In this document: piece by piece, positions 1 through 64,000 of the stretch
Numbering within the stretch: position 1 is the stretch's first letter
Layout of the letters: each line of letters begins with the position of its first letter
Notes under the pieces: model-generated
Told to the model about the DNA's origin: nothing
Databases searched by the model: none
The model's input: the letters and a program-made list of their open reading frames with translations, nothing else
From: Patescibacteria group bacterium
GTDB lineage: Bacteria; Patescibacteriota; Minisyncoccia; Phycocordibacterales; Phycocordibacteraceae
Length of the DNA: 64,000 nt
Reading direction: 5' to 3'
Assembly (NCBI GenBank): GCA_018971045.1
Contig: JAGWVF010000001.1
Coordinates: 11,480-75,479, forward strand
Program-made: the position numbers and the translations under genes

Positions 1-520
1 GGAATCCGAGGTGGCGGAAAAAAGCCTCGGCTTCGGGCTTACTTTTCGCAGTCGTGACCAGCGTAACCGCGAGGCCGAAGACATCTTTCAAGTCTTCGTC
101 GGCGGTTTCCGGAAAGATCGTATGTTCCTTGATTCCGATCGTCATATTGCCCATCTCGTCGATCGCTTTCGGCGAGAGGCCGCGGAAGTCGCGCGTGCGC
201 GGGAGAACGATATGGACGAGCTTATCGATAAAATCGAACATTCGCGCTCCGCGAAGCGTAATCTGAAGTCCCACGGTATCGCCCTCGCGTACCTTAAACG
301 AGGCAATGGATTGTTTCGCGGCTCGGGCGGCGGGCTTCTGACCGGTGATGTGCATCAATCGGTTCTCGATAAGCTCGATCTGCTTCTTGTCGCGCTTCTT
401 GCCAACGCCGGTCGAGACGATAACTTTCATAATCCGCGGGCATTGCATGGAACTCGTGTAGTGGAATGCCTCCTGGAGGGCGAGGTAGGCGGTCTGCTGG
501 CGTTCTTTGGTAATTGACAT
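1..520 (-). CDS. rplE: 50S ribosomal protein L5 (partial, C-terminal part runs off the window start)
   Basis: Reverse-strand translation from ATG ~520 gives MSITKERQQTAYLALQEAFHYTSSMQCPRIMKVIVSTGVGKKRDKKQIELIENRLMHITGQKPAARAAKQSIASFK, a typical L5 N-terminus. It sits immediately downstream of rplX. The plus-strand ORF 11..517 is its antisense. Confidence 0.8.
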   Translation of the reverse strand, partial: MSITKERQQTAYLALQEAFHYTSSMQCPRIMKVIVSTGVGKKRDKKQIELIENRLMHITGQKPAARAAKQSIASFKVREGDTVGLQITLRGARMFDFIDKLVHIVLPRTRDFRGLSPKAIDEMGNMTIGIKEHTIFPETADEDLKDVFGLAVTLVTTAKSKPEAEAFFRHLGF

Positions 521-526
521 ATGTAT

Positions 527-829
527 TTATTTAGCCTTCCGTGAATCCGCTGAATCGGCGGCCTTCGGCTTTTTCGTTTTCGCGGGCGCGTCAAGCGCTG
601 ACTCGATCTTCAAATGCGAGACGAGCGCGACATTCGAGGCATCGATCGCGCGCGGACGCTCGACGATGCGGCCGACCTGCCCTTGCTGGCCCTTGACGTG
701 GCGCTTATAGAGCGCGGCGCCCTCGACCACGACCGCGTTCTCCTTCGGAAACGCGCGGAGCACCACGCCGGACTTCCCCTTGTCCTTACCCGAAATAATC
801 TTCACCTTATCGCCTTTCTTGATGTTCAT
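527..829 (-). CDS. rplX: 50S ribosomal protein L24
   Basis: 100 aa with a KOW motif (MNIKKGDKVKIISGKDKGKSG); spc-operon context. Confidence 0.9.
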   Translation of the reverse strand: MNIKKGDKVKIISGKDKGKSGVVLRAFPKENAVVVEGAALYKRHVKGQQGQVGRIVERPRAIDASNVALVSHLKIESALDAPAKTKKPKAADSADSRKAK

Positions 830-839
830 AGTTCAAATG

Positions 840-1217
840 CTAAACGACTTCCGGCGCCAGAGCGACGATCGAGTGCCAGCCGCGTTCGTCGAGTTCGCGC
901 GGCACCGGTCCGAAGATGCGATTTCCTTTCGGACCCATCTCCTTGCCCTGCTTCTCGATAAGCACGACGGCGTTCTCGTCAAAACGAACGTACGAGCCGT
1001 CCTTGCGCGCAAAGGACTTCGCCTGGCGAACGACGACCGCGCGATAGATATCCTTTTTCTTGACGGCCTTGCGCGGCTGAGCCGTCTGGATCGAGACCAC
1101 GACCGTATCCCCGATCTGAGCGTAGCGGCGCTTGGATCCTCCAAGCACCTTGAAGATTCGCGCGACCTGGCCGCCGGAATTATCAGCTACGGTAACGATG
1201 CTTTGCGGTTGCAACAT
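840..1217 (-). CDS. rplN: 50S ribosomal protein L14
   Basis: MLQPQSIVTVADNSGG...GDTVVVSI..., a canonical L14 sequence. Confidence 0.95.
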   Translation of the reverse strand: MLQPQSIVTVADNSGGQVARIFKVLGGSKRRYAQIGDTVVVSIQTAQPRKAVKKKDIYRAVVVRQAKSFARKDGSYVRFDENAVVLIEKQGKEMGPKGNRIFGPVPRELDERGWHSIVALAPEVV

Positions 1218-1220
1218 ATA

Positions 1221-1520
1221 TTATTTCTCGTTCTCGACCGGAATCGTCTTTGCGGGATCGATCGCGAAACGCTTCAATTTCGAGATCGGGCGCGTCGCGA
1301 CGATCGTAACCGTATCGCCGACCTGCGCCGTATTCCCCGGATCATGAGCGAGATAATTTTTCGAGCGCACGCGATACTTCTTGTACTTGGCATTCTTCAC
1401 GTAGCGATCGACGCGGACCGTCGCCGTATCTTTCATGGCGGTCTTCACGACCGTACCGACAAATGACTGTCGGAGATTCTGATTCTGTTGATCGGAGGAG
1501 CGGGTGGTCTTGGTTTCCAT
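1221..1520 (-). CDS. rpsQ: 30S ribosomal protein S17
   Basis: 99 aa, FVGTVVKTAMKDTATVRVDRYV..., an S17 OB-fold sequence at the expected operon position. Confidence 0.9.
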   Translation of the reverse strand: METKTTRSSDQQNQNLRQSFVGTVVKTAMKDTATVRVDRYVKNAKYKKYRVRSKNYLAHDPGNTAQVGDTVTIVATRPISKLKRFAIDPAKTIPVENEK

Positions 1521-1523
1521 ACG

Positions 1524-1748
1524 TTATGCAGAAGCGGTCGGAGTAACCGGCGGGGTGGCGCGCGCGCGCAAATGCCTCTCCGTCAAAATACGAGCGATCG
1601 TCGCGCGCAGTTTCCGGGGCGCGGTGCTGTCCTTAGCGCGGGCGCCGACAGCCGAAAAGCGCTCGGTACGGAGCGTCGCGCGCGTATCAGCCAGAAGCTT
1701 GAGAAGCTCTTGATCGGTCTTATCCTTCATATGTTCTCTTTTTGCCAT
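1524..1748 (-). CDS. rpmC: 50S ribosomal protein L29
   Basis: 74 aa, KDKTDQELLKLLADTRATL... L29 signature. Confidence 0.85.
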   Translation of the reverse strand: MAKREHMKDKTDQELLKLLADTRATLRTERFSAVGARAKDSTAPRKLRATIARILTERHLRARATPPVTPTASA

Positions 1749-1768
1749 AGTATGGAAATTAAAGCAAT

Positions 1769-2188
1769 TTAGCGGACGACGATGGCCGTCTTTACGGGGA
1801 GTTTCATGCCCGCTTGACGCAGGTGGGAGCGGGCGATCTTCTCGTCAACGCCGTCGATCTCAAAAAGGATACGGCCCGGACGAACCTGAAAAACATAGTG
1901 TTTCGGATCGCCCTTCCCGCTCCCCATACCCACTTCCGCGGGCTTCGAGGTTACCGGACGATCAGGGAAAATGCGGATCCAAAGCTTGCCGGTCTTGGCA
2001 GTCGCCCGGGTGAGCACCTTGCGCGCTGATTCGATCTGATTACTCGTCACGCGCGCAGGCGTGAGCGCCTTCATGCCGAAAGAGCCGAAAGCGAGCGTAA
2101 CGCCGCGCGTGTCGGGACGGTTGAGATTCTTCTGCGAGAGACGCTGGGTCTGCCACTTGCGATGCTTTACTTTTTTCGGGAACAACAT
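1769..2188 (-). CDS. rplP: 50S ribosomal protein L16
   Basis: [13 protein letters not shown]...[15 protein letters not shown]...; the start is probably the internal Met of the track ORF 1769..2194. Confidence 0.9.
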
Positions 2189-2197
2189 ATGCAACGA

Positions 2198-2908
2198 TTA
2201 ACCTCGCATCGGGCTGTCGGACAGGTGCACCGCCGTTTTTTTGTCCTGATAGACATTACCGCGGTAGATCCAAACCTTGATGCCGATCACGCCATACGGA
2301 AGATACGCCTCCTCGTTGGCGAAGTCGATATCCGCGCGGAATGTCTGAAGCGGAATACGGCCTTTCTTCACCTCCTCTTTGCGGCTCATCTCGGCGCCGC
2401 CAAGACGGCCTGAGACCGCGATGCGCACGCCTTCGACCTCTCGCGCCGCGATCACCTTCTCGACCGTCTGCTTGAGCACGCGGCGGAACGGCATGCGTTT
2501 CTCGAGACCCTCGGCGACCATATAGGCGACTACCGCGGCGTCGGCTTCAGGCTGACGGATCTCATTAATATCGATCTTGACCTGCGTGCCGGCCGGAAGT
2601 GCGTTCTTGGAAATTTTTCGAACGACCTCGGTAAGATCGGAGCGGAGCTTGGCCGCGTTCTCGCCGGACCGCCCGATAACGAGGCCGGGACGAGCCGTCG
2701 AGAGAACGACGCGCAATTCGCTCTGGGAGCGCTCAATGTCGATGCCGCTCGTATACGTGCCGCGCAGACGCTTCGAGAGATAGCGGCGAATCACCTCATC
2801 CACCTGAATGTTCTCGCGGTAGCTCTTTTTGTTCACGGCGAACCAGCGGCTCTTCCAATCGCGGATAATGCCGAGACGGTGGGCGTAGGGATGTACGGTG
2901 TGAGTCAT
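2198..2908 (-). CDS. rpsC: 30S ribosomal protein S3
   Basis: 236 aa; KH/S3 C-terminal motifs (GIIRDWKSRWF, LVIGRSGENAAKLR). Confidence 0.95.
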   Translation of the reverse strand: MTHTVHPYAHRLGIIRDWKSRWFAVNKKSYRENIQVDEVIRRYLSKRLRGTYTSGIDIERSQSELRVVLSTARPGLVIGRSGENAAKLRSDLTEVVRKISKNALPAGTQVKIDINEIRQPEADAAVVAYMVAEGLEKRMPFRRVLKQTVEKVIAAREVEGVRIAVSGRLGGAEMSRKEEVKKGRIPLQTFRADIDFANEEAYLPYGVIGIKVWIYRGNVYQDKKTAVHLSDSPMRG

Positions 2909-2912
2909 GGTG

Positions 2913-3296
2913 TTATAAATCCGAAGAAATGGATCCTGTCTCGGCCTTGGCGTTTGCCTCCGGATACTTCGTGAGCGGAGCGAGAGTCACTTTCACGCGG
3001 CTCTTGCGGCGGCGGATAAGCGAGGCGCGACCGAAGGCGCGCGGCATATATTTCTTCAGCATGCCAGCGCTTTCGACGGTGATCGACTCGATCTTGAGCG
3101 AGTCGATATCTTGTCCCTTATTCTTCGCATTCGCGGCGGCACTCTTGATAAGCTTCGCGACTGGCTCGGCGGCGCGGCGCGGGAGAAAGGCGAGCTCTTC
3201 GAGCGCCCGTGCGACCGGCTTGCCCTTCACGAGATCCGTAACGAGACGGACCTTGCGCGGAGTTTGATTATGACTCTTGAGTTCTGCGTACGCCAT
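2913..3296 (-). CDS. rplV: 50S ribosomal protein L22 (with C-terminal extension)
   Basis: MAYAELKSHNQTPRKVRLVTDLVKGKPV... L22 family; 127 aa. Confidence 0.9.
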   Translation of the reverse strand: MAYAELKSHNQTPRKVRLVTDLVKGKPVARALEELAFLPRRAAEPVAKLIKSAAANAKNKGQDIDSLKIESITVESAGMLKKYMPRAFGRASLIRRRKSRVKVTLAPLTKYPEANAKAETGSISSDL

Positions 3297-3299
3297 ACT

Positions 3300-3644
3300 T
3301 TATTTCTTTGGATTCGCCGGGGCTTCCTTCGCGGCCTTGGCGGACGCTATCTCGGCCTGTTGCTTCTTGGCTTCCATCTCCTTCTGCATCTTGCCGCCGT
3401 GGCGAACGAACTTCTTGGTCGGCGAGAACTCGCCAAGGCGGTGTCCCACCATCTCCTCGGAGACGAGAACTTCAATATGCGACTTTCCATTATGAACGCC
3501 GAAGGTGAACCCGACCATTTCTGGGCTCACCTGACTCCGACGCGCCCACGTTTTAATCACCCCGGCGGTAGCCGGTTTTTTGTCGACCAGTTTCTTCAGG
3601 AGCTTAGCGTCCACGAAGGGTCCTTTCTTGAGTGATCGAGACAT
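3300..3644 (-). CDS. rpsS: 30S ribosomal protein S19 (Lys/Ala-rich C-terminal tail)
   Basis: Internal Met gives [18 protein letters not shown]...GHRLGEF, a canonical S19 sequence. The longer track ORF 3300..3710 adds 22 non-homologous residues. Confidence 0.9.
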
Positions 3645-3804
3645 GAAAAGTAATGAAAAGCCCGCACAGCGGGATACCGGAACGATACAGGAAATGGCCA
3701 AAAAACGCAAACGGGTGGAGCGCCGGGAGCTGTCCTACCTCATTTTCTTGGTACACCCAGCACTAACTTCCCAAAGCAGTTAGTGCTGGGTACACTGAGG
3801 GTAT

Positions 3805-4563
3805 ATGAACAAACAAACTATTGCCGGTGCGGTCGTCCTTGTGGTTGTCGTTCTCGGGATAGCACTCTACGCGGCAGTGCGGCCAAAGCCGGCATTGGCA
3901 CCAACGGCCACGCTCCCCGCCCCTACGATGACACTCCCCGAGCTCACCTACACGGAGCACACGACGCGGTACGACATCGACGCACATTACGCCTCGAGCA
4001 CTCGTATGCTTAAAGAGCCCGCGAACGCCGCCGCCATTGAGCAGATGAAAGACTTCATAGCAAACGCCATCGAGCAATTCAAGACCGATGTCTCGGCTGC
4101 TGGAACGGATACGGGCGCCAAAGCGACATTGAAGATCGTCTATCTTATCTTCTTGTCCCCCCGTGCGGAGTCCTACGTCTTCACCATCGATTCCTATCTG
4201 CCAGGCGCAGCACACGGCAACCGGCTCTTTAAGACCTTCGTCTTCAGTACCGACTCCGGACAATCTAGTACGGCACTCCCGCTCGCAGATCTCTTTGTGC
4301 CAGGCGCGCACTATCTCGATCTGCTCTCCCAGCTCGCCCACGCGCGCCTGCCCGAGGTGATCGGCTCAGACTACGATGTTGACATGATTCGGAACGGCAC
4401 CACGCCGACGGATGAACACTTCCAAAACTTTTTCCTCGATAATCGCGACCTCGTGATTCTCTTCCCGCCGTACCAGGTCGCCGCGTATGCCGACGGTCCG
4501 CAGACGCTCCGCCTCCCCGTCTCGCTTCTTGCAAATATTCTCGAGCCGAGATACCGGCAGTAA
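3805..4563 (+). CDS. Membrane-anchored DUF4163/DUF3298 (RsiV/PdaC-like extracytoplasmic domain) protein
   Basis: N-terminal TM helix (AGAVVLVVVVLGIALYAAV). C-terminal ...LVILFPPYQVAAYADGPQTLRLP resembles the DUF3298 signature. Opposite strand to the surrounding ribosomal genes, with the SD-like motif GAGGG ~6 nt upstream of the ATG. Confidence 0.55.
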   Translation: MNKQTIAGAVVLVVVVLGIALYAAVRPKPALAPTATLPAPTMTLPELTYTEHTTRYDIDAHYASSTRMLKEPANAAAIEQMKDFIANAIEQFKTDVSAAGTDTGAKATLKIVYLIFLSPRAESYVFTIDSYLPGAAHGNRLFKTFVFSTDSGQSSTALPLADLFVPGAHYLDLLSQLAHARLPEVIGSDYDVDMIRNGTTPTDEHFQNFFLDNRDLVILFPPYQVAAYADGPQTLRLPVSLLANILEPRYRQ

Positions 4564-4606
4564 AACATCCGCCGCCTTCTTTAGAGGCGGTGGATGTTTT
4601 GTGTTC
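4562..4606. terminator. Bidirectional intrinsic terminator between the DUF3298 gene and rplB (convergent)
   Basis: AAACATCCGCCGCC-N9-GGCGGTGGATGTTTT hairpin followed by TTTTGTGTT on the plus strand. Confidence 0.6.
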
Positions 4607-4614
4607 AAAATGCC

Positions 4615-5457
4615 TTAGCGCTTCTTGCCGACCTTGCGGCGGGAGACGATGAAGACGTTGCTGTACTTCTTCGGCGTGCGCGTCTTCTGGCCCTTGCCGG
4701 TGGGCTTGCCCCACTTGCTCTTCGCCCTGCGGAGTCCGCGGCCCTGCTTGCCTTCGCCGCCGCCGTGCGGGTGATCCACCGGATTCATCGCCGAGCCTCG
4801 CACCGTCGGACGCTTCCCCATCCAGCGCGAGCGACCGGCCTTACCGACAACGACGAGATTGTATTCCTCGTTGCCCACTGCGCCGATCGAAGCCCAGGCG
4901 AGATCAGAGATCTTGCGAATTTCAGACGACGGGAGCTTCACCTGCGCATAGCCGGCGTCATGCGCGACGACCTCGGCATAATTTCCTGCTGAACGAACGA
5001 GCGATGCACCGGCAAGGGGTGCGATCTCGATATTATAAATGAACGTGCCAACCGGGATCCTGCCGAGAGGAAGGCGGTTGCCGGACGTAAGCGGAGCCGT
5101 CTCCGACACGATGAAGGTATCGCCGACCTTGGTGCCCTTCGGCACGATCAAGTAGCGGCGTGCGCCATCTCGATAGAGCGCGAGGCCGATAAAGGCCGAG
5201 CGGTACGGATCGTACTCGATCGTTTCGATCTTGGCCGGAATATTCTTCTTGTCGAATTTAAAATCGACATCGCGGAGGCGGCGCTTATGCCCGCCACCCT
5301 GATGGCGCGTGGTGATGCGGCCGAAAGCGTTCCTGCCCGCCTGGCGCTTCTTCGATCCGAGAAGCGGCTTATAGGGCTCGTCGCCCGACAAGAGCTCCTT
5401 GTAGGGCAGGGTGGTCATGAAGCGGCGGCTCTTGCTGGTAGGTTTGTAGGTTTTCAT
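4615..5457 (-). CDS. rplB: 50S ribosomal protein L2
   Basis: 280 aa; GRNAFGRITTRHQGGGHKR, SAMNPVDHPHGGGEG motifs. Confidence 0.95.
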   Translation of the reverse strand: MKTYKPTSKSRRFMTTLPYKELLSGDEPYKPLLGSKKRQAGRNAFGRITTRHQGGGHKRRLRDVDFKFDKKNIPAKIETIEYDPYRSAFIGLALYRDGARRYLIVPKGTKVGDTFIVSETAPLTSGNRLPLGRIPVGTFIYNIEIAPLAGASLVRSAGNYAEVVAHDAGYAQVKLPSSEIRKISDLAWASIGAVGNEEYNLVVVGKAGRSRWMGKRPTVRGSAMNPVDHPHGGGEGKQGRGLRRAKSKWGKPTGKGQKTRTPKKYSNVFIVSRRKVGKKR

Positions 5458-5466
5458 ACGGAATGA

Positions 5467-5835
5467 TTACGCAAATTGGATGGTATCGCCCTGATTGAGG
5501 TAGACGTACGCCTTCCGACGCGCGGCGCGCGTGCCGACGCCGCGCTTCGTGCGCAAATTTTTCTTCTTCCCTGGGAGATTGACGATGCGGATTTGGCGCG
5601 GCGACACGCCGAAGACATCCTTGATCGCGCCGGCGACCTCGGCTTTCGTCGCGCGCATCGGAACCGCGAACGTATAGATTCCCTTCTCGGTCGCGATGAG
5701 CGCCTTCTCGGAGAACCACGGCGCGCGGATCGTATCGTGAGCCGATCCGTGCACCGGCGTCTTTGCGCGGGCATGGCGCTTCGGAGCATCTGTCTTCTTC
5801 TCCTTCTTAGCGGCCTTTTTATCGAAGAATGCCAT
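5467..5835 (-). CDS. rplW: 50S ribosomal protein L23 (Lys/Ala-rich N-terminal extension)
   Basis: ...IRAPWFSEKALIATEKGIYTFAVPMRATKAEV... L23 core preceded by a ~28-aa basic extension. Confidence 0.9.
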   Translation of the reverse strand: MAFFDKKAAKKEKKTDAPKRHARAKTPVHGSAHDTIRAPWFSEKALIATEKGIYTFAVPMRATKAEVAGAIKDVFGVSPRQIRIVNLPGKKKNLRTKRGVGTRAARRKAYVYLNQGDTIQFA

Positions 5836-5841
5836 ACGGAT

Positions 5842-6552
5842 TTATTTAGCGGCGACGCGCTTCTCGAGAGCCTTAAAGGCGGCCTCGGGATTCTCGATCA
5901 CCAAATACTTATGCGAGAGAATAGCGAGCGGATTAAGATTGCGCAACTCCTCGGTATCGACATTACCGAAGTTCTGGAAGCTCCTGATCGTATTCGCATT
6001 GTAGCTAGAAAGCGCGAGCAGAGCGGCGTTCTTCTTTTTGGCGACGAGCGAGGCGGCATCAGCGCCCTTAGCGAGCGCTCCGAGCACGCCTTTCGCGACG
6101 GCAGTCTTCGGCTCGGCGAAAGTGAACGTATCGACGAGAATAATCTCTCCGTCCTTCGCCTTCTTCGAGAGCGCGGAGACGAGAGCGCCGAGACGCATCT
6201 TCTTGTTGATCTTCTCGCTGTAGTCGCGGTCGACGCGAGGGCCAAAGGTGATGCCGCCGTGACGCCAAATCGGCGATCGGGTCGAGCTGTGGCGCGCCTG
6301 TCCGGTGCCCTTCTGCTTCCACGGGCGTTTGCCGCCGCCGGATACTTCAGAACGATCCTTGGTGTGGGCGCGATTCTGCCGCAGATTGGCTTGCATCGCG
6401 GTCGTCACTTGGTGGATGAGGTCGGCGCGCCAGGGCGCTCCGAAGATGCTCGCCGGCAACGTCGTCGAACCAACCTTCTCGCCGTCCATCGAGAAAATCG
6501 GCATCTCGATCGCCTCCTGTTCTGTTTTCGTGATTTTCTTTTCAGCAGTCAT
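5842..6552 (-). CDS. rplD: 50S ribosomal protein L4
   Basis: 236 aa, L4/L1e family motifs (GGGKRPWKQKGTGQARHSSTRSPIWRHGG). Confidence 0.9.
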   Translation of the reverse strand: MTAEKKITKTEQEAIEMPIFSMDGEKVGSTTLPASIFGAPWRADLIHQVTTAMQANLRQNRAHTKDRSEVSGGGKRPWKQKGTGQARHSSTRSPIWRHGGITFGPRVDRDYSEKINKKMRLGALVSALSKKAKDGEIILVDTFTFAEPKTAVAKGVLGALAKGADAASLVAKKKNAALLALSSYNANTIRSFQNFGNVDTEELRNLNPLAILSHKYLVIENPEAAFKALEKRVAAK

Positions 6553-6562
6553 GGTAGGAAAA

Positions 6563-7177
6563 TTACTTTGAGACGACCTCGAGCATCGTGCCGCGGCGGC
6601 CCGGGACTGCCCCCGACACGATCATCTCACCGGCTTTCAGATCGATCGCGATGACTTTCAGATTCTGAACCGTCACGCGATCGCCGCCCATACGGCCGGC
6701 CATGCGCTTTCCTTTGGCGACGCGGCCGCCCGCGCGGCCGCCCGATCCGCCGATCGAGCCCGGGGCGCGCTCGGTATGCTTCTGACCGTGAGAACGCGGA
6801 CCGCCATGGAAGCCGTGGCGCTTCACCACGCCGGCGAAGCCCTTTCCCTTCGTGATGCCCGACACCTGAACCGTGTCGCCGACGGTAAAGATCGTGGCAT
6901 CGATGGTGCTCCCTACTTCGACGCCAGAAACGTCGCGGAACTCGCGAAGCGCTTTGTAGCCATTGCCTTTCGTGTGGCCGAGGACCGCCTTTGAAATATT
7001 CTTCGGATTCCGTGCGCCGAAGCCGACCTGCACCGCCGCATAGCCGTCCTTCCCTTCTTTCGTCTTTACCGCCGTAACCATCACGGGATCGGCATGGAGA
7101 ATCGTCGCCGCGCGGGCGCGGCCGTCCTCCCCGAAGACGCGGGTCATCCCTACTTTACTCGCGAGAATGAATTTCAT
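6563..7177 (-). CDS. rplC: 50S ribosomal protein L3
   Basis: Internal Met gives MKFILASKVGMTRVF..., a canonical L3 N-terminus. The track ORF extends to 7243 through a leader hairpin. Confidence 0.9.
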   Translation of the reverse strand: MKFILASKVGMTRVFGEDGRARAATILHADPVMVTAVKTKEGKDGYAAVQVGFGARNPKNISKAVLGHTKGNGYKALREFRDVSGVEVGSTIDATIFTVGDTVQVSGITKGKGFAGVVKRHGFHGGPRSHGQKHTERAPGSIGGSGGRAGGRVAKGKRMAGRMGGDRVTVQNLKVIAIDLKAGEMIVSGAVPGRRGTMLEVVSK

Positions 7178-7185
7178 TGGGTAGA

Positions 7186-7241
7186 CAAATCGCGCGACAG
7201 CAACCGCTTCGCGCGATTTGCTGGAGGTCCCGCAAGGGGAC
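7186..7241 (-). promoter_or_regulatory. Structured 5' leader of rplC (two hairpins)
   Basis: CAAATCGCGCG-N13-CGCGCGATTTG (11-bp stem) plus GTCCC-GCAA-GGGGAC, both directly upstream of the rplC start. Confidence 0.4.
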
Positions 7242-7285
7242 ATAGCGATAGGGGCACTCTACACGATGGCCGAAAAAGATGCAAG

Positions 7286-7323
7286 AAAAGCGGAACCGCC
7301 CTTGAAGGGCGGTTCCGCTTTTT
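7286..7323. terminator. Intrinsic terminator between rpsJ and rplC
   Basis: AAAAGCGGAACCGCCC-TTGAA-GGGCGGTTCCGCTTTTT, a perfect 16-bp GC-rich stem with flanking A/T runs on both strands. Confidence 0.7.
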
Positions 7324-7339
7324 ATGTTGGCAATATGGC

Positions 7340-7729
7340 TTACACCATCTTGACGTCGATCGTGACACCCGACGGGAGGTTGAGGTTCGTGAGGGCCTCG
7401 ACCACCTTTTGTGACGGGTTCATGATGTCGATGAGGCGCTTGTGGATGCGCATTTCGAACTGCTCGCGCGCGTCCTTATGAACGAAGGTCGAGCGGTTGA
7501 CCGTCCAGCGCTTAATCTCAGTCGGGAGCGGAACGGGGCCGACGACGACTGCGTCAAAGCGCGCCGCGGTGTCCATAATCTGCTTAACCGAGAGGTCGAG
7601 AATCTTATGTTCGTACGCGCGGACCCGGATCCGCAGTTTGTGCTCGGCCGTTGCAGGCGCGGCAACCTTCTTCGCGGCGCGCTTCGGAGCGGCCTTCGCT
7701 TTCGGTTTTGCTTCTGTGGCGGACGGCAT
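7340..7729 (-). CDS. rpsJ: 30S ribosomal protein S10 (Lys/Ala-rich N-terminal extension)
   Basis: ...HKLRIRVRAYEHKILD...VGPVPLPTEIKRWTVNRSTFVHKDAREQFEMR..., an S10 core. The track ORF starts at a TTG that would overlap tuf, so the ATG at ~7729 (MPSATEAKPKAKAAPK...) is preferred. Confidence 0.85.
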   Translation of the reverse strand: MPSATEAKPKAKAAPKRAAKKVAAPATAEHKLRIRVRAYEHKILDLSVKQIMDTAARFDAVVVGPVPLPTEIKRWTVNRSTFVHKDAREQFEMRIHKRLIDIMNPSQKVVEALTNLNLPSGVTIDVKMV

Positions 7730-7748
7730 AGGGATTGATGAGGGATAT

Positions 7749-8948
7749 TTACTTGGTGATTTTCGTAACAACGCCCGCGCCGACCGTCTTACCGCCTTCG
7801 CGAATAGCGAAGCGTTGCTGCTCTTCGAGCGCGACCGGAGCGACGAGCTTCACCGTGAAGGTAACCGTGTCGCCCGGCATAACCATCTCCTTGCCCTCCG
7901 GAAGCGTTACTTCGCCCGTAACGTCGGTGGTGCGGATATAGAACTGCGGCTTGTAGCCCGAGAAGAACGGCGTGTGGCGGCCGCCCTCGTCCTTACCGAG
8001 GATGTACACCTCGGCGGTGAAGTCAGTGTGCGGCGTAACCGATCCGACCTTCGAGAGGACCTGGCCGCGATGCACGTCTTCCTTCTTGGTGCCGCGCAGG
8101 AGGATGCCGGCGTTGTCGCCTGCCTGTCCTTCCTGAAGCTGCTTGTTAAACATCTCGATGCCGGTAACGGTCGTCTTCGTGGTCGGCTTGATACCGACGA
8201 TCTCGACTTCCTCGCCGACCTTGACCTGGCCGCGCTCGATTCTGCCCGTGACCACGGTTCCGCGACCTTCGATCGAGAAGATGTCCTCGATCGGCATGAG
8301 AAACGGCTTTGCGAGTTCGCGCTCCGGCATATCGAAGTAGCTGTCCATCGTATCGACGAGCTCCTTCACCTTCGCGGCGTATTCGTCGGTTGCGGTGGCC
8401 GATTCAAGCGCCTTCAGGCCGGAACCGCGGATAATCGGCGTATTGGCTCCGTCATAGCCCTGCTTGGTGAGAAGCTCGCGGATCTCCTCTTCAACGAGAT
8501 CAATGAGATCCGCCTCGGCGACCATGTCTACCTTGTTAAGGAAGACAATGAGTTTCTTGAGGCCAACCTGCTTGGCGAGAAGGATGTGCTCGCGCGTCTG
8601 GGGCATCACGCCGTCGGTAGCGGCGACTACGAGGACCGCGCCGTCCATCTGGGCGGCACCGGTGATCATGTTCTTGATGTAATCAGCGTGTCCCGGCGCG
8701 TCAATGTGCGCGTAGTGACGATTCGGAGTCTCGTACTCAGAATGGTGGAGCGCGATGGTAATGCCGCGCGCCTTCTCTTCCGGCGCGCTGTCGATCTTGT
8801 CGACGCCTTCAACGCGGGCGCCATAGCCCTCTCCCGAGAGCATCGAGAGCACATGGAGGATGCCGGCGGTGAGCGTCGTCTTACCATGGTCCACGTGACC
8901 GATGGTGCCCACGTTCATGTGCGGCTTGCTGCGAGTAAATTCTGCCAT
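7749..8948 (-). CDS. tuf: Elongation factor Tu
   Basis: 399 aa; [28 protein letters not shown]..., with G1-G5 GTPase motifs. Confidence 0.97.
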
Positions 8949-9097
8949 AGTAAAATCGGTTAATTAATAAATCACGAATTAATATCCGACCGAGTCGGAA
9001 ATACACTCCGGCTCGCCACTCGAACAAGCAGGAAGCCAAAGAGCGACGCCACAATGCGTTACAGATAAAGTACCCGAGAGAATGAAAATACGCAAGC

Positions 9098-9143
9098 ACC
9101 ATACTATAAAAACTGAGGCCCGGCGCGCTACGCGCGCCGGGCC
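9098..9143 (-). terminator. Intrinsic terminator downstream of the small ORF (between fusA and tuf)
   Basis: GGCCCGGCGCGC-TAC-GCGCGCCGGGCC perfect hairpin, followed on the minus strand by TCAGTTTTTAT. Confidence 0.65.
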
Positions 9144-9178
9144 ATCTTAGGGTCGAGGTGCCGCCACACGAGCGGCGG

Positions 9179-9535
9179 CTATATCCTGACCGTGAGTTTA
9201 TTTATACCTGCGCAACAGCGCAGGTACACCCACAGCCAGAAGCCGAGCCCCCATTCGAGTCGTGTGAGAAGGCGACTAACCTCCACCTCCCCATCGAGAC
9301 CGAGACGACCGAGATCGCTCGGCAGATTTACGACGAAACAGACACAGTTCCATGGGAACCTTGGGAGGCTTTTCTTCCAGAGAACCTCTCCGTTCCTGTG
9401 GAATTCTATTTCAATCTCGCTGATCGGCCACTCATCGGCCTCCTCTGTCACAACGATCAATCGACCGTCTTCGATGTAGGCGTAGGGGTAGATCGTCGGT
9501 ACCGGCACCGCGGCGACTTGAGAAATCGATTCCAT
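9179..9535 (-). CDS. Hypothetical acidic Trp-rich protein (119 aa) in a stand-alone cassette between fusA and tuf
   Basis: Strong RBS AAAGGAGAGCGTG-ATG. Codon third-position GC is like the neighbouring genes. An extended -10-like TGTGTTATGGT lies upstream and a perfect terminator hairpin downstream. No recognisable family; the C-terminus (GLGFWLWVYL) is hydrophobic. Confidence 0.45.
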   Translation of the reverse strand: MESISQVAAVPVPTIYPYAYIEDGRLIVVTEEADEWPISEIEIEFHRNGEVLWKKSLPRFPWNCVCFVVNLPSDLGRLGLDGEVEVSRLLTRLEWGLGFWLWVYLRCCAGINKLTVRI

Positions 9536-9750
9536 CACGCTCTCCTTTTGGACACCCGATGGGGCGTCTCTGCAATCTACCATAACACACATACATGTAA
9601 AAGCAATTTGCTCTCAGCAAGAAGAATGTTCTGCGCTCATCGCGCTTCTCGAAAAACGCTAGGATGCACTTCTCTCCAGAGAACGCAATACAGCCACCAC
9701 AACCACGACCGCCTGACGGCGGCCGTGCGTGAACGTTCTGTTATCTGAAA

Positions 9751-11898
<2,148 letters not shown>

Positions 11899-11952
11899 AA
11901 AATAAAATGGATAAAAATAAAAAGCGCCCCGCGCGCCCTTAGTGTAGCACGC

Positions 11953-12417
11953 TTACCACGCGAAGTGAGCGAAGGCCTTGTTCGCATCCGCCATCCGGTG
12001 CATCTCGTCCTTCTTCTTGATCGCGTCGCCTTCATTCTTGGCGGCGAGGAGGAGCTCATTCGCAAGCTTCTCGGCCATCGGCTTTCCCTTCTTGTTGCGG
12101 GCGGCGTTAATGAGCCAGCGGAAAGAGAGCGCGAGACGGCGGTTCTGAGGCACTTCTCGGGGCACCTGGTAGTTCGCTCCGCCGACGCGGCGCGAACGCA
12201 CCTCCATAAGCGGCGAGACGTTGCGGAGCGCCGCCTCGAAGGTCTCAAGCGGATTCGCGCCGCTCTTCTCGATCTCGGCGAGAGCGTCGTAGACGACGGA
12301 ACGCGCGACATCCTTCTTCCCGTTCCACATGAGCGTATTGATGAAGCGAGTGAGCGTCTCCGATCCGTACTTGATGTCCAGACGCCAGACGCGCTGCTTT
12401 TTAAGAGGGCGGCGCAT
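11953..12417 (-). CDS. rpsG: 30S ribosomal protein S7
   Basis: Internal Met gives MRRPLKKQRVWRLDIKYGSETLTRFINTLMWNGKK..., a canonical S7 sequence. It starts 1 nt after the rpsL stop. Confidence 0.9.
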   Translation of the reverse strand: MRRPLKKQRVWRLDIKYGSETLTRFINTLMWNGKKDVARSVVYDALAEIEKSGANPLETFEAALRNVSPLMEVRSRRVGGANYQVPREVPQNRRLALSFRWLINAARNKKGKPMAEKLANELLLAAKNEGDAIKKKDEMHRMADANKAFAHFAW

Positions 12418-12418
12418 A

Positions 12419-12835
12419 TTACTTGGCGGCCGACGGGCGCTTCGCGCCGTAACGAGAACGGCTGGTGCGGCGTTTCTCAAGGCCGGCGGTATCGAGCTTG
12501 CCGCGCACGATCGTGTACTGAACGCCGATATCCTTCACGCGGCCGCCGCGTAGAAGCACCACCGAGTGTTCCTGGAGATTATGCGTTTCGCCGGGGATGT
12601 AGGCGGTGATCTCCATACCGTTCGTGAGGCGGACGCGGGCGATCTTGCGGATAGCGGAGTTCGGCTTTCTCGGGGTCTTCGTGGTCACCTTGGTACAGAC
12701 GCCGCGCTTGAAGGGCGAGGCGTAGAAGGTCGGGTGGTTCTTGAGCGCATTGAAACCGCGCGCCAATGCCGGCACGCTCGTCTTGGACGACTTATTCTTC
12801 CGTCCTTTCCTCGAGAGCTGATTGATGGTGGCCAT
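12419..12835 (-). CDS. rpsL: 30S ribosomal protein S12
   Basis: [35 protein letters not shown]...PKKPNSA..., a canonical S12 sequence. Confidence 0.95.
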
Positions 12836-12865
12836 TTAGAAAAAGAAAACCCGAGATGGGTCTCA

Positions 12866-12897
12866 CGCAATATAAAGGAATAACGGTAGAAATGCAA
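12866..12897 (-). promoter_or_regulatory. Candidate sigma70-type promoter of the str operon
   Basis: Minus-strand TTGCAT-N17-TATATT about 35 nt upstream of the rpsL ATG. Confidence 0.4.
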
Positions 12898-12939
12898 CAC
12901 TATGTCCCGCGGAACCGGCATCTCCGGTATTCTCGATCG

Positions 12940-14046
12940 CTACCTTTCAGGATCGATCGGCTCTCGATACGGGTCGGCAGAGTAGGAGCGCGGGGCGGCA
13001 GGATGCGGCGGCGTGATCGGCATCGCGGGATTTGCCGGAGTAGTAGCCCGTATCGGCATCGCCTTCTGCGGCGAGAGCTCTTGCGGTATGAGCGGAGCCG
13101 ATTGAATCGGGGCGATGGAAGGAGCGGGGCGGGGCGCTTGATACAAAGGTGCCGATCGTGAACCGGGCACTGCGACTGCCGGCAATGCTCCGGGAAGATT
13201 CTGCTGAGTCGTCCTCGCCACCTCGATATGCGACTCTTCATGGTCCTCAAGGAGCTGGCTCGATTCTACCAGTCTCGTATACGCCGGTTGGGGAGCCGGT
13301 TCTGGGCGCGCCGGTTGAGTGGGCGGCGCCGGGCGGTGGTCTGTCGGATTGGCTTGCAACTTATTTATAGAACGCGGCTGAGGTCGCGCCTGAGGAACCG
13401 CGCGCAGGTACGCGCCGAGATTCGCGCTCTCTTGATTCGGGTAGCGGGGCGACTGCGGCGGCGGCGCGAAATATCCCGGCGGATTTTCAGGCATATAGCT
13501 TGCCGAAAACGGCTTCTCCTTCGGCAATGAAACCGGCTCGGATATTTCCGAGCGCATCTCGGCGACTCCGGGTGAACCGACCGGACGGAGTATGGGCTCG
13601 GCTGGCGCCACGGGTGCGGGCGGCGTCACTGGGCGCATATCCGGCGGCATCATGAGCCGCTCCGCAGGCAGCGGAGGCGGGACTGCTCTCGCGGGCGTGA
13701 CGGGCACCTCCCCCACGACCGGCCCCCGTTCCATCTCCTGCCGTATCGGGATGAACAGTTGCTGATTCAAATCTTGCACAATGCCGCTGACTGCCGCCTC
13801 ATCGAGGCCGCCATCTTCGAAAAGCGCTTGAATAAATTCTTCATCGGTCTTTAAGCCAAGAAGGAGTAGTATCATTTCACGCTCGACAACAACACCCGCA
13901 TCAATATGGAGCTTATATTTGAATGTCAGATCCCTTGCGACTGATTCGACTTTTCCATTCGCAAATACTGATCGGATCTGCGGAGGCACCTGAGAGAGCA
14001 CCTCCCGTACGTCGTTCTCGAGCGATTGATCAAGCGGCGGATTCAT
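12940..14046 (-). CDS. Proline-rich low-complexity protein with a conserved N-terminal ~110-aa domain
   Basis: 368 aa. The N-terminal region is globular-looking (DLTFKYKLHIDAGVVVEREMILLLLGLKTDEEFIQALFEDGGLDEAA); the remainder is PxxP-rich. Confidence 0.55.
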   Translation of the reverse strand: MNPPLDQSLENDVREVLSQVPPQIRSVFANGKVESVARDLTFKYKLHIDAGVVVEREMILLLLGLKTDEEFIQALFEDGGLDEAAVSGIVQDLNQQLFIPIRQEMERGPVVGEVPVTPARAVPPPLPAERLMMPPDMRPVTPPAPVAPAEPILRPVGSPGVAEMRSEISEPVSLPKEKPFSASYMPENPPGYFAPPPQSPRYPNQESANLGAYLRAVPQARPQPRSINKLQANPTDHRPAPPTQPARPEPAPQPAYTRLVESSQLLEDHEESHIEVARTTQQNLPGALPAVAVPGSRSAPLYQAPRPAPSIAPIQSAPLIPQELSPQKAMPIRATTPANPAMPITPPHPAAPRSYSADPYREPIDPER

Positions 14047-14052
14047 AGGGTG

Positions 14053-16200
14053 CTAGGGGTGAGCTCCGCCGGCAGCCGCTCCTCCGGGCGCGGCAGGTGC
14101 CGGCTGTGATTGACGTTCGAGAATATCCAAAAGAATCTTTGTGTCTTTCTCTGCTTTCGATTTTCCTGCCGCGTCTCTAATTTTATCAGCGGCTTTTGAG
14201 TTGGCATAGGGATTGATGAAATTAACGGTTCTTCTAAAGAATCCTCCTTTGTTTTGATCGATGTATAGATTTAATCTCTCGGCATATTTCATCTGCGGCG
14301 CCTTTTTCAATCTTTCGACTTCTGTTTGATGCACCTTCACTTCTTCTTCTTGAACTTTCACTAGTTGATCGTGAACGCTCTTTAACTTCTCCTGCTCTCT
14401 CTTCTGCTCGTCGCGTTTTTGCGCCTGATCAGCGAGCGCCGTATTGAGCGAGAAGGTTGCCGCTCTGATCGCATCCGCGTTACCGCTTGCCTGTGCCGCC
14501 GCGAAGTTCGCGCGCTCCGCCTCAATCTGATTATTAAACGGTTCAATATCATTCTTATGCTGCTTACGAAGCGCTTCCATTTCGCTGTTGTTTTGTCTCT
14601 TGATGTCCTCTACGGTATTCTCCATCATCGTCTTTCGTCTCTCTGCTTCTTTTTGTTGTTTCTTTTCCTTTCCTGTTTGCTGGAGAGACTCCGCGAATTC
14701 CTCGTGCTCTTTAATCTTCTTTTTCTCCATTTCGCGGAACCCGCCCTTATTCGCCGCGCCGAGATTGACTCCAGACACTAACGGGATGGATTTGAGCGTC
14801 TCGATACCGCGAAAATCGAAGCTGGCCTTCGCGCCGCGGCCAAGCGCCCCCTGAAGCGGTTTGCCGACGAAAGGAACGCGCCCGACTCTCCGAGAGAGAC
14901 CCTGGGATAATCTCCCGACTGAGTTGCGCATACCCCACCCCGTGAGGCCGAAGGTCAGCTTCCCGGCAGTCTTGGTCGCCCAATCGCCGCCGAAGGCGGA
15001 CCAGCGCTTCGAATAGACAATGACGAGGAGCAGGAGCCCCATCGCGACAAGGAAGGAGAGGATGATGCCGGCAAAGCCGGCGAAATCAGTGGATCCGTTT
15101 GAACTTGTGATGAATCCCGTCCAATCGGGCTCGCTGTTTCCGTTAAGAGCGATGAATTTCGCATCGGTAATCACTGCGAGAGCGATGTAGAGCATCAGCA
15201 TCAGGATCGGTGCCGTAACGGTCTGTTCAAAGAGGAGCGCCCACCACTGCTTCGCGCGGGCGGCGAAGCCGGGTATAGCGAGGCCGGCGAAGCCGACCGG
15301 GGCCACGATAATAAGAAAGATGAGCGCGACGAAACGCGCGATAAGAATAAACGCGAGCGAGAACATCACGAATGCGGTTGTGAGGAAGAGGATGATGCTC
15401 ATGAAGCCGATAAGTATCGAGCTTGAGTTGCTCAACACTACGCCATTCGTGATTGCGCTCGCGTAGATCCCCTGGAGCCCTAATTGATTCATCAGCTTGC
15501 TCGCAATGCCCTCGTTCTTGATCGAGTCGAGGTCGAAGTTCTTCGCGCCTGCCGGAGTGCCGCCATTGATCTGAGTATAAAATTGAGTGGCGAAAAGATT
15601 GCCGGCGTCTATGATCGCCTCGGAGAAGAAGAGAGAAAAATTGATGAATATCGCGCCGACGAGAAGCATCGGGAGCATCTTGCGTATCCCGTACCAATCC
15701 GTATTCAGGATCGTCGCGATACCCACCGCGAGAAATCCGAAGATAAAGAGAATATTCCCGATATCACGCAGAATCCGCCACGTGATGCCGATCGCGGCGA
15801 GATTTCTCACATAGTCTCCCATGGTAACGACGGTGTAATACACCGCATTGTCGAGCGTGATCGCCGCGACCCCGACCATCCACGCGAACAGCTGTGTGAT
15901 CCAGGTTATGACTTTGGCGAGCGAGTCGTCGATCTGAGGGCCGCTCTGGAAGATGCTCGGCGTCGCGGCAGCCTTCGGGTCCTGCTTGGCCATATCGGCA
16001 ACAGCTTGGCTGACGCCGCTTTGAGAAGCGGCATTGGTCGCATCTATACTAGCCTGCGAGTACGCGCTTCCTGTCGTCGGATCAATAAGAATACCCGGAT
16101 CAGGATTCGCCGCGTCTTGCGCCTGCGCGACGGGAGCCGTACTCATCGCTCCTAGAGTAAGCGCGAGAAGGATGAGCGAAGTGGTAAGGAAGCGTTTCAT
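14053..16200 (-). CDS. Polytopic membrane protein with signal peptide, ~8 TM helices and a long charged coiled-coil C-terminus (VirB6/TrbL-like topology)
   Basis: 715 aa. MKRFLTTSLILLALTLGAMSTAPVAQA is a signal peptide. Multiple hydrophobic helices span residues ~100-420. The C-terminus is K/E/Q-rich heptad-like (REMEKKKIKEHEEFAESLQQTGKEKKQQKEAERRK...). Confidence 0.65.
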   Translation of the reverse strand: MKRFLTTSLILLALTLGAMSTAPVAQAQDAANPDPGILIDPTTGSAYSQASIDATNAASQSGVSQAVADMAKQDPKAAATPSIFQSGPQIDDSLAKVITWITQLFAWMVGVAAITLDNAVYYTVVTMGDYVRNLAAIGITWRILRDIGNILFIFGFLAVGIATILNTDWYGIRKMLPMLLVGAIFINFSLFFSEAIIDAGNLFATQFYTQINGGTPAGAKNFDLDSIKNEGIASKLMNQLGLQGIYASAITNGVVLSNSSSILIGFMSIILFLTTAFVMFSLAFILIARFVALIFLIIVAPVGFAGLAIPGFAARAKQWWALLFEQTVTAPILMLMLYIALAVITDAKFIALNGNSEPDWTGFITSSNGSTDFAGFAGIILSFLVAMGLLLLVIVYSKRWSAFGGDWATKTAGKLTFGLTGWGMRNSVGRLSQGLSRRVGRVPFVGKPLQGALGRGAKASFDFRGIETLKSIPLVSGVNLGAANKGGFREMEKKKIKEHEEFAESLQQTGKEKKQQKEAERRKTMMENTVEDIKRQNNSEMEALRKQHKNDIEPFNNQIEAERANFAAAQASGNADAIRAATFSLNTALADQAQKRDEQKREQEKLKSVHDQLVKVQEEEVKVHQTEVERLKKAPQMKYAERLNLYIDQNKGGFFRRTVNFINPYANSKAADKIRDAAGKSKAEKDTKILLDILERQSQPAPAAPGGAAAGGAHP

Positions 16201-16203
16201 ACG

Positions 16204-17826
16204 TTAAGGGCCGCCACCGACGATGCTGCCATTGCCGCCGCTGTTGTCCTGGCCGCACGCTATTTGCAGGCTCGCCGCATTTGAAGTGACGAGCTCGAGC
16301 CGATCGACGAGCGAACCGCCGGATACGTTCAGAGAGCCGGGCGGCACCGCTTTGGCTAGAGCATTGTGCGAAGTGGCTTCTTGATTAGCATCGAGCACAT
16401 CTTGATCCGTCGGGGCCATATCCTGCAGAGCTTGAAGATTGTTCGTGTAGGAGGCCTTCCCTTCTATCGTTTTGGTATTTTGCGCGTCCGTCGCTTGCGC
16501 TATGAAGGCGCGCGCTGATGCGACGGTTACCGCCACATTTCTTGCGTTATTTAATACCGGGGCCACCTCATTCGTCATCGCATCCTGTGCGGCCGCTGCC
16601 GAGCCGGGACAGGAGTTCGCGAGATTGGCGAGCGCCGCAGAAGCATTCTGCGCGGCATTTTTGATAGTATTCCAGGATGATTCGAGGTCGTTTACGCGCT
16701 TTGTCGCGGCGTCTGCCACGGTTCTTTGAATATCCGCGGAATTTTGGAAGACGGTATCGGTTGTTATTCCTAAGAAAGCCGATCTGTCGTAGGCTGAGAG
16801 AGAGTTCGCGCCGTTATTCGTGCCGAAGCCGGCGAGACCTCCCGATCCATGGCCGCCGAGAATCGATTGGGCGAGATTTATTGTCTGGAATATCGTAGCG
16901 ATTTGACCCATCATTTGATTGACCTCATTTGCGACCTGACCCATTGTAACGATCTTGTCCTGGGCCGAACCGAGAACCTTATCGAGCGTCGATTTAATAG
17001 TTGTGCCGGGAGTCTGAATGGTGCCGGGGGTTCCGTCGCTATTGGTGCAGGGCTCGCCGGGGTTCACGCCATTCCCGGCGGATCCTCCTTTCGCGGCGGC
17101 CGCACCGTCGTCAGTCGTCCCGCACCACGACATAAACCCTTGGCCCCACGCAATGATTTGGCTGCGGGTGTTCTGCGCATCGGCGACGATTGAACCGAGC
17201 TGGCTTTCGGCCGCTTGATAGAGTGCATAGGGATTATTCTGGGGCTGGGTGGTAAGCGCGAACCAGGCCTTCACGCCGCCGCCCTGCGCCCAGTTTCCCT
17301 TCAGGAAAGTATTGATATTTGGCGAGGCGAGAGAGAGCGTGCACTTATTCGCGGCCAAGAAGCCGGCCAGGCTTGTCTTCTGACTATACGAGTCCTTCAG
17401 CGAAGTCGCGATTGCGTCGGAAAAGGGCGAGCTCAAGACACTCTTGTTCTTGAGCTGAAGGAAGAAGGCGTTCGCCTGGATATCGCCCACCTTCTGCAGG
17501 GTCACTTGGAGATTCTGAGTGAATTGCGGCTGACCGGTTCCATTGGACTGGCCGATGACAAAGGCGAGAACGCCCGCAGTCATCGCTTTCAGCAACCCGA
17601 CCGACATCACAAACGCGAGCGGTTGAAGCACGTAGGTATTGATGCGCTGTGCCCAAGTCGCTATAGAGGTGATGGTGTTTTTTATCTCGTCGAGAAAATC
17701 ATTGGTCGGGACACCGGTAACGCTTTGTGCGTGAGTTACGGAAGGATATGCGAATAGAGTCGCCGGGACCACTAACGCCAGTATCAACAAGACCGCCGTA
17801 AGTGATTTGAAAAAACGAGTATTCAT
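16204..17826 (-). CDS. Secreted Gln/Asn/Thr/Ala-rich protein with signal peptide plus a second N-terminal hydrophobic helix
   Basis: 540 aa; MNTRFFKSLTAVLLILALVVPATLFA signal peptide. Separated by 3 nt from the downstream gene. Confidence 0.6.
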   Translation of the reverse strand: MNTRFFKSLTAVLLILALVVPATLFAYPSVTHAQSVTGVPTNDFLDEIKNTITSIATWAQRINTYVLQPLAFVMSVGLLKAMTAGVLAFVIGQSNGTGQPQFTQNLQVTLQKVGDIQANAFFLQLKNKSVLSSPFSDAIATSLKDSYSQKTSLAGFLAANKCTLSLASPNINTFLKGNWAQGGGVKAWFALTTQPQNNPYALYQAAESQLGSIVADAQNTRSQIIAWGQGFMSWCGTTDDGAAAAKGGSAGNGVNPGEPCTNSDGTPGTIQTPGTTIKSTLDKVLGSAQDKIVTMGQVANEVNQMMGQIATIFQTINLAQSILGGHGSGGLAGFGTNNGANSLSAYDRSAFLGITTDTVFQNSADIQRTVADAATKRVNDLESSWNTIKNAAQNASAALANLANSCPGSAAAAQDAMTNEVAPVLNNARNVAVTVASARAFIAQATDAQNTKTIEGKASYTNNLQALQDMAPTDQDVLDANQEATSHNALAKAVPPGSLNVSGGSLVDRLELVTSNAASLQIACGQDNSGGNGSIVGGGP

Positions 17827-18854
17827 GGCTGAGGCGCGCCGCTCGTGCCCGAAACGCCGGACATGAGATTTACGAACGATGCTCCCGGTGAACCTGCCGC
17901 GAGATGTATGCCGGCGGCGGCATAGACTGACCCAATGTCCGTGAACGCCTTGGCGAGACCCTGCACGGATGACTGATACTGGGTAAGCGCGAGTATCGCG
18001 GCAAGCGGATCGGTGTTTACCAGAGTGAAATCGTTAATGACTTTACTCATGTGCATAAGCGCATTGATAAGTTCGAGATCCTGCCCGGCAAGCTCTTGAG
18101 GAACGGGAAGCACGACAAGACCTGTGGCTGAATCACGATACGATTTAGCTATGGCTGCGATAAAGGTTAGCGCGGTTGCATTCCCGTTTTCAGCTTCTTT
18201 TAAATAGGCTAATTCGGTAGTCGTCGCGTTATTCGAATTTTTTCTCAAGAGATTCTCCGCATCGGCGGCGAAGGAAAGGAGCGCGCTCGAGCCTGACGCG
18301 CCAATCACTAAATCCGCGGGGTTCTTATACTTCGGCGTAATCGCGACAGACGAGGAGAGCATATTCACGGCACGGTTCACTACATCGCTCATTTGAGCAT
18401 CAGTGAGATCAGCGCCGCCGGCATTTTGTTTGGCTTGGAGATAGAGCATGAAAAAGGTCTTCGAGAAGGCGGCGGTCAGCGTCCCGTCCGCGGGAGCCGG
18501 CGGGAGATCGTCGACGCCGAGGGTTGCCGGGGTCGCGGTCGCGACGGGAATGTCCGCGATCGCCTTCGGCACGATGAGTCCCTTCGCCACCGCCTCGCCA
18601 TCGGTCATTCCGAGATTGAAGTAGTCCGTCGTCGTACTGTCGATGGGGATGCCGTAGAGCGTTTTCTGCCAGTCGGGCAGGCCGTCGCCGTTTGAATCTT
18701 TCGTCGCGATCGCCCGAAGGAGCTCCGTCTCAGTCGAAGCTTCCGCAACCGAGGGCGCCGCGGCGCCGCGAGCGAGCAGGAAGGCGCTCCCTATGAGCAC
18801 CGCTGAAAACAGTGATGCGAGAATGACACGCCAATTTCTTACTATGCCCCCCAT
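17823..18854 (-). CDS. Membrane-anchored protein with a dockerin/thrombospondin-type Ca-binding motif (DSNGDGLPDWQ)
   Basis: 343 aa; N-terminal TM (ILASLFSAVLIGSAFLLA). Stop/start ATGA overlap with the next gene. Confidence 0.55.
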   Translation of the reverse strand: MGGIVRNWRVILASLFSAVLIGSAFLLARGAAAPSVAEASTETELLRAIATKDSNGDGLPDWQKTLYGIPIDSTTTDYFNLGMTDGEAVAKGLIVPKAIADIPVATATPATLGVDDLPPAPADGTLTAAFSKTFFMLYLQAKQNAGGADLTDAQMSDVVNRAVNMLSSSVAITPKYKNPADLVIGASGSSALLSFAADAENLLRKNSNNATTTELAYLKEAENGNATALTFIAAIAKSYRDSATGLVVLPVPQELAGQDLELINALMHMSKVINDFTLVNTDPLAAILALTQYQSSVQGLAKAFTDIGSVYAAAGIHLAAGSPGASFVNLMSGVSGTSGAPQP

Positions 18855-18941
18855 AGTATGCTTATTCAGTATACCAGTAGTACGCGAGGGATACAGTCAA
18901 TAGCGCCTACGATATGTGCATTAGAATGCTATTCTACGCGT

Positions 18942-19940
18942 ATGCGAACGCGCTCTGTTTTATTGTCAATTCTATTCTTCTTCGCGGCACTCTTCGGAGG
19001 GGCGGCGGCTCACGCGCTAGGCGTTCAGAACGAGATATTTTCAGCAAATCTCTCTATCGGGTCTTCCGGAATACAGGTAATGGCTCTTCAACAGCTCCTC
19101 AATAAAGATCCGGCAACGCGCGTTTCCGCTGATGGTCCCGGATCTCCGGGAAATGAGACCGGGCACTTCGGAACGATGACCCGAGCGGCGGTGATCCGTT
19201 TCCAGGAGAAGTACGCGGACGAAATCCTGATTCCCGCCGGACTTATCCGTGGCAATGGGCGCGTCGGGCTCTTCACTCGGGCCAAATTGAACGCACTCGT
19301 GGCACAGTCGATCGGCGCACAAAGAATCTCCCAATCGACAACAACGGCTGTGAAAGCTCCGGCAATCTCCGTTGCTACCGCGACATCCACCAATCCAAAT
19401 CTAAAAAATAGCGCGATATTCCTCGCTGCAATTGACAACATTGCCGTTAAAAAAGGGATGGGCGCGACCGCTATCGCGACAATGAACGAACAAATGTTGA
19501 AAGCGCTGGCGACGACGACCGATCTTCGCGCGGCGTTTATCCAAACAGTAGAGAAGAAATCCGCCCTGTCGCTTCAAGATACCGGATTCCTCGATCATCT
19601 GGTAAACGACATCGGTCAGATCCTTGAAAAGACCTTCATGCCCGAGCGGGCATACGCCGCAACAGGCGTACCGTTCGGCGGCGCCCTGCTCTTCACTTTC
19701 TATTGCTGGAATAGCAATACTTGGCTTATCGGTGTCGAGCCGCTTCCCCCCTCCTTCGCGTCCATTCTCACCTACGTGCCTGAATCTCAAGCGTTTCTCT
19801 CCTATAATATCCCCGCTACCACTTGGCTACTTGGAGAATATGCGCCCGGCGCGGGAGTCTGTGTCTTTGCATGCCCTTTCTGCGTCTCTGTCCCGTCAGA
19901 AGGAATGATCACCCCGATGACCGGATCGTCTCCTTTGTAA
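18942..19940 (+). CDS. Secreted peptidoglycan-binding-domain (PG_binding_1) protein with a Cys-rich C-terminal domain
   Basis: From the internal Met, MRTRSVLLSILFFFAALFGGAAAHA is a signal peptide. ...LQQLLN...DGPGSPGNETGHFGTMTRAAVIRFQEKY...GRVGLFTRAKLNAL is a PGBD-like fold. The C-terminus has CW...CVFACPFC. Confidence 0.55.
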   Translation: MRTRSVLLSILFFFAALFGGAAAHALGVQNEIFSANLSIGSSGIQVMALQQLLNKDPATRVSADGPGSPGNETGHFGTMTRAAVIRFQEKYADEILIPAGLIRGNGRVGLFTRAKLNALVAQSIGAQRISQSTTTAVKAPAISVATATSTNPNLKNSAIFLAAIDNIAVKKGMGATAIATMNEQMLKALATTTDLRAAFIQTVEKKSALSLQDTGFLDHLVNDIGQILEKTFMPERAYAATGVPFGGALLFTFYCWNSNTWLIGVEPLPPSFASILTYVPESQAFLSYNIPATTWLLGEYAPGAGVCVFACPFCVSVPSEGMITPMTGSSPL

Positions 19941-20682
19941 GAACCATCCATACGTCAAGCGGCAGATCTTCGGCGCGGGCCTTTTCAAGAATATCTCCCG
20001 CCTCAAAACCGGCGTCGGCGAGATTGTTGCGTACATATTTTCGTTTGTGCGCGAAGCCCGCGTGAAGAAGCGCGAAAAAACGTTCTTCTTCGGCGCGCGA
20101 AGCGAACCGCGCGCGGGAAATGCCGCGAATGGAAAGCACGGCCGAGTCAACCTTTGGCATAGGGCGAAAGGCGCCCTTCGGAACGGTAAATTCATATCTC
20201 GGCGCGCCGTACGCTTTGATCGAGAGCGAGAGGAGCGATTCCTTTTTACTGCGCGCGACGCGTTCGGCGACTTCCTTCTGCACCAAGAGCGTCATCGAGG
20301 CCGGCTGGTTCAGCGCAGTGAGAAATAATCTGAATATCTCGCCCGTGAGGTAATAGGGGATATTCGCGACAAGCGCATATCCCTTCGGAAGGGCTTCGAT
20401 ATCGAACGCGCGGATATCGCCGTGTAAAAGTTCGAGCTGGCCGTTTGCGATCTCGGCTGAAAAATCGTGCCTCAATTTCTCGACCAGTTCGCGATCAGCC
20501 TCGAGGGCGATCACCTTCTTCGCTTTCTTCAGAAGTTCGCGCGTGAGCGTTCCGGTCCCCGGTCCGATCTCGCATACGGTTGCGTCTCGAGCGATCTCGG
20601 CAACAAGTACGATGCGCTCCGCGATGCGCGCATGCATCAAGAAATTTTGTCCGAGCGACTTCTTCGGGCGCACGCTAGGCAT
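19909..20682 (-). CDS. rsmA: 16S rRNA (adenine1518/1519-N6)-dimethyltransferase
   Basis: SLGQNFL motif, SAM-binding EIGPGTGTLT, NIPYYLTGEIF. Confidence 0.85.
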   Translation of the reverse strand: MPSVRPKKSLGQNFLMHARIAERIVLVAEIARDATVCEIGPGTGTLTRELLKKAKKVIALEADRELVEKLRHDFSAEIANGQLELLHGDIRAFDIEALPKGYALVANIPYYLTGEIFRLFLTALNQPASMTLLVQKEVAERVARSKKESLLSLSIKAYGAPRYEFTVPKGAFRPMPKVDSAVLSIRGISRARFASRAEEERFFALLHAGFAHKRKYVRNNLADAGFEAGDILEKARAEDLPLDVWMVLTKETIRSSG

Positions 20683-22615
20683 CGATGATGTCCTCTCCAT
20701 ACGCGTCATCATACTGCATCACGATGCTGTCGATATCGGCAAGAAAGGATGACGGTTCGAAGGCGTAGTCGCTGCCGTAGATCTTGCGCACCCGGGCGAG
20801 CGTGAGAAAGAGGCGCTCCTTCGCGCGCGTCATCGCCACGTAGAAAAGGCGGCGCTCCTCCTCCGCGTCGCGATCCGTATCGTCTCCCATTCCCTCGTGC
20901 GGGAAGAGCCCCTCTTCCATGCCGGCGACAAAAACGGTGCCGAATTCGAGTCCCTTCGCGGCGTGCACGGTCATGAGCGTTACGCCCGGCCTCTCGCCGC
21001 GATCGAGCTCGTCTTGGTCGCTTGCGAGAGCCGTTTCGGCGAGAAAGGCCGCGATACCCTCCTTCCCCGCGACGGCGTCGTGGCGCGCCGCCACCGACGC
21101 GAGCTCTTCGACGTTCTGAAAGCGCTCGCGATCCTCGGCGTTCCCCTCTTCATACAGTACCCGACGCATGCCGCTCGTCTCGACCGCGAGCTTGACGAAC
21201 TCCGAAGGGATGAGCGTCAGGGCGGCGCGCGCGAGATCGTTTATCGCGCGCTCGAATGCCTCGACCTTCGCGCGTTCGCCGGCACGGAGCTCGGAACGCT
21301 GTCCCGCGGCCATCTTGCCGAGCGTTACTTTCCCGATGCCGCGCGGCGGCGCTCCCGCCGCGCGCACCGTATCGGCCTCGCGCGAAGGATCGAGCGCGAG
21401 CCGCATCCACGCGAGAGCGTCTTTCACCTCCTTCCGCGCGAAAAAGCGCGTGCCGAGCAGTTTGTAGGGTACGCCGGCGCGTAAGAGCCCTTCCTCGAGC
21501 GCGCGGGATTGGAAATTGGTGCGGAAAAGTATCGCGATGTCTTCCGGCGGCGTCCCGTTCTGCATCAGTCCGCGGATTTTCCGCGCGATCCAGAGCGCCT
21601 CTTCCTCGGCATTGACCGCTAGATGCGCCACGATCGGCTCTCCCGGCTCGTTCTCGGTGGTTGAATACTTTTCTTTGCGATTCTTATTCTTTTCGATGAC
21701 CGCATTTGCCGCGTCAACTAAGTTCTTCGTCGAACGATAATTACGCTCGAGAATAATCGTCTGCGCGGCGGGATACGTCTTTTCGAATTCGAGCAGATTC
21801 TCGATCGTCGCGCCACGCCACGTGTAGATGGTCTGATCGATATCGCCGACGACAAAAAGATTCTGATGCTTCGCCGCGAGCAGATTCGCGAGACGTCCTT
21901 GAAGCGCACTCGTATCTTGGTATTCGTCAATGTGGATATAGCGCCAGCGGTTCTGCGCTTGCTCGAGAATATCCGCATGCTCTTCGAGGAGCCGTGCCGG
22001 GAGCGCGATCAGATCGTCGAAATCGAGCGCTTTCTCGTCGGCGAGCGTCTTCTCGTAACGCAGCCATGTTTCGGCGGTAATGCGCATACCGAACCCGGAG
22101 CGCGAATACTTCTCAAAGAATTCCCTCGCATTCATTCCCGCGCCTTTAGCGCGGGAGATGCGGCCGAGGATCGCGCGCGGCGACAGCTCTTTGGCGCCGA
22201 CGTCGAGCGCTTTGAGCGCCGCCCCGATCGCTTTTTCGGAATCGTCGCGGTCGTAAATGCCGAAGAAGCGCGGAATGCCGATTCTCTTTCCGTACTGTTC
22301 GAGGAGTTCCCGGCCGAGTCCGTGGAACGTGGCGATAAAAGGCGCTTCTTCGGCATCGCGCCGCTCGTTCGGCGCAGAATCAAGCGGGACAGAAAACGTT
22401 GCGCGCACGCGCTCGCGCATCTCCCGCGCCGCTTTGTTGGTAAAGGTAACCGCGAGAATCTCCCGCGCGGGTACTCCTTGGCGAACGAGGTGGTAGATGC
22501 GCGTGGTTAAAACGCGCGTCTTCCCGCTCCCGGCGCCCGCGAGAACCGAGATCGGCCCGTCGGTCGTGAGGATCGCCCGTTTTTGCGCTTCATTCAATCC
22601 ATCGAGGTAATTCAC
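20675..22615 (-). CDS. UvrD/PcrA/Rep-family ATP-dependent DNA helicase
   Basis: 646 aa; LNEAQKRAILTTDGPISVLAGAGSGKTRVLT (motifs Q/I), VTFTNKAAREM, DEYQDTS... Confidence 0.9.
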   Translation of the reverse strand: MNYLDGLNEAQKRAILTTDGPISVLAGAGSGKTRVLTTRIYHLVRQGVPAREILAVTFTNKAAREMRERVRATFSVPLDSAPNERRDAEEAPFIATFHGLGRELLEQYGKRIGIPRFFGIYDRDDSEKAIGAALKALDVGAKELSPRAILGRISRAKGAGMNAREFFEKYSRSGFGMRITAETWLRYEKTLADEKALDFDDLIALPARLLEEHADILEQAQNRWRYIHIDEYQDTSALQGRLANLLAAKHQNLFVVGDIDQTIYTWRGATIENLLEFEKTYPAAQTIILERNYRSTKNLVDAANAVIEKNKNRKEKYSTTENEPGEPIVAHLAVNAEEEALWIARKIRGLMQNGTPPEDIAILFRTNFQSRALEEGLLRAGVPYKLLGTRFFARKEVKDALAWMRLALDPSREADTVRAAGAPPRGIGKVTLGKMAAGQRSELRAGERAKVEAFERAINDLARAALTLIPSEFVKLAVETSGMRRVLYEEGNAEDRERFQNVEELASVAARHDAVAGKEGIAAFLAETALASDQDELDRGERPGVTLMTVHAAKGLEFGTVFVAGMEEGLFPHEGMGDDTDRDAEEERRLFYVAMTRAKERLFLTLARVRKIYGSDYAFEPSSFLADIDSIVMQYDDAYGEDIIDA

Positions 22616-22664
22616 TTGACGAGTGTATCAAAAAACGGCTTTCCACACCTCTCGACCCCCTTTA

Positions 22665-22692
22665 TTGACTCCTCAGGCTCCCTCGGTATACT
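22665..22692 (+). promoter_or_regulatory. Candidate promoter of the LysM-M23 peptidase gene
   Basis: TTGACT-N16-TATACT about 160 nt upstream of the ATG. Confidence 0.4.
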
Positions 22693-22852
22693 CAAACTAT
22701 CGACTGATACGGAAGCATTCAAAGAATGGCTTATATACTGTGTATGTAAGCCATTCTTGTGTCTCGGATGACCCCCTGCATTCCCCCGTTTTCCCATTAA
22801 ATCCTACCCCCCATTTCTCATATCCGGCCTCGCAATCATCTCGTCTCTCGCG

Positions 22853-23869
22853 ATGATTCTGCCGAACATTGCCAGCGCCTTCTGGCCATTTTCTACGGAC
22901 GCAAGCGCCGCTCAGGCGACTTCGGCTCCCGACGCATCGACTCCGGTATTGCAAGCGTCAGTCAATATCGACCCGAACCCGAATAAGGGTCTCGGCGCGA
23001 GCCTCCAAACGAGCGGAGGGAAGGCGCTCCTCGCGTATGCGGGTCCCTCAGGCACCATCGCCGATGTCGCGAGCTCGACTCCCTCGGATCGCATCTCGAT
23101 CTACGTCGTACGCCCCGGCGATACTCTTTCCGAAATCGCCTCAATGTACGGCGTCTCGGTAAACACCATCATTTGGGCGAATAATCTGAGCGGCGCGACC
23201 GATGTCCACCCTGGCGATACCCTGATCATCCTCCCTGTCTCTGGACTCGAGCACACGGTCGCGAAGGGCGATACTCTCAAATCGCTCGCTGCAAAATACG
23301 GCGCTGACGCGACCGAAATCGCACAATATAACGGCGTGGATGCGAATACTCCGCTTGTGATCGGTTCCAGGATCATGATCCCGGGCGGCGAGCTCGGAGG
23401 TCCGAGTCAATCTTCACCCGCGAAACGCCCCGGCGGCTCGCGATCGACCAAGGATCCGTATCGCGGCGGAGGCGGCGCGCTTATCGCCGGCTATTTCAGC
23501 AACCCGATTATGGGCGGTATCATCACCCAAGGACTCCATGGATGGAACGCCGTCGATATCGGTGCCGCGATCGGAACCCCGATCCACGCGGCGGCCGACG
23601 GTACCGTCATCATCGTGCGCAACAACGGCGGCTTTAACGGCGGTTACGGCAATTACGTCGTGATTACCCACCCGAACGGAACGCAGACGCTTTATGCGCA
23701 CTTGCGGGCGGCGATCGTCTCGCCCGGACAGGAAGTCTCGGACAGCCAGATCATCGGGTATGTCGGCATGACCGGCCACACGACCGGCCCGCACGTCCAC
23801 TTCGAAGTTCGTGGCGCGGCAAATCCCTTCTCCCACTGCACCATCGGATCCGCCTGTTCTCCGCAATAA
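22853..23869 (+). CDS. LysM-LysM-M23 (LytM-family) peptidoglycan endopeptidase
   Basis: Two LysM repeats (YVVRPGDTLSEIASMYGVSVNTI...; HTVAKGDTLKSLAAKYGADATEIAQYNGV) and an M23 core (HGWNAVDIGAAIGTPIHAAADG ... GQEVSDSQIIGYVGMTGHTTGPHVHFEV). Confidence 0.85.
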   Translation: MILPNIASAFWPFSTDASAAQATSAPDASTPVLQASVNIDPNPNKGLGASLQTSGGKALLAYAGPSGTIADVASSTPSDRISIYVVRPGDTLSEIASMYGVSVNTIIWANNLSGATDVHPGDTLIILPVSGLEHTVAKGDTLKSLAAKYGADATEIAQYNGVDANTPLVIGSRIMIPGGELGGPSQSSPAKRPGGSRSTKDPYRGGGGALIAGYFSNPIMGGIITQGLHGWNAVDIGAAIGTPIHAAADGTVIIVRNNGGFNGGYGNYVVITHPNGTQTLYAHLRAAIVSPGQEVSDSQIIGYVGMTGHTTGPHVHFEVRGAANPFSHCTIGSACSPQ

Positions 23870-23894
23870 ACTTTCCTCAAACGCCTTATTTTTA

Positions 23895-25469
23895 TTATTC
23901 AAATCCAAAGAGCCCGCGCGGGCGATACTGGAGCGCTTCGTGGAGATGAGAGGGCGTAACGAGACCGCTCCCTGCGAGGTCGGCAATCGTGCGCGCGACC
24001 CGCATCGTGCGGTGATACGAGCGCGGCGAGAGATTGAGGCGCGCGGCCGCCGTGGTGAGGGTTTGCCTCGCGGCATCAGTGAAGCCGCTTCGCTCGTCGA
24101 GCTCGCGGCCAGAAAGAGCGGCATTCGTCGCGCCCGGCTTCCCCGCCCGTTTCTCCGCGAGAGCCCGAGCATTCATCACCCGCCGACGCACGCTCTCCGA
24201 CGATTCTCCGCGCGAGAGCTTCGAAAGCGTATCGTGCGGAACGATCGGCACTTCGATCCAGAGATCGAGGCGATCAACGATCGGTCGACTGATGCGCCGC
24301 GCCTGCTTCGCCGCCGCGCGCAGTGCGGCGCGCGCATCCTCAGTAAGCGTATCCGCCGGATTCATCGCGGCGACGATCATGCAGTCGGCAGGAAACGTGA
24401 TGCTCGCCCGGGCGCGCGAAACTGTCACGACGCGATCTTCAAGCGGTTGGCGAAGCGCTTCGAGCGTTCTCGAATCGAATTCGGGAAACTCGTCGAGGAA
24501 GAGAACGCCTTTGTGCGCGAGCGTCACCTCGCCCGCTTTCGGGAACGCGCCGCCGCCCACGATCGCGACGTGCGAGATCGAGTGATGCGGCGAACGAAAA
24601 GGCGGCCAATAGACCGCTTCGCCTTCATTTAAGAGTCCGGCGATCGAGTGGATCGCCGTAACTTCAAGAACGTCGTCATCGGTGAGGGGCGGAAGAATTC
24701 CGGTAAGCGCCCGAGCGAGCATCGTCTTTCCGGTGCCCGGAGGACCGTAAAAGACGATATTGTGCCGGCCCGCCGCCGCGATCTCGAGCGCGCGCTTCGC
24801 GCTCTCCTGACCCTTAATGTCCGCAAGATCGATGGCAAGGGGCGGCGACACGGCATGACGGGAGCGCACGAGCCGCGGTAGCGGCTTCTCTTCTTTCAAA
24901 TGTCCGAGAAGTTCGCCAAGCGTCTCGGGCGCGTAAATCGTAACTCCTTCCGCGAGGAGCGCTTCGCGCGTGTTTCCGGGCGGCACCACGATGATCTTGA
25001 TCCCGCGCCTCTTTGCCGCAAGCACCTGCGGCAATACGCCGCGAACCGCGCGCAACGCACCATCGAGCGCGAGTTCGCCGATGAGAAGCATCTCGTCTTC
25101 AGGCGGTGCGAGCTCCCCCGCGGCGATAAGATACGCGAGCGCGAGCGCGAGGTCATAATGCGAGCCTTCTTTCTTTAAATCCGCCGGCGAAAGCGAGAGT
25201 ACGATGCGTTTATTCTGTTGTTTGGGCGACTTATAGCCTGAGTGGCGAATCGCCGCACTTACCCGATCGCGCGCTTCGTCAACAGCCTTGTCGGCAAGTC
25301 CGACGACCGCGAAATTATGGAGGCCTCGGGTAAGATCGGCCTCGACGCTCACCACCTGTGCGAGCGCGCCGACCGGCTGCGCCGCAAGCGTCTTCGCATA
25401 CCCAAGCTTCGGAAGCGGACGAACGGCGGGCGATTGATGCGGCGTTCGTTCCGATCGCGCGGCGGGCAT
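23895..25469 (-). CDS. comM: YifB/ComM-family Mg-chelatase-like AAA+ ATPase
   Basis: [18 protein letters not shown] (Walker A), [10 protein letters not shown] (Walker B), C-terminal Mg-chelatase domain. The true start may be a non-ATG codon ~20 codons downstream of the annotated Met. Confidence 0.85.
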
Positions 25470-25472
25470 GGG

Positions 25473-25820
25473 CTAGAGATCTTTGATGCAGGTGGTCGCG
25501 GCGGGATCCGCTTCGAGCCGTTTCTCCTCGATAGCCTCGCCACAGACCTCGCAGATCCCGTAGGCACCCTTCTCGATTCGCCGCAAGGCGTTTAGAACGG
25601 CGTCATAACGCGCCTCAAGATCGGCGAGAATCGCGGCATTCCCCTCCCGATTCATCACCACGTCCGCCTGATCGGCGAGATCGGCCTCCATGCCGATCTC
25701 TGAGGGCGCCACTTCCCAATCATCCGGCACCGCCGAATTAGGGCGGCCAACGGTCCCCATCTCATGTTCCAGTACTCGCTTGTCCTCCTCGAGTTTCTGT
25801 TTGAAGTAATCGGTCTTCAT
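25473..25820 (-). CDS. DksA/TraR-family C4 zinc-finger protein (YteA-like)
   Basis: 115 aa; C-terminal CEVCGEAIEEKRLEADPAATTC zinc finger, N-terminal coiled-coil. Confidence 0.7.
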   Translation of the reverse strand: MKTDYFKQKLEEDKRVLEHEMGTVGRPNSAVPDDWEVAPSEIGMEADLADQADVVMNREGNAAILADLEARYDAVLNALRRIEKGAYGICEVCGEAIEEKRLEADPAATTCIKDL

Positions 25821-25837
25821 GGTGAGATGATACCAGA

Positions 25838-27226
25838 TTATTGAAGGCGTGTCCGCGCATTGGCGAGGCGGCCCAAGAGGTCGGTAAAGGCCGCGGGATC
25901 GCGCGCGATAACAAGCGTGGTCGGATTCCAGTACCCGTAGAGAAGGAGGCTTCTTCCTTGCGCATCGCGGACGATGCGCACGTCATGATTGGCCACCGTA
26001 TCATCAACGAAGCGGACATTCGATGCGTTGGCGGACCCGTCTGCCGCAACGGTCGTTGACGCCGCAGTTGTTGACGCCGTAGCCGGCGCCTGCGGCGCAA
26101 AGAGCGTGCCGAGATCGGTGAGGATCCGGGGCTCCCAGGTCAGCATCCCCGCCAGAGTTTCGTTATACGCAGCTACCGAGAGGATAAAAAAGATCGATTG
26201 TCTCCCGCCCTGCCACGTCGCGCTTTTCGTCATGATGACGCCGGCCATACTCCCTACGGCGTTCACGTTGCGAACGAGCGCATCGGGCGCCGATGTTCTA
26301 AGCGCCGCAAGGATATTCTCGGTCGCGCTCGCCGCCTCGGTGGAAGTCGCGATCGTGAGAAATCGAACCGTTCCCGACGCAAGCGGTAAGCTTGCTGACT
26401 CCGCGAGAGCCTGAATAAGCGCCTGTCCCCGCCCCGAGACCGTCACGCGCTCATCGACGACGATCGGTGTCGGTATCGTCGCGGTCGGAATGACGGGTAC
26501 GTTTCGCGCCGCATACTGCCGATAGGCATAATAAGATCCGGCCGCTCCGGCGATAAAAAGCACCGCTCCCGCGATGCTGTAGACAATCGCGGGAGAAAAT
26601 CGCGCTCTTGGAACATCGGTTCTCGGTTCTCCTTGGAGCGCGTCCTGCTCTGCGGCGAGCACCGTCGCCGTTGATGCGCGCGTCTTCTGTACGCGTTCCA
26701 TGAAATCCCCCGAGTACGTCTGGAGCGGGCTGGCCGATCGTTTGTAGGTGAGCGGCGGAACGGGAGGTTCGGGAGATTGCTCCGGAGCAAAGATGGGGCG
26801 CGGCATCGCCGGATCTTGGGGAATAAAGGCTGGCTGAAACGGCATTGACGGAGGAGGCGGCGGTTCAATCGGCGGCGGAAGAGGCGTCTCAATGGGTGGA
26901 GGTATCGCGGGCGGCGGTTCCGGCGCGGGCGCTGGTTCTCGAATCGGCTCCGGAAGCGGTTCGGGGACCGCAATCGGCTCCAACGCCGGCTCTGGCTCTG
27001 GCGCCTGCGGTGGAGGTGGAGGTGGAGGTGGAGGTGGCACTGGAGTAGGCGGAGTAATCGTGGCCGCCCTCTCTTCTTGCGGCGAAGAAGGAGTCGGCGG
27101 GACGAAAGTCTGCAGATTGAGCTTCTTCAATTCCTCGAGATCTCCCTCGTAGGTGCGCACGAACTTCTTCGGCTGATCTTCCGAAGCGCCGAGAATCGTA
27201 TCCGACGTTGATGGAGTGGTATCCAT
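25838..27226 (-). CDS. Single-pass membrane protein: proline-rich cytoplasmic N-terminus, central TM, extracytoplasmic C-terminal domain
   Basis: 462 aa; poly-Pro (PPPPPPPPPPP) encoded by a (GGAGGT)n tandem repeat; TM segment FSPAIVYSIAGAVLFIAGAAG. Confidence 0.55.
   Translation of the reverse strand: MDTTPSTSDTILGASEDQPKKFVRTYEGDLEELKKLNLQTFVPPTPSSPQEERAATITPPTPVPPPPPPPPPPQAPEPEPALEPIAVPEPLPEPIREPAPAPEPPPAIPPPIETPLPPPIEPPPPPSMPFQPAFIPQDPAMPRPIFAPEQSPEPPVPPLTYKRSASPLQTYSGDFMERVQKTRASTATVLAAEQDALQGEPRTDVPRARFSPAIVYSIAGAVLFIAGAAGSYYAYRQYAARNVPVIPTATIPTPIVVDERVTVSGRGQALIQALAESASLPLASGTVRFLTIATSTEAASATENILAALRTSAPDALVRNVNAVGSMAGVIMTKSATWQGGRQSIFFILSVAAYNETLAGMLTWEPRILTDLGTLFAPQAPATASTTAASTTVAADGSANASNVRFVDDTVANHDVRIVRDAQGRSLLLYGYWNPTTLVIARDPAAFTDLLGRLANARTRLQ
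27009..27038. repeat. Hexanucleotide tandem repeat (GGAGGT)x5 encoding poly-proline
   Basis: ggtggaggtggaggtggaggtggaggtggc, in frame within CDS 25838..27226. Confidence 0.8.
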
Positions 27227-27265
27227 ACCCCCTAGTGTAGCGCATTTCGGCGCGAGGAGAGAGGA

Positions 27266-27781
27266 TTATGCGCGCGACGAAATAGTGAACCGATGAGGAT
27301 CGTCGCACATATCGGTAAAGGCGTGCGCGGCCTCCTTCAATTTACTCGATGAGGACTTGCCAAATGAAATAACTTCAACCTGGCACCCCTCATTCATATC
27401 GAGATACTGGATCAGCGGGACGAAATCGCCGTCGCCGGTCACGAGGACGACCGTGTCGAGCTTCGGCGCGAGCTTTACCGCGTCAATCGCGAGCCCGACG
27501 TCCCAGTCCGCCTTCTTCGCGCCATCGGCAAAGACTTGGAGATCTTTGACCTTCGTCTCGATCCCCATCTTGGTAAGCGCTTCGAAGAAATTCTTTTCTT
27601 CGCCGCTGTCGGTCGCGATCACATAGGCGATCGCGCGCACAAGGAAACGCCCTCCGACAGCCTCTTCGAGGATATTGGCGAAGTTCACCCGCGCTTTATA
27701 GAGATGTTTCGCACTGTGATAGAGATTCTGTGTGTCGATAAAGACCCCGACACGTTGGGCTGGATGTTTGATAACGGCCAT
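27266..27781 (-). CDS. NYN/LabA-like (PIN-fold) domain protein
   Basis: 171 aa; VGVFIDTQNLYHS...VLVTGDGDFVPLIQYL, typical of NYN/DUF88 proteins. Confidence 0.75.
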   Translation of the reverse strand: MAVIKHPAQRVGVFIDTQNLYHSAKHLYKARVNFANILEEAVGGRFLVRAIAYVIATDSGEEKNFFEALTKMGIETKVKDLQVFADGAKKADWDVGLAIDAVKLAPKLDTVVLVTGDGDFVPLIQYLDMNEGCQVEVISFGKSSSSKLKEAAHAFTDMCDDPHRFTISSRA

Positions 27782-27837
27782 ACAAATAAAAATAAAAGCG
27801 TAATAAAATGCTCACTCCTATGCTAGCACAAGCTGGT

Positions 27838-27943
27838 TCAAAAACGTCGGATGCAAGGCGCGGGCAGGTGACTTTCGGAGGCGTACGGTACGGTACGACG
27901 GAGAAAGTCAGCGGGGCACGCAACGCAGACAGGTGGCGTTTTT
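27838..27943 (-). other. Nested long-range hairpin RNA element immediately downstream of rpsO, followed by a U-rich tract
   Basis: GTTCAAAAACG...CGTTTTTGAAC (11-bp outer stem). Inner GACTTTC/GAAAGTC stem around a (GTACG)3 core. On the minus strand it is followed by TTTTATTACGCTTTTATTTTTATTTG. Confidence 0.45.
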
Positions 27944-27950
27944 GAACAGC

Positions 27951-28217
27951 TTATTTCTTCAAACCGAGCTTCTTGATAAGCGCGTTGTAATGGCGCTTGT
28001 TATTCGTCTCGAGATAGCGCAGGTGCGAGCGGCGATCGGCCACCATCTGGAGGAGGCCGCGGCGCGAATGGAAGTCCTTCGGATTCTTCTTCAGGTGCTT
28101 CGCGAGCTCGTCAATCTGCTTGGAGAGGAGCGCGACTTGTACATCGGCCGAGCCGGTGTCAGTGTCGTGACGGGCGGCATCCTTGATAATGGCCGCCTTT
28201 TTCTTAGTCGTAAGCAT
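27951..28217 (-). CDS. rpsO: 30S ribosomal protein S15
   Basis: Internal Met gives MLTTKKKAAIIKDAARHDTDTGSADVQVALLSKQIDELAKHLKKNPKDFHSRRGLLQMV..., a canonical S15 sequence. Confidence 0.9.
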   Translation of the reverse strand: MLTTKKKAAIIKDAARHDTDTGSADVQVALLSKQIDELAKHLKKNPKDFHSRRGLLQMVADRRSHLRYLETNNKRHYNALIKKLGLKK

Positions 28218-28318
28218 ATTTTCTATCTTACCATATCTTGATAAAATCCGCAAGTGTGTCGGGGTCTGCTCGACTCTTCCAAAATACGCACAATAATCGG
28301 TACGGTATACTTAAGATC

Positions 28319-29239
28319 ATGAATGCCGAGGACGCCAAGAGGCAGTTTCTGGAGTATATCGAGATCGAGCGCGGGCGGGCGGTCAAGACGATCGAGAATT
28401 ATGACCGTTATCTCTCCCGCTACTTCGCTCAGATGCACATTGCGCGCGTAAGCGACATTACGGAACAGAATGTCCGCGAATTCCGCTTGTGGCTTAATCG
28501 ACAGAAGGGATCGGGGAACGACTCGATGAAACGCCGTACCCAGAATTACTACATGATCGCTCTGCGCGCTTTCCTCAAATTTCTGCGGAAACGAGACATC
28601 GAGGCGATCTCTCCTGAGAAGATCGAGCTCGCGAAGCTCCCCGAGCGCCAGCTCGATCTCATCACTTCTGCCGAGCTCGAACGGCTCTTGAAGGCGCCGG
28701 GCGAAGCACTCGAAAAAGAGGAACATCATGAAAAACGCTTGAAATATCTGCGCGATCGCGCGATCCTCGAGCTTCTCTTCTCGACCGGCCTCCGCGTCTC
28801 CGAACTCTGCTCGCTTCAGAGCGACATCGATCTCTCTCGCGACGAGCTCTCGGTGCGCGGCAAGGGCGACAAGGTGCGCGTCGTATTCCTCTCTCCTGCG
28901 GCTAAAGACGCCGTGCATCAGTATCTAAAAGAGAGAAAGGATATGGAGGAGGCGCTCTTCGTGGATGGCCGGCCGAATTCGCTCCACCGGATCACGCCCC
29001 GAGATATCCAGCGCCACTTGAAGGGGTACGTCGCCCGAGCCGGAATTACGAACGTCGTCACCCCCCACACTCTCCGCCACGCCTTCGCGACCGACCTCTT
29101 GAGTAACGGCGCCGATATCCGCTCCGTCCAACAGCTCCTCGGCCACGCCTCGATTAACACGACGCAAATTTATACCCACGTAACCGACTCGCACCTGCGC
29201 GAAATCCATAAGAAGTACCATTCCCATCGCGCTATATAG
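28319..29239 (+). CDS. xerC: Tyrosine site-specific recombinase XerC/XerD family
   Basis: Core-binding N-domain plus a catalytic C-domain (R..H..R..Y: HTLRHAFATDLLSNGADIRSVQQLLGHASINTTQIYTHV). The start is taken at the internal MNAEDAKRQFLEY to avoid overlap with rpsO. Confidence 0.85.
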   Translation: MNAEDAKRQFLEYIEIERGRAVKTIENYDRYLSRYFAQMHIARVSDITEQNVREFRLWLNRQKGSGNDSMKRRTQNYYMIALRAFLKFLRKRDIEAISPEKIELAKLPERQLDLITSAELERLLKAPGEALEKEEHHEKRLKYLRDRAILELLFSTGLRVSELCSLQSDIDLSRDELSVRGKGDKVRVVFLSPAAKDAVHQYLKERKDMEEALFVDGRPNSLHRITPRDIQRHLKGYVARAGITNVVTPHTLRHAFATDLLSNGADIRSVQQLLGHASINTTQIYTHVTDSHLREIHKKYHSHRAI

Positions 29240-29272
29240 GTACGGGAAACACAGCGGTTGTATACTGAGGTG

Positions 29273-30040
29273 ATGAAAATCGTCTCGTGGAACGTGAACG
29301 GGCTCCGCTCACTCGCTAACGACGGCTATTGGGAATCATTCTTAAAGACTGCAAAACCGGATATCTTTTGCCTTCAAGAGACGAAGGCGAGCCCGGATCA
29401 GCTCTCCGAGGTGTTCCTCTCCCCTGCCGGCTACTCGGCCTTTTTTTCCTCCTCAGAAATGAAGAAGGGCTACAGCGGCGTCGCGCTCTATTCCAAGACC
29501 GAACCATTGAAGGTGATCTATGGGATGGGCATTAAAGAATTTGACCAAGAGGGCCGCCTCGTGGGAGCCGAGTTCCCTCACTTTTGGCTTCTGAACGTCT
29601 ACTTCCCAAACGGAGGCCAAGGGCCCGAGCGGCTCGACTATAAACTGCGCTACTACGATGCTTTTCTGAAATATGCCGAGAGATTACGCAAGGAGAAGCC
29701 CGTCATTTTCTGCGGCGACGTGAACACCGCTCACGAAGAGATCGATCTCGCCCGACCGAAAGAAAATGAAGAGCATACGGGCTTTCTCTCCGAAGAGCGC
29801 GCATGGATCGACGAGGTCGTCGCGGCCGGCTACGTCGACACCTTCCGCCGCTTTCATCCGCACACCAAAGAGGCCTACACCTATTGGGACATAAAAACGC
29901 ACGCGCGCGACCGCAACATCGGCTGGCGCCTCGACTACTTCTTCGCGGCGAATGAATGTATGAAGCGGATAAAAAAGTCCGAGATTCATCCCGAAATTTA
30001 CGGATCCGATCACTGCCCGATCAGCATCACCATCGGATAG
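29273..30040 (+). CDS. xth: Exodeoxyribonuclease III (Xth/APE family)
   Basis: MKIVSWNVNGLRS...CLQETK...GDVNTAHEEIDL...GSDHCPI. Confidence 0.85.
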   Translation: MKIVSWNVNGLRSLANDGYWESFLKTAKPDIFCLQETKASPDQLSEVFLSPAGYSAFFSSSEMKKGYSGVALYSKTEPLKVIYGMGIKEFDQEGRLVGAEFPHFWLLNVYFPNGGQGPERLDYKLRYYDAFLKYAERLRKEKPVIFCGDVNTAHEEIDLARPKENEEHTGFLSEERAWIDEVVAAGYVDTFRRFHPHTKEAYTYWDIKTHARDRNIGWRLDYFFAANECMKRIKKSEIHPEIYGSDHCPISITIG

Positions 30041-30059
30041 AAGTTGTATACTGGCGGAT

Positions 30060-30596
30060 ATGAAAAAAGCAACGAAGAAAGCAGAAAAGAAAAAAACGAT
30101 AGTCGCCGTGTCGGGCGGCTTCGATCCGATCCACATCGGGCATGTACGGATGATCCAAGAAGCGAAAAAGCTCGGCGATGAGCTTGTCGTCATTATCAAT
30201 AATGACCATTGGCTCCGCGACAAGAAGGGCTTTCCGTTTATGCCGGAACATGAGCGGAAGGAGATCATCGAGGCTATCGCCGGCGTCGATCGCGCCGTAC
30301 TTACCGACCATGCCCCGGGAGAATATTTTATTGATCGCAGCGTCTGCCGAACCTTGCGCGCGGTGAAGCCGAACGTCTTCGCCAACGGCGGCGACAGGAA
30401 GCCCGACGGCGATCCGGTGCCAGAGGTCGCGCTCTGCGACGAGCTCGGAATCGCTCTGGTCTACAATGTCGGCGCGGGCGGCAAGGTGCAATCGTCATCG
30501 TGGCTCATCGCCGCGGCGGCCGAGAATGCGCCCGCGAAAAAATCAGCCGCGGGATCAAGAGCGCGCAACTTGCACGCGGCGAACAAAGCGGTATGA
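30060..30596 (+). CDS. Cytidylyltransferase-like nucleotidyltransferase (HIGH motif; RfaE-II/TagD/NMNAT-like)
   Basis: VAVSGGFDPIHIGHVRMIQEAKKLGDELVVIIN, a class-I-like nucleotidyltransferase fold. Confidence 0.65.
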   Translation: MKKATKKAEKKKTIVAVSGGFDPIHIGHVRMIQEAKKLGDELVVIINNDHWLRDKKGFPFMPEHERKEIIEAIAGVDRAVLTDHAPGEYFIDRSVCRTLRAVKPNVFANGGDRKPDGDPVPEVALCDELGIALVYNVGAGGKVQSSSWLIAAAAENAPAKKSAAGSRARNLHAANKAV

Positions 30597-30614
30597 TTCC
30601 CTTAGCCGTCACCC

Positions 30615-31313
30615 TTGCCTATGAGCGCGAATGAGCGGGAGCGTGTTGTCGTGTCAGTAGGAGGTTCCTTAATCGTCCCCGACGGCATTGATACCGGTTT
30701 CCTTTCGCGATTCAAGACGCTCATTCTCGAAAAAGTCCAGCGCGGATTCTCTTTCTCCATAATCGCCGGCGGCGGAAAAACCGCTCGCCGGTACCAAGAG
30801 GCCGCTCATCAGGTCACACCGCTCTCGCGGCACGATCTCGACTGGATCGGCATTCATTCGACCCGCCTCAACGCGCAGCTTCTACGGAATATCTTTGTAG
30901 GATACGCGCATCAGCAGGTCGTCAAAAATCCAACCATCACGATCGAAGCGGATGAACCGATCATTATCGCGGCAGGATGGCAACCCGGGTGCTCCACCGA
31001 CTACGATGCCGTCTTGATGGCGAAAAGCCTCGGCGCGAAGCGTCTCGTGAATCTTTCCAATATCGATTACGTCTACGAGAGCGACCCGCGCAAGTATCCG
31101 GATGCGAAAAAGATCGAAACTATTTCGTGGACGGACTTTCGGAAACTGATACCGGCCGAGTGGGATCCCGGGCTCTCCTCCCCCTTCGACCCCGTCGCCG
31201 CCAAAGAGGCGCAGTCCCTGAATCTTGAAGTCGCGATTATTAACGGCTCAAAGCTCGAAGAATTCTCCCACTATCTCGAAGGCAGACCGTTCGCGGGAAC
31301 GGTCATTTCGTAA
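30615..31313 (+). CDS. pyrH: UMP kinase (archaeal-type amino-acid-kinase fold)
   Basis: VVVSVGGSLI..., ...IIAGGGKTAR...; carbamate/UMP kinase family, 232 aa. Confidence 0.75.
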   Translation: MPMSANERERVVVSVGGSLIVPDGIDTGFLSRFKTLILEKVQRGFSFSIIAGGGKTARRYQEAAHQVTPLSRHDLDWIGIHSTRLNAQLLRNIFVGYAHQQVVKNPTITIEADEPIIIAAGWQPGCSTDYDAVLMAKSLGAKRLVNLSNIDYVYESDPRKYPDAKKIETISWTDFRKLIPAEWDPGLSSPFDPVAAKEAQSLNLEVAIINGSKLEEFSHYLEGRPFAGTVIS

Positions 31314-31322
31314 TTTTAAGCG

Positions 31323-32222
31323 TCATTTCTTCGCGAACCAGTGCGCAATGGGGATGAGAAGCGGCGCGGAACGGCAGATGGAGGAGAAGGTGCCGATCGC
31401 GACGCCGACGAGCATCACGAGCGCGAAATCTCGCGTTGCGGAAGCGCCGAAGTAGATGAGCGCGAGAAGCGCGAGCACCACGGTGAGCGCGGTGTTGATC
31501 GAACGCGTCATCGTCTCGTCGATTGATTTCCCGATCGTCTCCTCGAAGGACTCTTTGAGGTTCATTCTCTCATTGCGCACGAGGTGCTCGCGGATGCGGT
31601 CGAAAATCACGATGATGTCGTTCACGACGTAACCGAGGAGCGCGAGCATCGCGACGATGAAGAGCGAGTCCACTTGAGCGCCGGTGAAGCGGCAGAGCGC
31701 GGCATAGAAGCCCGCAGGGACAATAAGATCAATCGCGAGCATCGCGACGACGGTGAGCCCATACCCCCAGCTCGGCACCGGCCGCGACACCTTGCGAAAG
31801 GCGAAGGCGATGTAGCACACGATGACAAGCACCACCGCGAAAATCGCCCAGAGCGCCTTGTTCGTAAACTGGCTCCCGAGAGCGGGACCAACGGAGGTAT
31901 AGGCAAGCTCCGTCGTCGAGGCCGACTTCGAGACGGCCGCAAGAATGGCGTCGTGTTCCGCCGGCGTGAGCGTGCGCGTGCGAATGCTGACCGCCTTTGC
32001 GCCCGATGCGCGAACCGATGCCGCGCCGACATTCGCGGTCGATACCTGATCCTGAATCGTCGAGAGCGGCGGAACCGTGTTCGCATAGCCGACTTGTAAG
32101 AGAGAGCCGCCCGTAAAATCGATGCCGAGCGGGAGACCCCAGGCGATAAGAGCCCCCACTGCTCCCGCGAGGATAAGGCCGGTGATCCAGAAGAACAGTC
32201 CGCGATGCTGAATAATGTACAT
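31323..32222 (-). CDS. secF: Protein translocase subunit SecF
   Basis: 299 aa; GIDFTGGSLLQVGY..., six TM helices. Confidence 0.9.
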   Translation of the reverse strand: MYIIQHRGLFFWITGLILAGAVGALIAWGLPLGIDFTGGSLLQVGYANTVPPLSTIQDQVSTANVGAASVRASGAKAVSIRTRTLTPAEHDAILAAVSKSASTTELAYTSVGPALGSQFTNKALWAIFAVVLVIVCYIAFAFRKVSRPVPSWGYGLTVVAMLAIDLIVPAGFYAALCRFTGAQVDSLFIVAMLALLGYVVNDIIVIFDRIREHLVRNERMNLKESFEETIGKSIDETMTRSINTALTVVLALLALIYFGASATRDFALVMLVGVAIGTFSSICRSAPLLIPIAHWFAKK

Positions 32223-32226
32223 GGCT

Positions 32227-33540
32227 TTATGAGTTACGCGCGCCCGAGCCCATCAAGAAACTCCAGGGACCGCTCTTTTCCTCGGGGACGATGGCGAGAA
32301 GGAAGACGCGGGAAAGCGACACCGCCGAGATGAAGGAGGCGAACACGCCGAGCACGAAGACGAGCGCGAATCCCTGGACGATCGAGGTGCCGAGCCAGAA
32401 AAGGATCACGCCCGAAATGATCATCGTAAGGTGGCCGTCGCGAATGGCCGGCCACGCGCGACTGAAGCCGATATGCACCGCCTCGCGCGGCTCCTTGCCT
32501 TCGCGAAGCTCCTCTTTCGTGCGTTCAAAAATGAGTACGTTCGCGTCTACTGCCATCCCGACCGAGATAATGAGTCCGGCGATGCCCGAGGCGGTGAGCG
32601 TTACGGGAATCACCTTGATCACCGAAAGCATGAAGGCGAGATACTCCGCGAGCGCGAGCGCAGCGATGACGCCCGGGAGCCGATACCAGGCGATCATGAA
32701 GAGAGCGACGATAGTGAAGCCGATGATTCCCGCAGCGACGCCTGCGGTCATCGCCGCGGCGCCAAGCGTCGGTCCGACCGCCGAACTGCTCTCGAGCGCA
32801 ATCGGGACCGGCAACGCTCCGAAGTTCAGGTTGCGCACCAGATCGCGCGCCTCAGTCGCGGTGAAGCGTCCCGTAATAGTCGCCTGGCCGCCGGGGATCG
32901 GCTCTTGAATAACCGGGGTCGAGATCGGCTGACCGTCTAGGAAAATAGCAAGCGTCTGTCCGACATTCTCGGTCGTGATTTTCTCGAAGAGTTTGGCGCC
33001 TTCGGCGTTAAAATTGAGAATAACCTGCGGCGAGGAGAGGCCGGCGGTCGCGCCAGAGCCGAATCCGAGCGTTGCGCTCGAGAGATAACGGCCGTTCAGT
33101 CCGGTAGGAAGAAAGACCGCCTCCGTAGTAGTACCGACCTTGGTCGTAGTCGCCAGACGGAATTCGAGCGTCGGAGTCTGGCCAAGAGCGGCGACGGCGG
33201 CCTTGATGTCAGTCACGCCGGGAAGATCGACGATGAGACGATCCTCGGTGGTGCCCGAGAGCGCGCTCGCGACCTCCGTCTGAACGAGCGGTTCCGCGAC
33301 TCCGAAGAGGTTGACCCGGCGCTCGATAACGCCCTGCAGTGCGGCGAGCGCGTCTCTGCGCTCGCTCGCGGGAGTCTGGCTCATGTCGGCCTTATAGATG
33401 AGCTCGGTTCCGCCGGCGAGATCGAGTCCGAGCTTAAAGCGGAAGGAACTCTCCGGATTCGCCTCGGTGGCAAAAACAAAATAGGCAAGCAAAAACCCTA
33501 CGATGAGGGCGGCGGCGGCGAACATCCGGTAACGAGTCAT
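32227..33540 (-). CDS. secD: Protein translocase subunit SecD
   Basis: Internal Met MTRYRMFAAAALIVGFLLAYF...LGLDLAGGTELIYKAD...; the track ORF extends upstream through a palindrome. Confidence 0.9.
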   Translation of the reverse strand: MTRYRMFAAAALIVGFLLAYFVFATEANPESSFRFKLGLDLAGGTELIYKADMSQTPASERRDALAALQGVIERRVNLFGVAEPLVQTEVASALSGTTEDRLIVDLPGVTDIKAAVAALGQTPTLEFRLATTTKVGTTTEAVFLPTGLNGRYLSSATLGFGSGATAGLSSPQVILNFNAEGAKLFEKITTENVGQTLAIFLDGQPISTPVIQEPIPGGQATITGRFTATEARDLVRNLNFGALPVPIALESSSAVGPTLGAAAMTAGVAAGIIGFTIVALFMIAWYRLPGVIAALALAEYLAFMLSVIKVIPVTLTASGIAGLIISVGMAVDANVLIFERTKEELREGKEPREAVHIGFSRAWPAIRDGHLTMIISGVILFWLGTSIVQGFALVFVLGVFASFISAVSLSRVFLLAIVPEEKSGPWSFLMGSGARNS

Positions 33541-33611
33541 GCGGCTGAGTATACCGCATAAAAAATAAAACGCAGGTCTTGTATTATAAAAAATATATCT
33601 CCTAATTAAGA

Positions 33612-33635
33612 CACGCACCCGATATCGGGTGCGTG
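33612..33635. terminator. Perfect 24-nt palindrome (CACGCACCCGATATCGGGTGCGTG) between the hypothetical gene and secD
   Basis: 10-bp stem with 4-nt loop; A/T-rich sequence downstream on the minus strand. Confidence 0.45.
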
Positions 33636-33638
33636 AAA

Positions 33639-34064
33639 TCAGCTGCGCCAAACAATCGCGACGTCACGGAGTCCAAAGCGATTCCCTCCCCAATGCAGGC
33701 CTTTGACGAGGCGGTTGCTCAACACTTCAACGTACTCGAAGTACGAATGATTCGTGCGGTCTCGGAAAATGGTTCCTGCCGCCAGAATACGCTTGCCGTT
33801 CCACTCGGAATACGGAAAGGAAAGCGGGTGCTCGAAGAGCCATTCGACGAGAACGGCTCCGAGCGGCCGCCTACGCTTGACGAGCGCGTTCTGGAACTCA
33901 CACATCTCAACTTCAGCGCAAATTTGGCCCGGATGCTGGAATAGGCGAAGCTCGTCTTTATTCCATTTCCAAGGGTGAGAAAGAATGTTCTGGAATATCC
34001 GATATCCTTCCGGACAATCTGGTTTCCTATCCAGGTAGACCATTTCTTCCATGGAAACCTCCAT
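33639..34064 (-). CDS. Hypothetical Trp-rich ~140-aa protein (start uncertain)
   Basis: The ORF continues a tightly packed minus-strand operon (folD - this - secD). MEVSMEEMVYLDRKPDCPEGYRIFQNILSHPWKWNKDELRLF...; no family recognised. The upstream part of track ORF 33639..34304 overlaps folD. Confidence 0.4.
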   Translation of the reverse strand: MEVSMEEMVYLDRKPDCPEGYRIFQNILSHPWKWNKDELRLFQHPGQICAEVEMCEFQNALVKRRRPLGAVLVEWLFEHPLSFPYSEWNGKRILAAGTIFRDRTNHSYFEYVEVLSNRLVKGLHWGGNRFGLRDVAIVWRS

Positions 34065-34131
34065 TGTTAACGACTGGTAACGGCTATCCGCTACCAATAG
34101 CATAGTGTAGATGTGAAAATCGAGAGCGCAA

Positions 34132-34956
34132 TCAGCGTGAGTGCATAGCCAACTCGACAAGCGTAACAGCATTCTCAAAAAGTTTCGCCACGGCCACGGG
34201 GCCGATGCCTCCCGGGACCGGCGTGAAGAGCGAGCACTTCGCGGCGCACGCGGGATCGGCGTCGCCCACAATCGCTCCGCCCGATTCTGACGTTCCGGCA
34301 TCAATCAGCACCACACCGTCTTTAATCATACCGTGCGTGATGAGGCGCGGAGATCCCGCGCCTGAAACGATGAGATCAGCCGCCGCGAGCGCCGAGCGCA
34401 AGCCGCCTGATTCACGCGTTACGATCACGACCTCGGCACCCTGCTCTTTAAGCCACGCCGCCACCGGCGCGCCGACGAGATACCCGGCTCCGACCACGAC
34501 GGTCTTCTTCCCTTTCGCATTCACGCGATATGTCTCAAAAATTTCTTGCACCGCCCCCACCACGGGCGGCACTACATGTGGGTTTCGTAAATCCACATTT
34601 CGAGCTCGTGCAGATGCGGAAAGTACATCGGTATCCTTCTCTACCGGAATCGCGTCACATACGGCGTGAGTATCAATTGAATCCGGGAGCGGGAGCTGCA
34701 CGATAATCGCATCCGCCGTGAGCGCCTTGATTACCGCGATTAGTTCGTCGGTCGTACTATCGCTTCCGAGACGCACGACTTCGAGCGCGCACCCGGCTTC
34801 GGCTGCGCGATTGCTCTTAATGCTCATATAGGACTCGGTCGCTGGTGTTGGATTCGCGACGAGCGCCGCGACTTTCGGCGCGTGATCGAGCAGTTCGACA
34901 CGCGCTTTGGTGCGCTCGAGTACTGCTCTTGCGAGCGCACGACCGTCGATAATCAT
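34132..34956 (-). CDS. folD: Bifunctional 5,10-methylene-THF dehydrogenase/cyclohydrolase
   Basis: 274 aa; MIIDGRALARAV..., ...VQLPLP..., ...GAGYLVGAPVA... Confidence 0.9.
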   Translation of the reverse strand: MIIDGRALARAVLERTKARVELLDHAPKVAALVANPTPATESYMSIKSNRAAEAGCALEVVRLGSDSTTDELIAVIKALTADAIIVQLPLPDSIDTHAVCDAIPVEKDTDVLSASARARNVDLRNPHVVPPVVGAVQEIFETYRVNAKGKKTVVVGAGYLVGAPVAAWLKEQGAEVVIVTRESGGLRSALAAADLIVSGAGSPRLITHGMIKDGVVLIDAGTSESGGAIVGDADPACAAKCSLFTPVPGGIGPVAVAKLFENAVTLVELAMHSR

Positions 34957-36290
34957 GTTCCAGAGAACGAAACGAGGGCGCGCAGCGTCTTCAGTGTAAT
35001 CGCGAGGTCGAGCCCGGGCGAGCGGTGGCGCAGATAGTAGAGATCGAAGGAGAGCTTGCGGCGGGTGCGCGCGACATCCGCCGAGCCGCGCGGCGCGTCA
35101 TAATCGTGGATCTGCGCCCAGCCTGAGAGTCCGGGAGCGATCAGGTGGCGCATGTGATACTGAGGAATCTCGCGCTCATACACCTTGACGAGACCGGGGA
35201 GTTCGGGGCGCGGACCGATAAAAGAAAGATCGCCGACCAGAATGTTCCAGAGCTGAGGGAGTTCGTCGATACGCGTCTTGCGCAAGAGGCGTCCGAGCGC
35301 GGTCACGCGATTCCGCTTCTGCAATTCCGGATGCCCTTGATCGTTAAAGAGCATGGAGCGCAATTTAAGGATGCGGAAGACGCGCCCTCCCCGACCGATG
35401 CGCTCATTCGCGATAAACGGCGTACCGCCGGTAAGCGCGAGGGCGAGAGCGGCAAGCGCGACAAAGGGAACCGCGATGATGAGGAGCGCGAGAGCGAGCA
35501 ATATATCGCACAGACGTTTTGCCGCGTCATACACGGTGCGGCGGCGCGAGAGCGATTCCAAAAGCTGTCCGGCATCAAGATGCTCGAGCGGTACCCGGTC
35601 AAATATTTCTTCATAGAGCGAAGCAAAAGTGATAACTTTCACGTCGCTCACCATAAGCTCATAGAGCTGAGAGAGTTCGCGTGCGACAATCTGGTCGGAG
35701 AGATCAATCACCACGAGACGCACTCCCGTTCCCGCCGCGGCGGTAATGGCCGCCCGTACGCCGCCCTCAGCAAGATTCGTCGTCTCCTGATGCGCGCCGA
35801 AATGAATGAGGAGCTGATCATTGTTATTCACTTCGTCATAGAGTTCCCGCGCCGCCGTCCCCGATCCGATAAGCAGTGCGGGCTCGCGCTGACTCAGCTT
35901 TATCTCGCGGCGCATGCGATAGAAGCGCCAGAGACTCTCCGAAACGACCGAGACGATGAGATACAGCAGAAGAATCGTTTTCGGCGCGATCGAGAGCGGA
36001 AGAACGAAAAAAAGGATCGCCGCAACGCTCACCGTCGCCGCCTGCGCGCCGAGAATACGCACGCCCATCACTCGGCGGATCGGACGCGTCTGCTTCTCGT
36101 ACAGGCCGGCAATATAGAAAACCGTGAGAGAAAGCAGAAACATCGGCGCAAACGGAATAAAATTTGTCTGAAAGTAACCCCACGAGGGTACGGTAAGGTT
36201 CCGAAGAACAATGGCCGTCCAGAGCGAAAACGCCAAAATAAGGAAATCCCCGATAAGCAGGATCGCCGTTTCGCGGCGGCTGAAGACCAT
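34953..36290 (-). CDS. Undecaprenyl-phosphate sugar phosphotransferase (WbaP/bacterial sugar transferase family)
   Basis: N-terminal TM bundle, C-terminal KRLCDILLALALLIIAVPFV...RPELPGLVK...PGLSGWAQI catalytic domain. Confidence 0.85.
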   Translation of the reverse strand: MVFSRRETAILLIGDFLILAFSLWTAIVLRNLTVPSWGYFQTNFIPFAPMFLLSLTVFYIAGLYEKQTRPIRRVMGVRILGAQAATVSVAAILFFVLPLSIAPKTILLLYLIVSVVSESLWRFYRMRREIKLSQREPALLIGSGTAARELYDEVNNNDQLLIHFGAHQETTNLAEGGVRAAITAAAGTGVRLVVIDLSDQIVARELSQLYELMVSDVKVITFASLYEEIFDRVPLEHLDAGQLLESLSRRRTVYDAAKRLCDILLALALLIIAVPFVALAALALALTGGTPFIANERIGRGGRVFRILKLRSMLFNDQGHPELQKRNRVTALGRLLRKTRIDELPQLWNILVGDLSFIGPRPELPGLVKVYEREIPQYHMRHLIAPGLSGWAQIHDYDAPRGSADVARTRRKLSFDLYYLRHRSPGLDLAITLKTLRALVSFSGT

Positions 36291-36333
36291 GTGTAGATAC
36301 TATACCGTGGAATAGTATTGTACAGTTTCATCC

Positions 36334-37323
36334 ATGACCGGCATTCGAGATAAAAAGATACTATTGGTGATCACCAAATCCAACTGGGGCGGCGCGCAAC
36401 GCTATGTGTACGATCTCGCAACGGCTCTGTCGAGAAAAGAATGCACGGTCGGCGTCGCCTTTGGACAGCCCGGGCGCCTCGCTGAGGAGCTCGAGCGCGC
36501 GGGAATGACGACGTATCCGATACGATCGCTACAGCGCGATATCTCTCTCGCCGCTGATGTGCGCAGTTTTTTTGAACTCCTCTGCCTCTTCCGTATTCAA
36601 AAACCGGACGTGGTGCACGTGAATTCATCAAAAGCCGCCGGGGTCGGCGCGCTTGCCGCGCGCATCGTCCGCGTCCCGCGAATCATCTTCACTGTCCACG
36701 GCTGGCCGTTTATGGAAAAAAGAAATCCGGTCTGGCGCGCGTTCGCCTATCTCGGATCGTGGATAAGCGCGCTCCTCGCGCATACCGTCATCGTCGTTTC
36801 AAAAAATGATTTGCGGATTGGGAAGCGCTTGCCCTTTTGCGTCCGTAAGATGCGCCTCATTTATAACGGCGTCGATCTGAACCCGCAGCTTGATTCAGGC
36901 GAGCGTATTCGTTCCGCATTTCCCCGAGGCGCGCGTATCACCGGCTCCATCGGCGAATTGACGCACAATAAGAACCAGATCGCGCTCATCGAACAGGCTC
37001 GCGCCGATCCTCTTCTGCACCTTGCCATCGTCGGCGAAGGAGAAGAGCGTGCGCATTTGGAAGCAAAAATCAAAGCCTACGGCCTGGAGAATCGCGTGAA
37101 GCTTTTTGGTTTTCTGCCGGCAAATGAGGTGTTGCGCGGATTCGACGTATTCGCTCTCCCCTCTCTTAAAGAGGGTCTGCCCTATGTACTGCTTGAAGCG
37201 AGAGCGGCCGGCCTCCCGATCGTGGCGAATCGGGTCGGCGGCGTGGGAGAAATACTCGATGCGAAAGACATGGGGGATTTCTCGCTCGAACGCATGGTGC
37301 GAGAGACGATAAAGCTGTACTAG
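36334..37323 (+). CDS. Glycosyltransferase family 4 (GT-B, group 1)
   Basis: 329 aa; ...GGAQRYVYDLATAL..., C-terminal EGLPYVLLEARAAGLPIVA (E-x7-E-like motif). Confidence 0.85.
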   Translation: MTGIRDKKILLVITKSNWGGAQRYVYDLATALSRKECTVGVAFGQPGRLAEELERAGMTTYPIRSLQRDISLAADVRSFFELLCLFRIQKPDVVHVNSSKAAGVGALAARIVRVPRIIFTVHGWPFMEKRNPVWRAFAYLGSWISALLAHTVIVVSKNDLRIGKRLPFCVRKMRLIYNGVDLNPQLDSGERIRSAFPRGARITGSIGELTHNKNQIALIEQARADPLLHLAIVGEGEERAHLEAKIKAYGLENRVKLFGFLPANEVLRGFDVFALPSLKEGLPYVLLEARAAGLPIVANRVGGVGEILDAKDMGDFSLERMVRETIKLY

Positions 37324-38447
37324 CCGCCCTCGTATTCGTTCGCGCTCAAATCGCGCGAACCGCGCCCGTGCCGCGCGAGCGATGTCACGATGCCGAGCGC
37401 GGAAAATTCAAGCACGAGATGCGATCCGCCGGAGCTCATGAACGGTATCGTCTGGCCCGTTACCGGCAGGAGCCCGAGGCTGATGCCAACGTGTATCGCG
37501 ATATGCGCGGCAAAAAGGATCAGCACTCCGAGCGTGAAGAAGGCGTCAAAGTTGGTCGCCGATTCGCGTGCGATCTGCGCCAGCCGCGCGAGAAAAAGAC
37601 CGTAGACCGCAAGAAGGATCACGACGCCGGCGAACCCCCACTCTTCTGCGAAAGCGGCGAACATGAAGTCGGTCTGATACTCCGGGAGAAACCGGAGCTT
37701 AGACTGCGTTCCGTATCCGATGCCTTTACCAAAGAGCTCGCCTGATCCGACGGCTATTTGTGCCTGATAGGCATTATACCCCGAGCCATGGATATCTCCT
37801 GCCGGGTTTATAAAGGAAATAATGCGCGCGCGCTGATACGGCTTCAACCCCTCGAACCACAGGAGCGACGCGATGATGAGCGCGAGGCCTCCGAGCAAGA
37901 GGAGATGCCGCTTTGAGATGCCGGAGACGAGCATCATCCCGAGCCAGAGCGTGCAGAAGATGATGGCATTCCCCATATCCGGCTCGACCACGATAAGGAG
38001 CGTGAGCGCGAGCGTGTAGGCGCCCGATACGAGAATGTGCCGGTAATCGCCGATTTCGACGTGGCGGCGGGATAAATATTTGGCGAGAAGCACGATGATG
38101 GCGAGTTTCGCAAGATCGGCCGGCTGAAAGGAGACCGGCCCGAGCGAGAACCACGCGCGCGCGCCCATGACCGGATGCGCCGCAACCAAGAGGAGTGCGA
38201 GTAGAAAAGCCGAGGAAATATACAGCGCCATCACCGCCGGCGTGCGGCGGATAAAATGCATATCGATTCTCGAGAGCGCCAGATAAATCACGAGCGATAC
38301 GCCCACCCACAACAACTGACGCGGAGCCAAGGATGCCCCCTGTCCGAACGTGCTCATCGTGAGCACTCCGAGAAGCGAGAGCGAGAGCGCAGGAATCAGC
38401 AGCGTCCAATCAAAGAACTGCGAGGCAGAGGCGCGTCTCGGAAACAT
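37320..38447 (-). CDS. SEDS-family peptidoglycan polymerase FtsW/RodA
   Basis: 375 aa, ~10 TM helices; ...GSGYNAYQAQIAVGSGELFGKGIGYGTQS...PEYQTDFMFAAFAEEWG... Confidence 0.85.
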   Translation of the reverse strand: MFPRRASASQFFDWTLLIPALSLSLLGVLTMSTFGQGASLAPRQLLWVGVSLVIYLALSRIDMHFIRRTPAVMALYISSAFLLALLLVAAHPVMGARAWFSLGPVSFQPADLAKLAIIVLLAKYLSRRHVEIGDYRHILVSGAYTLALTLLIVVEPDMGNAIIFCTLWLGMMLVSGISKRHLLLLGGLALIIASLLWFEGLKPYQRARIISFINPAGDIHGSGYNAYQAQIAVGSGELFGKGIGYGTQSKLRFLPEYQTDFMFAAFAEEWGFAGVVILLAVYGLFLARLAQIARESATNFDAFFTLGVLILFAAHIAIHVGISLGLLPVTGQTIPFMSSGGSHLVLEFSALGIVTSLARHGRGSRDLSANEYEGG

Positions 38448-38458
38448 ACCTGCGATCC

Positions 38459-39238
38459 CTACGATCCCGCCGATACCGGCAAAGGAATGATGGGGACAAC
38501 TTCAATTCTCGTCGGCGCCCCAACAAAAGGGCCGTTCCAGGTATACATCATCGTTGCCGAATCTTGGCCGGGGATTACGGGGATTACGGTCGACGAAGCG
38601 CCGATGATCGTTCCTTGCGGGTTATACACCATCACCACCGCTTGCACATTGGAAAGAGCGGTTGCGGACGGATTCGAGAGTGTCGCTTGAATGCGCGGCG
38701 CATTCATCGTTCCGCCGAGCCGGATGCCGGAAACCTTCGGCACGATGCGCGGATCGGGAGAGAGCGTGAACCATTTCGGCGCAGTCGGATCGATCTCAAG
38801 AAACGCATTCTTGACTGACTGTTGCGACGCCGCGACGCCGGGAATATAGACGGGCACCACGGTTGCGGGCGGCAAGTCGATCGAGCCCGCCATCTCGCGC
38901 AGGAGCGCCTGATTCGCGCCGTAAACGCGAACGCGGTACGGCACAGTTCGAGCCGCCGCCGTTACATTTTTATTTTCGACCGAGGCGACGAGGTCAACGC
39001 GTCCGGATCCATTATCCACCGTCTGAGTGAAAAGGACGGTTGGCGCGAGTTGCTGATCCGTACAGAGGTAGGGGCAGGGACCGCCGCAGTCGATGCCGGT
39101 CTCGCCCTGATTCTGCACGCCGTCAACGCACGAGGCCGTCTGGTAGGCAACCGAAATGAGAATGACCGCGCCAAAGGCGATCGCAAGCAGAGCGAGAATA
39201 ATGAGCACGACCACTCGTCGCCGTGTTGCCCAAGACAT
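38459..39238 (-). CDS. Membrane-anchored Cys-motif protein (hypothetical)
   Basis: N-terminal TM, CVDGVQNQGETGIDCGGPCPYLC, then a beta-rich domain; 259 aa. Confidence 0.5.
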   Translation of the reverse strand: MSWATRRRVVVLIILALLAIAFGAVILISVAYQTASCVDGVQNQGETGIDCGGPCPYLCTDQQLAPTVLFTQTVDNGSGRVDLVASVENKNVTAAARTVPYRVRVYGANQALLREMAGSIDLPPATVVPVYIPGVAASQQSVKNAFLEIDPTAPKWFTLSPDPRIVPKVSGIRLGGTMNAPRIQATLSNPSATALSNVQAVVMVYNPQGTIIGASSTVIPVIPGQDSATMMYTWNGPFVGAPTRIEVVPIIPLPVSAGS

Positions 39239-39285
39239 TGAACACAGTATAGCAAACGCCGCGCAGGAGACCTGCGCGGCGGAAA

Positions 39286-39361
39286 TGGTCGGGGTGGCTG
39301 GATTTGAACCAGCGACCTCTCACTGGTAGTGAGCGCGCTACCGGACTGCGCTACACCCACG
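39286..39361 (-). tRNA. Noncanonical tRNA-like element downstream of 5S (Pro/Trp-like D and T arms, CCA encoded, irregular acceptor and anticodon arms)
   Basis: D arm GCGC-AGUCCGGUA-GCGC; T arm GCUGG-UUCAAAU-CCAGC; 3' ...CACCCCG-A-CCA. The acceptor needs a bulged U or has 1-72/2-71 mismatches. The anticodon arm folds as a 5-bp stem with a 5-nt loop (UACCA), or a 4-bp stem with loop CUACCAG (anticodon ACC), or an A.A-mismatched stem with loop UACCAGU (anticodon CCA). Confidence 0.4.
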
Positions 39362-39410
39362 AAATGAGGCAACAAAATAAGATGTAATCGTTATAAGTTC
39401 GAGCATTCTG

Positions 39411-39525
39411 TTCTGGCGGCTAGCTACTCTCCCAGTCTGGAACGACTAGTACCATCGCCGCTAGGAGGCTTAACTTCCGTGTTCGGAATGAGAACGGGTG
39501 TGACCCTCCCGCCAAACCACCAGAA
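39411..39525 (-). rRNA. rrf: 5S rRNA
   Basis: ...CCGAACACGGAAGTTAAGC... loop C motif. Helix I pairs UUCUGGUGG with CCGCCAGAA. Flanked by the 16-bp inverted repeat GAGCATTCTGTTCTGG/CCAGAACAGAATGCTC (processing stem). Confidence 0.85.
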
Positions 39526-39895
39526 CAGAATGCTCGAACGTATATATAAACGAATACGATTGGCAATGAATATCGTGATATGCAGGATTCCGCACGAGAG
39601 ACTGGACTTATTAGTACTCCTCGGCTCCATACCTTGCGGTACTTCCACCTAGAGCCTATCAACGTGGTCATCTCCCACGAGTCTCATAACGATTCCTAAT
39701 CTTGGGGCCCGTTTCCCGCTTATATGCTTTCAGCGGTTATCGGAACCCGACATAGCTACTCGGCGGTGCCGCTGGCGCGACAGCCGATAGACCAGAGGTC
39801 AGTTCATCCCGGTCCTCTCGTACTAGGGACAAACCCCCTCAAGAATCAACGCCTGTAGTAGATAGGAGACCAACCTGTCTCACGCATCTCGTTAA

Positions 39896-40171
39896 CTCCG
39901 ATTACTCGGAGGATCGGACTCTATCTTCACCCGGTCTGGGTGATCAACGTGTAGTCTCTCGGGGCGCGCTTTCACGCTTCCCTCGGTATTGCCCTCGCAT
40001 ACACAATGCGGTCGGGTTTTACCGATATCAGTTGATTTGCTCCGCGCGCATCCCTGCGCGCGACCGCCGTGAGTATGTCTTGCGCACACTGCGTCTCCAC
40101 GCAGCTAACAATTGCCTCGTGGGTTCAAACCGTTCAATGACCGATTTCGCAGTCAGTCGCTGAACGGTTTG
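39896..40171 (-). mobile_element. ORF-less group I intron in 23S near E. coli position 2585/2586 (peptidyl-transferase loop)
   Basis: Interrupts GGTACGCGAGCTGGGTT | ... | (T)AACGAGATGCGTGAGACAG. The 5' exon ends in U, paired with G of an internal guide (TGAACGGTTTGAACCC). R-like GAGAGACUACACG and S element AAGAUAGAGUCC are present, and the intron ends in G. Confidence 0.65.
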
Positions 40172-40824
40172 AACCCAGCTCGCGTACCTTTTTAAATGGC
40201 GAACAGCCATACGCTTGGGACCTTCTCCAGCCCCGCGCTAAGGTGAGCCGACATCGAGGTGCCGAACTCCGCCGTCGCTATGGACGCTTGGGCGGAACTA
40301 GCCTGTTATCCCCAGGGTAACTTATATCCGTTAATCTCTGGCCGCTTCTAAGGCGTACCATCGGTTCACTATGCTCTGCTTTCGCATCTGCTCGGGATGT
40401 ACCCCTCGCAGTTAAGCTCTCTTTTGCCATTACACTATCGGCACGGTTTCCATTCGCGCCTAGAGAACCTTAATAGACTCCTCCGTTACTTTTTAGGAGG
40501 ATAGCGCCCCACCAAAACTACCCGCCACGCACGGTCCCCTGTTGGATCCCAACAGGGTTAGACACTGCAAAATTCAAGAGTGGTATTTCACTGACGGATC
40601 CACACCAGCCGAAACCGGTGCTTCAAATCCTCCCACCTATGCTACGCATGAATCCCGCAGTGCCAATACGAAGCTGTAGTAAAGCTCCTGGGGTCTTTTC
40701 GTCTAACTACAGGTATCCGGCATCTTCACCGGAACTGCATTTTCACCGAGCGAGTCCTCGAGACAGTTTCCCACTCATTACACCATTCGTGCACGTCGGA
40801 ACTTACCCGACAAGGAATTACGCT

Positions 40825-41502
40825 CTAGGCTCCTTTCAACCTTTGGACTCTATCTTCACCCTTTTCAGGGGATGGCGTTTGGTCTCTGGGGATTTCAAGA
40901 ATTGTGACGGCACTTTTCGATTCATCTTTTGAATCTTACGCGCAACCATTTGCATACCGCTCATTTCCTGATGGCGTTTATTCGCCACGAGCTCTACGAT
41001 CTCAGCAAAGAACTCGAAATCGTTTTGCTTTGCGGTTTTAAGTGGATGTCTTCGAAAAAACGGGATGATAATGTGATGCAGATCGCTCACTGAGCGTACG
41101 CAATAACGATACAAATATTCGTGATGATTATCGTATCGCTTATTCACAAATATATTCCCGCACTCGAAAAACGATTTGAACAATTCGAGCGCAGACAGAC
41201 TTTTCTTTCCCTGAGTTATTACAAACTCTGGGAATACTTGCCAGCCGAGCTTCGTTGTCGCATTGCGGAAGATACTAACGGAGAAGCATCCTTCTCCGTC
41301 GGTAAATCCGACAATCCACCCTTCAATTCCTGATCTTTCCTGCGTACGAGTCATACCTAAGGTACATTGTAACCTTAAATACTTCGCGTTTGCATATAGC
41401 CATGTGGATTAATCCGCAGATTACTCTGCGGCAAGGTAGCGTTTTGCTGTTTACCACTACAATCGTCCCAATCCTGTCGCGTTCGAGTAACTCGAACGCG
41501 AC
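40825..41502 (-). mobile_element. Group I intron in 23S at E. coli position ~1931 (CCTAAGGT | AGCG) carrying a LAGLIDADG ORF
   Basis: The exons rejoin to CCTAAGGTAGCGTAATTCCTTGTCGGGTAAGTTCCGAC. The 5' exon ends in U and the intron ends in G. IGS-like ACCTTAGG, R-like CCAGAGACCAAACG and S element AAGAUAGAGUCC are present. The ORF reads through R/S to 11 nt before the 3' splice site. Confidence 0.7.
40836..41354 (-). CDS. LAGLIDADG homing endonuclease (single-motif, I-CreI-like), intron-encoded
   Basis: 172 aa; GWIVGFTDGEGCFSV LAGLIDADG motif near the N-terminus; located inside the 23S intron. Confidence 0.85.
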   Translation of the reverse strand: MTRTQERSGIEGWIVGFTDGEGCFSVSIFRNATTKLGWQVFPEFVITQGKKSLSALELFKSFFECGNIFVNKRYDNHHEYLYRYCVRSVSDLHHIIIPFFRRHPLKTAKQNDFEFFAEIVELVANKRHQEMSGMQMVARKIQKMNRKVPSQFLKSPETKRHPLKRVKIESKG

Positions 41503-42344
41503 ACCTTAGGACGATTATAGTTATCGCCGACATTCACCGGGGCTTACACAGTCCAGCACGACACCGAAGTATCGTACCCACCGTGGTTAACCTTCCGGCA
41601 TTGGTCAGGTGTCACCCCCTATACTTCCTCTTACGAGTTTGCAGGGAGCTGTGTTTTTGGTAAACAGTTGACAGGAAAACTTTCACTGCGGCCCTCCATT
41701 CTTGCGAATAGAGGGCAGGCCTTATCGCTAACTTACGGCCGCTTTTTTGCCGAGTTCCTTGAGGACATCTTACTCGTTCGTCTTGGTCTGCTCGACCTGA
41801 TCACCTGTGTCGGTTTGCGGTACGGTCGTCTTGAGAGTTGATGCGTAGAAGGTTTTCTTGAAACCGCGCTTTGCGCTCTTTCTCCCCCCGAAGGAGGAAA
41901 TTGCGTCAGTGCTCGGGGTAATGCGTACCGGATTTCCCTAGTACGCGCCCTCGCGCTGCCGACCCAAATCCAATAATGGGCAGTGCATACAGCAGTCCGT
42001 CACTCCATTGCCTCTCAAAACGGTCAGGGAATATTAACCCTGTGTCCATCGGGTGCGGCTCTCGCCATCCCCTTAGGCCCGACTAACCCTCAGTTGATCA
42101 CCATAGCTGAGGAAACCTTGATCTTTCGACGTGCGGGGTTCTCACCCGCATTGTGGTTACTTGTACCGGCATTCTTACTTCTGTACGCTCCACCGCGGGT
42201 TATCCCTTCAGCTTCAGCGCGAACAGAACACTCTCCTACCGCTTGTATCTATCTAAATAGGTACAAACCCGCAATTTCGGCACGACATTTAACCCCGATC
42301 ATCTTCGGCGCAAGGACTCTCGATGAGTGAGCTGTTACGCTTTC

Positions 42345-42376
<32 letters not shown>

Positions 42377-42952
42377 TCACTGTTTATGAGTCCTCACTTC
42401 CTTGTGGATGTACTGAATGTCGATTTAGGGGCCTTAAGTGGCGATCAGGGCTCTTCCCCTCTCGTTCGATGGAGCTTCGCCCCCACCTACTAACTGCCGC
42501 CCGGGCCTCTGGTATTCGGAGTTTGATAGGAACCACGAGATTTCTCCCTGTTGGTCCCTTCCAGTGCTCTACCCCCAGAGGCACATATGGCGACGCCAGC
42601 CCAAAAGCTGTTTCGGAGAGAACCAGCTATTCCCAGATTCGATTAGCTTTTCACTCCTTACCACAAGTCATCCCAAGACGTTGAACGATCTACGGGTTCG
42701 GGCCTCCAGCTGTCTTTCGACAACCTTCACCCTGCTCATGGTAAGCTCATCTGGCTTCGGGTCGTATATATCCTACAATCGCGCTATTCACGCTCGGTTT
42801 CCCTTAAGCTCCGCCCCGGAAGGGCTTAGCTACGCAAGATATACACACTCGCCGGCTCATTCTTCAATAGGCATGCCGTGACGGAATGGCTTGCGCCATC
42901 CGCTCCGACCCCTTGTAAGTACACGGTTTCAGGTCTATTTCACTCCCCTCTC

Positions 42953-42986
<34 letters not shown>

Positions 42987-43666
42987 TCACTATCGGTCAT
43001 AGGACGTATTTAGCCTTACCGGTTAGTTCCGGCGGATTCAGTCGAGCTATTCGTGTCTCGACCTACTCAAGAATATGAACGAGAGTCGTCATGCATTTCA
43101 CATACGGGGCCATTACCCTCTGGGGCGCTGCTTCCCAACAGCTTCTGCTATACAGACGATTGGTAACTCTCTACGTACAAGTACGCTGTTCACATCTTAC
43201 AACCCCCCACTCCGAAGAGCGGGGTTTGGGCTTCTCCCTTTTCGCTCGCCGCTACTTGGGGTATCACGCGAGTCGCGTTCCATGCCGCCGAAGCATCGGC
43301 CGCACAGAACGCAACTCATATTGTTCTCTTTTCCTCCTGGTACTGAGATGTTTCACTTCCCAGGGTTCGCTTCACGCAAGCGTTACCTCGCGGATCAGAG
43401 TTCAAAACTCTGGGGTTTCCCCATTCGGAGATCTCCGGATCAAAGGCTACAAACCGCCTCCCCGAAGCTTTTCGCAGGTTAGTCGCGTCCTTCATAGCCG
43501 TCCTAGGCCAAGGCATCCACCGTGCACTCTTATTGTCTCTCGTGCAGAGACCTACATATCACGCGCACACTATATCCTCTCCCGCGCCGAAACCACTCCC
43601 GGCACGGGAAAGTTCATTACCAATGCATATTCGTGTATCAAAAATCAGTGTCCTCCGCTCGAAACG

Positions 43667-43690
43667 AAAACCGCCCCTCGGGGCGGTTTT
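43667..43690. terminator. Bidirectional intrinsic terminator between the surface-protein gene and the 23S promoter region
   Basis: AAAACCGCCCC-TCG-GGGCGGTTTT with U-runs on both strands. Confidence 0.65.
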
Positions 43691-43833
43691 CGTGTGCGCT
43701 ATGCACCCGAGGCCTCACGGCCTATCCGCTCCTAGAAGTGAAGATTTTCGGTTCGTAGACACGTGAAAGAGAGTATAGACGAGAGCGTCTGTGGCGTCAA
43801 TAGTCCCCTGCAGAGCTCTCGCGCAGAGCGGTA

Positions 43834-45525
43834 TTACAGCGCCCCCGAGAGAGTGAAGGTAACGCTATTACTCGTCCCGTTCGCGTTGATCACTGAAACG
43901 GGATACGTTCCCGAGGCAATCATTACACCTAGCGTCGTCATACACCGAGGGAAAGTGTTCCAGCACGGCACATAATTTGACGAGGGGATCGTAAAGCTGA
44001 GCGTCTTTCCGTCCGCCGAGTTCAGATTATAGGCGGGATTTGATTCAATACCAAGATTGCCGAATTTGATTTTATTGCCCGTCGCCGTGAATCCGCTTCC
44101 CGAGAGCGTAACCATCGTGCCGACTGCGCCCAACGCCGGACTGATAGACGAGATGACCGGTGCTGTCGAGCTCGGCGCAACTGAACCCGCTCCAAACTCA
44201 CCGGTGCCGCGAAGATACTGATAATAGTAGTAATTCGGATCGTTCGGGTTTGCGTACGGATTATTAACGGTGCCCGTTGATTGCTGACCGGAACCGCATC
44301 CATAGAGCGCATTTAACTTCGCTCGCGTAAGCGGGCCGACATACCCCGTCTGGCGAATGCCGTATTTCGCCTGGAAGGATACGACGTTAGCGGCAACATT
44401 TTCAGTAAACAACGAACCATTGCCGGTCGTATCAATGCCCGAGGCGGCGAGGGCTTGATTGAGCGCGGTAACGGGGGTTCCGTTACTCCCCACTGTTAGG
44501 TCCGAGTTGAAGTTGTAGCAGAACGGCTGGCCCGAGGATGAAGCGATCCTGCCGCCGGTAAGCGCCGCGGTTACGTTGGCGATCGTCGTGGCGTCAACGC
44601 CGAAGGAAGAAAGAAGCGAGAGAACGGACTGAATCTGGGCGCTCGTGAGGCTCGAGATTGGAGAGCTCGGGGTTTGCGGTGTCCCCGGAGACGGGGGATT
44701 CAATGTCATATTCCCAACGCAGAAACCCTGAGTCCACACTGTTCCGAGCGCGCAGGTGGCGGTCGCCACGGCCTTCGCGAGAACGGTCGAGGACCCGCTG
44801 CTTCTGATCTCAAGCGTGTTGCTGCCGTACCGCAATTCAGCCGCAGTGCCGCCGTAGAACGGATTGAAACTGTAGCCGTTCAGCGCATTGAACGCATTTG
44901 ATGTGGTGACATACGTCGACTCGCTGTAGAGGTCGTAGTTAGTGCCTGATGTGTAGCCGGTGATGGACGTCGGCTTTGACGTACAGACGGACGCTCCTGC
45001 GGGGATGGTGCAGTTCGGGACGGCGAGCGTTATTCCGCCCGAGGGCGCCGGCGTTGTCGGGTACGAAGTCGGATTCGTTGCACATATACTTCCACTCCAC
45101 GTTGTCCCTGTGGCACAGCTGGCAGTCGCGCTCCCCCTCATGACAACATTTGCCGTGGCAGAGTTGCTTCCATCAAGCAGGTTAAGGTTGTTGAGGCCGT
45201 ATGTGAGAAATTCTGCTGAGTCTCCAAGAATTGATGGCTTCGAGCCATCAAGGAAATATTTGCCGAGAGTTGGGCTATAGAGACTTGGAAGAATCAAGTT
45301 TCCGCTGGTAATTCCTCGTGTAAGATTTTGTACGGAATAGATTTTCCCTTGATTGTATTGAGTAGCACTTCCGACGAAGATTGAAGCTCGACAGGTACTT
45401 TGTCCGGCTGGGATGGTGCAGTTGTTGACTTGGAAATCAACAAATGATGTCGCTTGTGCTAATGTTAGTGTCGGGGTAATGAAGAAACCGAGGGCAAACG
45501 CAGCACCAGTAATATATTTATACAT
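43834..45525 (-). CDS. Secreted cell-surface protein: duplicated Cys-containing domain, PG_binding_1 domain, C-terminal IPT/TIG domain
   Basis: 563 aa; signal peptide MYKYITGAAFALGFFITPTLTLAQA. Repeated CTIPAG...C module. NVVSFQAKYGIRQTGYVGPLTRAKLNALYG (PGBD). PVISSISPALGAVGTMVTLSGSGF...VTFTL (IPT-like). Confidence 0.65.
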   Translation of the reverse strand: MYKYITGAAFALGFFITPTLTLAQATSFVDFQVNNCTIPAGQSTCRASIFVGSATQYNQGKIYSVQNLTRGITSGNLILPSLYSPTLGKYFLDGSKPSILGDSAEFLTYGLNNLNLLDGSNSATANVVMRGSATASCATGTTWSGSICATNPTSYPTTPAPSGGITLAVPNCTIPAGASVCTSKPTSITGYTSGTNYDLYSESTYVTTSNAFNALNGYSFNPFYGGTAAELRYGSNTLEIRSSGSSTVLAKAVATATCALGTVWTQGFCVGNMTLNPPSPGTPQTPSSPISSLTSAQIQSVLSLLSSFGVDATTIANVTAALTGGRIASSSGQPFCYNFNSDLTVGSNGTPVTALNQALAASGIDTTGNGSLFTENVAANVVSFQAKYGIRQTGYVGPLTRAKLNALYGCGSGQQSTGTVNNPYANPNDPNYYYYQYLRGTGEFGAGSVAPSSTAPVISSISPALGAVGTMVTLSGSGFTATGNKIKFGNLGIESNPAYNLNSADGKTLSFTIPSSNYVPCWNTFPRCMTTLGVMIASGTYPVSVINANGTSNSVTFTLSGAL

Positions 45526-45581
45526 AGCGATAAGTATACACTCACCTCCTCCCGCTCTGGTGGTTCAACCCGCCCCAATAC

Positions 45582-45625
45582 AGTGGATAAACAATTTGTG
45601 CGTTTCTATAGAACACTTATCCACA
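45582..45625. promoter_or_regulatory. Pair of inverted DnaA-box-like motifs in an AT-rich intergenic stretch
   Basis: TTATCCACA (perfect 9-mer consensus, 45617..45625) and its inverted partner AGTGGATAA (45582..45590), 26 nt apart, in a locally AT-rich 45.58-45.66 kb. Confidence 0.35.
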
Positions 45626-46013
45626 ATAATGTCCTTTACAATGTCTTTGAGTACCTTAGTATCAGTACAGGAGCGACGGGAGTGAGCATTCACCGAACGC
45701 CGCTAGCGACTGTTCCTTCATAGATCTTTTCGGCATCAGAGTGCTATCGAGCGAGTCCCTGCCCACGCACGCGGCGATCCGCGACACAAGCCCCTCGGCA
45801 TGGCTTCTCACATTGAAAAGCACTGGAAGATGCAATCAGCACATAAATTCAAAACCGCCCTCTTTCTCGGTCCGGACGCACTAAATAGTAACGCCCTCTC
45901 TCCTTTTCGCGACCGGCCACTTGGGTGGTTTTGTTATTTTCAGGAAGTTTTACGTAAAACACTTTTCACATATTACCGGTTCACGTGGAACATCAGACTG
46001 CGATTTCGACGAT

Positions 46014-47477
46014 CTAACAGACGTGATGCTTTTCCATTATGGATTTTATTTCCTCATCTTCTGCGGCTTCTCTTCTCTTTTTACCTGCTTCTCCCAGATT
46101 TTTAAGTCCTTCATCATTAATTTTCAACAATTCTGATGTTCTTTTATCAAGATATTCATTAGTATTTTTTGAAGGCTCATCAAGAATCTCCTCAAGAAGC
46201 GCGTTGAGAGTCCAACCGATTCTTGGACCAGGTTCCACGTGGAACATCTCAATGATATGCCCGCCATTAGTCTTTAGCATGCCGACAGAGATAGGGTCGC
46301 GGAGGGCTTGTTCTACCATTGCCTTATATTTGCGGAATCGAAATGGCTGTTCCTTTGGCCTTCCGGTGCCGATTCGATCGCAAATGCGAAGATTGAGCAA
46401 ATCCCATATATTTTCCTCACCGACATTCTTTATCATTCGCCTTACCGCGGAGAGCGTAATCTGATCCGGATCAGAAAAAAACATATGCCAACGCACCAAT
46501 TTTACGACTTTATCAATCGTCTCTCGAGGGAAATGAAGGTATTCGAGAGCTTTCTTTGTTACACGTGAACCAACTACCTCATGGCCATGGAAAGTCCAAT
46601 CTCCCTTTTCGTCTGACCAACGGCGTGTCTCTGGTTTTGAAATGTCATGGAAAAGTCCGGCGAGGCGAATATCGAAATTCCAACCCTTATCGGCGGCATG
46701 TTGCATCGTTCTCATCAAGTGTTCAAAAACGTCATAGCTATGCGCCTGATTCTGTTCGATACCGACGCCTCGAATTAAATCAGACGATATGTCCTCGAGA
46801 ATACCGAGCTTTTGAGCGAAAACAAGCGCATTCATCGGCTGATTGGAATTAAGTATTCGTATGAGCTCGTCTCTGACTCTTTCACGTGAAACTTGGCTCA
46901 AATGCTTGCTATTCTCGCTGATCGCTTCTGCAGTCGCTCCATCAATACCGAATTCAAGTTCAGCAACGAGCCGTACCGCCCGAAGCATTCTCAGGGCATC
47001 TTCATTAAAGCGTTCAGAAGGATTCCTTACGGCGCGAATGAGTTTGTCCTTTATGTCCTTTTCCCCTTCGTAGGGGTCAACGATTTGTCCTTTATCTTCA
47101 TCGTACGCAATCGCGTTTATCGTAAAATCCCGCCGCGCGAGATCCTCGAGAAGGGACGTGCCGAAAGCGACCGAGTCGGGACGGCGCTTGTCAGAATATC
47201 CCGACTCGGTCCGGTAGGGAGTCACTTCAATAATAGCGAGGCACGAATTCTCGGAACCGGTCTTTACTCCCACTGTACCGTAATCGTTTTCATAAAAAGA
47301 ATCAGGAAATACGGACTGGATCTGATCCGGTGTGGCGTTCGTGGTAATGTCCCAATCCCTCGGTTCTCGCCCAATGATCAGATCGCGAACGCAACCGCCG
47401 ACCAGATACGCTTCGTACCCGGCGCTCCGGAGCGCCCGGCTGACCGTTCCCACCTCATTTGGAATTCGATATTCCAT
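46014..47477 (-). CDS. cca: CCA-adding enzyme / tRNA nucleotidyltransferase with HD domain
   Basis: AYLVGGCVRDLIIGREPRDWDITT (Pol-beta NT motif), ...RRDFTINAIAY..., HD domain HDISKPETRR...HGHEVVG. The start is taken at internal MEYRIPNEV. Confidence 0.85.
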   Translation of the reverse strand: MEYRIPNEVGTVSRALRSAGYEAYLVGGCVRDLIIGREPRDWDITTNATPDQIQSVFPDSFYENDYGTVGVKTGSENSCLAIIEVTPYRTESGYSDKRRPDSVAFGTSLLEDLARRDFTINAIAYDEDKGQIVDPYEGEKDIKDKLIRAVRNPSERFNEDALRMLRAVRLVAELEFGIDGATAEAISENSKHLSQVSRERVRDELIRILNSNQPMNALVFAQKLGILEDISSDLIRGVGIEQNQAHSYDVFEHLMRTMQHAADKGWNFDIRLAGLFHDISKPETRRWSDEKGDWTFHGHEVVGSRVTKKALEYLHFPRETIDKVVKLVRWHMFFSDPDQITLSAVRRMIKNVGEENIWDLLNLRICDRIGTGRPKEQPFRFRKYKAMVEQALRDPISVGMLKTNGGHIIEMFHVEPGPRIGWTLNALLEEILDEPSKNTNEYLDKRTSELLKINDEGLKNLGEAGKKRREAAEDEEIKSIMEKHHVC

Positions 47478-47537
47478 TGACGAATCGTAGCATGGCCAGA
47501 CTGGTTTTTTAGCTTTTGTGCCGTACACTCTAGCTAC

Positions 47538-47609
47538 GCCCTCGTGGTGAAATGGATATCACGACAGTCTTCGGAACTGTAGGTCCAAGTCCGATTCTTG
47601 GCGAGGGCA
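47538..47609 (+). tRNA. tRNA-Arg (anticodon TCG)
   Basis: GCCCTCG-TG-GTGA-AATGGATA-TCAC-G-ACAGT-CTTCGGA-ACTGT-AGGT-CCAAG-TCCGATT-CTTGG-CGAGGGC-A. Perfect cloverleaf, no encoded CCA. Confidence 0.8.
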
Positions 47610-47671
47610 CCTTTCCACCGCTCTAAAAACGAATCCTATATAATTGAACTCAGGTCATATATAATTGCAGG

Positions 47672-48355
47672 ATGCGAAAAGACAAGGAGATAGCTTCAAA
47701 AATGCGAAAAGAGGGTAGAAGTTACGATGAGATCTATAAATCCCTGCATATTCCGAGAAGCACACTTTCTCATTGGTTTTCTAAAGAGGCGTGGTCTGAA
47801 GAAGTGCGGGCTCGAGTCTCTCAGGCTGCCGAGGAGAGGCGCGCCGTCCGTCTCGCTATCCTGAACAAAGTGCGCGGCGAGCATCTGGCGAGAGCCTACG
47901 AGACAGCCCGATCGGAAGCGGCGAGAGAGCTCGCCGTACTCAAATACGATCCGCTTTTCATTTCCGGCGTCATGCTCTATTGGGGAGAGGGGGCGAAAGA
48001 TCCGAAACAAGGGGTGAAATTTACTAATAGCGACCCTAAGATGGTGCGGTTTTATACGAGATTTCTTTTGAAATCATGCCGGATTCCCGTGGAGAAAATA
48101 AAAGCGCATGTATTGATTTCTGAAGATCACGAAGAGAAGACGACTCGGGCGTATTGGATAAAAATAACCGAATTGCCGAGAGAGAACTTCACCAAGAGTT
48201 CTCTTATTGCCGGCCGGCATGCGAAACGACGATTCGGGTGGGGGGTCTGTACCATTACCGTCTCTAGCACTTACTTCAAACAAAAGATTCTGGAGTGGAT
48301 AAGACTTCTCCCGGAGGAATTGCTCGAGGAGGCATATTATGAGAATATAGCGTGA
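47672..48355 (+). CDS. Stand-alone HTH (resolvase/transposase-type) plus LAGLIDADG-like domain protein
   Basis: N-terminal KEGRSYDEIYKSLHIPRSTLSHWF helix-turn-helix. C-terminal ...FISGVMLYWGEGAKDPKQGVKFTNSD... resembles a single LAGLIDADG motif followed by beta-rich K/R-containing segments. The gene stops 4 nt before tRNA-Gly. Confidence 0.45.
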   Translation: MRKDKEIASKMRKEGRSYDEIYKSLHIPRSTLSHWFSKEAWSEEVRARVSQAAEERRAVRLAILNKVRGEHLARAYETARSEAARELAVLKYDPLFISGVMLYWGEGAKDPKQGVKFTNSDPKMVRFYTRFLLKSCRIPVEKIKAHVLISEDHEEKTTRAYWIKITELPRENFTKSSLIAGRHAKRRFGWGVCTITVSSTYFKQKILEWIRLLPEELLEEAYYENIA

Positions 48356-48359
48356 GCGC

Positions 48360-48430
48360 GCGGGTATGGTTCAATGGTAGAACATCTGGTTGCCAATCAG
48401 ATGATGGGAGTTCGATTCTCCCTACCCGCA
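48360..48430 (+). tRNA. tRNA-Gly (anticodon GCC)
   Basis: GCGGGTA-TG-GTTC-AATGGTA-GAAC-A-TCTGG-TTGCCAA-TCAGA-TGAT-GGGAG-TTCGATT-CTCCC-TACCCGC-A, a perfect cloverleaf. Confidence 0.85.
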
Positions 48431-48584
48431 CCGACGAGACAAAGAAGAACTGCCTCATTTCAGAGACGCTGTGAATATATGGGGATAAATCTGTGTCTAT
48501 TGGGGATAAAAGACGCTGTCTATAACGCCTCTTGCTCGACAGTCCGATAATATACTAAGGAGATGAGCCATATTTCTTAAGGCC

Positions 48585-48980
48585 GTGAACCTTTCTTCTA
48601 AGACGCGCAGGGAAATCGGAAATCTTGGGGAAAAACTGGCGGCCGAATACCTGCGCCGCTACGGATTCACCCTGCTGGACCATAATGTCGCGCGCAAGAC
48701 CGGTGAGATCGATCTCATCGCTCTGAAGGGAGAGACGTTGCATATTATTGAAGTGAAAACCGTCGTAGCCGACGAATTTCCTTCCGAGAAAGGAGCGGGC
48801 GATGACTATGACCCATCGCTGAATCTCCACGAAACAAAGATACGGAAAGTAGTCCGTACCGGAGAGTGGTATGTCCTTGAAAAACGGTGGGAAGGGGAGT
48901 GGCAGGTGGACGGCATTCTCGTGTGGCTGCGCCGAAGAGACGGGATAGCGCGGGTGAGCTACTTGCCTCAGATCGCATAA
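48585..48980 (+). CDS. yraN: YraN-family (UPF0102) endonuclease
   Basis: GTG start; G..GE..A..YL..GF..L..N.....GEIDLIA...L..IEVK, a YraN-type sequence. Confidence 0.8.
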   Translation: MNLSSKTRREIGNLGEKLAAEYLRRYGFTLLDHNVARKTGEIDLIALKGETLHIIEVKTVVADEFPSEKGAGDDYDPSLNLHETKIRKVVRTGEWYVLEKRWEGEWQVDGILVWLRRRDGIARVSYLPQIA

Positions 48981-49003
48981 CGGCCTCTCATTATCTTGTT
49001 TTA

Positions 49004-49074
49004 TCGGGCCGCCGAGAATTGAACTCGGTCTACGTGCTCCCAAAGCACGCGTACTACCGGCATACTCCGGCCCG
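49004..49074 (-). tRNA. tRNA-Pro (anticodon TGG)
   Basis: Minus strand: CGGGCCG-GA-GTAT-GCCGGTA-GTAC-G-CGTGC-TTTGGGA-GCACG-TAGA-CCGAG-TTCAATT-CTCGG-CGGCCCG-A. Position 8 is G, slightly atypical. Confidence 0.7.
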
Positions 49075-49114
49075 TTCCTCGTCCGAGGATGCTTGTACTC
49101 TAACAGCTTTCTGC

Positions 49115-50239
49115 TTATTGCGGCAGATGAGCGATGAGCACTTTCTCGAGGCCGACCGCCGCCGGGACAAAGCCTGAAATAGCGTCGGAAATAGGGAGCG
49201 CGAGGAGCGCGTCGAGCGGCTGGCCTGTTTCATTCTCATATTCAGACCGGATATACGTTGAAGAAATCGCGTCAAGCTGCCGCGAGGCGGTCGCTCCCTC
49301 CATAGTGCTTGTCGTGATGGTTCCCGCGAGCTCGCCAAGAGCGTTTGCGACGCCCCCGCCTGAAGATCCTTCCTGAGCGGCGGCCGAACCCCCAAGCGCG
49401 TATACGTCAATACTATTTTTCGCGAACGTGTAGACGTCCTTTATCGAGCCGAACACAATCGTCGGCGAGAGATCGGACTGTATCTGGGAATAATTGAGGA
49501 ACTGCGCCCCATAGGATCCGATGACGACCGGCGCGCCCTGGACGAGCGCCTTTTCCGAGAGCGGCGACGAAGGGAACGAGGTTGGCAACGGCAGAGAGGT
49601 AAGCGAACCGGTGATTCCCACGAACGCGAAATCGCGCTCGCCCGTCCCGCTCGGGCTCGCCTCGGTAAGCACGCTCGCATTGTCTTTGATCCATTCTGCG
49701 GGAATATACATGAGCGCCGCCGTATACTGATCGGTCGCCGGACTGCCGGTACGTATCTTGCAGACAACGCCGCGGTCAGCAAGAAGGAAATACTGGGCAA
49801 TGTGCGCGTTGGTAAGGATAATCCCCTTGGGATCAACAAGAACTCCGCTACCGCTCACCGAATGGAGGCCGCCGCCGATAGGGGAGTAACAGATAATATT
49901 CACGAGCGAGTTTCGGAGGGTGTCTGCCGCTATGTTGAGACTTGCGCTTACCGCCTGAGCGATCTCCGCAGACGAAATGGATGATGCCGGCTCCGCCGTT
50001 TTCTTCTGTGCGGTTGACGCGGCGGCGCTTGCCGCTCTCGTCCGTCCAGAAGGAAGCGCCGGAGTCGATGTCGCCAAGAGGATCGGGTGATTCGATACCC
50101 GCGAGATCTCCGACGAAGAAGCGCTGACCGATGGATAGGGAAGAGCCGTCGGCGGATGCGCATTGCCGATAAACGCCATGACGACGAAGATCGTCAGGAG
50201 AGCGGGGAGGGTATACCACAGCGGCTTCAATCGTCTCAC
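49115..50239 (-). CDS. Membrane-anchored trypsin-like serine protease (S1/HtrA-like)
   Basis: N-terminal TM. GSGVLVDPKGIILTNAHIA (His), ...GSSGGGV... (Ser). An Ala/Ser-rich linker joins them. Confidence 0.7.
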   Translation of the reverse strand: MRRLKPLWYTLPALLTIFVVMAFIGNAHPPTALPYPSVSASSSEISRVSNHPILLATSTPALPSGRTRAASAAASTAQKKTAEPASSISSAEIAQAVSASLNIAADTLRNSLVNIICYSPIGGGLHSVSGSGVLVDPKGIILTNAHIAQYFLLADRGVVCKIRTGSPATDQYTAALMYIPAEWIKDNASVLTEASPSGTGERDFAFVGITGSLTSLPLPTSFPSSPLSEKALVQGAPVVIGSYGAQFLNYSQIQSDLSPTIVFGSIKDVYTFAKNSIDVYALGGSAAAQEGSSGGGVANALGELAGTITTSTMEGATASRQLDAISSTYIRSEYENETGQPLDALLALPISDAISGFVPAAVGLEKVLIAHLPQ

Positions 50240-50314
50240 TGGTATACGCTAGCGTAAAAATGGTAGTCTTGCACTATGCGAAAGCGGGCTTACCCGCCGT
50301 AGCTTCAAGCCCAT

Positions 50315-50385
50315 GCGGGATTAGTTTAATGGCAGAACGTCAGTTTTCCAAACTGAGAGCAGGAGTTCGATTCTCCTATCCCGCA
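50315..50385 (+). tRNA. tRNA-Gly (anticodon TCC)
   Basis: GCGGGAT-TA-GTTT-AATGGCA-GAAC-G-TCAGT-TTTCCAA-ACTGA-GAGC-AGGAG-TTCGATT-CTCCT-ATCCCGC-A. Confidence 0.85.
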
Positions 50386-50455
50386 CACTGGTCAGAGACC
50401 GATTTTGAGACTGCGAGGCCTCAAGGTCAGTCCGCAACCACGAGCCCTATTCAAG

Positions 50456-50485
50456 CGAAAAGCGCGACCGAAATCGCGCTTTTCG
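50456..50485. terminator. Bidirectional terminator between tRNA-Gly(TCC) and the serine recombinase gene
   Basis: GAAAAGCGCGA-CCGAAA-TCGCGCTTTTC. Confidence 0.65.
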
Positions 50486-50486
50486 C

Positions 50487-51812
50487 TTAGTCAGCGAGCG
50501 TCACTACGCCATCATTCATGATCAACCGATCGCGCAGATGCTCCAATAACTCACGCTTCTCCTCCTTGGTCCCGTTCTTCAGAAGGTACTTCGCGTACTT
50601 CCGGATATCCATCTCCTTCGCCTTCAACGCTCCCTTTACGCCCTCCACCTCCGCACGGAGCGTGTTATACCGTGCCACCTCGCGGTCTATAAGGTGTCGA
50701 GCCCCGATCTCATCGAGCGACACCTTGTCTATGAGCCCCGCCAGCTGCCCAATAATCTTTTCTTCGCGCAAGTATGGATTCTTGCAGTTCGGGTCCTTGG
50801 CTCGCGAGCAGGAGTAGTAAATATGGGTGACAGGTTCGCCTGTCGCTAGGGTTTTGGTCTTTTCCTGAGCCGTGATGCCCGAGCCGCAATATCCGCAGGT
50901 GAGAAGCTTCGTAAAGCTCCACTCCTTGAACTTATGCTTCGGCCGATTCTCCTCGGCAATTTTCTCCTGCACTGCCTGAAAAAGTTCCTGTGTGATCAAG
51001 GGTTCGTGCTTGCCCGTATACCAACTTCCCGAACCACGCGGATACTCGAAGACGCCGCAGTAGAAGGGGTTCTTCAGCATCTTATAGAGCGCTGACAGAT
51101 TCATATCCTTGCCGAATTTGGAGACGAAGCGCACGTCCGACTTAAGCCATGCATGCACCTTCCGCCCGCTCCAGCGCTCGTTTCCGATCTTCTCGAATAT
51201 CCTCTTTACGATAGGAACGCGAATCGGGTCGATTACAACTTCGCATCTGTGATCCTTGCGACCATCATTCAAATATCCGGTCGGTGCAATGCCAGGCCAC
51301 AGTCCCATCTCCACTCGTGCCTTCAACCCTCGTTTCACGTTGATGCGCTTATTATCGTTCTCGAGCTTCGCCTGCGACCCGAGAATCATCAGGAGGAACT
51401 TTTCATTCGGGTTGTTCGTGAAGCGCTGACCGTATGTTCGGATATCAATCAAATGCTTGCTGTCCATCAAGTCGACGATGCGTCCTAGATCTCCGGCATT
51501 TCTTGAAATGCGGTCCGGTGCCCACGTCAATATCCCGTTGAATTTCTGGTTCTTTAGTTCCTCGACTATTTCGTTAAATACCGGCCGCGCTCCGGCCTCT
51601 TTTGCCGAATGCGATTCGCGCTTTACTTCGACTATCTCTAGCTTCTCCTTCTCTGCGAGTGCGAGCATCTCCTTGATCTGGCTCTCGATGGAGAGCACCT
51701 GCTGTTCCTCGCTTTCCGTACTCTTTCTTGCATATAGGCAGTATCGGATCGGTACCGCCTCCAAGAGAGGAGGAGCCGCTCCGAAACCGCCCTGAATCGT
51801 TGCTGCTTCCAT
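50487..51812 (-). CDS. Large serine recombinase (resolvase/invertase catalytic domain + recombinase domain + zinc ribbon + coiled coil)
   Basis: [14 protein letters not shown] (catalytic Ser), ...[18 protein letters not shown]..., zinc ribbon [13 protein letters not shown]...THIYYSCS, C-terminal coiled coil. Confidence 0.85.
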
Positions 51813-51935
51813 TGGTTATTGCCGTTAGTCCTAACAGCCCAATGGATGACGCAACCCCTCATGGGAGTCCAGACCCCTCTACCGGTTATTTCCTAGACAT
51901 ATGCCCGTAAAACTGCACCATGCTACGATTGCCGC

Positions 51936-52931
51936 ATGTCGCAAGATTTTGCATTTATTCCCGCTAAGCTGAAAGAAGGCGATCTCGCTCGAGTTATTTC
52001 CTTCGGCCTAAGCCTGAAGGGCGCGTCCTTGCCTCAGCGGGAAATCTGCAACGCAAATCTTGCACGGCTTGGAATCAGGGTTTCGTTCGGAAAGCATGTC
52101 GAAGATAGCGACGAGTTCGATACTTCACCGATAGCGGCAAGAATAGAGGATTTGCATTCAACGTTGCAAGATTCGGAAGTAAAGCTGATTTTATCTGGAC
52201 TAGGCGGCATGAATGCCGCGCAAATTTTACGTTCTGTTGATTGGAAGTTGCTATCAGAGAACCCGAAGATCTTTTGCGGATTTTCTGATATGGCCGCCCT
52301 CGTCAACGCAATTCACGCTAAGACAGGGCTCATAACCTATTACGGCCCATTCTATGGAACCTTCGGAATGCAGAAGGGTTTTGAATATATGCTGGACTCG
52401 TTCGATAAGTGCCTTTTTCATTCGGAACCCTACCTGGTCGAACAGTCTCCCATCTGGAGTGATGACGCTTGGTGGCTTGATCAAGAAAACAGAACCTTCC
52501 ACGAAAATCCTGGCCCGCTAGTCTTTACCGAAGGATATGCCGAGGGACGATTGATTGGAGGCCACTTAACCTCGTTCGCAACACTTTTTGGAACCGAGTT
52601 CTTCCCAGATTTGTCTGACTCTATCCTGATGGTCGAGGAAAATAGCGAAATACGCCCGCGCTCGTTTGACCGACTGCTGCAAAGCCTGCTGTACCAAAAG
52701 GGATTCGAGAAGGTAAAAGCCATTTTAATTGGGCGGTTTACCCGAGCAACAGGAATCACCAATGAAATTCTTGTCACGATACTCAAGAATTATCCGGAGC
52801 TTTCGCGAGTCCCTGTAGTGGCGAATCTGAGCTTCGGGCATACCTATCCCCAATTTACTTTTCCGGTAGGAGGGATCGGTCGAATAGAGGCTAAGAGCGG
52901 AACGGCGATTCTTGAGATTAAGGAGCGCTGA
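51936..52931 (+). CDS. LD-carboxypeptidase / MccF-like peptidase S66
   Basis: 331 aa. FCGFSDMAAL is the catalytic Ser motif of S66. Also ...VANLSFGHTYPQFTFPVG (catalytic His region) and IGGHL. Confidence 0.75.
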   Translation: MSQDFAFIPAKLKEGDLARVISFGLSLKGASLPQREICNANLARLGIRVSFGKHVEDSDEFDTSPIAARIEDLHSTLQDSEVKLILSGLGGMNAAQILRSVDWKLLSENPKIFCGFSDMAALVNAIHAKTGLITYYGPFYGTFGMQKGFEYMLDSFDKCLFHSEPYLVEQSPIWSDDAWWLDQENRTFHENPGPLVFTEGYAEGRLIGGHLTSFATLFGTEFFPDLSDSILMVEENSEIRPRSFDRLLQSLLYQKGFEKVKAILIGRFTRATGITNEILVTILKNYPELSRVPVVANLSFGHTYPQFTFPVGGIGRIEAKSGTAILEIKER

Positions 52932-52952
52932 ACTCTGCACGAACCGCGGATG

Positions 52953-54059
52953 TTAGATATCAAGTTTCAAAACCTCTTTTAATTCACTTACGCTTGCGTA
53001 TTTAGACTCATCGAGATCAGAAATATTCTGGACATGCCAGGAGTTCGGATTCTTAAAGTGAACCGCCTTAACGCCAGCTTCGAGAGCTGGCTCTATGTCC
53101 GAGCGGAGGCTGTTCCCGACCACGATAATCTCCCCAGAGCTGAATGGAAGATCGCCCTTCAGTTTCTGTAAACTCGTCGTGCTCTTCGATTTGACGACAC
53201 ATAAGGCATGAAAATGCTCGGCTAAGTTAGAACGAGCCACTTTCTCGAACTGGATGCCAAGAGGTCCTTGTGTATAGAGAACTAGGCCGTCGCCGCGCTT
53301 TTCTAGCTCCGTCAGGATTTTCACGACATCAGGAACCAGTGCCTCCGGCTGATTCTTGAGAGTCGGTACGATAGACTCAAACAGTTTTGTGGGACGAGGT
53401 ATGTCCGCCTCTGTGGTGAGGGTCTTGTATACAGTTTCCAGAGATTTGAGGAAGCCGTAGGCACCGAAGCCAATCTCCTGAATCGTTTTCTCCTCGGTTT
53501 CATCTATTAATTGACGGACCTGCTCCTCGGTCGTATTTTTCAGGTACGGACGGCAATGCTCTATGAAAGCGTCGACGATTTTCGCGTATGCAATATTATC
53601 CTCCCAAAGGGTGTCGTCGCCATCGAATACCCACGTGCGATTAAAGGGCCCAAGTGCTGAAGGTGTCTTGCAAAAGTAGTATTCGCCTTCTTCCGGAAAA
53701 AGAATCGGGATTCGATGATCTCCCTCCGCGAATTTGCTGAATAAATAGGAAAAGTTTTGCGGAGTAATCTCTCCGGGAAGCGGTTCCCAGACTACCGAAA
53801 ACCCAGCTTCCTCGATTGCTTTCAGTTTTCGAGGATTGTTGCTGAGCAAAGCAATATTCTTTATTCCCAGGTCGCGCAAGATTTTGAAAGCAAGCGGATA
53901 CATCCGGCCGTCGACCTCGAAATTGAGTTTCTCATAAGCACCATAGGTGCTCACGCATTGCGATTGCATCGTGTACATGCCGAGATACTTAGCAAAAATC
54001 CCCGCGCCGCGCCCTTCTTGGAAGATGTGAATGAGGACGCCATTTTGTTTTCTGAGCAC
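52953..54059 (-). CDS. C-terminal part of a GTP cyclohydrolase II-like domain fused to a HAD-superfamily phosphatase
   Basis: IHIFQEGRGAGIFAKYLGMYTMQ...ILRDLGIKNIALLSNNPRKLKAIEEAGFSVV matches the RibA C-terminal half. WVFDGDDTLW is HAD motif I; VVGNSLRSDIEPALEAGVKAVHF is HAD motif IV. Confidence 0.6.
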   Translation of the reverse strand: MLRKQNGVLIHIFQEGRGAGIFAKYLGMYTMQSQCVSTYGAYEKLNFEVDGRMYPLAFKILRDLGIKNIALLSNNPRKLKAIEEAGFSVVWEPLPGEITPQNFSYLFSKFAEGDHRIPILFPEEGEYYFCKTPSALGPFNRTWVFDGDDTLWEDNIAYAKIVDAFIEHCRPYLKNTTEEQVRQLIDETEEKTIQEIGFGAYGFLKSLETVYKTLTTEADIPRPTKLFESIVPTLKNQPEALVPDVVKILTELEKRGDGLVLYTQGPLGIQFEKVARSNLAEHFHALCVVKSKSTTSLQKLKGDLPFSSGEIIVVGNSLRSDIEPALEAGVKAVHFKNPNSWHVQNISDLDESKYASVSELKEVLKLDI

Positions 54060-54077
54060 GTCGATTGAACGCAGTAG

Positions 54078-54344
54078 CTAACTTCGGCAGTCGCAATCGA
54101 AGCTTCCCAATATATCGCTGTTCGCGCACGACGAGTGCAGCTGTATCGGAACCGTTCGTGACGTATCGAACGAGTCAGGGTCCGTGAATAGAGCGACCAA
54201 TGCAGTCTGCTTATCATCAGAATAAATGCAAGAAAAAGTCACGCCTGTATTTGTAAAATGCTTTACGAAGGGAGTCTTCTTCGTGTCATCGTCGACTCGG
54301 ATTGTGGGGTCGTAGTCGCTTTCTTTTGGTGCGTGCAGGTCCAT
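54078..54344 (-). pseudogene. N-terminal zinc-binding part of GTP cyclohydrolase II, separated from the downstream part only by an in-frame TAG
   Basis: ...IQLHSSCANSDILGSFDCDCRS-TAG-LLRSIDVLRKQNGVLIHIFQEGRG..., same frame and colinear with RibA (HSECLTGD...SLRCDCGFQLE...QEGRGIGL). Confidence 0.5.
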
Positions 54345-54356
54345 AAGTTTTTATGA

Positions 54357-57155
54357 TTAATTTATACGCAAATTGAATCGCACGGGTCCGGTTGAAAGTT
54401 CGACATTATGTTTCCCGTCGTCTGAATGCTCCACCCGAACGCTATCTTTCGTTGAGAATCCTTCATTCTTGCGCGCTTCGGCCACTGCGCGCGCAAATGC
54501 ACGCTCGTCTCCCTCGGCGATGAGTTCCTGTGTCAAACGTGTATCAAGCGAAAGGGAATCCGCGTGCATTATCACATTTTTTACGTTTACTTCATCTGCA
54601 AGCACGGTCGCCAATTCTTCTGGAATCGTTCTTGGAATTGAGAACGAGGGAAGCGGCTGGCGCACCACAATGCCGGCTTTCTGTCGGAGCATAAGCGCCT
54701 CGCTCGCAAGCGTGCGAACATCTGCCATAGCTTCGATTAACTCCGTATTTGCCTCATGCCTATCCGGCCACTCTGCCAGATGCACACTTTCTGGCTCGCC
54801 CTCTTCCCGTACTGAACGGTATATCTCGTCAGAGACAAACGGCATGACGGGTGCGACAAGCAGGGCGGTATGTTTGAGAACGAAACGCAATGTGGCGCGC
54901 GCGGCATCTGCATCCGGGCCATCTTCCTTGAAACGGTCGCGTGAGCGGCGCACGTACCATGCAGAAAGGTCATCAATAAAGGCCGAAAGTGGGCGTGTAG
55001 CCGAGTCGAGAGCATAATGCTCGTATCCTTCCGTCACCTCTTTAATAGTCTTATCCAAACGCGCAACTATCCAGCGGTCCAAAACATGAGTACTCATTCT
55101 GTTCGCCGTAATTCCCGTATCGTGAAGCGTATAGAAGGAAAGCACATTCCGGAGCCGACCAATGTTCTTTTTCGCAATCTCATCAACGCCCTTCTCAGAA
55201 AAAGCGAGGTCTTCAGCAACGACAACCGATGAGGATAGCAGATAAAAACGCATCGCGTCCGCCCCGTATTTCTCGACTACTTCCATAGGATCGGGATAGT
55301 TTTTGAGGCGCTTCGACATCTTCTTTCCGTCCTCAGCAAGAACGATGCCGTTCACGATGACGTTTTCGAACGCGTGCTTGTTGAATAGCGCTCCCGCGAG
55401 TACATGAAGATAGTAAAACCATGCGCGGGTCTGATCCTGTCCTTCGCCAATAAATTGTGCCGGAAACGCAGAATCAAATTCTTGCTTATCCTCAAAAGGA
55501 TAGTGACGCGAGGCATACGGCATTGAGCCGGAATCGAACCAAGTATCGAGAACGTCCGGTATGCGCCGCATTACACCACCGCAAGAACACGGAACGACGA
55601 TTTCATCCAAGACGTGCTTATGCAAGTCATCAATGCGCTCTCCGCTCGCTTCCTCCAACTCGGCTACGCTCCCGAAGACCTTACGCGCCTTGCATTCTTC
55701 GCATGTCCACATCGGAATAACGCTTGCCCAAAAGCGCTGGCGCGAGATAGACCAGTCGCGAGCGCCTTCGAGCCACTTACCGAAGCGCCCTTCCTTGATA
55801 TGTGCGGGCGACCACGCCACATCCTTTGCCGTCGCAAGTAAGATGTCTTTGATCTTCTCGATGGCGATGAACCATGATGAAGTCGCGTAGTTCAGGAGCG
55901 GCGTGTCGCACCGCCAGCAATGCGGATACGCATGGGCGATGTTCTCTTTTGAGAAGAAGTTGTCGTTATCCTGTAGATGCTTAAGAACGGCAATGTCAGT
56001 CGCGAGCCTGACCCGATCATCGTCAGACTTCGGCTTTACTTCCATGCCCGCAAAAGCGAGGACTTCTGGCTTCATCGTGCCGTCCTCGTTTACATGCTGT
56101 ACGAAGGGCAAATGCTCTCTTTTGAGGAGTTCCCAGTCGTCGGCGCCGAACGCCGGTGCCTCGTGTGCAATGCCGGTACCGGTATCCGCAGTGATAAAGT
56201 CTGCCGCATATACCTTCCATCCGTTTTCGCGATTCTTGAGGTTCGCATCGGAAGCGTAATAGTCGAAAAGCGGCTCGTACTCGAGTCCGACAAGTTGCCG
56301 CCCTGAAAATTCCAGTCCTGAATTCGCATCACTCAGCCCGAGAGCCGCCATCCGCTCCTTTGCGACCACATAGTATTTTCCGTTCTCGTATTGAACCGCG
56401 CGATAGGTGATGTCGGGACCGACGGCCAACGCCACGTTTCCAGGCAGCGTCCACGGCGTAGTCGTCCATGCAAGTAAATGGACATCCTGACCGATACCTA
56501 ACTCGGACAGCGCGGCAGTGGACTTTGCTTTAAACTTCACAGTGACCGCGATATCCTTCACGTCCTTGTATCCTTCCGACACCTCCGTCTGCGAGAGCGT
56601 CGTTTCGCAGCGCGTGCAGATATGCATGGAGCGATAATCCTCATATACGAGTCCCTTGTCGTAGATCTGCTTGAAGACCCACCAAACGCTTTCCATGAAC
56701 GACTTGTCCATCGTTCGATAGGCATTCTTCATATCAGCCCAGCGACCGATGCGAGGAATGATCTTCTCCCACTCGTTCACATAGGTGAGCACCTGTTCGC
56801 GACAGCGCTCATTGAACTTTGCGACTCCGTACTCTTTTATGTCTTTCTTATGCTTGAAGCCAAGCTCCTTCTCGACAATATTCTCGATCGGAAGTCCGTG
56901 GCAGTCCCAGCCCCACACACGGGGGACGTGATAGCCGCGCATAGTCTTATAGCGAGGTATGGCATCCTTGATCACGCTCGCCACGATATGGCCGTAGTGC
57001 GGGAGCCCTGTCGCAAATGGCGGGCCGTCGTAGAATGCAAATTCGCCTTTTGGGGCGCTTTTCTTGAGCGATTTTTCGAAGATTTTATTTCCTTCCCAAA
57101 ACTCAAGGATTTCCTCCTCTCGTTTTGCCGCGTCTGATTTTCCCATTTCCTCCAT
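54357..57155 (-). CDS. ileS: Isoleucyl-tRNA synthetase
   Basis: PHYGHIVASV (HIGH), WTTTPWTLPGN, KMSKRLKNYPDP (KMSKS), CWRCDTPL zinc knuckle. The start is taken at MEEMGKSD, 4 nt after the TauD stop; the track ORF 54357..57317 overlaps TauD. Confidence 0.9.
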   Translation of the reverse strand: MEEMGKSDAAKREEEILEFWEGNKIFEKSLKKSAPKGEFAFYDGPPFATGLPHYGHIVASVIKDAIPRYKTMRGYHVPRVWGWDCHGLPIENIVEKELGFKHKKDIKEYGVAKFNERCREQVLTYVNEWEKIIPRIGRWADMKNAYRTMDKSFMESVWWVFKQIYDKGLVYEDYRSMHICTRCETTLSQTEVSEGYKDVKDIAVTVKFKAKSTAALSELGIGQDVHLLAWTTTPWTLPGNVALAVGPDITYRAVQYENGKYYVVAKERMAALGLSDANSGLEFSGRQLVGLEYEPLFDYYASDANLKNRENGWKVYAADFITADTGTGIAHEAPAFGADDWELLKREHLPFVQHVNEDGTMKPEVLAFAGMEVKPKSDDDRVRLATDIAVLKHLQDNDNFFSKENIAHAYPHCWRCDTPLLNYATSSWFIAIEKIKDILLATAKDVAWSPAHIKEGRFGKWLEGARDWSISRQRFWASVIPMWTCEECKARKVFGSVAELEEASGERIDDLHKHVLDEIVVPCSCGGVMRRIPDVLDTWFDSGSMPYASRHYPFEDKQEFDSAFPAQFIGEGQDQTRAWFYYLHVLAGALFNKHAFENVIVNGIVLAEDGKKMSKRLKNYPDPMEVVEKYGADAMRFYLLSSSVVVAEDLAFSEKGVDEIAKKNIGRLRNVLSFYTLHDTGITANRMSTHVLDRWIVARLDKTIKEVTEGYEHYALDSATRPLSAFIDDLSAWYVRRSRDRFKEDGPDADAARATLRFVLKHTALLVAPVMPFVSDEIYRSVREEGEPESVHLAEWPDRHEANTELIEAMADVRTLASEALMLRQKAGIVVRQPLPSFSIPRTIPEELATVLADEVNVKNVIMHADSLSLDTRLTQELIAEGDERAFARAVAEARKNEGFSTKDSVRVEHSDDGKHNVELSTGPVRFNLRIN

Positions 57156-57159
57156 ACGG

Positions 57160-57996
57160 CTATTCGTTTGGGGCGAAACCAATACAAGCCTGCTCTTCGC
57201 TCGACGAGATACCGTCAAACCAGAGACGATGCAATTTTCTCGGATCATCGGACTCAAAAGCCGTTCTTCCATGGAGGACGGTAAAGTTATCGGTGAGCAG
57301 CACTTGTCCTGCTTCAAGCCGGAAACTTACTAGATTCTTTTCCTCTGAAAGAAAATCATGCACAAGGCCGACCGCTCTGCGTACATTTGAATTTTCTGGG
57401 GAGCGCACAGCTTCGTCCGCTCTGTAGCGAATCGCGAGGCGATTATTTAAATATGTTCTAAAAACCGCCCCTGAGAACGATTTCGCTGCGCGATTAATGA
57501 AAAGAGCGTCTTCGCGATAAAGCGACTCCAAGGCTTCTTTATCCGTCGATGAAAGCCAGTCGTGCAATTTCTTCCCGCTTGCCAGCTGAGTAATACCGCC
57601 TTGGCGTGCCGGTATCTCGCATCGCAGAGCAACAATCGGAGGAGGGTTTACATCGTATGAGCCATCGGTGTGAAATGTATAAGCTCGAGAAGAAATGCCG
57701 GGGTAAACGGAAGATTCGTCGATTACGGCAACTTCGGTAATGTCGTCATCGTCAGATCGATCATGGCTCATTGTTTTGCCAAAAAGTTCCTTGAAACACA
57801 GCAGTTGATTTCTAGGCGGTTCTTCCTTTTCAAATTGAACAATGGCAACTCCGTATGTATCGAGAAGGCTGATGATTGAGTGTGCCGATCCAACGATTTC
57901 CTCTGACGAATGTACTGACACTAAAAGCGCCTCGGGAGCAAGTTCGGAGCCGAATGCCTGTTTAGGATTTTTGTCGCAATTTCCGGAGGATTCCAT
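57160..57996 (-). CDS. TauD/TfdA-family Fe(II)/2-oxoglutarate dioxygenase
   Basis: FHTDGSY (H-x-D), VLHGRTAF (distal His), R near the C-terminus. The start is uncertain: the track ORF extends to 58149 and overlaps the upstream gene. Confidence 0.7.
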   Translation of the reverse strand: MESSGNCDKNPKQAFGSELAPEALLVSVHSSEEIVGSAHSIISLLDTYGVAIVQFEKEEPPRNQLLCFKELFGKTMSHDRSDDDDITEVAVIDESSVYPGISSRAYTFHTDGSYDVNPPPIVALRCEIPARQGGITQLASGKKLHDWLSSTDKEALESLYREDALFINRAAKSFSGAVFRTYLNNRLAIRYRADEAVRSPENSNVRRAVGLVHDFLSEEKNLVSFRLEAGQVLLTDNFTVLHGRTAFESDDPRKLHRLWFDGISSSEEQACIGFAPNE

Positions 57997-58031
57997 AATA
58001 TTTTGGGCCGAAGCCCTGGCATCTAGTTTAT

Positions 58032-58862
58032 TCAAATTTTCTTGAACGAAATAACATCGCCAACATTGATGCCGAGCTCCCGAGCGCCCAATTTGCGTGC
58101 CTGCCCCAGTTCCCAAAGGCCAAATGAGCTGCCAGGGAAGAACGCCCAATCTCCGGTTTCAAGAGACATGAGACGTGGCTCATATACCGCATTAATCTTG
58201 TGATCCCTAATCATTACCTCGTAACGATCTCCTGGAGCAACTGGTCCGATATCTCCGGTAAATTTCATCATTCCAAAATTATCAATATGCACGATAGTTC
58301 CCGGCTTGAGATTAAGCCGAACGATCCCGTTCGGGTCGATCGCTTCCCCGAGTTCTGAAAGCGGCGTACCGCGAGCTGCTGCCGCGGCGACTTTTGCAGT
58401 TACATACTTTCCAGCGAACGAAACGAATTGCCCGACATTGTATTTCGTAAGGTCGTAGAGCTCCGCGCATCCGAAATCGCGGGTAAGCCAATCAAAACTA
58501 CCCATGTTCCTGCCGATAAAAACTATGTTGCGCTCCTTCGTTCTTCCGATTACATTCATCGGCCGCACTTTTTCGGCATTGATCGTAGTCATCAGAACGC
58601 TATTTTCCGGGTACGAATCAGCCATGAGCCGAACGGCGAAGTTGGTGTTAATTATGGAAAATGCTGGGGAAATGGGGGTAATGGGGGCAACTACGACATC
58701 CGGTATATTCTCGACTTCATGCGCGAGTACCGCCCAAAGCTCATTGGCCGCGATGTCTACACACTCTGTGATGTTTACCAAGTATTTCTTCACGCTCGAA
58801 ATATAACACGAAATAGCAGAAAAGCTGAGTAATTCCCGTTCCCTTATCGAGATACGAACCAT
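58032..58862 (-). CDS. DUF62 / SAM hydroxide adenosyltransferase-like protein (fluorinase-chlorinase fold), divergent N-domain
   Basis: KVAAAAARGTPLSELGEAIDPNGIVRL and IVHIDNFGMMKFTGDI resemble the SalL/FlA C-domain ([25 protein letters not shown]; RIDRxFGN). IGRNMGSFDWL resembles the VGPNNGLLSFAL motif. The N-terminal D-x-G SAM-binding motif is not recognisable. Confidence 0.45.
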   Translation of the reverse strand: MVRISIRERELLSFSAISCYISSVKKYLVNITECVDIAANELWAVLAHEVENIPDVVVAPITPISPAFSIINTNFAVRLMADSYPENSVLMTTINAEKVRPMNVIGRTKERNIVFIGRNMGSFDWLTRDFGCAELYDLTKYNVGQFVSFAGKYVTAKVAAAAARGTPLSELGEAIDPNGIVRLNLKPGTIVHIDNFGMMKFTGDIGPVAPGDRYEVMIRDHKINAVYEPRLMSLETGDWAFFPGSSFGLWELGQARKLGARELGINVGDVISFKKI

Positions 58863-58922
58863 AGATATCGTACCGCCCGAGCATCTTGCTATATATTCTT
58901 CGTGTGATATAATAAAAAATGA

Positions 58923-59888
58923 GCAATAGAGATTTGTTGCCGCGAGAAAGAGGCCCTATATCTGAATCCCTGGTATGAGGTCGTCGCGAATGATAACGAG
59001 GCGATGGTCATATCGCTGTACGCGAAGGGCCTCACGACCCGCGATATCGCAAGCTATATGCGCAGTCACTATGGCATGGAATTGTCCCAGCCTGCCGTCT
59101 CCGGCATTACCGACAAAGTGTACCCGCTCGTGAAGGAATGGCTCTCGCGTCCTTTGGCCGTGTCCTATCCGATCGTCTATCTCGACGGCCTTCACTTCAA
59201 GGTGCGGGACGCCGGGAAGATAGTGTCGAAGATCGCGTACATCGTCCTTGGCATCAATCCGTACGGGAATAAGGAAGTGCTCGGCATCTGGATCAGCGAT
59301 TCCGAAGGAGCGAAGTTCTGGATGCACGTCCTGAACGACCTGAAGAATCGCGGCGTCGACGACATCCTTATCGCGTGCGTCGACGGCCTCAAGGGATTCC
59401 CGGATGCGGTCAAGTCCATCTATCCGCAAACGGAAGTGCAGGTCTGCATCGCACACCAGATACGGAACACCATCAAATTCCTGCCGATCAAGGATCGCGA
59501 AGGATTCTGCCGCGACTTGCGGGAGGTGTACACCGCCTCGACCGAGAGCGCCGGCCTCGACGCGCTCCACACGATGATGCAGAAATGGCCGCAGTATCGC
59601 GGATACTTGAAAAGCTGGGAAGACCGCTGGGCCGAACTCACGCCCTTCTTCGAGTATCCGAATCCTATACGCCGCATGGTGTATACCACCAACATGATCG
59701 AGAATCTGAACCGGCAGTTCCGTAAGGTTACGAAAACGACCACGATCTTCCCGCATGACGAATCGCTCATGAAGCTCCTCTGGCTCGCCCAGAACGATCT
59801 TGCACAGGGAAGACTCGTCGCGCTTAGGAATTGGAGCGAGGTCATGGCTCAGCTCTCGATCCTCTTCGGTGAGCGTGTGCAGTTCTAA
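58923..59888 (+). mobile_element. 5'-truncated IS256-family (mutator-type) transposase remnant
   Basis: ...MVISLYAKGLTTRDIASYM...YLDGLHFKVRD...ILIACVDGLKGFPDAVKSIYPQTEVQVCIAHQIRN...RYLKSWEDRW...TTNMIENLNRQFRKVTK match IS256 Tnp residues ~100-400. The N-terminal ~100 aa are absent and the upstream frame is closed by a stop at 58920. Confidence 0.8.
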
Positions 59889-59923
59889 CCATTAATTCCC
59901 GTCGCTGAAGCGGAAGCCGCCCC

Positions 59924-59960
59924 ACGCACGCCGCAGCCGTCGCTGCGGCGTGCGTGTTTC
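59924..59960 (+). terminator. Palindromic terminator after the IS256 remnant
   Basis: CACGCACGCCGCAGC-CGTC-GCTGCGGCGTGCGTG, a perfect 15-bp stem, then TTT. Confidence 0.6.
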
Positions 59961-60280
59961 AGATAGATACGATGTCAGTACAAGTCAAGGTGCGCGGCCA
60001 AGAAATTGGCATTTGTTGGCATTTTCAGTCCGCAACCGCGAGGGTCGCTCAAAAGACTCGCCGAATCGCCAAAATGTCCTTGAACTGCTTGCTGGAATGC
60101 CGAAAACGAGACGCGAACCCGATACGCGGTCCCGTGTCTCATTTGTCTCATTCCGTGCATGACCACGAGGCCTCGAATGCAACCCGGCCACCCTCGCCAA
60201 ACGGCCCTTACGGGGCCTCGCTTTACATGGTTCAGAACCGCGAGGGGGCACAAATTCTCGGAGAGGAGTACCATGTCTCT

Positions 60281-61426
60281 ATGGAGCCCCTCGCCGCGCG
60301 GATACGACCCGATAAGATTGCCGACGTTGTCGGGCAAGAACGCCTCGTGGGAGAGGGGAGGCCGCTTCGCGCCGCGATCGAAAAAGGGCATCTCTTCTCT
60401 TTCATTCTCTGGGGCCCGCCCGGAACCGGAAAGACGACCATTGCGCGTATCTATGCTCGCGCCCAGGGCGCCGAACTCTTCGAACTTTCGGCCGTCTCGG
60501 CGGGGAAGGAGGATATTAAGAAGATCGTGGCTCCGCCGCGCGACAGGCAGAGACCGCTCGGCGAGCGCCCTAAGATTTTGTTCCTCGACGAGATCCATCG
60601 CTTTAATAAAAGCCAGCAGGACTTTCTCCTGCCCTACGTCGAGAGCGGAGAGCTCACCCTTATCGGCGCGACGACTGAGAATCCATCGTTCGAGGTTATT
60701 CCCGCACTCCTCTCGCGCTCGCGCGTTTTTGTGCTCGAGCCCCTTTCTCGCGAAGCGCTCCGCGCGATCGTAAGGCGCGCCAAGATAAAGATGGGAAGCG
60801 GCGCGCTTGATTGGCTCATAGGCTATGCTAACGGCGACGCGCGTAAGGCGCTCGGGATGGCGGAGGGCGCTCTCTCGCTCTATGGCGCCGTAACCGTGGA
60901 AACCTTAACCAATGCGCTCGAGTCGCCGCATCTGCGCTATGACAAAAAAGGCGAGGAACATTACGATACCGTAAGCGCGTTTATTAAGAGCCTGCGCGCG
61001 TCGCAGGCCGATGCGGCTCTTTATTATCTCGCGCGCATGCTTGAAGCTGGAGAAGATCCGCTCTTTATCGCGCGGCGGATGGTCGTTTTCGCGAGCGAGG
61101 ATGTCGGCCTCGCCCAGCCGACCGCGCTCGTGGTCGCTAACGCCGTCTTTCGAGCCTGCGAGACGATCGGGTACCCGGAGTGCGCGATTAATCTCGCGCA
61201 TGGCGCCGCGTATCTCGCAAGAGCGACAAAAGACCGCTCTTCCTATGATGCGCTCCGCGCGGCGCAGGCCGACGTGCAAGCCCTCGGGAATCTCCCGATC
61301 CCGAAGAAAATACGCAATCCCGTAACGAAGCTCATGAAAGAGCTTAACTATGGCGAGGGATATGAGAAATACGATCCCGAATCGTATCTTCCCGACAAGC
61401 TCAAGAAAAAGAAATACTTGAAATAA
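60281..61426 (+). CDS. rarA: Replication-associated recombination protein A (AAA+ ATPase RarA/MgsA)
   Basis: [22 protein letters not shown]..., [34 protein letters not shown]. The track ORF from 59954 runs through the upstream terminator. Confidence 0.85.
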
Positions 61427-61427
61427 C

Positions 61428-61457
61428 GCAAAACGGCGCCGAGGGACGCCGTTTTGC
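61428..61457. terminator. Bidirectional terminator between rarA and hup
   Basis: GCAAAACGGCG-CCGAGGGAC-GCCGTTTTGC. Confidence 0.6.
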
Positions 61458-61472
61458 GTGAGCGCAAAAACC

Positions 61473-61745
61473 TTATTTTATCGCGTCTTTCAGCGCCTTG
61501 GCGGGACGGAACTTCGCCGTACGCGTTGCGGCGATATGAATCGTCTCTCCGGTGCGCGGGTTGCGGCCCTGGCGCGCCGGACGAGCCTTCGTCGCGAAGA
61601 TGCCGAGGCCGGCGACCGACACCTCCTCGCCCGACTTCAGGCTCTGCACGATCGAATCGATCATGGTCTCGACAGCGCGCTCGGCATCGGCCTTGGTCGA
61701 ACCGAGAACGCCATGCACCTTATCGACAATGTCTGCTTTATTCAT
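61473..61745 (-). CDS. hup: DNA-binding protein HU
   Basis: 90 aa; MNKADIVDKV...GFGIFATKARPARQGRNPRTGETIHI. Confidence 0.9.
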   Translation of the reverse strand: MNKADIVDKVHGVLGSTKADAERAVETMIDSIVQSLKSGEEVSVAGLGIFATKARPARQGRNPRTGETIHIAATRTAKFRPAKALKDAIK

Positions 61746-61911
61746 GAGAATCTGCTATCTGCTAATCCCGCAGCCGAGAGAGGGCGGGCTTGAAGAAAGT
61801 ATAAGAATCTGGCTTTTTTGCGCAATGGGGCTTTACAACTGCGGGTGGACAACGTGAAATCACTCGCCTCACCCCTCGACCTCCTCCATTAGAGTGATAT
61901 AGTTAGACCAT

Positions 61912-62226
61912 ATGAGTTTCGAATCAGCGCCGCGCGGCCGCGAAGCACTCTCAACGGGAGAGGCGATCGCCGTGCAGATCCACTTGATGAAAGAAATGCT
62001 CCCTCCAAACCTTCAAATTGCCGTTGGAACCGGCGATGGAGAAAATGTGGGGATTGAAGATGCCCTTTTTGAGCGGTGGGCAGACAAATATTCAAAGCCG
62101 TTCAGTGATTTTTGCGACGAACACGCGGGAGAATCAGAGCTTATCGAGCACCTGAAGACCGACGCGCTCACTCCCGAAGAGACGGCAGAAGTGATCACCT
62201 ATCTCAGAGGAGACGATCGCCACTGA
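61912..62226 (+). CDS. Hypothetical small acidic protein
   Basis: 104 aa ORF in the intergenic gap between hup and rny; no homology recognised and no clear RBS. Confidence 0.3.
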   Translation: MSFESAPRGREALSTGEAIAVQIHLMKEMLPPNLQIAVGTGDGENVGIEDALFERWADKYSKPFSDFCDEHAGESELIEHLKTDALTPEETAEVITYLRGDDRH

Positions 62227-62340
62227 CTTATTTCCCGACTTGGTGCGAGCGCTCGACCGCACCTCATCTCGTTCGTCTCTTCAGTGGCGTATTCTGAAGA
62301 AAATATCGCGGCCTCTTCGAGGCCGCTCCTTCTTTCTTTA

Positions 62341-63870
62341 TTATCGTGCGAATTCGACCACGCGGTTCTCGCGGATGATATTCACCTTGATCTCGCCCGG
62401 ATACTTGAGCTCGTCCTGGATGCGCTTCGCGATGTCGCGCGCGAGAGTATGCATCGCGAGATCGGAGACCTTGCCAGGATTCACGAAGATGCGGATCTCG
62501 CGGCCCGCGGCGATCGCATAGACCTTCTCAACTCCTTCAAATCCGCCCGCGAGGCGTTCGAGATCGCCGAGGCGTTCGAGGTAGCGGTCGACGGTGTCGC
62601 GGCGCGCGCCGGGCCGCCCGCCCGAGATCGCATCGGCCACCTGAACGATGACGGCCTCGGGCGTCTCATACGGATATTCTTCGTGGTGCGACTGCATCGC
62701 CTGGATAATGCGGTAGTCCATGCCGAATTTCTCGAGAATACGCCGCCCGATCTCGACATGCGTTCCCTGCACCTCGTGGTCCACTGCCTTACCAATGTCG
62801 TGGAGCAGGGCGCCGGCGCGCGCGACGATCGGGTCGGCTCCGAGCTCGGTCGCGAGCATTCCCGCGAGGTGCGCCATCTCGATCGAGTGCGTAAGCACGT
62901 TCTGGCCGTAGCTCGTGCGGAAATGGAGCCGGCCAAGAAGCGCGATGAGCTTGGGGTCGAGGCCGATCACGCCCGCTTCGTACGCGGCGGCTTCGCCCTT
63001 CTGTTTGATAATATCGGCTATCTCGGCGCGCGTCTTCTCGACGATCTCTTCTATCTTGGCCGGTTGAATGCGGCCGTCGACAATGAGCTTTTCGAGCGCG
63101 ATCTTGGCGATGGCGCGGCGCAGAGGATCAAACGAGGAGAGGGTGATGCGGTCGGGAACGTCGTCAATGAGCACGTCGACGCCCGTCGCGCGTTCAAACG
63201 CCTTGATATTGCGCCCCTCTTTGCCGATAATTTTCCCCTTCACTTCTTCAGAGGGAATGGCGACCGAGAGCGACATCGTGTCGGTATTCACGGCGTTCCC
63301 GAGACGGTGGATGATGGAGGTGAGAATATTCTTCGCTTTGTCCTCGAGACGCTCGCGGCCGTGCGCCTCGAGCTTCTGAAGCCGGAGTAGAATTGAATCC
63401 TCATAGGCGCGCTCGATTTCCGCGAAAAGTTCCTCGCGCGCTTTTTCTTCAGTAAGGTGCGCGGCCTTGGCGAGCTCTCGGGTGCGCTCGATCGTGAGTT
63501 TATCGGTTTCTGATTTGGCGCGGACAGCCTGCTGTTCGCGCGCGCGCACTTCATCCTCCTTTTGGTCGAGATCCCGCTGGCGCGAATCAAGAAATTCCTC
63601 GCGCGCGGCGATCCTTTCCTCGCGCGCTCCGAGTTTGTCTTCGCGTTCTTCGATGGGCTCTAGACGCTCAGTTTCGATCACCTGGCCGCGGAACTGCGCT
63701 TCAGCGATGATCTTAGCCGCCCGTTCTTGCGCCTGGAGCAGTTTGTGTTTGATGTCGAGCTCGACGGAACCGCGGCTCGCGAGCCCGATAAGCACCCGGA
63801 GCACGTATCCGAGCGCGATGCCGCTGACGCCCGAGAGCGCGAGCATGATCAATATGATTTGGAGTGACAT
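62341..63870 (-). CDS. rny: Ribonuclease Y
   Basis: N-terminal TM, coiled coil, KH (GKIIGKEGRNIKAFERATGVDVLID), HD (HSIEMAHLAGMLATELGADPIVARAGALLHDIGKA). Confidence 0.9.
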   Translation of the reverse strand: MSLQIILIMLALSGVSGIALGYVLRVLIGLASRGSVELDIKHKLLQAQERAAKIIAEAQFRGQVIETERLEPIEEREDKLGAREERIAAREEFLDSRQRDLDQKEDEVRAREQQAVRAKSETDKLTIERTRELAKAAHLTEEKAREELFAEIERAYEDSILLRLQKLEAHGRERLEDKAKNILTSIIHRLGNAVNTDTMSLSVAIPSEEVKGKIIGKEGRNIKAFERATGVDVLIDDVPDRITLSSFDPLRRAIAKIALEKLIVDGRIQPAKIEEIVEKTRAEIADIIKQKGEAAAYEAGVIGLDPKLIALLGRLHFRTSYGQNVLTHSIEMAHLAGMLATELGADPIVARAGALLHDIGKAVDHEVQGTHVEIGRRILEKFGMDYRIIQAMQSHHEEYPYETPEAVIVQVADAISGGRPGARRDTVDRYLERLGDLERLAGGFEGVEKVYAIAAGREIRIFVNPGKVSDLAMHTLARDIAKRIQDELKYPGEIKVNIIRENRVVEFAR

Positions 63871-64000
63871 ACGCCCGTGTAGTTATCCCTCGCCCGGGAA
63901 GGGGAGAGAGGAGGGGGTTTAAAGAGAGGAGAGACGGAAAGGCGTCCGGAGCGGTCAGTCTGTCAGGCGGTATAGGGAGATAGTACGGTTAGTTGAAGAC

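Follow-up and report, generated by a model that had tools for sequence, protein, structure and literature searches.

The four-gene cluster described here (genes A to D) is a new member of the already described type IV secretion systems (T4SSs) of Patescibacteria. It very probably constitutes the membrane module, that is, the first four genes, of a chromosomal, MPF_FATA-like T4SS of this phylum that has been split from its ATPase half. A first-pass annotation of the 64-kb stretch of DNA analysed (hereafter the window) had put the cluster forward as a candidate uncharacterised cell-surface or secretion apparatus; that it stands alone is not supported, as A-D correspond to the first four genes of a described Patescibacterial T4SS operon (PMC12102498, PMC10633639, PMC12857230).

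Layout of the cluster and its neighbours

The cluster occupies the minus strand between ksgA and rpsL. According to the ORF coordinates, genes A and B overlap by 4 nt in an ATGA junction, whereas B and C are 3 nt apart and C and D 6 nt apart. The tight operon described earlier is thus confirmed, and its products do include envelope proteins of secreted, anchored and polytopic types. The elements of the region are as follows:

19909..20712, minus strand: ksgA (RrnaAD), the upstream anchor of the cluster, kept in all loci
18939..19940, plus strand, divergent: neighbouring gene E, encoding a secreted PG_binding_1 protein (E-value 2.3e-5)
17823..18854, minus strand: gene A, ORF of 343 aa
16204..17826, minus strand: gene B, ORF of 540 aa
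14053..16200, minus strand: gene C, ORF of 715 aa
12940..14046, minus strand: gene D, ORF of 368 aa
12836..12939, minus strand: spacer of 104 nt between D and rpsL, with a weak hairpin and T-run at 12846-12864
12419-12835: rpsL, beyond the spacer after D, followed by rpsG and fusA (9751-11898)

The probable true start of the E protein is M28 of an ORF beginning at 18858, and the product matches the peptidoglycan-binding part of phage endolysins. Since E was found in just 26 of 80 loci, it is not a core part of the cluster; it may be a cell-wall accessory.

Gene C and the VirB6/TrbL family

We identify C as an extended VirB6/TrbL homologue on the basis of sub-threshold profile matches, a model match to R388 TrwI, its topology and the linkage of its relatives to VirB4 and PrgI genes. 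The protein carries a signal peptide and seven predicted transmembrane (TM) helices, instead of the approximately eight that had been counted before; the signal peptide and the charged tail noted at that time were both recovered. The charges of the loops, including a segment after TM7 with 16 K+R versus 3 D+E, indicate an N-out/C-in orientation, and the helices of the AF2 model (pLDDT 77.4) agree with the predicted ones. C thus has the topology expected of VirB6, a polytopic protein of the cytoplasmic membrane with five or more TM helices, its N-terminus outside and its C-terminus inside. Two regions can be delimited:

15010..15912, minus strand: TM (TrbL-like) core of C, aa 97-397, with seven predicted TM helices, N-out/C-in
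14056..14733, minus strand: K/E/Q-rich, coiled-coil-like cytoplasmic tail of C, aa 490-715

Most of the invariant residues are located in the TM core, including R289 within a TM helix. The tail consists of 44% K+E+Q+R+D and yielded nothing except coiled-coil noise in a PDB sequence search; its sequence is poorly conserved yet the tail is always present, C orthologues being 600-848 aa long (median 703).

The C protein of the window gave no Pfam match at E<=1. Two of its orthologues, P0007 and P0030, matched Pfam TrbL (PF04610) with E-values of 2.2e-5 (24.8 bits) and 1.1e-4 (22.5 bits), and the family consensus did so with 7.4e-5 (23.1 bits), all of these scores falling below the gathering score of 25.9 bits. 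These matches run over the TM core and cover the profile almost end to end (from position 24 or 26 to 214 of 215). P0030 also came close to the cut-off for TrbL_4 (E-value 4.7e-6, 26.6 versus 27 bits). In a Foldseek search of the AF2 model against the PDB, R388 TrwI/VirB6 chains, whose identity was checked, took ranks 1, 2, 4 and 5, with probabilities of 0.94-0.98, TM-scores (target) of 0.42-0.45 over about 290 columns and weak E-values (0.07-0.2), while all other matches had probabilities of at most 0.28. An hhalign comparison of the C family profile with the single TrwI sequence found nothing.

Given that every sequence and structure score for VirB6 is sub-threshold, one might argue that the cluster has nothing to do with type IV secretion, C being some generic polytopic protein, its VirB6 likeness a helical-bundle artefact and the adjacency to virB4 seen in relatives a by-product of synteny near the replication origin. 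We consider this very improbable, as three independent weak signals agree, namely Pfam TrbL and TrbL_4, both over the full profile, and the sole high-probability Foldseek matches.

TrwI, which forms a stalk with TrwJ/VirB5 in the R388 system (PDB 7O3V, 8RT9, 8RTD), gave the top structural matches to the C core, no others being specific, and shares its N-out/C-in polytopic topology. Moreover, the gene for the secreted, helical B protein lies immediately upstream of C, as virB5 precedes virB6 (with eex between them in R388). However, identity to C is 13-18% and the TM-score about 0.43, C differs by its cleavable signal peptide, its low-complexity outer N-region and its ~300-aa cytoplasmic extension, B (540 aa) has no similarity to TrwJ, and the cell is monoderm and so lacks the core complex of an outer membrane. 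In conjugation systems of monoderms, VirB6 proteins such as TcpH (pCW3) and PrgH (pCF10) are extended, an N-terminal multi-TM region being followed by a large C-terminal hydrophilic domain. By description, C resembles them in these terms, which supports the VirB6/TrbL likeness suggested in the first-pass annotation, and a PrgI-type VirB3 and a TraG P-loop/AAA_10 VirB4 co-occur in both cases. The Patescibacterial system differs in being chromosomal and, most likely, non-conjugative and in having pilin genes, which are not known from monoderm conjugation systems. Extended forms of VirB6 have been described as a class (FEMS review, PMC12857230).

Conservation of the unit and its separation from the ATPase genes

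A relative of C is encoded by 255 GTDB species. The order A-B-C-D was retained in the best 80 of these 255 species loci and in 37 metagenome loci, in essentially every locus of sufficient length, so that the four genes are kept together as a unit, far above chance. All of the loci belong to Kaiserbacteria/Paceibacteria, and the lineage is Patescibacterial, as suspected earlier. Synteny extends over the entire comM-fusA region, and gene order alone is therefore weak evidence within the clade, a point that also favours the reading of the cluster as unrelated to secretion.

The relationship with the T4SS is visible in genomes in which the cluster continues into the remaining genes. There, ksgA is followed by A-B-C-D-PrgI(VirB3)-TraC-like/TrsD-VirB4-x1-x2-VirB2-like pilin-x3 (x1 to x3 being genes of unassigned function) and then by yidC-rnpA-dnaA. 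VirB4 was located by phmmer directly downstream of D in three loci, in which this order was confirmed, and seven more, which include the most divergent ones (29-37% identity), bring the contiguous loci to about 10. In these relatives, Pfam recognised PrgI (2.5e-11), P-loop_TraG (6.6e-27), AAA_10 and T4SS_pilin (7e-8); the TraG P-loop/AAA_10 VirB4 is adjoined by the TrsD/TraC-like protein and the PrgI-type VirB3, and the third gene after virB4 encodes the T4SS_pilin/TrbC domain protein. D and prgI are separated by 14-17 nt (read in two loci), at the place where the window has its 104-nt spacer. Such packing into one operon again argues against a cluster unrelated to secretion, in which case the operon would moreover be left without VirB6, a protein highly conserved among all T4SSs (PMC12857230).

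Both the gene content and the setting agree with what has been reported. Patescibacterial T4SSs comprise VirB3, VirB4 and VirB6 together with TrsD and VirB2 pilins; as a rule they have no relaxase, and ksgA, dnaA and rnpA lie nearby (Quinonero-Coronel et al. 2025, PMC12102498), ksgA being frequent near virB4 in Paceibacteria (PMC12102498). The present system shares the phylum, the component set (VirB3/PrgI, TrsD/TraC-like, VirB4, VirB6 and VirB2-like pilin, as read through in related loci), the neighbourhood of ksgA, yidC, rnpA and dnaA and the absence of a T4CP alongside. It departs from the described systems in that the VirB6 gene and its three partners lie 48-70 kb from virB4, outside the +/-20-CDS neighbourhood of the survey (PMC12102498), that C is too divergent for the Pfam thresholds, and that no named T4SS family was found for A, B and D.

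This separation is found in many species, split-type loci making up at least 62 of the 80 species loci and 16 of the 37 metagenome loci. In the sub-clade to which the window belongs, A-D stand in front of rpsL and the VirB3-TrsD-VirB4-pilin half is located beside dnaA. In the genomes in which both halves were placed, they are found on one chromosome or contig, approximately 70, 48 and 60 kb apart and on opposite strands, which fits a single inversion. The 104-nt spacer between D and rpsL may then be the junction left by the rearrangement. No VirB4 is encoded in the 64-kb window, which on the upstream side of A extends for 45 kb, and no TrwB/VirD4-like ORF was found in the window or in any of the loci; the missing ATPases had already been noticed, and the rearrangement, by placing the ATPase gene about 48-70 kb away, would account for the absence of VirB4. 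The split genomes accessible to a check, all of them relatives of the genome of the window, without exception retain the VirB4 half, and this half contains no other VirB6-like gene. In a published dataset, six of the six cluster-bearing genomes were VirB4-positive. It may be added that the two halves, being transcribed separately since the split, could have diverged in function.

The separation also raises the question of whether A-D could by now act as an autonomous envelope complex without VirB4, e.g. in adhesion or anchoring, or as a passive conduit for which a VirB6-like protein provides the scaffold. The module is transcriptionally apart from the ATPase half in many species (at least 62 plus 16 loci), it immediately precedes the str operon, which is highly expressed, and A-D evolve much faster than VirB4 (31-55% versus 87% identity in the same genome pairs). 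Set against this are the retention of a VirB4 half itself devoid of VirB6 in each checkable split genome, the orthology of A-D to the contiguous-type genes with no change of domains, and the precedent of dispersed T4SS genes that form one machine, as in Rickettsia (PMC12102498). We therefore regard autonomy as improbable.

A further reading, according to which A-D belong to an integrated conjugative element or are what is left of one, could appeal to VirB6-like proteins being typical of such elements and to a serine recombinase gene situated elsewhere in the window (50487-51812). Yet in more than 100 loci the cluster has a fixed chromosomal place, with ksgA on one side and either rpsL or prgI on the other, its GC content shows no anomaly, no relaxase, T4CP or integrase was noted nearby, and relaxases are rare in Patescibacterial T4SS loci (PMC12102498). 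The conserved core-genome synteny effectively refutes this reading, to which we attach hardly any weight.

The partner proteins and a possible mode of action

Features of A, B and D referred to below are:

18663..18698, minus strand: TSP3-type DxDxDG calcium-binding motif of A, aa 53-64, DSNGDGLPDWQK
16237..16764, minus strand: C-terminal helical-bundle domain of B, aa 355-530, AF2
12955..12975, minus strand: DPYREPI short linear motif of D, aa 358-364

A has a single N-terminal hydrophobic segment (aa 10-28), either a signal anchor or a signal peptide, right after which comes one DxDxDGxxD(W) repeat, as in TSP3_bac (PF18884). The alignment of its orthologues (57% mean column identity) shows D53, D57, G58, L59 and W62 to be invariant. 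TSP3_bac was matched by 24 orthologues at E<=0.01 (best 1.1e-7) and nearly so by their consensus (E-value 2.5e-5, 24.5 versus 25 bits), which supports the calcium-binding loop proposed in the first-pass annotation. The copy in the window (DSNGDGLPDW), with N at the second ligand position, is slightly degenerate, and the window protein alone gave no reported Pfam match, TSP3_bac included. The remainder is a conserved, apparently helical extracytoplasmic domain of ~250 aa that belongs to no known family (no PDB, Pfam or PHROG match); its alanine/leucine-rich, helical-looking sequence would speak against a VirB8/TcpC NTF2-like fold.

B possesses a signal peptide and a second hydrophobic helix (aa 73-91) and is rich in A, T, G, S, N and Q. 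Its alignments reveal a Cys-bounded loop with invariant C235 and C260 and a nearly invariant C406. The AF2 model has an overall pLDDT of 68.8, exceeding 90 for aa ~355-530, where helices 356-405, 407-448, 454-469, 474-484 and 506-528 form a bundle (pLDDT of the block 85-98). Pfam and PDB profile searches gave no match, and Foldseek against the PDB returned generic or designed helical bundles only. The earlier suggestion of a VirB5, PrgB or pilin-tip protein was not sustained: no VirB5 chain, or TraC-type minor pilin, was retrieved although TrwJ was in the library, and hhalign against TrwJ was negative.

D has no TM or signal segment and is thus cytoplasmic. It contains 18% proline and 13 PxxP motifs, with ~110 conserved N-terminal residues followed by proline-rich linkers, and had no Pfam, PDB or PHROG match. 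Its alignment shows an internal motif, LLEDHEE(P/S)HIE, and the C-terminal DPYREPI; of 79 D orthologues, 71 carry the DPYRE motif, which none of the other ORFs in the loci contains.

Returning to the membrane module of a split T4SS, we propose that a single inversion, one of whose breakpoints fell between D and prgI, created the split and that both halves still build a single machine. If the R388 stalk is taken as a model, C would oligomerise in the cytoplasmic membrane as a platform for assembly of the VirB2-like pilin or channel, and its basic, then coiled-coil cytoplasmic tail, together with D, may couple this platform to the VirB4/TrsD ATPase complex, D consisting of a folded N-domain to which proline-rich tethers attach its two short, conserved motifs. 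B, exported, presumably disulfide-stabilised, elongated and helical, could sit on the outer face of C and span or open the wall, in the position of VirB5 in diderm systems albeit with no detectable homology to it, and A may be a membrane-tethered calcium-binding accessory on the same face. These roles of A, B and D are suggested by position, topology and analogy only. The T4SS of S. epibionticum (SEML1_0006-0019) is essential for epibiotic growth (Wang et al. 2023, PMC10633639), and the present machine would most likely likewise serve a host-dependent lifestyle through transfer of proteins or other macromolecules, rather than conjugation, as in Saccharibacteria.

A bolder, quite speculative version would make A, B and D hitherto unnamed core subunits of the T4SS, with B as a wall-spanning stalk or tip replacing VirB5/VirB8 functions in these monoderms and D as a cytoplasmic tether that docks the VirB6 tail to VirB4/TrsD via its two short linear motifs. 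If so, the repeated survival of the split operon would imply that assembly of the VirB6 platform does not depend on the ATPase module. The B family itself is very large and unannotated (2761 clusters at 50% identity, E<=1e-3), and some of its variants bear a peptidoglycan-peptidase-like insert.

Conservation of the four-gene cluster

The ORF listing of the window returned exactly the four minus-strand genes that the first-pass annotation had described as a cluster, here named A to D.

The four genes in the ORF listing (anchors, signal peptides and helices from a hydrophobicity scan; D from hydrophobicity and composition analysis)
17823-18854, minus strand: A, 343 aa, anchor at the N-terminus
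16204-17826, minus strand: B, 540 aa, signal peptide and a single additional hydrophobic helix
14053-16200, minus strand: C, 715 aa, seven transmembrane (TM) helices behind a signal peptide
12940-14046, minus strand: D, 368 aa, soluble, 18% proline, 13 PxxP motifs

A and B overlap by 4 nt (ATGA), the gaps are 3 nt between B and C and 6 nt between C and D, and rpsL follows 104 nt beyond D, then rpsG and fusA. C was thus polytopic with a signal peptide, as proposed, with seven TM helices rather than about eight, and K, E, Q, R and D make up 44% of its tail (aa 490-715) according to composition analysis. None of the four proteins of the window had a significant match in Pfam, NCBIfam or PHROGs, and sequence-profile searches against the PDB returned only coiled-coil or helical noise.

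A Patescibacteria MAG encodes a hypothetical protein with exactly the sequence of C, and the hundreds of C homologues belong, every one, to Patescibacteria, Paceibacterota or Kaiserbacteria. With each GTDB species represented by one genome, a scan detected a C relative in 255 species, and the best 80 loci were surveyed for synteny by ORF calling and phmmer. Essentially every long-enough locus showed the order comM, M23/LysM (-), uvrD, ksgA, A, B, C, D, with a PG-binding gene, E (-), before A where present; D was overlooked by phmmer in a few loci and recovered there with an HMM. That is, the A-B-C-D order is kept and the gene set is conserved as a unit across related genomes, the absence of which had been named as evidence against the proposal of a surface apparatus. 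Since the entire surrounding region is syntenic, however, synteny by itself says little on function. An origin of A-D from a mobile element was rejected, given the fixed chromosomal synteny and the ordinary GC content of the region.

The VirB6-like protein C and its partners

The suspicion that the 715-aa protein resembles VirB6/TrbL proved correct. A few C orthologues bear precomputed TrbL-type Pfam labels; the window's own C protein has no Pfam match. In a fresh Pfam scan, two orthologues approached the TrbL/VirB6 profile PF04610 (cut-off 25.9 bits) from below the threshold, P0007 with an E-value of 2.2e-5 (24.8 bits) and P0030 with 1.1e-4 (22.5 bits); P0030 also matched TrbL_4 (4.7e-6, 26.6 bits versus a cut-off of 27). 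The TrbL alignments always covered profile positions 24-214 of 215, on the TM core, and the family consensus gave the identical alignment (7.4e-5). An AlphaFold2 model of residues 1-505, built with 118 homologues (pLDDT 77.4, pTM 0.67), was compared with the PDB using Foldseek, and ranks 1, 2, 4 and 5 were TrwI/VirB6 chains of the R388 type IV secretion system (T4SS) stalk, their identity as TrwI being confirmed against the R388 sequence. These matches had probabilities of 0.94-0.98, TM-scores of 0.42-0.45 and about 290 aligned columns, with weak E-values (0.07-0.2); all remaining matches had probabilities of at most 0.28. A comparison of the C family profile with the single R388 TrwI sequence by hhalign gave no signal. 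The charge distribution places the N-terminus of C outside and the tail inside, as in VirB6. Extended VirB6, the name of a class noted previously (PMC12857230), thus describes C best. In Paceibacteria of the Kaiserbacteria type, this VirB6 component is accompanied by three conserved partners that have no annotation.

The conserved motif that follows the anchor of A was identified as a bacterial TSP3 calcium-binding repeat, in 24 orthologues and in the consensus (E-value 2.5e-5); the remainder of A had no assignment. B belongs to a very large family: its profile, run against 1.84 billion representatives, gathered 2761 clusters at E≤1e-3, of which 1918 reach E≤1e-10. Its C235 and C260 are invariant and C406 nearly so, which fits with export, and its model is confident only in a C-terminal bundle of long helices. 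The suggestion that B is VirB5-like did not hold, as the Foldseek matches were all generic or designed bundles and the B family profile gave no hhalign signal with the single sequence of TrwJ, the R388 VirB5. Two long B variants, P0399 (aa 425-504) and P0427 (aa 518-591), carry an insert weakly resembling Peptidase_M15_4 (D-Ala-D-Ala carboxypeptidase-like; E about 1e-3, sub-threshold) in the Cys-loop region, where it separates the N-terminal half from the C-terminal helical bundle, and their genes are still in A-B-C-D order (locus L087). The insert is no more than a hint of cell-wall work in these variants. D has no export signal; it comprises a conserved N-terminal domain of about 110 aa and two conserved short motifs, LLEDHEEPHIEF and DPYREPI, within an otherwise variable proline-rich chain, DPYRE being found in 71 of the 79 D orthologues and in none of the remaining ORFs of the loci. 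Other proteins, which might have shared the D motifs as a docking signal, showed none of them.

Relation of the cluster to the T4SS operon

No VirB4 or VirD4 was detected in the window by phmmer with the R388 T4SS proteins, and all ORFs of at least 440 aa, as well as most of 200-440 aa, had other assignments. A hidden VirB4 or VirD4 was thus rejected, in agreement with the first-pass annotation, which had seen neither beside the cluster. When the same phmmer search was applied to all loci, VirB4-like ORFs appeared directly 3′ of D in L076, L078 and L080, precisely the three loci without rpsL. In L078 and L080, D is followed after 14-17 nt by PrgI/VirB3 (Pfam, 2.5e-11), then by a protein of about 230 aa at the TrsD position (TraC-like PF26593 in precomputed annotations), VirB4 (P-loop_TraG 6.6e-27, AAA_10), two unknowns, a T4SS_pilin/TrbC-domain protein (7e-8), one unknown, and finally yidC, rnpA and dnaA; the order from D to dnaA was confirmed for L076 as well as for these two. 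When C proteins of this contiguous type served as seeds for a metagenome scan, seven further contiguous loci (L111-L113, L118, L119, L123 and L124) and 16 split loci, in which A-D precede rpsL, came to light; L090 was L080 again. Because the contiguous loci include the most divergent relatives (29-37% identity), the contiguous 11-gene operon is probably ancestral. Its components and its ksgA/rnpA/dnaA neighbourhood agree with the patescibacterial T4SS as published (PMC12102498), which comprises VirB4, TrsD, PrgI, VirB2 pilins and, patchily, VirB6, rarely has a relaxase and likewise lies close to ksgA, rnpA and dnaA. Since C is VirB6-like and relatives have A-D in one operon with the T4SS core, the cluster belongs to a known system, from which it has become detached, and is not, as had been supposed, a stand-alone, uncharacterised apparatus.

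The three unnamed genes of the VirB4 half, x1, x2 and x3 (L083:11814-12716, 12713-13729 and 14613-15809), are unannotated and encode a 3-TM, a secreted and a TM-anchored protein, respectively; they are kept in contiguous and split genomes at 28-59% identity, and x2 of L078 has weak beta-sandwich/BiPBP_C-like matches. One Kaiserbacteria genome has two additional genes between the TraC-like/TrsD gene and virB4 (L127:2158-2989), encoding a DUF5680 protein and a 23S_rRNA_IVP/bAvd-like protein. Avd-type proteins are associated with diversity-generating retroelements.

Three split genomes were compared as pairs of loci (L065/L083, L015/L085 and L070/L127).

Distance between A-D and the VirB4 module in split genomes
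OY969413.1 (complete Kaiserbacteria chromosome): A-D at 694-716 kb, VirB4 module at 764-786 kb, about 70 kb apart
JBAYHD010000001.1: both on one contig, about 48 kb apart
JACPGH010000005.1: both on one contig, about 60 kb apart

In each of these genomes virB4 is located upstream of A, on the strand opposite to A-D and near dnaA. This arrangement would fit a single inversion close to the origin that had one of its breakpoints between D and prgI, and we infer that the split arose in this way; the corresponding virB4 position for the window would be just past its 64-kb end. There is neither a further VirB6-like gene nor an A-D paralogue in the VirB4 half, and both halves have been retained after the split in the split genomes checked. 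Moreover, the cluster-bearing genomes listed in a published dataset are all VirB4-positive (6/6). As A-D may lie tens of kb from virB4, they would be missed by neighbourhood-based surveys.

Amino acid identity between related loci
Window versus L065, neighbouring genes: EF-G 91%, S12 91%, UvrD 77%, KsgA 72%
Window versus L065, cluster: A 53%, B 40%, C 43%, D 43%
L078 versus L083: VirB4 87%, TrsD 71%, PrgI 62%, pilin 44%

Among the 120 matches listed, VirB4 proteins of the clade are 85-95% identical between species (e.g. L078:14096-15922 and L083:10001-11833), while in the same species EF-G is about 91% and the other T4SS parts 28-71% identical. The VirB4 motor is nearly as constrained as the translation apparatus; it hardly varies, and the exposed components evolve at several times its rate. 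Fast divergence of the envelope parts is expected for surface- or host-facing components.

Few patescibacterial machines have been shown to be indispensable for epibiotic life; the T4SS is one of them, namely in S. epibionticum (PMC10633639). Its composition beyond Saccharibacteria is poorly defined; a published survey detected VirB6 patchily and VirB8 rarely (PMC12102498). By analogy with the R388 stalk, C oligomers could form a membrane platform for pilin or channel assembly, and D and the cytoplasmic C tail might jointly couple this platform to VirB4/TrsD; B would occupy an outer-face or wall-spanning position, and A may be a calcium-binding accessory. The role would be transport for host interaction rather than conjugation, because no coupling protein was found near A-D or in the loci (phmmer, R388 T4SS proteins), relaxases are rare in the published survey and the system is essential in S. 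epibionticum. What the locus adds to the known system is the split architecture and the three unnamed conserved partner families, one of them very large and unannotated. A, B and D provide a concrete list of candidate parts for a monoderm, pilus-bearing, non-conjugative T4SS build.

Other features of the window

Three further secreted proteins concern the cell wall.

18858/18939-19940, plus strand: E, PG_binding_1 protein, divergent from A, in only 26 of the 80 loci
22853-23869, plus strand: LysM+M23 peptidase, two genes further upstream, kept in all loci
43834-45525, minus strand: PG_binding_1 protein, 563 aa

Any of these could be a VirB1-like wall-opener, proximity being the sole tie to the T4SS; E was rejected as an identifiable hydrolase. 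The 462-aa ORF at 25838-27226 (minus strand) has no Pfam match, and neither has a 463-aa gene at the equivalent position upstream of comM in L088, which makes it a conserved unknown.

The 23S rRNA gene (39592-43543, minus strand) measures 3952 nt, compared with 2925 nt for the model, and contains an ORF (40836-41354, minus strand) with a LAGLIDADG homing-endonuclease domain (E-value 4e-24). This points to an intron-type insertion, and such insertions are known from CPR rRNAs. The 5S gene (39411-39524) adjoins the 23S gene; in the whole window no 16S gene was detected. Finally, the stretch at about 46-54 kb has a GC content of 0.48-0.53, versus about 0.58 elsewhere, and several tRNAs. A large serine recombinase (50487-51812, minus strand; Resolvase, Recombinase and Zn_ribbon_recom domains) adjoins tRNA-Gly (50315-50386); the stretch may represent an integrated element or what remains of one.

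Follow-up and report, generated by a model that had tools for sequence, protein, structure and literature searches.

A LAGLIDADG-encoding group I intron with an extra 5' domain at position 1931 of a CPR 23S rRNA gene

[quoted passage not shown]

The window, i.e., the whole stretch of 64,000 nt that was analysed, derives from an ultra-small, Paceibacterota-like CPR bacterium and contains one 23S rRNA gene. The Rfam model for bacterial LSU rRNA places this gene on the minus strand at 39592..43543 (2296 bits), with a length of 3952 nt compared to the 2925 positions of the model. The intron described here accounts for this excess of about 1 kb. A second intron, lacking an ORF, is located at U2593. 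The insert and its immediate surroundings comprise the following features.

40825..41502, minus strand: group I intron, 678 nt, after U1931 of the 23S rRNA; placed by sequence, E. coli rrlB numbering and same-site relatives
41503..41516, minus strand: last 14 nt of the 5' exon (3' strand of helix 69 plus AAGGU), which pair with two guide segments of the intron
40820..40824, minus strand: start of the 3' exon (5 nt, AGCGU), which pairs in P10; from sequence and RNAalifold
40836..41354, minus strand: homing-endonuclease ORF, 172 aa, ATG start and TGA stop; from the ORF list, PF00961, PDB matches, identity to I-ShaI and dN/dS

Read along the minus strand, the 5' exon ends in ...AUAAUCGUCCUAAGGU at 41503 and the 3' exon resumes with AGCGUAAUUCCUUGUCGGG at 40824, while the intron starts with a G at 41502 (intron nt 1) and closes with its terminal omega-G at 40825. 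In the numbering of E. coli K-12 rrlB, the U of CCUAAGGU is at position 1931, which places the insertion between U1931 and A1932; in the rrl copy of E. coli strain ST2350 the equivalent site is 1933. A U as last exon nucleotide (41503) together with a G as last intron nucleotide (40825) is the arrangement expected at group I boundaries. The first-pass annotation had proposed a 678-nt insert around position 1931, bounded by this U and G, whose removal restores the conserved rRNA sequence with one mismatch. Its coordinates are exact, position 1931 holds by E. coli rrlB numbering, and the mismatch is A1936U, which represents natural variation since relatives have A, U or C at 1936. The window from 41667 to 40679, including both junctions, is matched without differences by a public Logan contig.

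The ORF stops 11 nt upstream of the 3' splice site and contains a single LAGLIDADG motif, GFTDGEGCF, at residues 16-24 (41309..41283), as had also been read from the sequence at the outset. PF00961 (LAGLIDADG_1) matches in one stretch covering residues 14-120 (E=4.3e-24; 85.8 bits, cut-off 23.1). With a score above the Pfam threshold and a motif whose catalytic acidic residue is intact, the product classifies as a single-motif LAGLIDADG_1 endonuclease. Matches in the PDB are to the halves of I-PanMI, I-SmaMI and I-OnuI, with E-values down to 7e-43, and the ORF aligns to each half of these two-domain meganucleases; identity to I-ShaI is 33% (E=4e-28). The initial suggestion that the protein would cluster with I-CreI-like enzymes was right as to the LAGLIDADG family, but the closer relatives are the I-OnuI and I-PanMI halves and I-ShaI rather than I-CreI. 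A protein search returned 2941 homologues; 294 relatives were located in genome contigs, and most of the loci examined are flanked by the same two exon motifs. Over the enzyme core, dN/dS is 0.08-0.16 (about 0.1), indicating purifying selection.

A group I core that overlaps the coding sequence

The ribozyme core was assigned as follows.

41399..41404, minus strand: P3, 5' strand (CAUGGC), pairing with GCCAUC at 40871-40876
40871..40876, minus strand: P3, 3' strand (GCCAUC); from family alignment, covariation and RNAalifold
41387..41394, minus strand: P4, 5' strand (UGCAAACG); family consensus UGCUGG/UCAGCA, variant UGCAAA/UUUGCA
41341..41348, minus strand: P4, 3' strand (CGUACGCA), inside ORF codons 3-5
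41357..41378, minus strand: P5 hairpin (UUAAGGU UACAAUGU ACCUUAG), start codon 2 nt downstream; from family alignment and MFE fold
41332..41340, minus strand: P6/P6a, 5' strand (GGAAAGAUC), inside ORF codons 5-8
40890..40896, minus strand: P6a/P6, 3' strand (GAAAUCC), inside the C-terminal region of the ORF (FLKS)
40880..40888, minus strand: P7, 5' strand (R element, CAGAGACCA, bulged A); covarying variants GGACUA/UAGUCC and GGGCCA/UGGUCC
40845..40856, minus strand: P7, 3' strand (S element, AAGAUAGAGUCC); from sequence and family covariation
40859..40870, minus strand: P8 hairpin (CCCU GAAA AGGG); both-side changes in 3 of 5 pairs among family members
40827..40842, minus strand: P9 hairpin (AGGU UGAAAGGA GCCU), holding the ORF stop codon

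A model of 74 base pairs was scored on 17 introns of the same family after removal of the ORF body. In this model 90.7% of cells are paired, compared to 77% in shuffles and 36-43% with slid partners; both partners change in 38 of the 74 pairs, and none of 500 shuffles reached any of the measures. RNAalifold independently finds the exon-guide helix, hairpin H, P10, P2, P3, P4 and P6/P6a. Covariation supports P2 to P9, i.e., a P3-P9 core with the P3/P7 pseudoknot, and the fold is shared by about 30 same-site relatives. Five of the six P3 pairs change on both sides, e.g., CUUAGC/GCUAAG, CACAAC/GUUGUG and GUUGGC/GCCAAC. In P6, GGA/UCC is invariant and both P6a pairs covary (CG 12 / UA 5 and CG 10 / UA 6); a matching P6 appears in the Rfam alignment of an ORF-less relative, L130. 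The numbers of both-side changes in P8 and P9 are under-counts because MAFFT misplaced some sequences by one column. The P9 stem covaries (ACGC/GCGU, CCGU/ACGG, AAGU/ACUU) in an imperfect alignment register, and its loop AAGGA is complementary to UUCCUU of the 3' exon. The R-like and S elements named by the first-pass annotation are present, as CCAGAGACCAAACG at intron positions ~614-627 and AAGAUAGAGUCC at ~647-658. Two helices of the window copy deviate from the standard: UGCAAACG and CGUACGCA form P4 with two internal mismatches, and the inner two pairs of P7 are non-standard (C.A and A.G), as they are in 5 relatives. Two candidate assignments were discarded, namely GGAA/UUCU as P6 in favor of GGA/UCC with the covarying P6a, and the GUAA-capped hairpin as P4/P5, which is P2, the family alignment giving UGCUGG/UCAGCA as the true P4.

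Searched with the Rfam group I model RF00028, the check proposed at the outset, the window gave no group I match in gathering mode, where the threshold of 50 bits was not reached; in E-value mode it scored 15.6 bits (E 0.5-1.5), mis-registered inside the ORF. The window copy thus fails this check. RF00028 likewise returned no match for a relative with a canonical P7 (L004). However, L130, an intron of 310 nt from the same family and site and about 60% identical to the ribozyme parts of the window intron, scored 54.6 bits (E=3.4e-13), above 50. As this ORF-less copy passes, the miss on the window is attributable to the 442-nt ORF body inside P6. The assignment to group I stands on the P3-P9 covariation, with 38 of 74 pairs changing on both sides, and on the 54.6 bits of the ORF-less same-site relative. 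Using Rfam, Tsurumaki et al. could assign only 45% of the inserts in CPR 23S genes to group I (PMC11270868).

The ORF body of 442 nt is inserted in the loop of P6. The reading frame begins 2 nt past P5 and then crosses P4' and P6, so that J5/4, P4' and P6 are encoded by its first codons; beyond the enzyme core it runs through P6', J6/7, P7, P3', P8 and P7' into P9. Therefore about 30 codons serve both protein and ribozyme. An overlap at the 3' end had been noted before; it is present at both ends of the ORF and larger than claimed. It is also family-wide, with an N-terminus (N)QQER derived from P4'/P6 and a C-terminal FL(E/K)S(S/P)ET(T/K)R derived from P6'-J6/7-P7-P3'. Through their pairing in P6a, codons at opposite ends of the ORF covary.

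The 5' domain and the pairing at the splice sites

Upstream of P3, the intron contains a domain of several further elements.

41476..41502, minus strand: hairpin H (GUCGCGUUCGAG UUA CUCGAACGCGAC), intron nt 1-27; from RNAalifold and single-sequence MFE fold
41470..41475, minus strand: helix X, 5' strand (AGGAUU), pairing with AAUCC at 41406-41410; in the MFE fold
41406..41410, minus strand: helix X, 3' strand (AAUCC), partner of AGGAUU; from family alignment and MFE fold
41461..41469, minus strand: second guide (GGGACGAUU), complementary to exon -14..-6; found independently by RNAalifold
41433..41442, minus strand: probable internal guide, ACGCU (P10) followed by ACCUU (P1); matches the guide of P2-less introns by position and sequence
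41414..41431, minus strand: P2 hairpin (CCGCAGA GUAA UCUGCGG); both-side changes in 7 of 7 pairs, 97.5% of cells paired; from MFE fold and RNAalifold

Both partners change in nine of the ten scored pairs of hairpin H (95.9% of cells paired), and helix X shows the compensatory variants GGAUU/AAUCC, AGGAC/GUCCU, GAGU/ACUC and GAAC/GUUC. The 5' exon is contacted twice, exon -14..-6 pairing with intron 34-42 and exon -5..-1 with intron 66-70. All nine pairs of the second guide can form in 27 of 33 family members, and the guide follows four exon haplotypes (AAUCGUCC, AACGGUCC, AACGAUCC and AACCGUCC). By sequence comparison, the second guide co-evolves with helix 69 of each host.

In P1, ACCUU pairs with AAGGU of the 5' exon, with U1931 opposite A66. 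The C, C and U of this guide are invariant, and the partner of the splice-site U is G in 13 of 17 introns and A in 4 of 17. P10 lies directly 5' of the P1 guide and consists of 5 bp between intron 61-65 (ACGCU) and AGCGU of the 3' exon; it is predicted by RNAalifold, and its core GCU/AGC is kept in 17 of 17. P2-less introns at L1931 in other genomes, retrieved among the fetched loci, have the guide GCCUUAG, in the arrangement GCU-GCCUUAG.

The canonical U.G at the 5' splice site is absent from P1 of the window copy, where A66 faces U1931. The modeled splice-site pair is probably U-A instead, a variant common to 3 relatives. As partners for the splice-site U, the models offer A66 in P1, the most probable candidate, G29 of the invariant AGGA, and A28 in a nested long hairpin. 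The U1931-A28 pairing of the nested RNAalifold model may represent a pre-catalytic alternative conformation. A continuous long P1 with AGGA opposite exon GGU was rejected, as it would contain two purine-purine mismatches, and because AGGAYU covaries with the downstream RRUCCU (helix X). The segment ACCUUAGG just before the ATG, complementary to CCUAAGGU of the exon, was likewise rejected as internal guide; it is the 3' strand of P5 and reads CCAUAG in most relatives.

Related introns, splicing and mobility

Elements of this kind are already documented in CPR bacteria, and the insert is a genuine but ordinary L1931 intron, joining those of CPR, Thermotoga, Simkania, cyanobacteria and organelles. 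It is mildly unusual in its extra 5' domain, with a second guide on the 3' strand of helix 69, and in its U-A splice-site pair. The intron of I-CpaI is presumably an example of the organellar group.

LAGLIDADG_1 genes at 23S position 1931 are frequent in CPR, and the enzymes of this site (23IS7), e.g., I-ShaI from Ca. Shapirobacteria and I-KazI, share both hosts and site with the window intron (Tsurumaki et al. 2024, PMC11270868). As a homodimer, I-ShaI cuts the 1931 site of CPR 23S genes (PMC11270868), and its target ...CTAAGGT/AGCGAA... is the insertion site found here. [quoted passage not shown] However, the two proteins are only 33% identical, and the ORF starts at nt 83 of the I-ShaI insert but at nt 149 of the window intron, suggesting that the 5' RNA domain is probably shorter in the former. 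That study classified its inserts by Rfam only, without secondary structure (PMC11270868).

Bacterial L1931 introns were reported by Nesbo & Doolittle 2003 and Everett et al. 1999, as relayed by later papers. Those of Thermotoga, Simkania negevensis and Synechococcus occupy the same site, measure 654-700 nt and carry a single-motif LAGLIDADG gene of 143-167 aa; as in the window, bacterial L1931 ORFs extend beyond a peripheral loop into the core of the ribozyme (PMC1995217). Both the extension of ORFs into the core and single-motif LAGLIDADG genes at L1931 are thus known from bacteria (PMC1995217; PMC3984707). The Thermotoga, Simkania and Synechococcus introns lack P2 (PMC1995217), whereas the window family has P2, helix X, a 5'-terminal hairpin and the second guide and so departs from the P2-less trait of the L1931 lineage (Synechococcus, Haugen et al. 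2007). This P2-bearing family is a variant in structure of the same kind of intron. The L1931 introns of organelles (chloroplasts and mitochondria of green algae, mitochondria of Acanthamoeba) share site and enzyme type, a likeness drawn from their description, but reside in other hosts (PMC1995217). Coxiella burnetii also has several group I introns in one 23S gene, at sites that differ from that of the window intron (Cbu.L1917 and Cbu.L1951; Raghavan et al. 2007). According to a title cited in PMC11270868, the canonical terminal G is missing from one of the Coxiella introns; the window intron has it, and three relatives (L001, L044, L130) end in A.

The insert is very probably a mobile group I intron of the L1931 lineage residing in a CPR 23S gene. 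Once transcribed, the intron would fold, an external guanosine would attack the bond 3' of U1931, and docking of the terminal G would allow the exons to be ligated, restoring the helix 69-71 region with the junction CCUAAGGU-AGCGUAAUUCC. The protein, acting as a homodimer, would cut intron-less 23S genes at CCTAAGGT/AGCG (candidate target ATAATCGTCCTAAGGTAGCGTAATTCCTTGTC), and repair would copy the intron into the cut gene.

P1, with its U-A pair, P4, with two mismatches, and P7, with two non-standard pairs, are weaker in the window copy, and splicing may therefore be assisted by the encoded protein or host factors. A group I fold that does not splice unaided and is removed only with its own LAGLIDADG maturase or host factors is a possibility we regard as unlikely, though worth weighing. 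The deviations at the probable cleavage pair, P4 and P7 speak for it, as do the strong purifying selection (dN/dS about 0.1) combined with one 23S gene in the window, which would make homing targets rare, and the maturase-like activity of a Thermotoga neapolitana 23S intron protein (review PMC3984707). However, the P7 variant recurs in 5 relatives and the U-A pair in 3, indicating long-term evolutionary tolerance of both; an active homing enzyme equally predicts purifying selection, and I-ShaI is characterised as an endonuclease only. A more specific model, which we put forward as speculative and somewhat less probable still, is a CPR form of the L1931 intron in which an undescribed 5' domain clamps 9 nt of the 3' strand of helix 69 through the second guide, possibly in a four-way junction with P1, P2 and helix X, and in which, within the sub-lineage of the window copy, the U-A pair and the weak P4 and P7 would make splicing dependent on the intron's own LAGLIDADG maturase.

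It is very improbable that the insert is not spliced at all, being either retained in the mature 23S rRNA or excised without ligation to leave a fragmented 23S like RNase III intervening sequences. The window copy does score below the covariance-model threshold, non-intron insertions also occur in CPR 23S genes (PMC11270868), and a paper cited in PMC11270868 (Everett et al. 1999) describes the Simkania L1931 intron in its title as unspliced. Yet compensatory changes maintain the group I core across about 30 hosts, and the guide co-evolves with the exon of each host, which is expected only if exon pairing, and hence splicing, matters. The site lies within the universally conserved helix 69-71 region, and CPR rRNA insertions are removed from transcripts (Brown et al., as reported in PMC11270868). 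With its 678 nt, ORF, group I core and location at 1931, the insert does not match an RNase III-processed intervening sequence, which would be a short stem-loop lacking an ORF; the known ones occupy other sites (PMC11270868), inserts of this type lying at 23IS2 and 23IS4 (Tsurumaki et al., PMC11270868). Equally improbable is a decaying relic with an inactive endonuclease gene in the late gain-and-loss phase of homing: broken ORFs in three relatives (L007, L014, L039) and their absence from L130 and many P2-less introns indicate that the cycle operates in the lineage, but the window ORF is full length, GFTDGEGCF and its acidic residue are intact, and dN/dS is 0.08-0.16.

With the mobile L1931 intron as the preferred reading, the locus adds one more well-delimited endonuclease-bearing group I intron at a conserved CPR 23S site, and it illustrates that the Rfam group I model fails on ORF-carrying copies. 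Maturase dependence, if true, would explain the strong purifying selection despite one 23S gene and no spare homing target in the window. The codon covariation in P6a and the co-evolving second guide provide testable handles on how ribozyme and protein share nucleotides.

The insert in the 23S rRNA gene

Rfam placed the bacterial 23S rRNA gene at 39592..43543 on the minus strand (2296 bits), followed by the 5S rRNA gene (39411..39524) and a tRNA gene that ARAGORN identified as Gly(ACC). The locus, in the order 23S-5S-tRNA-Gly(ACC), occupies 39286-43543 (-). No 16S rRNA gene was detected by Rfam within the 64-kb window, so that the 23S gene is not linked to a 16S gene. The gene immediately upstream of the 23S gene (43834-45525, 563 aa) is without an NCBIfam match. 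The 23S gene spans 3952 nt versus 2925 positions in the Rfam model and therefore holds approximately 1 kb of extra sequence. Two insertions lie in the exons, one of ~53 nt in domain I (~43268-43320, minus strand), where the model has 2 nt, and a further one of ~19 nt near model position 310; once both introns of the gene are taken out, the exons total 2995 nt.

The first-pass annotation had described a 678-nt insert splitting the gene near position 1931, bounded by a terminal G, and a 172-aa LAGLIDADG reading frame stopping 11 nt short of the 3' splice site, and these observations were confirmed. The 5' exon ends with ...AUAAUCGUCCUAAGGU at 41503 (minus strand), the insert (the L1931 intron) runs from a G at 41502 to a G at 40825, and the 3' exon restarts with AGCGUAAUUCCUUGUCGGG at 40824. 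The U of CCUAAGGU is nucleotide 1931 of E. coli K-12 rrlB; the same U is numbered 1933 in another E. coli rrl copy. The single mismatch to E. coli noted for the joined exons is A1936U, a position that is A, U or C across relatives, and direct reading of the helix-69 stem revealed compensatory differences versus E. coli.

Comparative fold and exon guides

The covariance-model check suggested in the first-pass annotation failed for the window copy. The Rfam group I model RF00028 (threshold 50 bits) scored 15.6 bits (E ~1), with the hit wrongly placed within the ORF, and it gave no match to a relative with a canonical P7 (L004). The fold was therefore tested comparatively. Seventeen close family members were aligned after the constant 442-nt ORF body had been cut out, and a 74-pair structure model was read off this alignment. 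In this model 90.7% of the cells are paired, versus 77.0% after column shuffling and 36-43% with the partners slid by 1-3 columns; none of 500 shuffles matched the real alignment on any of five measures. Both sides change in 38 of the pairs, including 5/6 in P3 (CAUGGC/GCCAUG, CUUAGC/GCUAAG, CACAAC/GUUGUG, GUUGGC/GCCAAC), all seven in P2 and nine of ten in the 5' hairpin. P4 occurs as UGCUGG/UCAGCA or UGCAAA/UUUGCA and P7 as GGACUA/UAGUCC or GGGCCA/UGGUCC. RNAalifold, run without a supplied structure, recovered the exon-guide helix, the 5' hairpin, P10, P2, P3, P4 and P6/P6a. L130, an ORF-less intron of 310 nt that is built like the window intron and occupies the same site, scored 54.6 bits on RF00028, so the ORF in P6, and not a missing group I core, accounts for the low score of the window copy. 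The group I and homing-endonuclease reading is supported.

Features of the L1931 intron. Intron numbering, nt 1 = 41502, minus strand; the ORF also in window coordinates.
1-27: hairpin H, beginning at the first intron nucleotide
29-33 with 93-97: helix X
34-42: second guide, partner exon -14..-6 (helix-69 3' strand)
61-65: P10 guide ACGCU, 5 bp with 3' exon AGCGU
66-70: P1 guide ACCUU, 5 bp with 5' exon AAGGU
72-89: P2 hairpin
99-104 with 627-632: P3
109-116 with 155-162: P4
125-146: P5 hairpin
149: start codon (endonuclease ORF, 41354..40836, minus strand, 172 aa, ending 11 nt upstream of the 3' splice site)
163-171 with 607-613: P6/P6a
615-623 with 647-658: P7
633-644: P8
661-676: P9
678: terminal G

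The second guide changes in step with the host exon: each of four haplotypes of the exon is accompanied by a fitting guide, and all nine pairs form in 27 of 33 family members. This covariation argues for selection on exon pairing in each host, as expected of an element that must splice. ACGCU-ACCUU matches the GCU-GCCUUAG guide of P2-less introns in position and sequence, and we infer that it is the true internal guide, a role that cannot be read from covariation because the exon is invariant. If formed together, helix X, P2, P1 and the second-guide helix would have the connections of a possible four-way junction.

The closest 17 family members share the P9 loop motif AAGGA(A) (40831-40836), which is complementary to 3' exon UUCCUU (40812-40817; 23S 1939-1944). 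The loop may make a further contact with the 3' exon, which is invariant here, or may simply be conserved as a loop. A sub-threshold Rfam match to the archaeal C/D-box RNA sR52 over the 3' splice junction (40808-40866, minus strand; 26.6 bits, E ~0.01) most likely reflects chance or rRNA complementarity.

Opposite U1931 in the probable P1 the window copy carries A66, not G; among 17 relatives G is found in 13 and A in 4. Group I introns almost universally carry a U.G wobble at the 5' splice site, and this pair contributes to cleavage. P4 has two internal mismatches, the two inner pairs of P7 are C.A and A.G (common to five relatives), and 5/6 pairs of P3 are formed. Together with A66, these weak pairs would leave room for protein-assisted splicing; maturase-like activity was reported for a Thermotoga 23S intron protein (Hausner et al., PMC3984707).

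The endonuclease gene within the ribozyme

The ORF covers the whole Pfam LAGLIDADG_1 profile (E=4.3e-24, 85.8 bits versus a cut-off of 23.1) and keeps the acidic residue of its motif, GFTDGEGCF. Among solved structures it aligns with each half of two-domain meganucleases (I-PanMI, 6.7e-43; I-SmaMI; I-OnuI and variants) and more weakly with single-domain enzymes (5gkk, 7e-25; I-Vdi141I, 3e-8; I-CeuI, 2e-6). A protein search retrieved 2941 homologues, of which the sole identical one derives from a 989-nt public contig that is identical to window 41667..40679 and crosses both intron junctions. The dN/dS of the enzyme core, compared with relatives, is 0.08-0.16; in the remaining pairs dS is saturated. 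Selection for function acts on the gene or did so until recently. In three relatives (L007, L014, L039) the frame is broken or without ATG while ribozyme parts are retained, consistent with a cycle of endonuclease gain and loss.

The overlap of coding and ribozyme sequence claimed at first reading extends to both ends of the frame. It starts 2 nt after P5; codons 3-8 form P4' and P6/P6a, and codons ~151-172, past the enzyme core, form P6', J6/7, P7, P3', P8 and P7' and run on into P9. This overlap is family-wide, with N-termini (N)QQER and C-termini FL(E/K)S(S/P)ET(T/K)R; I-ShaI, a CPR LAGLIDADG_1 endonuclease, has MNVVNQQER and SPETIR at these ends. The two P6a pairs lie in coding sequence and covary, tying codon 8, which encodes S, P or L, to the K/E codon of FL(K/E)S. 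A bacterial L1917 ORF likewise starts in P6 and passes through P7, P3 and P8 into P9 (Haugen et al., PMC1995217), and ORF/ribozyme-core overlap is drawn in a review (Hausner et al., PMC3984707).

Relatives, a second intron and known L1931 elements

A scan of species-representative genomes yielded 294 relatives. The best 80 of these lie mainly in Patescibacteria/CPR 23S genes, and some in Acidobacteriota, Gammaproteobacteria, Bdellovibrionales and others; in 61 of the loci the ORF is flanked by CCTAAGGT and AGCGNAATTCC. The window's 23S exons share 91% identity with the exons of L001, a Candidatus Paceibacterota genome, which makes the host a CPR bacterium. The 1931 site accommodates at least two intron architectures: the window type, with a 5' hairpin followed by AGGAYURGGACGAUU, and a simpler one with the guide GCCUUAG near the 5' end and no P2. 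A pattern search found many ORF-less versions, L130 among them. It matched at least 120 metagenome contigs (L083-L202), 22 of them with short (180-350 nt) ORF-less introns between 1931 exon motifs, nearly all P2-less; ~90 others are without those exact motifs and may represent other rRNA sites or contig ends. The introns of L001, L044 and L130 have ...CGAAA directly before AGCG, the last nucleotide apparently being A, not the canonical G; a noncanonical 3' end is likewise reported for one Coxiella 23S intron, as cited in PMC11270868.

The same 23S gene is interrupted again after U2593 (E. coli numbering) by a 279-nt group I intron, this one ORF-less (39885-40163, minus strand), with exon end ...AAACCGU and last nucleotide G. 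It scores 36.3 bits on RF00028 (E ~1e-6, below threshold), has a fold z-score of -6.5 and forms a 13-bp unbroken helix with its 5' exon, GGGUUCAAACCGU/ACGGUUUGAACCC. This splice site, too, has U-A in place of U.G, and helix 93 carries compensatory changes versus E. coli. Elsewhere, 47538-51812 contains four tRNA genes (Arg-TCG, Gly-GCC, Pro-TGG, Gly-TCC) among ORFs; one ORF, 50487-51812, adjoins tRNA-Gly(TCC) and codes for a protein resembling large serine recombinases (CcrB/XisF-type matches, E=7e-32), and the region may be an integrated element.

In CPR rRNA insertions, LAGLIDADG_1 genes are concentrated at 23S 1917, 1931, 1952, 2593, 2604 and 2657, and I-ShaI, from a 1931-class insert (691 nt, 173 aa), is a homodimeric endonuclease cutting the intron-less site (Tsurumaki et al. 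2024, PMC11270868). It is 33% identical to the window protein. Single-motif LAGLIDADG L1931 introns were known before from Thermotoga, Simkania, Synechococcus and organelles (Haugen et al., PMC1995217), and the window element therefore belongs to a documented kind. Those introns were described without P2 (PMC1995217), whereas the window intron has one. A limited literature search found no description of its extra 5' domain, which is a structural variation on the known L1931 intron. The L1931 element is genuine and sharply bounded, and it is an ordinary feature in a CPR genome. Only three leads go past a catalogue entry: the second exon guide, which might take part in a four-way junction; the U-A pair at the splice site, which may make splicing dependent on a maturase; and the covariation that P6a imposes between codons.

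What the first reader, a model, noticed from the sequence alone, without database searches (positions are those of the whole stretch)
50315..59960. Island-like, lower-GC locus next to tRNA-Gly(TCC) and a large serine recombinase, closed by an IS256 remnant
A tRNA gene is followed, after a strong terminator, by a 441-aa large serine recombinase (catalytic YARKST, zinc ribbon, coiled coil). Then come ~7 kb whose GC content by eye (~45-52%) is clearly lower than the ~60-65% of the ribosomal and housekeeping regions. The right side ends in a 5'-truncated IS256-family transposase and a perfect 15-bp palindromic terminator, after which high-GC core genes (rarA, hup, rny) resume. The cargo (MccF-like S66 peptidase, a five-ORF operon containing ileS, a dioxygenase, a DUF62-like enzyme and a GCHII/HAD fusion) is not a typical ileS neighbourhood. 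This arrangement is the classic footprint of a horizontally acquired integrative element. Serine recombinases targeting a tRNA-adjacent site are less common than tyrosine integrases, which makes it worth checking.
Basis: partly seen in the sequence, partly recalled or inferred. Interest (0 to 1): 0.7.

Follow-up and report, generated by a model that had tools for sequence, protein, structure and literature searches.

The report
Serine-recombinase island beside tRNA-Gly
A 9.9-kb mobile island, inserted by a large serine recombinase exactly at the 3' end of a tRNA-Gly gene in an ultra-small (CPR/Patescibacteria) bacterium, belongs to a previously undescribed family of islands that share recombinase and ends but swap cargo, here a conserved five-gene cassette that includes an isoleucyl-tRNA synthetase.

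Summary

- **Island limits.** Window 50,388-60,252 (9,865 bp) is a discrete insert between tRNA-Gly(TCC) and rarA. A related genome (L009) has the tRNA followed by rarA after about 25 bp.
- **Junctions.** Both junctions carry the pentamer GCACA, the last bases of the tRNA.
- **Ends.** The insert has a 441-aa large serine recombinase (LSR) at the tRNA edge. It has a 62-bp left end and a 250-bp right-end module. Both hold an 18-bp repeat, TCAGTCCGCAACCRCGAG.
- **Same ends, other cargo.** The same ends and 80-94% identical LSRs bound completely different cargo in other Paceibacteria.
- **tRNA association.** Across the LSR family, 17 of 40 evaluable loci have a convergent tRNA within 1.5 kb downstream, against 0 of 50 upstream. 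Different LSR clades sit at different tRNAs.
- **Cargo here.** It is a conserved cassette: DUF62-like enzyme, TauD-family dioxygenase, IleRS, a fused GTP cyclohydrolase II/HAD hydrolase (GCHII/HAD), and a divergent MccF-like peptidase. The cassette occurs in at least three other genomic contexts.
- **Gene states.** The IleRS is lineage-typical, not from a distant phylum. The GCHII/HAD gene carries a fresh CAG-to-TAG nonsense codon. A 5'-truncated IS256 lies inside the island.
- **Not shown.** Excision was not observed, and the cassette's function is unknown.

The parts
50315..50386 (+). tRNA-Gly(TCC), the integration target. Its 3' part, GTTCGATTCTCCTATCCCGCACA (50365-50387), is the inferred attB left arm.
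   Evidence: ARAGORN and Rfam. The same tRNA cluster, Arg-Gly(GCC)-Pro-Gly(TCC), occurs in recombinase-free relatives L007-L009, so the tRNA is native.
50383..50387 (+). Left copy of the 5-bp junction core GCACA: the last 3 nt of the tRNA plus 2 nt.
   Evidence: Empty site in L009 reads CCCGCACAAAACACG.... Window left reads CCCGCACA|CTGGTCAG and window right reads GGGGGCACA|AATTCTC.
50388..50452 (+). Island left end. It holds a small hairpin plus T-run (GGTCAGAGACC GATTTT, 50390-50406), GAGGCCTC, and proximal copy 1 of the 18-bp repeat (50427-50444, TCAGTCCGCAACCACGAG).
   Evidence: Conserved next to tRNA-Gly only in loci that carry the recombinase: L087, L089, L091, L092, L095, L165, L173. 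Absent from L006-L009.
50453..50488 (.). Perfect 15-bp inverted repeat with a 6-nt loop. It is a terminator-like hairpin at the recombinase 3' end.
   Evidence: the repeat finder I11. A hairpin is also readable at the equivalent position in L092, L095, L089 and L165.
50487..51812 (-). Large serine recombinase, 441 aa, intact.
   Evidence: Pfam Resolvase 6.9e-22, Recombinase 1.8e-14, Zn_ribbon_recom 5.7e-9. PHROG 95 integrase 2e-68. PDB SPbeta YokA/SprA 2.7e-13 and A118 integrase. More than 120 homologues at 60-92% identity in Paceibacteria.
51936..52931 (+). S66 peptidase of the MccF-like clade, the divergent last gene of the cassette.
   Evidence: Pfam Peptidase_S66 and S66C. PDB 4e5s BA_5613 3e-89, MccF 5e-37, LdcA about 1e-20. 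Conserved at this position in L172, L173 and L175.
52953..54344 (-). GTP cyclohydrolase II / HAD hydrolase fusion, interrupted by one in-frame TAG at 54078-54080.
   Evidence: Pfam and the sequence itself. In an alignment with intact 460-472-aa homologues and E. coli RibA, the stop replaces a conserved Gln. An ORF starting just after this stop is called in the Logan assembly L001.
54357..57155 (-). Isoleucyl-tRNA synthetase, type 2, 932 aa, intact.
   Evidence: TIGR00392 ileS scores 881 bits against a cut-off of 621. It is 70-74% identical to Paceibacteria IleRS. It is NCBI MBU6214291.1.
57160..57996 (-). TauD-family Fe(II)/2-oxoglutarate dioxygenase, 278 aa.
   Evidence: Pfam TauD 1.4e-29. 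Weak PDB matches to 7n7v, FrbJ and TmpA. Always directly downstream of the DUF62 gene; within one gene of it in Kutzneria.
58032..58793 (-). Divergent DUF62 protein (SAM hydroxide adenosyltransferase / halogenase family), 253 aa.
   Evidence: Pfam SAM_HAT_N 8e-8. SalL chlorinase 5.5e-5. Only 64 clusters in 5.8 billion proteins. It is NCBI MBU6214293.1.
58965..59888 (+). IS256-family transposase remnant lacking the first 74 codons and the left IS end. Its GC3 is host-like (0.78).
   Evidence: NF033543 scores 329 bits against a cut-off of 150. tblastn with the full-length L091 transposase aligns residues 75-381. GC3.
59923..59956 (.). Perfect 15-bp palindrome with a 4-nt loop, downstream of the transposase remnant.
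   Evidence: the repeat finder I12.
60003..60252 (+). Island right-end module. It holds a tandem 9-10-mer TTGGCATTTG x2 (60006-60024), 18-bp repeat copy 2 (60025-60042), GTGTCTCATTTGTCTCATT (60134-60152), and the terminal arm GTTCAGAACCGCGAGGGGGCACA (60230-60252), which contains a degenerate third repeat copy and the right GCACA core (60248-60252).
   Evidence: The module is 71% identical to L087 7167-7417. A four-way alignment with L092, L087 and L165 ends at ...GGGGGCAC(A) in all four, after which the sequences are unrelated. No Rfam match.
60281..61426 (+). rarA (MgsA), the native right flank.
   Evidence: Pfam MgsA_C, AAA and AAA_assoc_2. 75-78% identical to relatives, with conserved rarA-hup-rny order.

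Best explanation
Window 50,388-60,252 is an integrative genomic island. Its own large serine recombinase (LSR) inserted it by site-specific recombination at the extreme 3' end of tRNA-Gly(TCC).

**Inferred mechanism**
- In the circular form, the right-end arm (...GTTCAGAACCGCGAGGGGGCACA) joins the left end (CTGGTCAGAGACC...) to make attP.
- attB is the T-arm and acceptor 3' strand of a tRNA-Gly gene plus its trailer.
- Strand exchange occurs within or next to the shared GCACA.
- The tRNA stays intact and receives a new trailer and terminator supplied by the island.
- The recombinase gene ends up at the tRNA edge, convergent with the tRNA.

**Family context**
- The island belongs to a Paceibacteria-specific family. 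Members share the recombinase and both end modules.
- Members carry unrelated cargo: a diversity-generating retroelement (DGR), restriction-modification methylases with a toxin, a nucleoside/cyclitol-type enzyme set, or genes of unknown function.
- Other clades of the same LSR family sit at other tRNAs.

**This island**
- The cargo is the conserved cassette DUF62 - TauD - IleRS - GCHII/HAD plus a divergent MccF-like S66 peptidase.
- After acquisition, an IS256 copy inserted and was truncated.
- GCHII/HAD then suffered a nonsense mutation.

**Shown:** the boundaries, the empty site, the conserved ends with swapped cargo, the tRNA association, the compositional deviation, and an intact recombinase under purifying selection.

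**Inferred:** the exact crossover position, current mobility, the role of the 18-bp repeats, and what the cassette does.
For: 1. **Empty site.** L009 has tRNA-Gly(TCC) followed by rarA after about 25 bp, with the same flanking gene order. The 14-nt spacing from GCA to GGAGTACCATG is identical to that at the window's right junction.
2. **Conserved right end.** The 250-bp right-end module aligns in the window, L092, L087 and L165. It stops at the same nucleotide (GGGGGCAC/A) in all four. Beyond that point the sequences are unrelated: rarA in the window, other DNA in L092 and L087, and the left end of another unit in L165.
3. **Conserved left end.** The 62-bp left end with the 18-bp repeat follows tRNA-Gly only in genomes that carry the LSR.
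4. **The 18-bp repeat is not chance.** The two copies match at 17 of 18 positions. blastn-short gives E = 1e-4 between the two junction stretches. The repeat is conserved at both ends of L087 and L092.
5. **Same backbone, different cargo.** L092 (LSR 94%), L087 (85%), L089 (84%, carrying a DGR) and L091 (80%, carrying restriction-modification methylases, a zeta toxin and IS256) all differ in cargo.
6. **tRNA association.** 17 of 40 loci have a tRNA within 1.5 kb downstream of the LSR stop codon, and all 17 are convergent. None of 50 loci has one upstream. About 12% would be expected from tRNA density. For LSRs at 62% identity or more, the figure is 9 of 11.
7. **The LSR moved more recently than its surroundings.** Between the window and L173, the LSR is 93% identical in protein and 62% identical at 4-fold degenerate sites. 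Cassette and host genes show only 21-39% identity at 4-fold sites. LSR identity also does not track cca identity across loci.
8. **Composition.** Cargo is 50% GC with GC3 of 0.41-0.60. The host is 58% GC with GC3 of 0.62-0.78. Tetranucleotide z-scores reach -5.9. The cassette matches host GC in L172 and L173 but not in the window.
9. **No displaced tRNA fragment.** None is found at the distal end, as expected for a serine rather than a tyrosine recombinase.
Against: - **No sign of current mobility.** All five Logan assemblies of this population show the occupied site. No empty site or circular junction from the same species was seen.
- **No excision factor.** No recombination directionality factor could be identified.
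- **Crossover not pinned down.** The 18-bp repeats lie 40 bp and 210 bp inside the ends. They could instead mark an inner recombination site.
- **The cassette is old in this lineage.** Its proteins have diverged about as much as host genes (IleRS 65-81%, cca 63-76%). The IleRS is lineage-typical. The cargo may therefore come from a close relative, or even from the same genome, rather than being 'foreign' in the usual sense.
- **Low GC is not exclusive to the island.** The syntenic native gene cca is 47% GC.
- **Only one half of attB is conserved.** The trailer side differs between genomes.
Confidence: 0.8

Rival explanations
1. The tRNA-Gly/rarA interval is simply a native hypervariable region. 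The recombinase is a resident, domesticated enzyme (for example an invertase or resolvase). L009 has lost the segment by deletion.
For: - The interval is variable even without a recombinase. L006 holds 9 kb of TrmB regulators and metabolic genes, L007 holds 6.3 kb, and L005 holds 1.5 kb.
- The LSR is highly conserved and sits at the same chromosomal position in several genomes.
- The cassette's divergence is similar to that of host genes.
Against: - The discrete end modules stop at identical nucleotides next to unrelated DNA.
- L165 holds a tandem array of units.
- Related LSR clades sit at many different tRNAs.
- The LSR's synonymous divergence is much lower than that of the host and cassette genes.
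- The segment deviates in composition.
Confidence: 0.1
2. The segment is a decayed prophage or a conjugative/mobilisable element whose structural or transfer genes have been lost.
For: Large serine recombinases are typical of temperate phages and integrative conjugative elements. The LSR matches PHROG 95 'integrase'. L091 has a faint terminase-like hit and a ParB-methylase gene.
Against: - No capsid, tail, terminase, relaxase or type IV secretion genes are present in this island or in the related islands L087, L089 and L092.
- No relative of the LSR was found in 2.9 million IMG/VR viral contigs.
- Identity to any phage or plasmid LSR is 30% or less.
- All the islands are small (5-10 kb).
Confidence: 0.04
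3. IS256-mediated transposition or recombination, not the serine recombinase, brought the cassette here. The IS remnant marks the real mobile unit.
For: An IS256 remnant abuts the cassette. IS256 relatives recur in related islands L091, L104 and L159. The cassette is found in three other contexts without an LSR.
Against: - Only one truncated copy is present. There is no second IS and there are no IS inverted repeats flanking the cassette.
- The IS has host-like GC3 (0.78), unlike the cargo, which suggests a later local insertion.
- The whole-segment boundaries coincide with the LSR-family end modules, not with the IS.
- This idea may still explain how the cassette entered an island backbone.
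Confidence: 0.05

Closest known systems
Staphylococcal cassette chromosome (SCCmec and other SCC elements) with Ccr large serine recombinases
   Same: - An LSR-driven island inserts at the extreme 3' end of a conserved housekeeping gene without inactivating it.
- It has 15-18-bp direct repeats near its ends (established knowledge for SCC).
- It has highly variable cargo on a constant recombinase-and-ends backbone.
- It forms tandem or composite arrays (L165).
- CcrB is the best-scoring named NCBIfam model.
   Different: - The target is a tRNA gene, not rlmH.
- There is one recombinase of 441 aa. It scores 111 bits against a CcrB cut-off of 900, so it is not a Ccr orthologue.
- The host is a CPR bacterium.
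- The right end is a 250-bp structured module.
tRNA-gene genomic islands of the Islander/TIGER type, and tycheposons of Prochlorococcus
   Same: - They integrate site-specifically at tRNA genes.
- The integrase sits at the island edge.
- They carry variable adaptive or defence cargo.
- A minority of tycheposons (27 of 937) carry an LSR.
   Different: - Those elements almost always use tyrosine integrases and leave a displaced tRNA 3' fragment as a direct repeat. Here the enzyme is a serine recombinase and only GCACA is shared.
- PMC7192596 states that S-Int use of t(m)RNA genes had not been reported and needed proof.
Phage-type serine integrases (SPbeta SprA/YokA, A118, TP901-1)
   Same: The domain architecture is the same: catalytic domain, recombinase domain and zinc ribbon.
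   Different: - Identity is 30% or less.
- No phage genes are present.
- The protein is at the small end of the size range (441 aa).
- No excision factor was recognised.
MccF / microcin C immunity peptidases, and antibiotic gene clusters that carry a resistant aminoacyl-tRNA synthetase copy (mupM, the sbz cluster)
   Same: A MccF-clade S66 peptidase lies next to an aminoacyl-tRNA synthetase gene, together with enzymes that act on nucleosides or nucleotides (DUF62, GCHII/HAD).
   Different: - No known biosynthetic cluster has this gene set. Literature searches found nothing.
- It is not known whether the IleRS is a second copy.
- No Mcc-type adenylyltransferase or precursor peptide is present.

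Membership tests
Large serine recombinase (S-Int) | N-terminal resolvase catalytic domain with the Ser nucleophile and the Arg/Asp/Arg residues | tested here: met
   Pfam PF00239 6.9e-22. YARKS and DRISR can be read in the translation.
Large serine recombinase (S-Int) | Recombinase domain (PF07508) plus a zinc-ribbon domain (PF13408) | tested here: met
   The CxxC...Cx7C pattern can be read in the translation.
Large serine recombinase (S-Int) | Coiled-coil motif that controls directionality, and attP x attB recombination activity | not testable with these tools
   About 95 residues follow the zinc ribbon. Neither a coiled-coil prediction nor an activity test was done.
Integrative genomic island | Precise presence/absence against a related genome with conserved flanks | tested here: met
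   L009 empty site.
Integrative genomic island | Conserved termini abutting unrelated DNA in different genomes | tested here: met
Integrative genomic island | Integrase gene at one edge and compositional deviation of the cargo | tested here: met
Integrative genomic island | Detectable excision (circular junction or empty site in the same population) | tested here: not met
   Five Logan contigs from SRR32006837, -38, -39, -45 and -46 all show the occupied site. Raw reads could not be searched.
SCC (Ccr) elements | Ccr-orthologous recombinase and insertion at the rlmH 3' end | tested here: not met
   CcrB model scores 111 bits against a cut-off of 900. The target is tRNA-Gly.
Tyrosine-integrase tRNA islands | Tyrosine integrase and a displaced tRNA 3' fragment as a flanking direct repeat | tested here: not met
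   No Phage_integrase domain in the island. No tRNA fragment at the distal end.
IS256 family insertion sequence | IS256-type DDE transposase | tested here: met
   NF033543 scores 329 bits against a cut-off of 150. Pfam Transposase_mut 1.5e-79.
IS256 family insertion sequence | Complete transposase with both terminal inverted repeats | tested here: not met
   Residues 1-74 are missing. No matching inverted repeat was found.
Prophage | Virion or packaging genes, or relatives among viral contigs | tested here: not met
   PHROGs gives only integrase and transposase matches. The IMG/VR scan found nothing.
Antibiotic gene cluster with a self-resistant aminoacyl-tRNA synthetase | A second, resistant copy of the target synthetase in addition to the housekeeping one | not testable with these tools
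   - Only 64 kb of the genome was available.
- Relatives keep ileS in an argS-ileS-recO context, which is absent from the window.
- No second IleRS from the source organism appears among the top 120 hits, but that list is truncated.
Antibiotic gene cluster with a self-resistant aminoacyl-tRNA synthetase | Dedicated biosynthetic enzymes co-inherited with the synthetase | tested here: inconclusive
   - The cassette order is conserved in four genomic contexts.
- Cassette-linked IleRS sequences fall in one neighbour-joining clade.
- The enzymes' substrates are unknown.

The most novel reading that the evidence does not exclude
The cassette DUF62 - TauD - IleRS - GCHII/HAD plus MccF-like peptidase may be a production-and-immunity module for an isoleucyl-adenylate-mimicking nucleoside antibiotic.

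- A DUF62 enzyme would make a 5'-substituted 5'-deoxyadenosine from SAM.
- The TauD-family enzyme and GCHII/HAD would tailor it or supply a second nucleoside.
- The IleRS would be the resistant target copy.
- The MccF-like peptidase would hydrolyse the aminoacyl-nucleoside bond.
- The module would be carried and exchanged among ultra-small CPR bacteria by tRNA-targeting serine-recombinase islands.

A weaker variant is that the island carries the cell's only ileS and is thereby made impossible to lose.
Probability: 0.15. Interest if true: 0.8.

Novelty: new variant of a known kind. Interest (0 to 1): 0.55.

Why it matters
**Serine integrases at tRNA genes.** Serine integrases have been regarded as not using tRNA genes. 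PMC7192596 found only 4.9% of them at such sites and asked for proof.
- Here a whole clade of compact (about 440 aa) serine recombinases in Paceibacteria sits convergently at tRNA 3' ends, with tRNA specificity changing by clade.
- The ends are well defined, so attP and attB can be reconstructed and tested directly.
- That offers a natural series of small serine integrases with short, highly conserved tRNA-derived target half-sites.
- It also gives a concrete mechanism for gene flux in CPR bacteria, whose mobile elements are poorly known.

**The cassette.** The conserved IleRS-containing cassette is a separate lead. It is either an unusual mobile housekeeping gene or an undescribed module built around an aminoacyl-tRNA synthetase.

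Tried and rejected
- **Long att repeats.** I looked for long direct repeats of the tRNA 3' end at the distal side. None exist, which fits a serine recombinase.
- **The 18-bp repeat as crossover.** I first took the 18-bp repeat as the crossover, with the island spanning 50,445-60,042. I set this aside for three reasons. The right-end homology in four loci ends at 60,252. The L009 empty-site homology resumes at the same point. The unit junction in L165 reads ...GGGGCACA|GCGGTCAG. An inner site cannot be fully excluded.
- **Viral relatives.** A scan of the viral contigs for the recombinase found nothing.
- **RNA in the ends.** Rfam found no RNA family in the island ends. RNAalifold on the right-end module gave almost no covariation support, with a covariation term of -0.75 kcal/mol. 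No RNA is claimed.
- **Defence systems.** PADLOC models gave no hits for the cargo or the recombinase.
- **Empty site in the same population.** An exact-protein look-up of rarA failed, probably because the start codon was called differently. The look-up with the protease returned only occupied sites.
- **A second ileS.**
  - The window has no argS or recO.
  - Cluster accessions identify the source proteins as MBU6214291 and MBU6214293.
  - They do not settle the copy number.
- **IleRS from a distant phylum.** Rejected: it is 70-74% identical to Paceibacteria enzymes.
- **Literature.** Searches for the cassette and for CPR serine recombinases found nothing specific.

Full report
**1. Setting**

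The window comes from a CPR/Patescibacteria (Paceibacteria-type) genome.
- Relatives found with rarA are Parcubacteria, Paceibacterota and Kaiserbacteria metagenome-assembled genomes.
- The island proteins are NCBI MBU6214291 and MBU6214293, 'Patescibacteria group bacterium', on a 150,636-bp contig.
- Core DNA (1-39 kb and beyond 60.25 kb) is 58% GC, with GC3 of 0.62-0.78.

**2. The observation**

- tRNA-Gly(TCC) lies at 50315-50386.
- A perfect 15-bp hairpin lies at 50453-50488.
- The 441-aa ORF at 50487-51812(-) has Resolvase, Recombinase and Zn_ribbon_recom domains, and its catalytic motifs YARKS and DRISR are intact.
- The cargo comprises an MccF-clade S66 peptidase, GCHII/HAD, IleRS, a TauD-family protein and a DUF62-like protein.
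- An IS256 transposase remnant lacks residues 1-74.
- A 15-bp palindrome lies at 59923-59956.
- rarA, hup and rny follow.

The cargo (51.8-58.95 kb) is 49.9% GC.
- For 3-kb windows, GC z-scores are -3.2 to -4.8 and tetranucleotide-usage z-scores are -2.5 to -5.9 against 37 core windows. Values return to baseline at 59-60 kb.
- The region 39-48.5 kb (intron-bearing 23S rRNA, a secreted protein, cca) is also low in GC.
- The recombinase (GC3 0.67) and the IS remnant (GC3 0.78) are host-like.

**3. Boundaries**

Relative L009 shares 75% (rarA), 77% (cca) and 80% (rny) protein identity with the window.
- It keeps the order cca - tRNA-Arg - tRNA-Gly(GCC) - yraN - tRNA-Pro - protease - tRNA-Gly(TCC) - rarA - hup - rny.
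- Only about 25 bp separate its tRNA from rarA.
- Its site reads CCCGCA-CAAAACACGAAAGG-GGAGTACCATG.
- The window reads CCCGCACA|CTGGTCAG... on the left and ...GGGGGCACA|AATTCTCGGAGA-GGAGTACCATG on the right, with the same 14-nt spacing.
- The insert is therefore 50,388-60,252 (9,865 bp), with GCACA at both junctions.

The right boundary is confirmed independently.
- Window 60,003-60,252 aligns with L092, L087 and L165.
- In all four the alignment ends at GGGGGCAC(A).
- After that point the sequences are unrelated.

**4. End modules**

An 18-bp repeat, TCAGTCCGCAACC[A/G]CGAG, lies at 50427-50444 and 60025-60042.
- The two copies match at 17 of 18 positions, with E = 1e-4 between the two junction stretches.
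- It recurs about 40 bp from tRNA-Gly in L087, L089, L092, L095, L165 and L173.
- It recurs again at the far end in L087, L092 and L165.

At the far end it is preceded by a tandem 9-10-mer.
- That 9-10-mer changes sequence between islands but keeps its architecture.
- The versions are TTGGCATTTG x2, GTTCGNTTT x2 and TGTAACATT x2.

Other features of the ends:
- The terminal 23 nt (GTTCAGAACCGCGAGGGGGCACA) contains a degenerate third copy of the repeat. It shares GTTC at -23 and the GCACA core with the tRNA arm GTTCGATTCTCCTATCCCGCACA (direct reading).
- Relatives without the recombinase (L006-L009) lack the left-end module.
- The first bases of the left end (A[GC][CT][GA]GTCAG.G.CC) are shared by islands at tRNA-Arg(TCT) and tRNA-Val(CAC).
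- L165 is a tandem array whose internal junction reads ...GGGGCACA|GCGGTCAG... It looks like an attP-type joint.

**5. The recombinase family**

The LSR has more than 120 homologues at 60-92% identity, all about 437-445 aa, in Paceibacteria.
- Identity to any phage or plasmid LSR is 30% or less.
- None was found in IMG/VR.
- Contexts L087, L089/L090, L091, L092 and L173 show it at the same chromosomal position, with its 3' end facing the tRNA block near cca.

Among 80 metagenomic loci, the tRNA association is strong.
- 17 of 40 evaluable loci have a tRNA within 1.5 kb downstream of the LSR stop, and all 17 are convergent.
- None of 50 loci has one upstream. About 12% would be expected from tRNA density.
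- Among LSRs at 62% identity or more, 9 of 11 loci have one.
- LSRs at 80% identity or more sit at tRNA-Gly (TCC, GCC or CCC).
- Other clades sit at Arg, Ile, Leu, Val, Met, Gln or Lys tRNAs.

The cargo differs completely between islands that share this backbone.

| Locus | LSR identity to window | Cargo |
|---|---|---|
| L092 | 94% | adenosine deaminase, NUDIX, DHQS-like, carbamoyltransferase, nucleotidyltransferase, HIT |
| L089 | 84% | diversity-generating retroelement (RVT_1 + bAvd), AAA_5 and CobT_C proteins |
| L091 | 80% | methylases, zeta toxin, full-length IS256 |
| L087 | 85% | proteins of unknown function |

The LSR gene is younger than its surroundings.
- Between the window and L173, the LSR is 93% identical in protein and 62% identical at 4-fold degenerate sites.
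- Cassette and host genes show only 21-39% identity at 4-fold sites.
- LSR identity does not track cca identity across loci.

This pattern means strong purifying selection on the LSR plus horizontal exchange of the backbone.

**6. The cargo cassette**

The DUF62-like protein is rare: 64 clusters among 5.8 billion proteins. Most are in Patescibacteria, with a few in Kitasatospora and Kutzneria at 51-55% identity.

The order DUF62 - TauD - IleRS - GCHII/HAD - S66(-) is conserved in three further contexts.
- **L173:** same layout as the window, with a 93% identical LSR and tRNA-Gly(TCC). The host cca is only 63% identical.
- **L172:** this locus belongs to the genome of relative L007. It has no LSR and lies next to dnaK-dnaJ and an ABC transporter gene.
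- **L175-L177:** no LSR, next to mazEF.

Kutzneria has TauD - MFS transporter - DUF62.

The IleRS passes the ileS equivalog cut-off and is 70-74% identical to Paceibacteria enzymes.
- In other relatives, ileS sits in an argS-ileS-recO context. That context is absent from the window.
- Cassette-linked IleRS sequences fall in one 17-member neighbour-joining clade: the window, P0009, P0017, P0019 and P0034. P0006 also belongs, through its cluster member P0307 on the 16,857-bp contig. The argS-linked P0002 and P0003 lie outside that clade.
- Cassette proteins have diverged about as much as host genes.
- Cassette GC equals host GC in L172 and L173, but is 8 points lower than the host in the window.

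The cassette is therefore an old Paceibacteria module that changes location. In this genome it looks comparatively recently acquired. Whether the IleRS is the only copy could not be determined.

In the window, GCHII/HAD has one in-frame TAG where all homologues and E. coli RibA have Gln. The gene is otherwise intact, with its Zn-binding cysteines and EGR/NNP motifs conserved. At least one independent Logan assembly (L001) has an ORF starting just after this stop. This points to a recent inactivation.

**7. Later events**

The IS256 remnant (58,965-59,888) has host-like codon usage.
- It lacks its 5' end, and no second copy is present.
- Most likely the IS inserted locally into the island and was then truncated by a deletion.
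- That deletion may have removed other cargo.

**8. Mechanism**

The steps below are inferred unless marked otherwise.
- The circular island carries attP, formed by the right arm, GCACA and the left end.
- LSR dimers synapse attP with attB, which is the tRNA-Gly T-arm and acceptor 3' strand plus its trailer.
- They cut at a central dinucleotide within or next to GCACA, rotate, and religate.
- The tRNA remains intact (shown) and acquires an island-encoded trailer with a small hairpin and T-run.
- The roles of the 18-bp repeats and the repeated 8-9-mers are unknown. Candidates are accessory recombinase binding sites or regulator binding sites.

Excision has not been observed. All five Logan contigs show the occupied site, and no directionality factor was recognised.

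**9. Comparison and novelty**

- **How it works.** Functionally this behaves like an SCC element. A serine recombinase inserts it at the 3' end of a conserved gene. It has subterminal direct repeats, interchangeable cargo and tandem arrays.
- **Why it is not an SCC member.** The CcrB model scores 111 bits against a cut-off of 900, and the target is different.
- **Other resemblances.** It resembles tRNA islands and tycheposons in target choice and in the style of its cargo. However, it uses a serine recombinase and leaves no displaced tRNA fragment.
- **Prior description.** I found no description of this recombinase family or of the cassette in the searchable literature.
- **Verdict.** This is a real, well-bounded integrative island and a new variant of a known kind. 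Interest is moderate to good, mainly because of the family-wide tRNA targeting by compact serine integrases and the mobile IleRS-containing cassette.

Noticed in passing
window 39592-43543 (-), with ORF 40836-41354 and 39895-40108: The 23S rRNA gene is about 1 kb longer than the Rfam model. It contains a LAGLIDADG_1 homing-endonuclease ORF (Pfam 4e-24) and a sub-threshold group I intron match (E = 9e-7). Intron-bearing rRNA is typical of CPR bacteria.
   Followed up: partly
window 39286-39360 (-): The tRNA next to 5S rRNA is read as tRNA-Gly with the unusual anticodon ACC. The anticodon loop is CUACCAG and the Rfam tRNA score is only 43.5 bits.
   Followed up: no
window 46014-47528 (-): The CCA-adding enzyme gene is syntenic in all relatives, yet it has 47% GC and GC3 of 0.47 in a 58% GC genome. 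In L009 the orthologue is 54.5% GC. Low GC is therefore not confined to the island. This gene may have been replaced by recombination with a lower-GC relative.
   Followed up: partly
window 47672-48355 (+): A 227-aa ORF with no Pfam match lies between tRNA-Arg and tRNA-Gly(GCC). Homologues sit at the same place in L025 (52% identity) and L087 (47%). It may be a free-standing homing-endonuclease-like gene.
   Followed up: no
window 54078-54080: A single in-frame TAG in GCHII/HAD replaces a Gln that is conserved in all homologues and in E. coli RibA. The rest of the gene is intact.
   Followed up: yes
L089 / L090 6288-7698: A related island (LSR 84% identical) carries a diversity-generating retroelement (reverse transcriptase RVT_1 plus bAvd) as cargo.
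   Followed up: no
L092 1932-9890: An island with a 94% identical recombinase and the same ends carries adenosine deaminase, NUDIX, a DHQ-synthase-like cyclase, a carbamoyltransferase, a nucleotidyltransferase and a HIT protein. This looks like a small nucleoside or cyclitol pathway.
   Followed up: partly
L165 1-5010: This locus is a tandem array of island ends. It has four copies of the 18-bp repeat, a truncated recombinase, and an internal right-end/left-end joint.
   Followed up: partly
L174 7880-10774 (Kutzneria buriramensis chromosome): The TauD - MFS transporter - DUF62 trio lies next to fatty-acid/polyketide-type genes. The DUF62 protein is 52% identical to the CPR protein, which suggests a shared two-enzyme module across phyla.
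   Followed up: no
L005 89-106: An inverted 18-nt copy of the tRNA-Gly 3' part lies about 50 nt downstream of the tRNA in the closest relative by rarA.
   Followed up: no
L008 2347-3993: A different large serine recombinase (548 aa, 28% identical) abuts the 3' end of tRNA-Pro. It heads a 7-kb insert carrying Bro-N and SPFH genes in the same tRNA cluster.
   Followed up: partly
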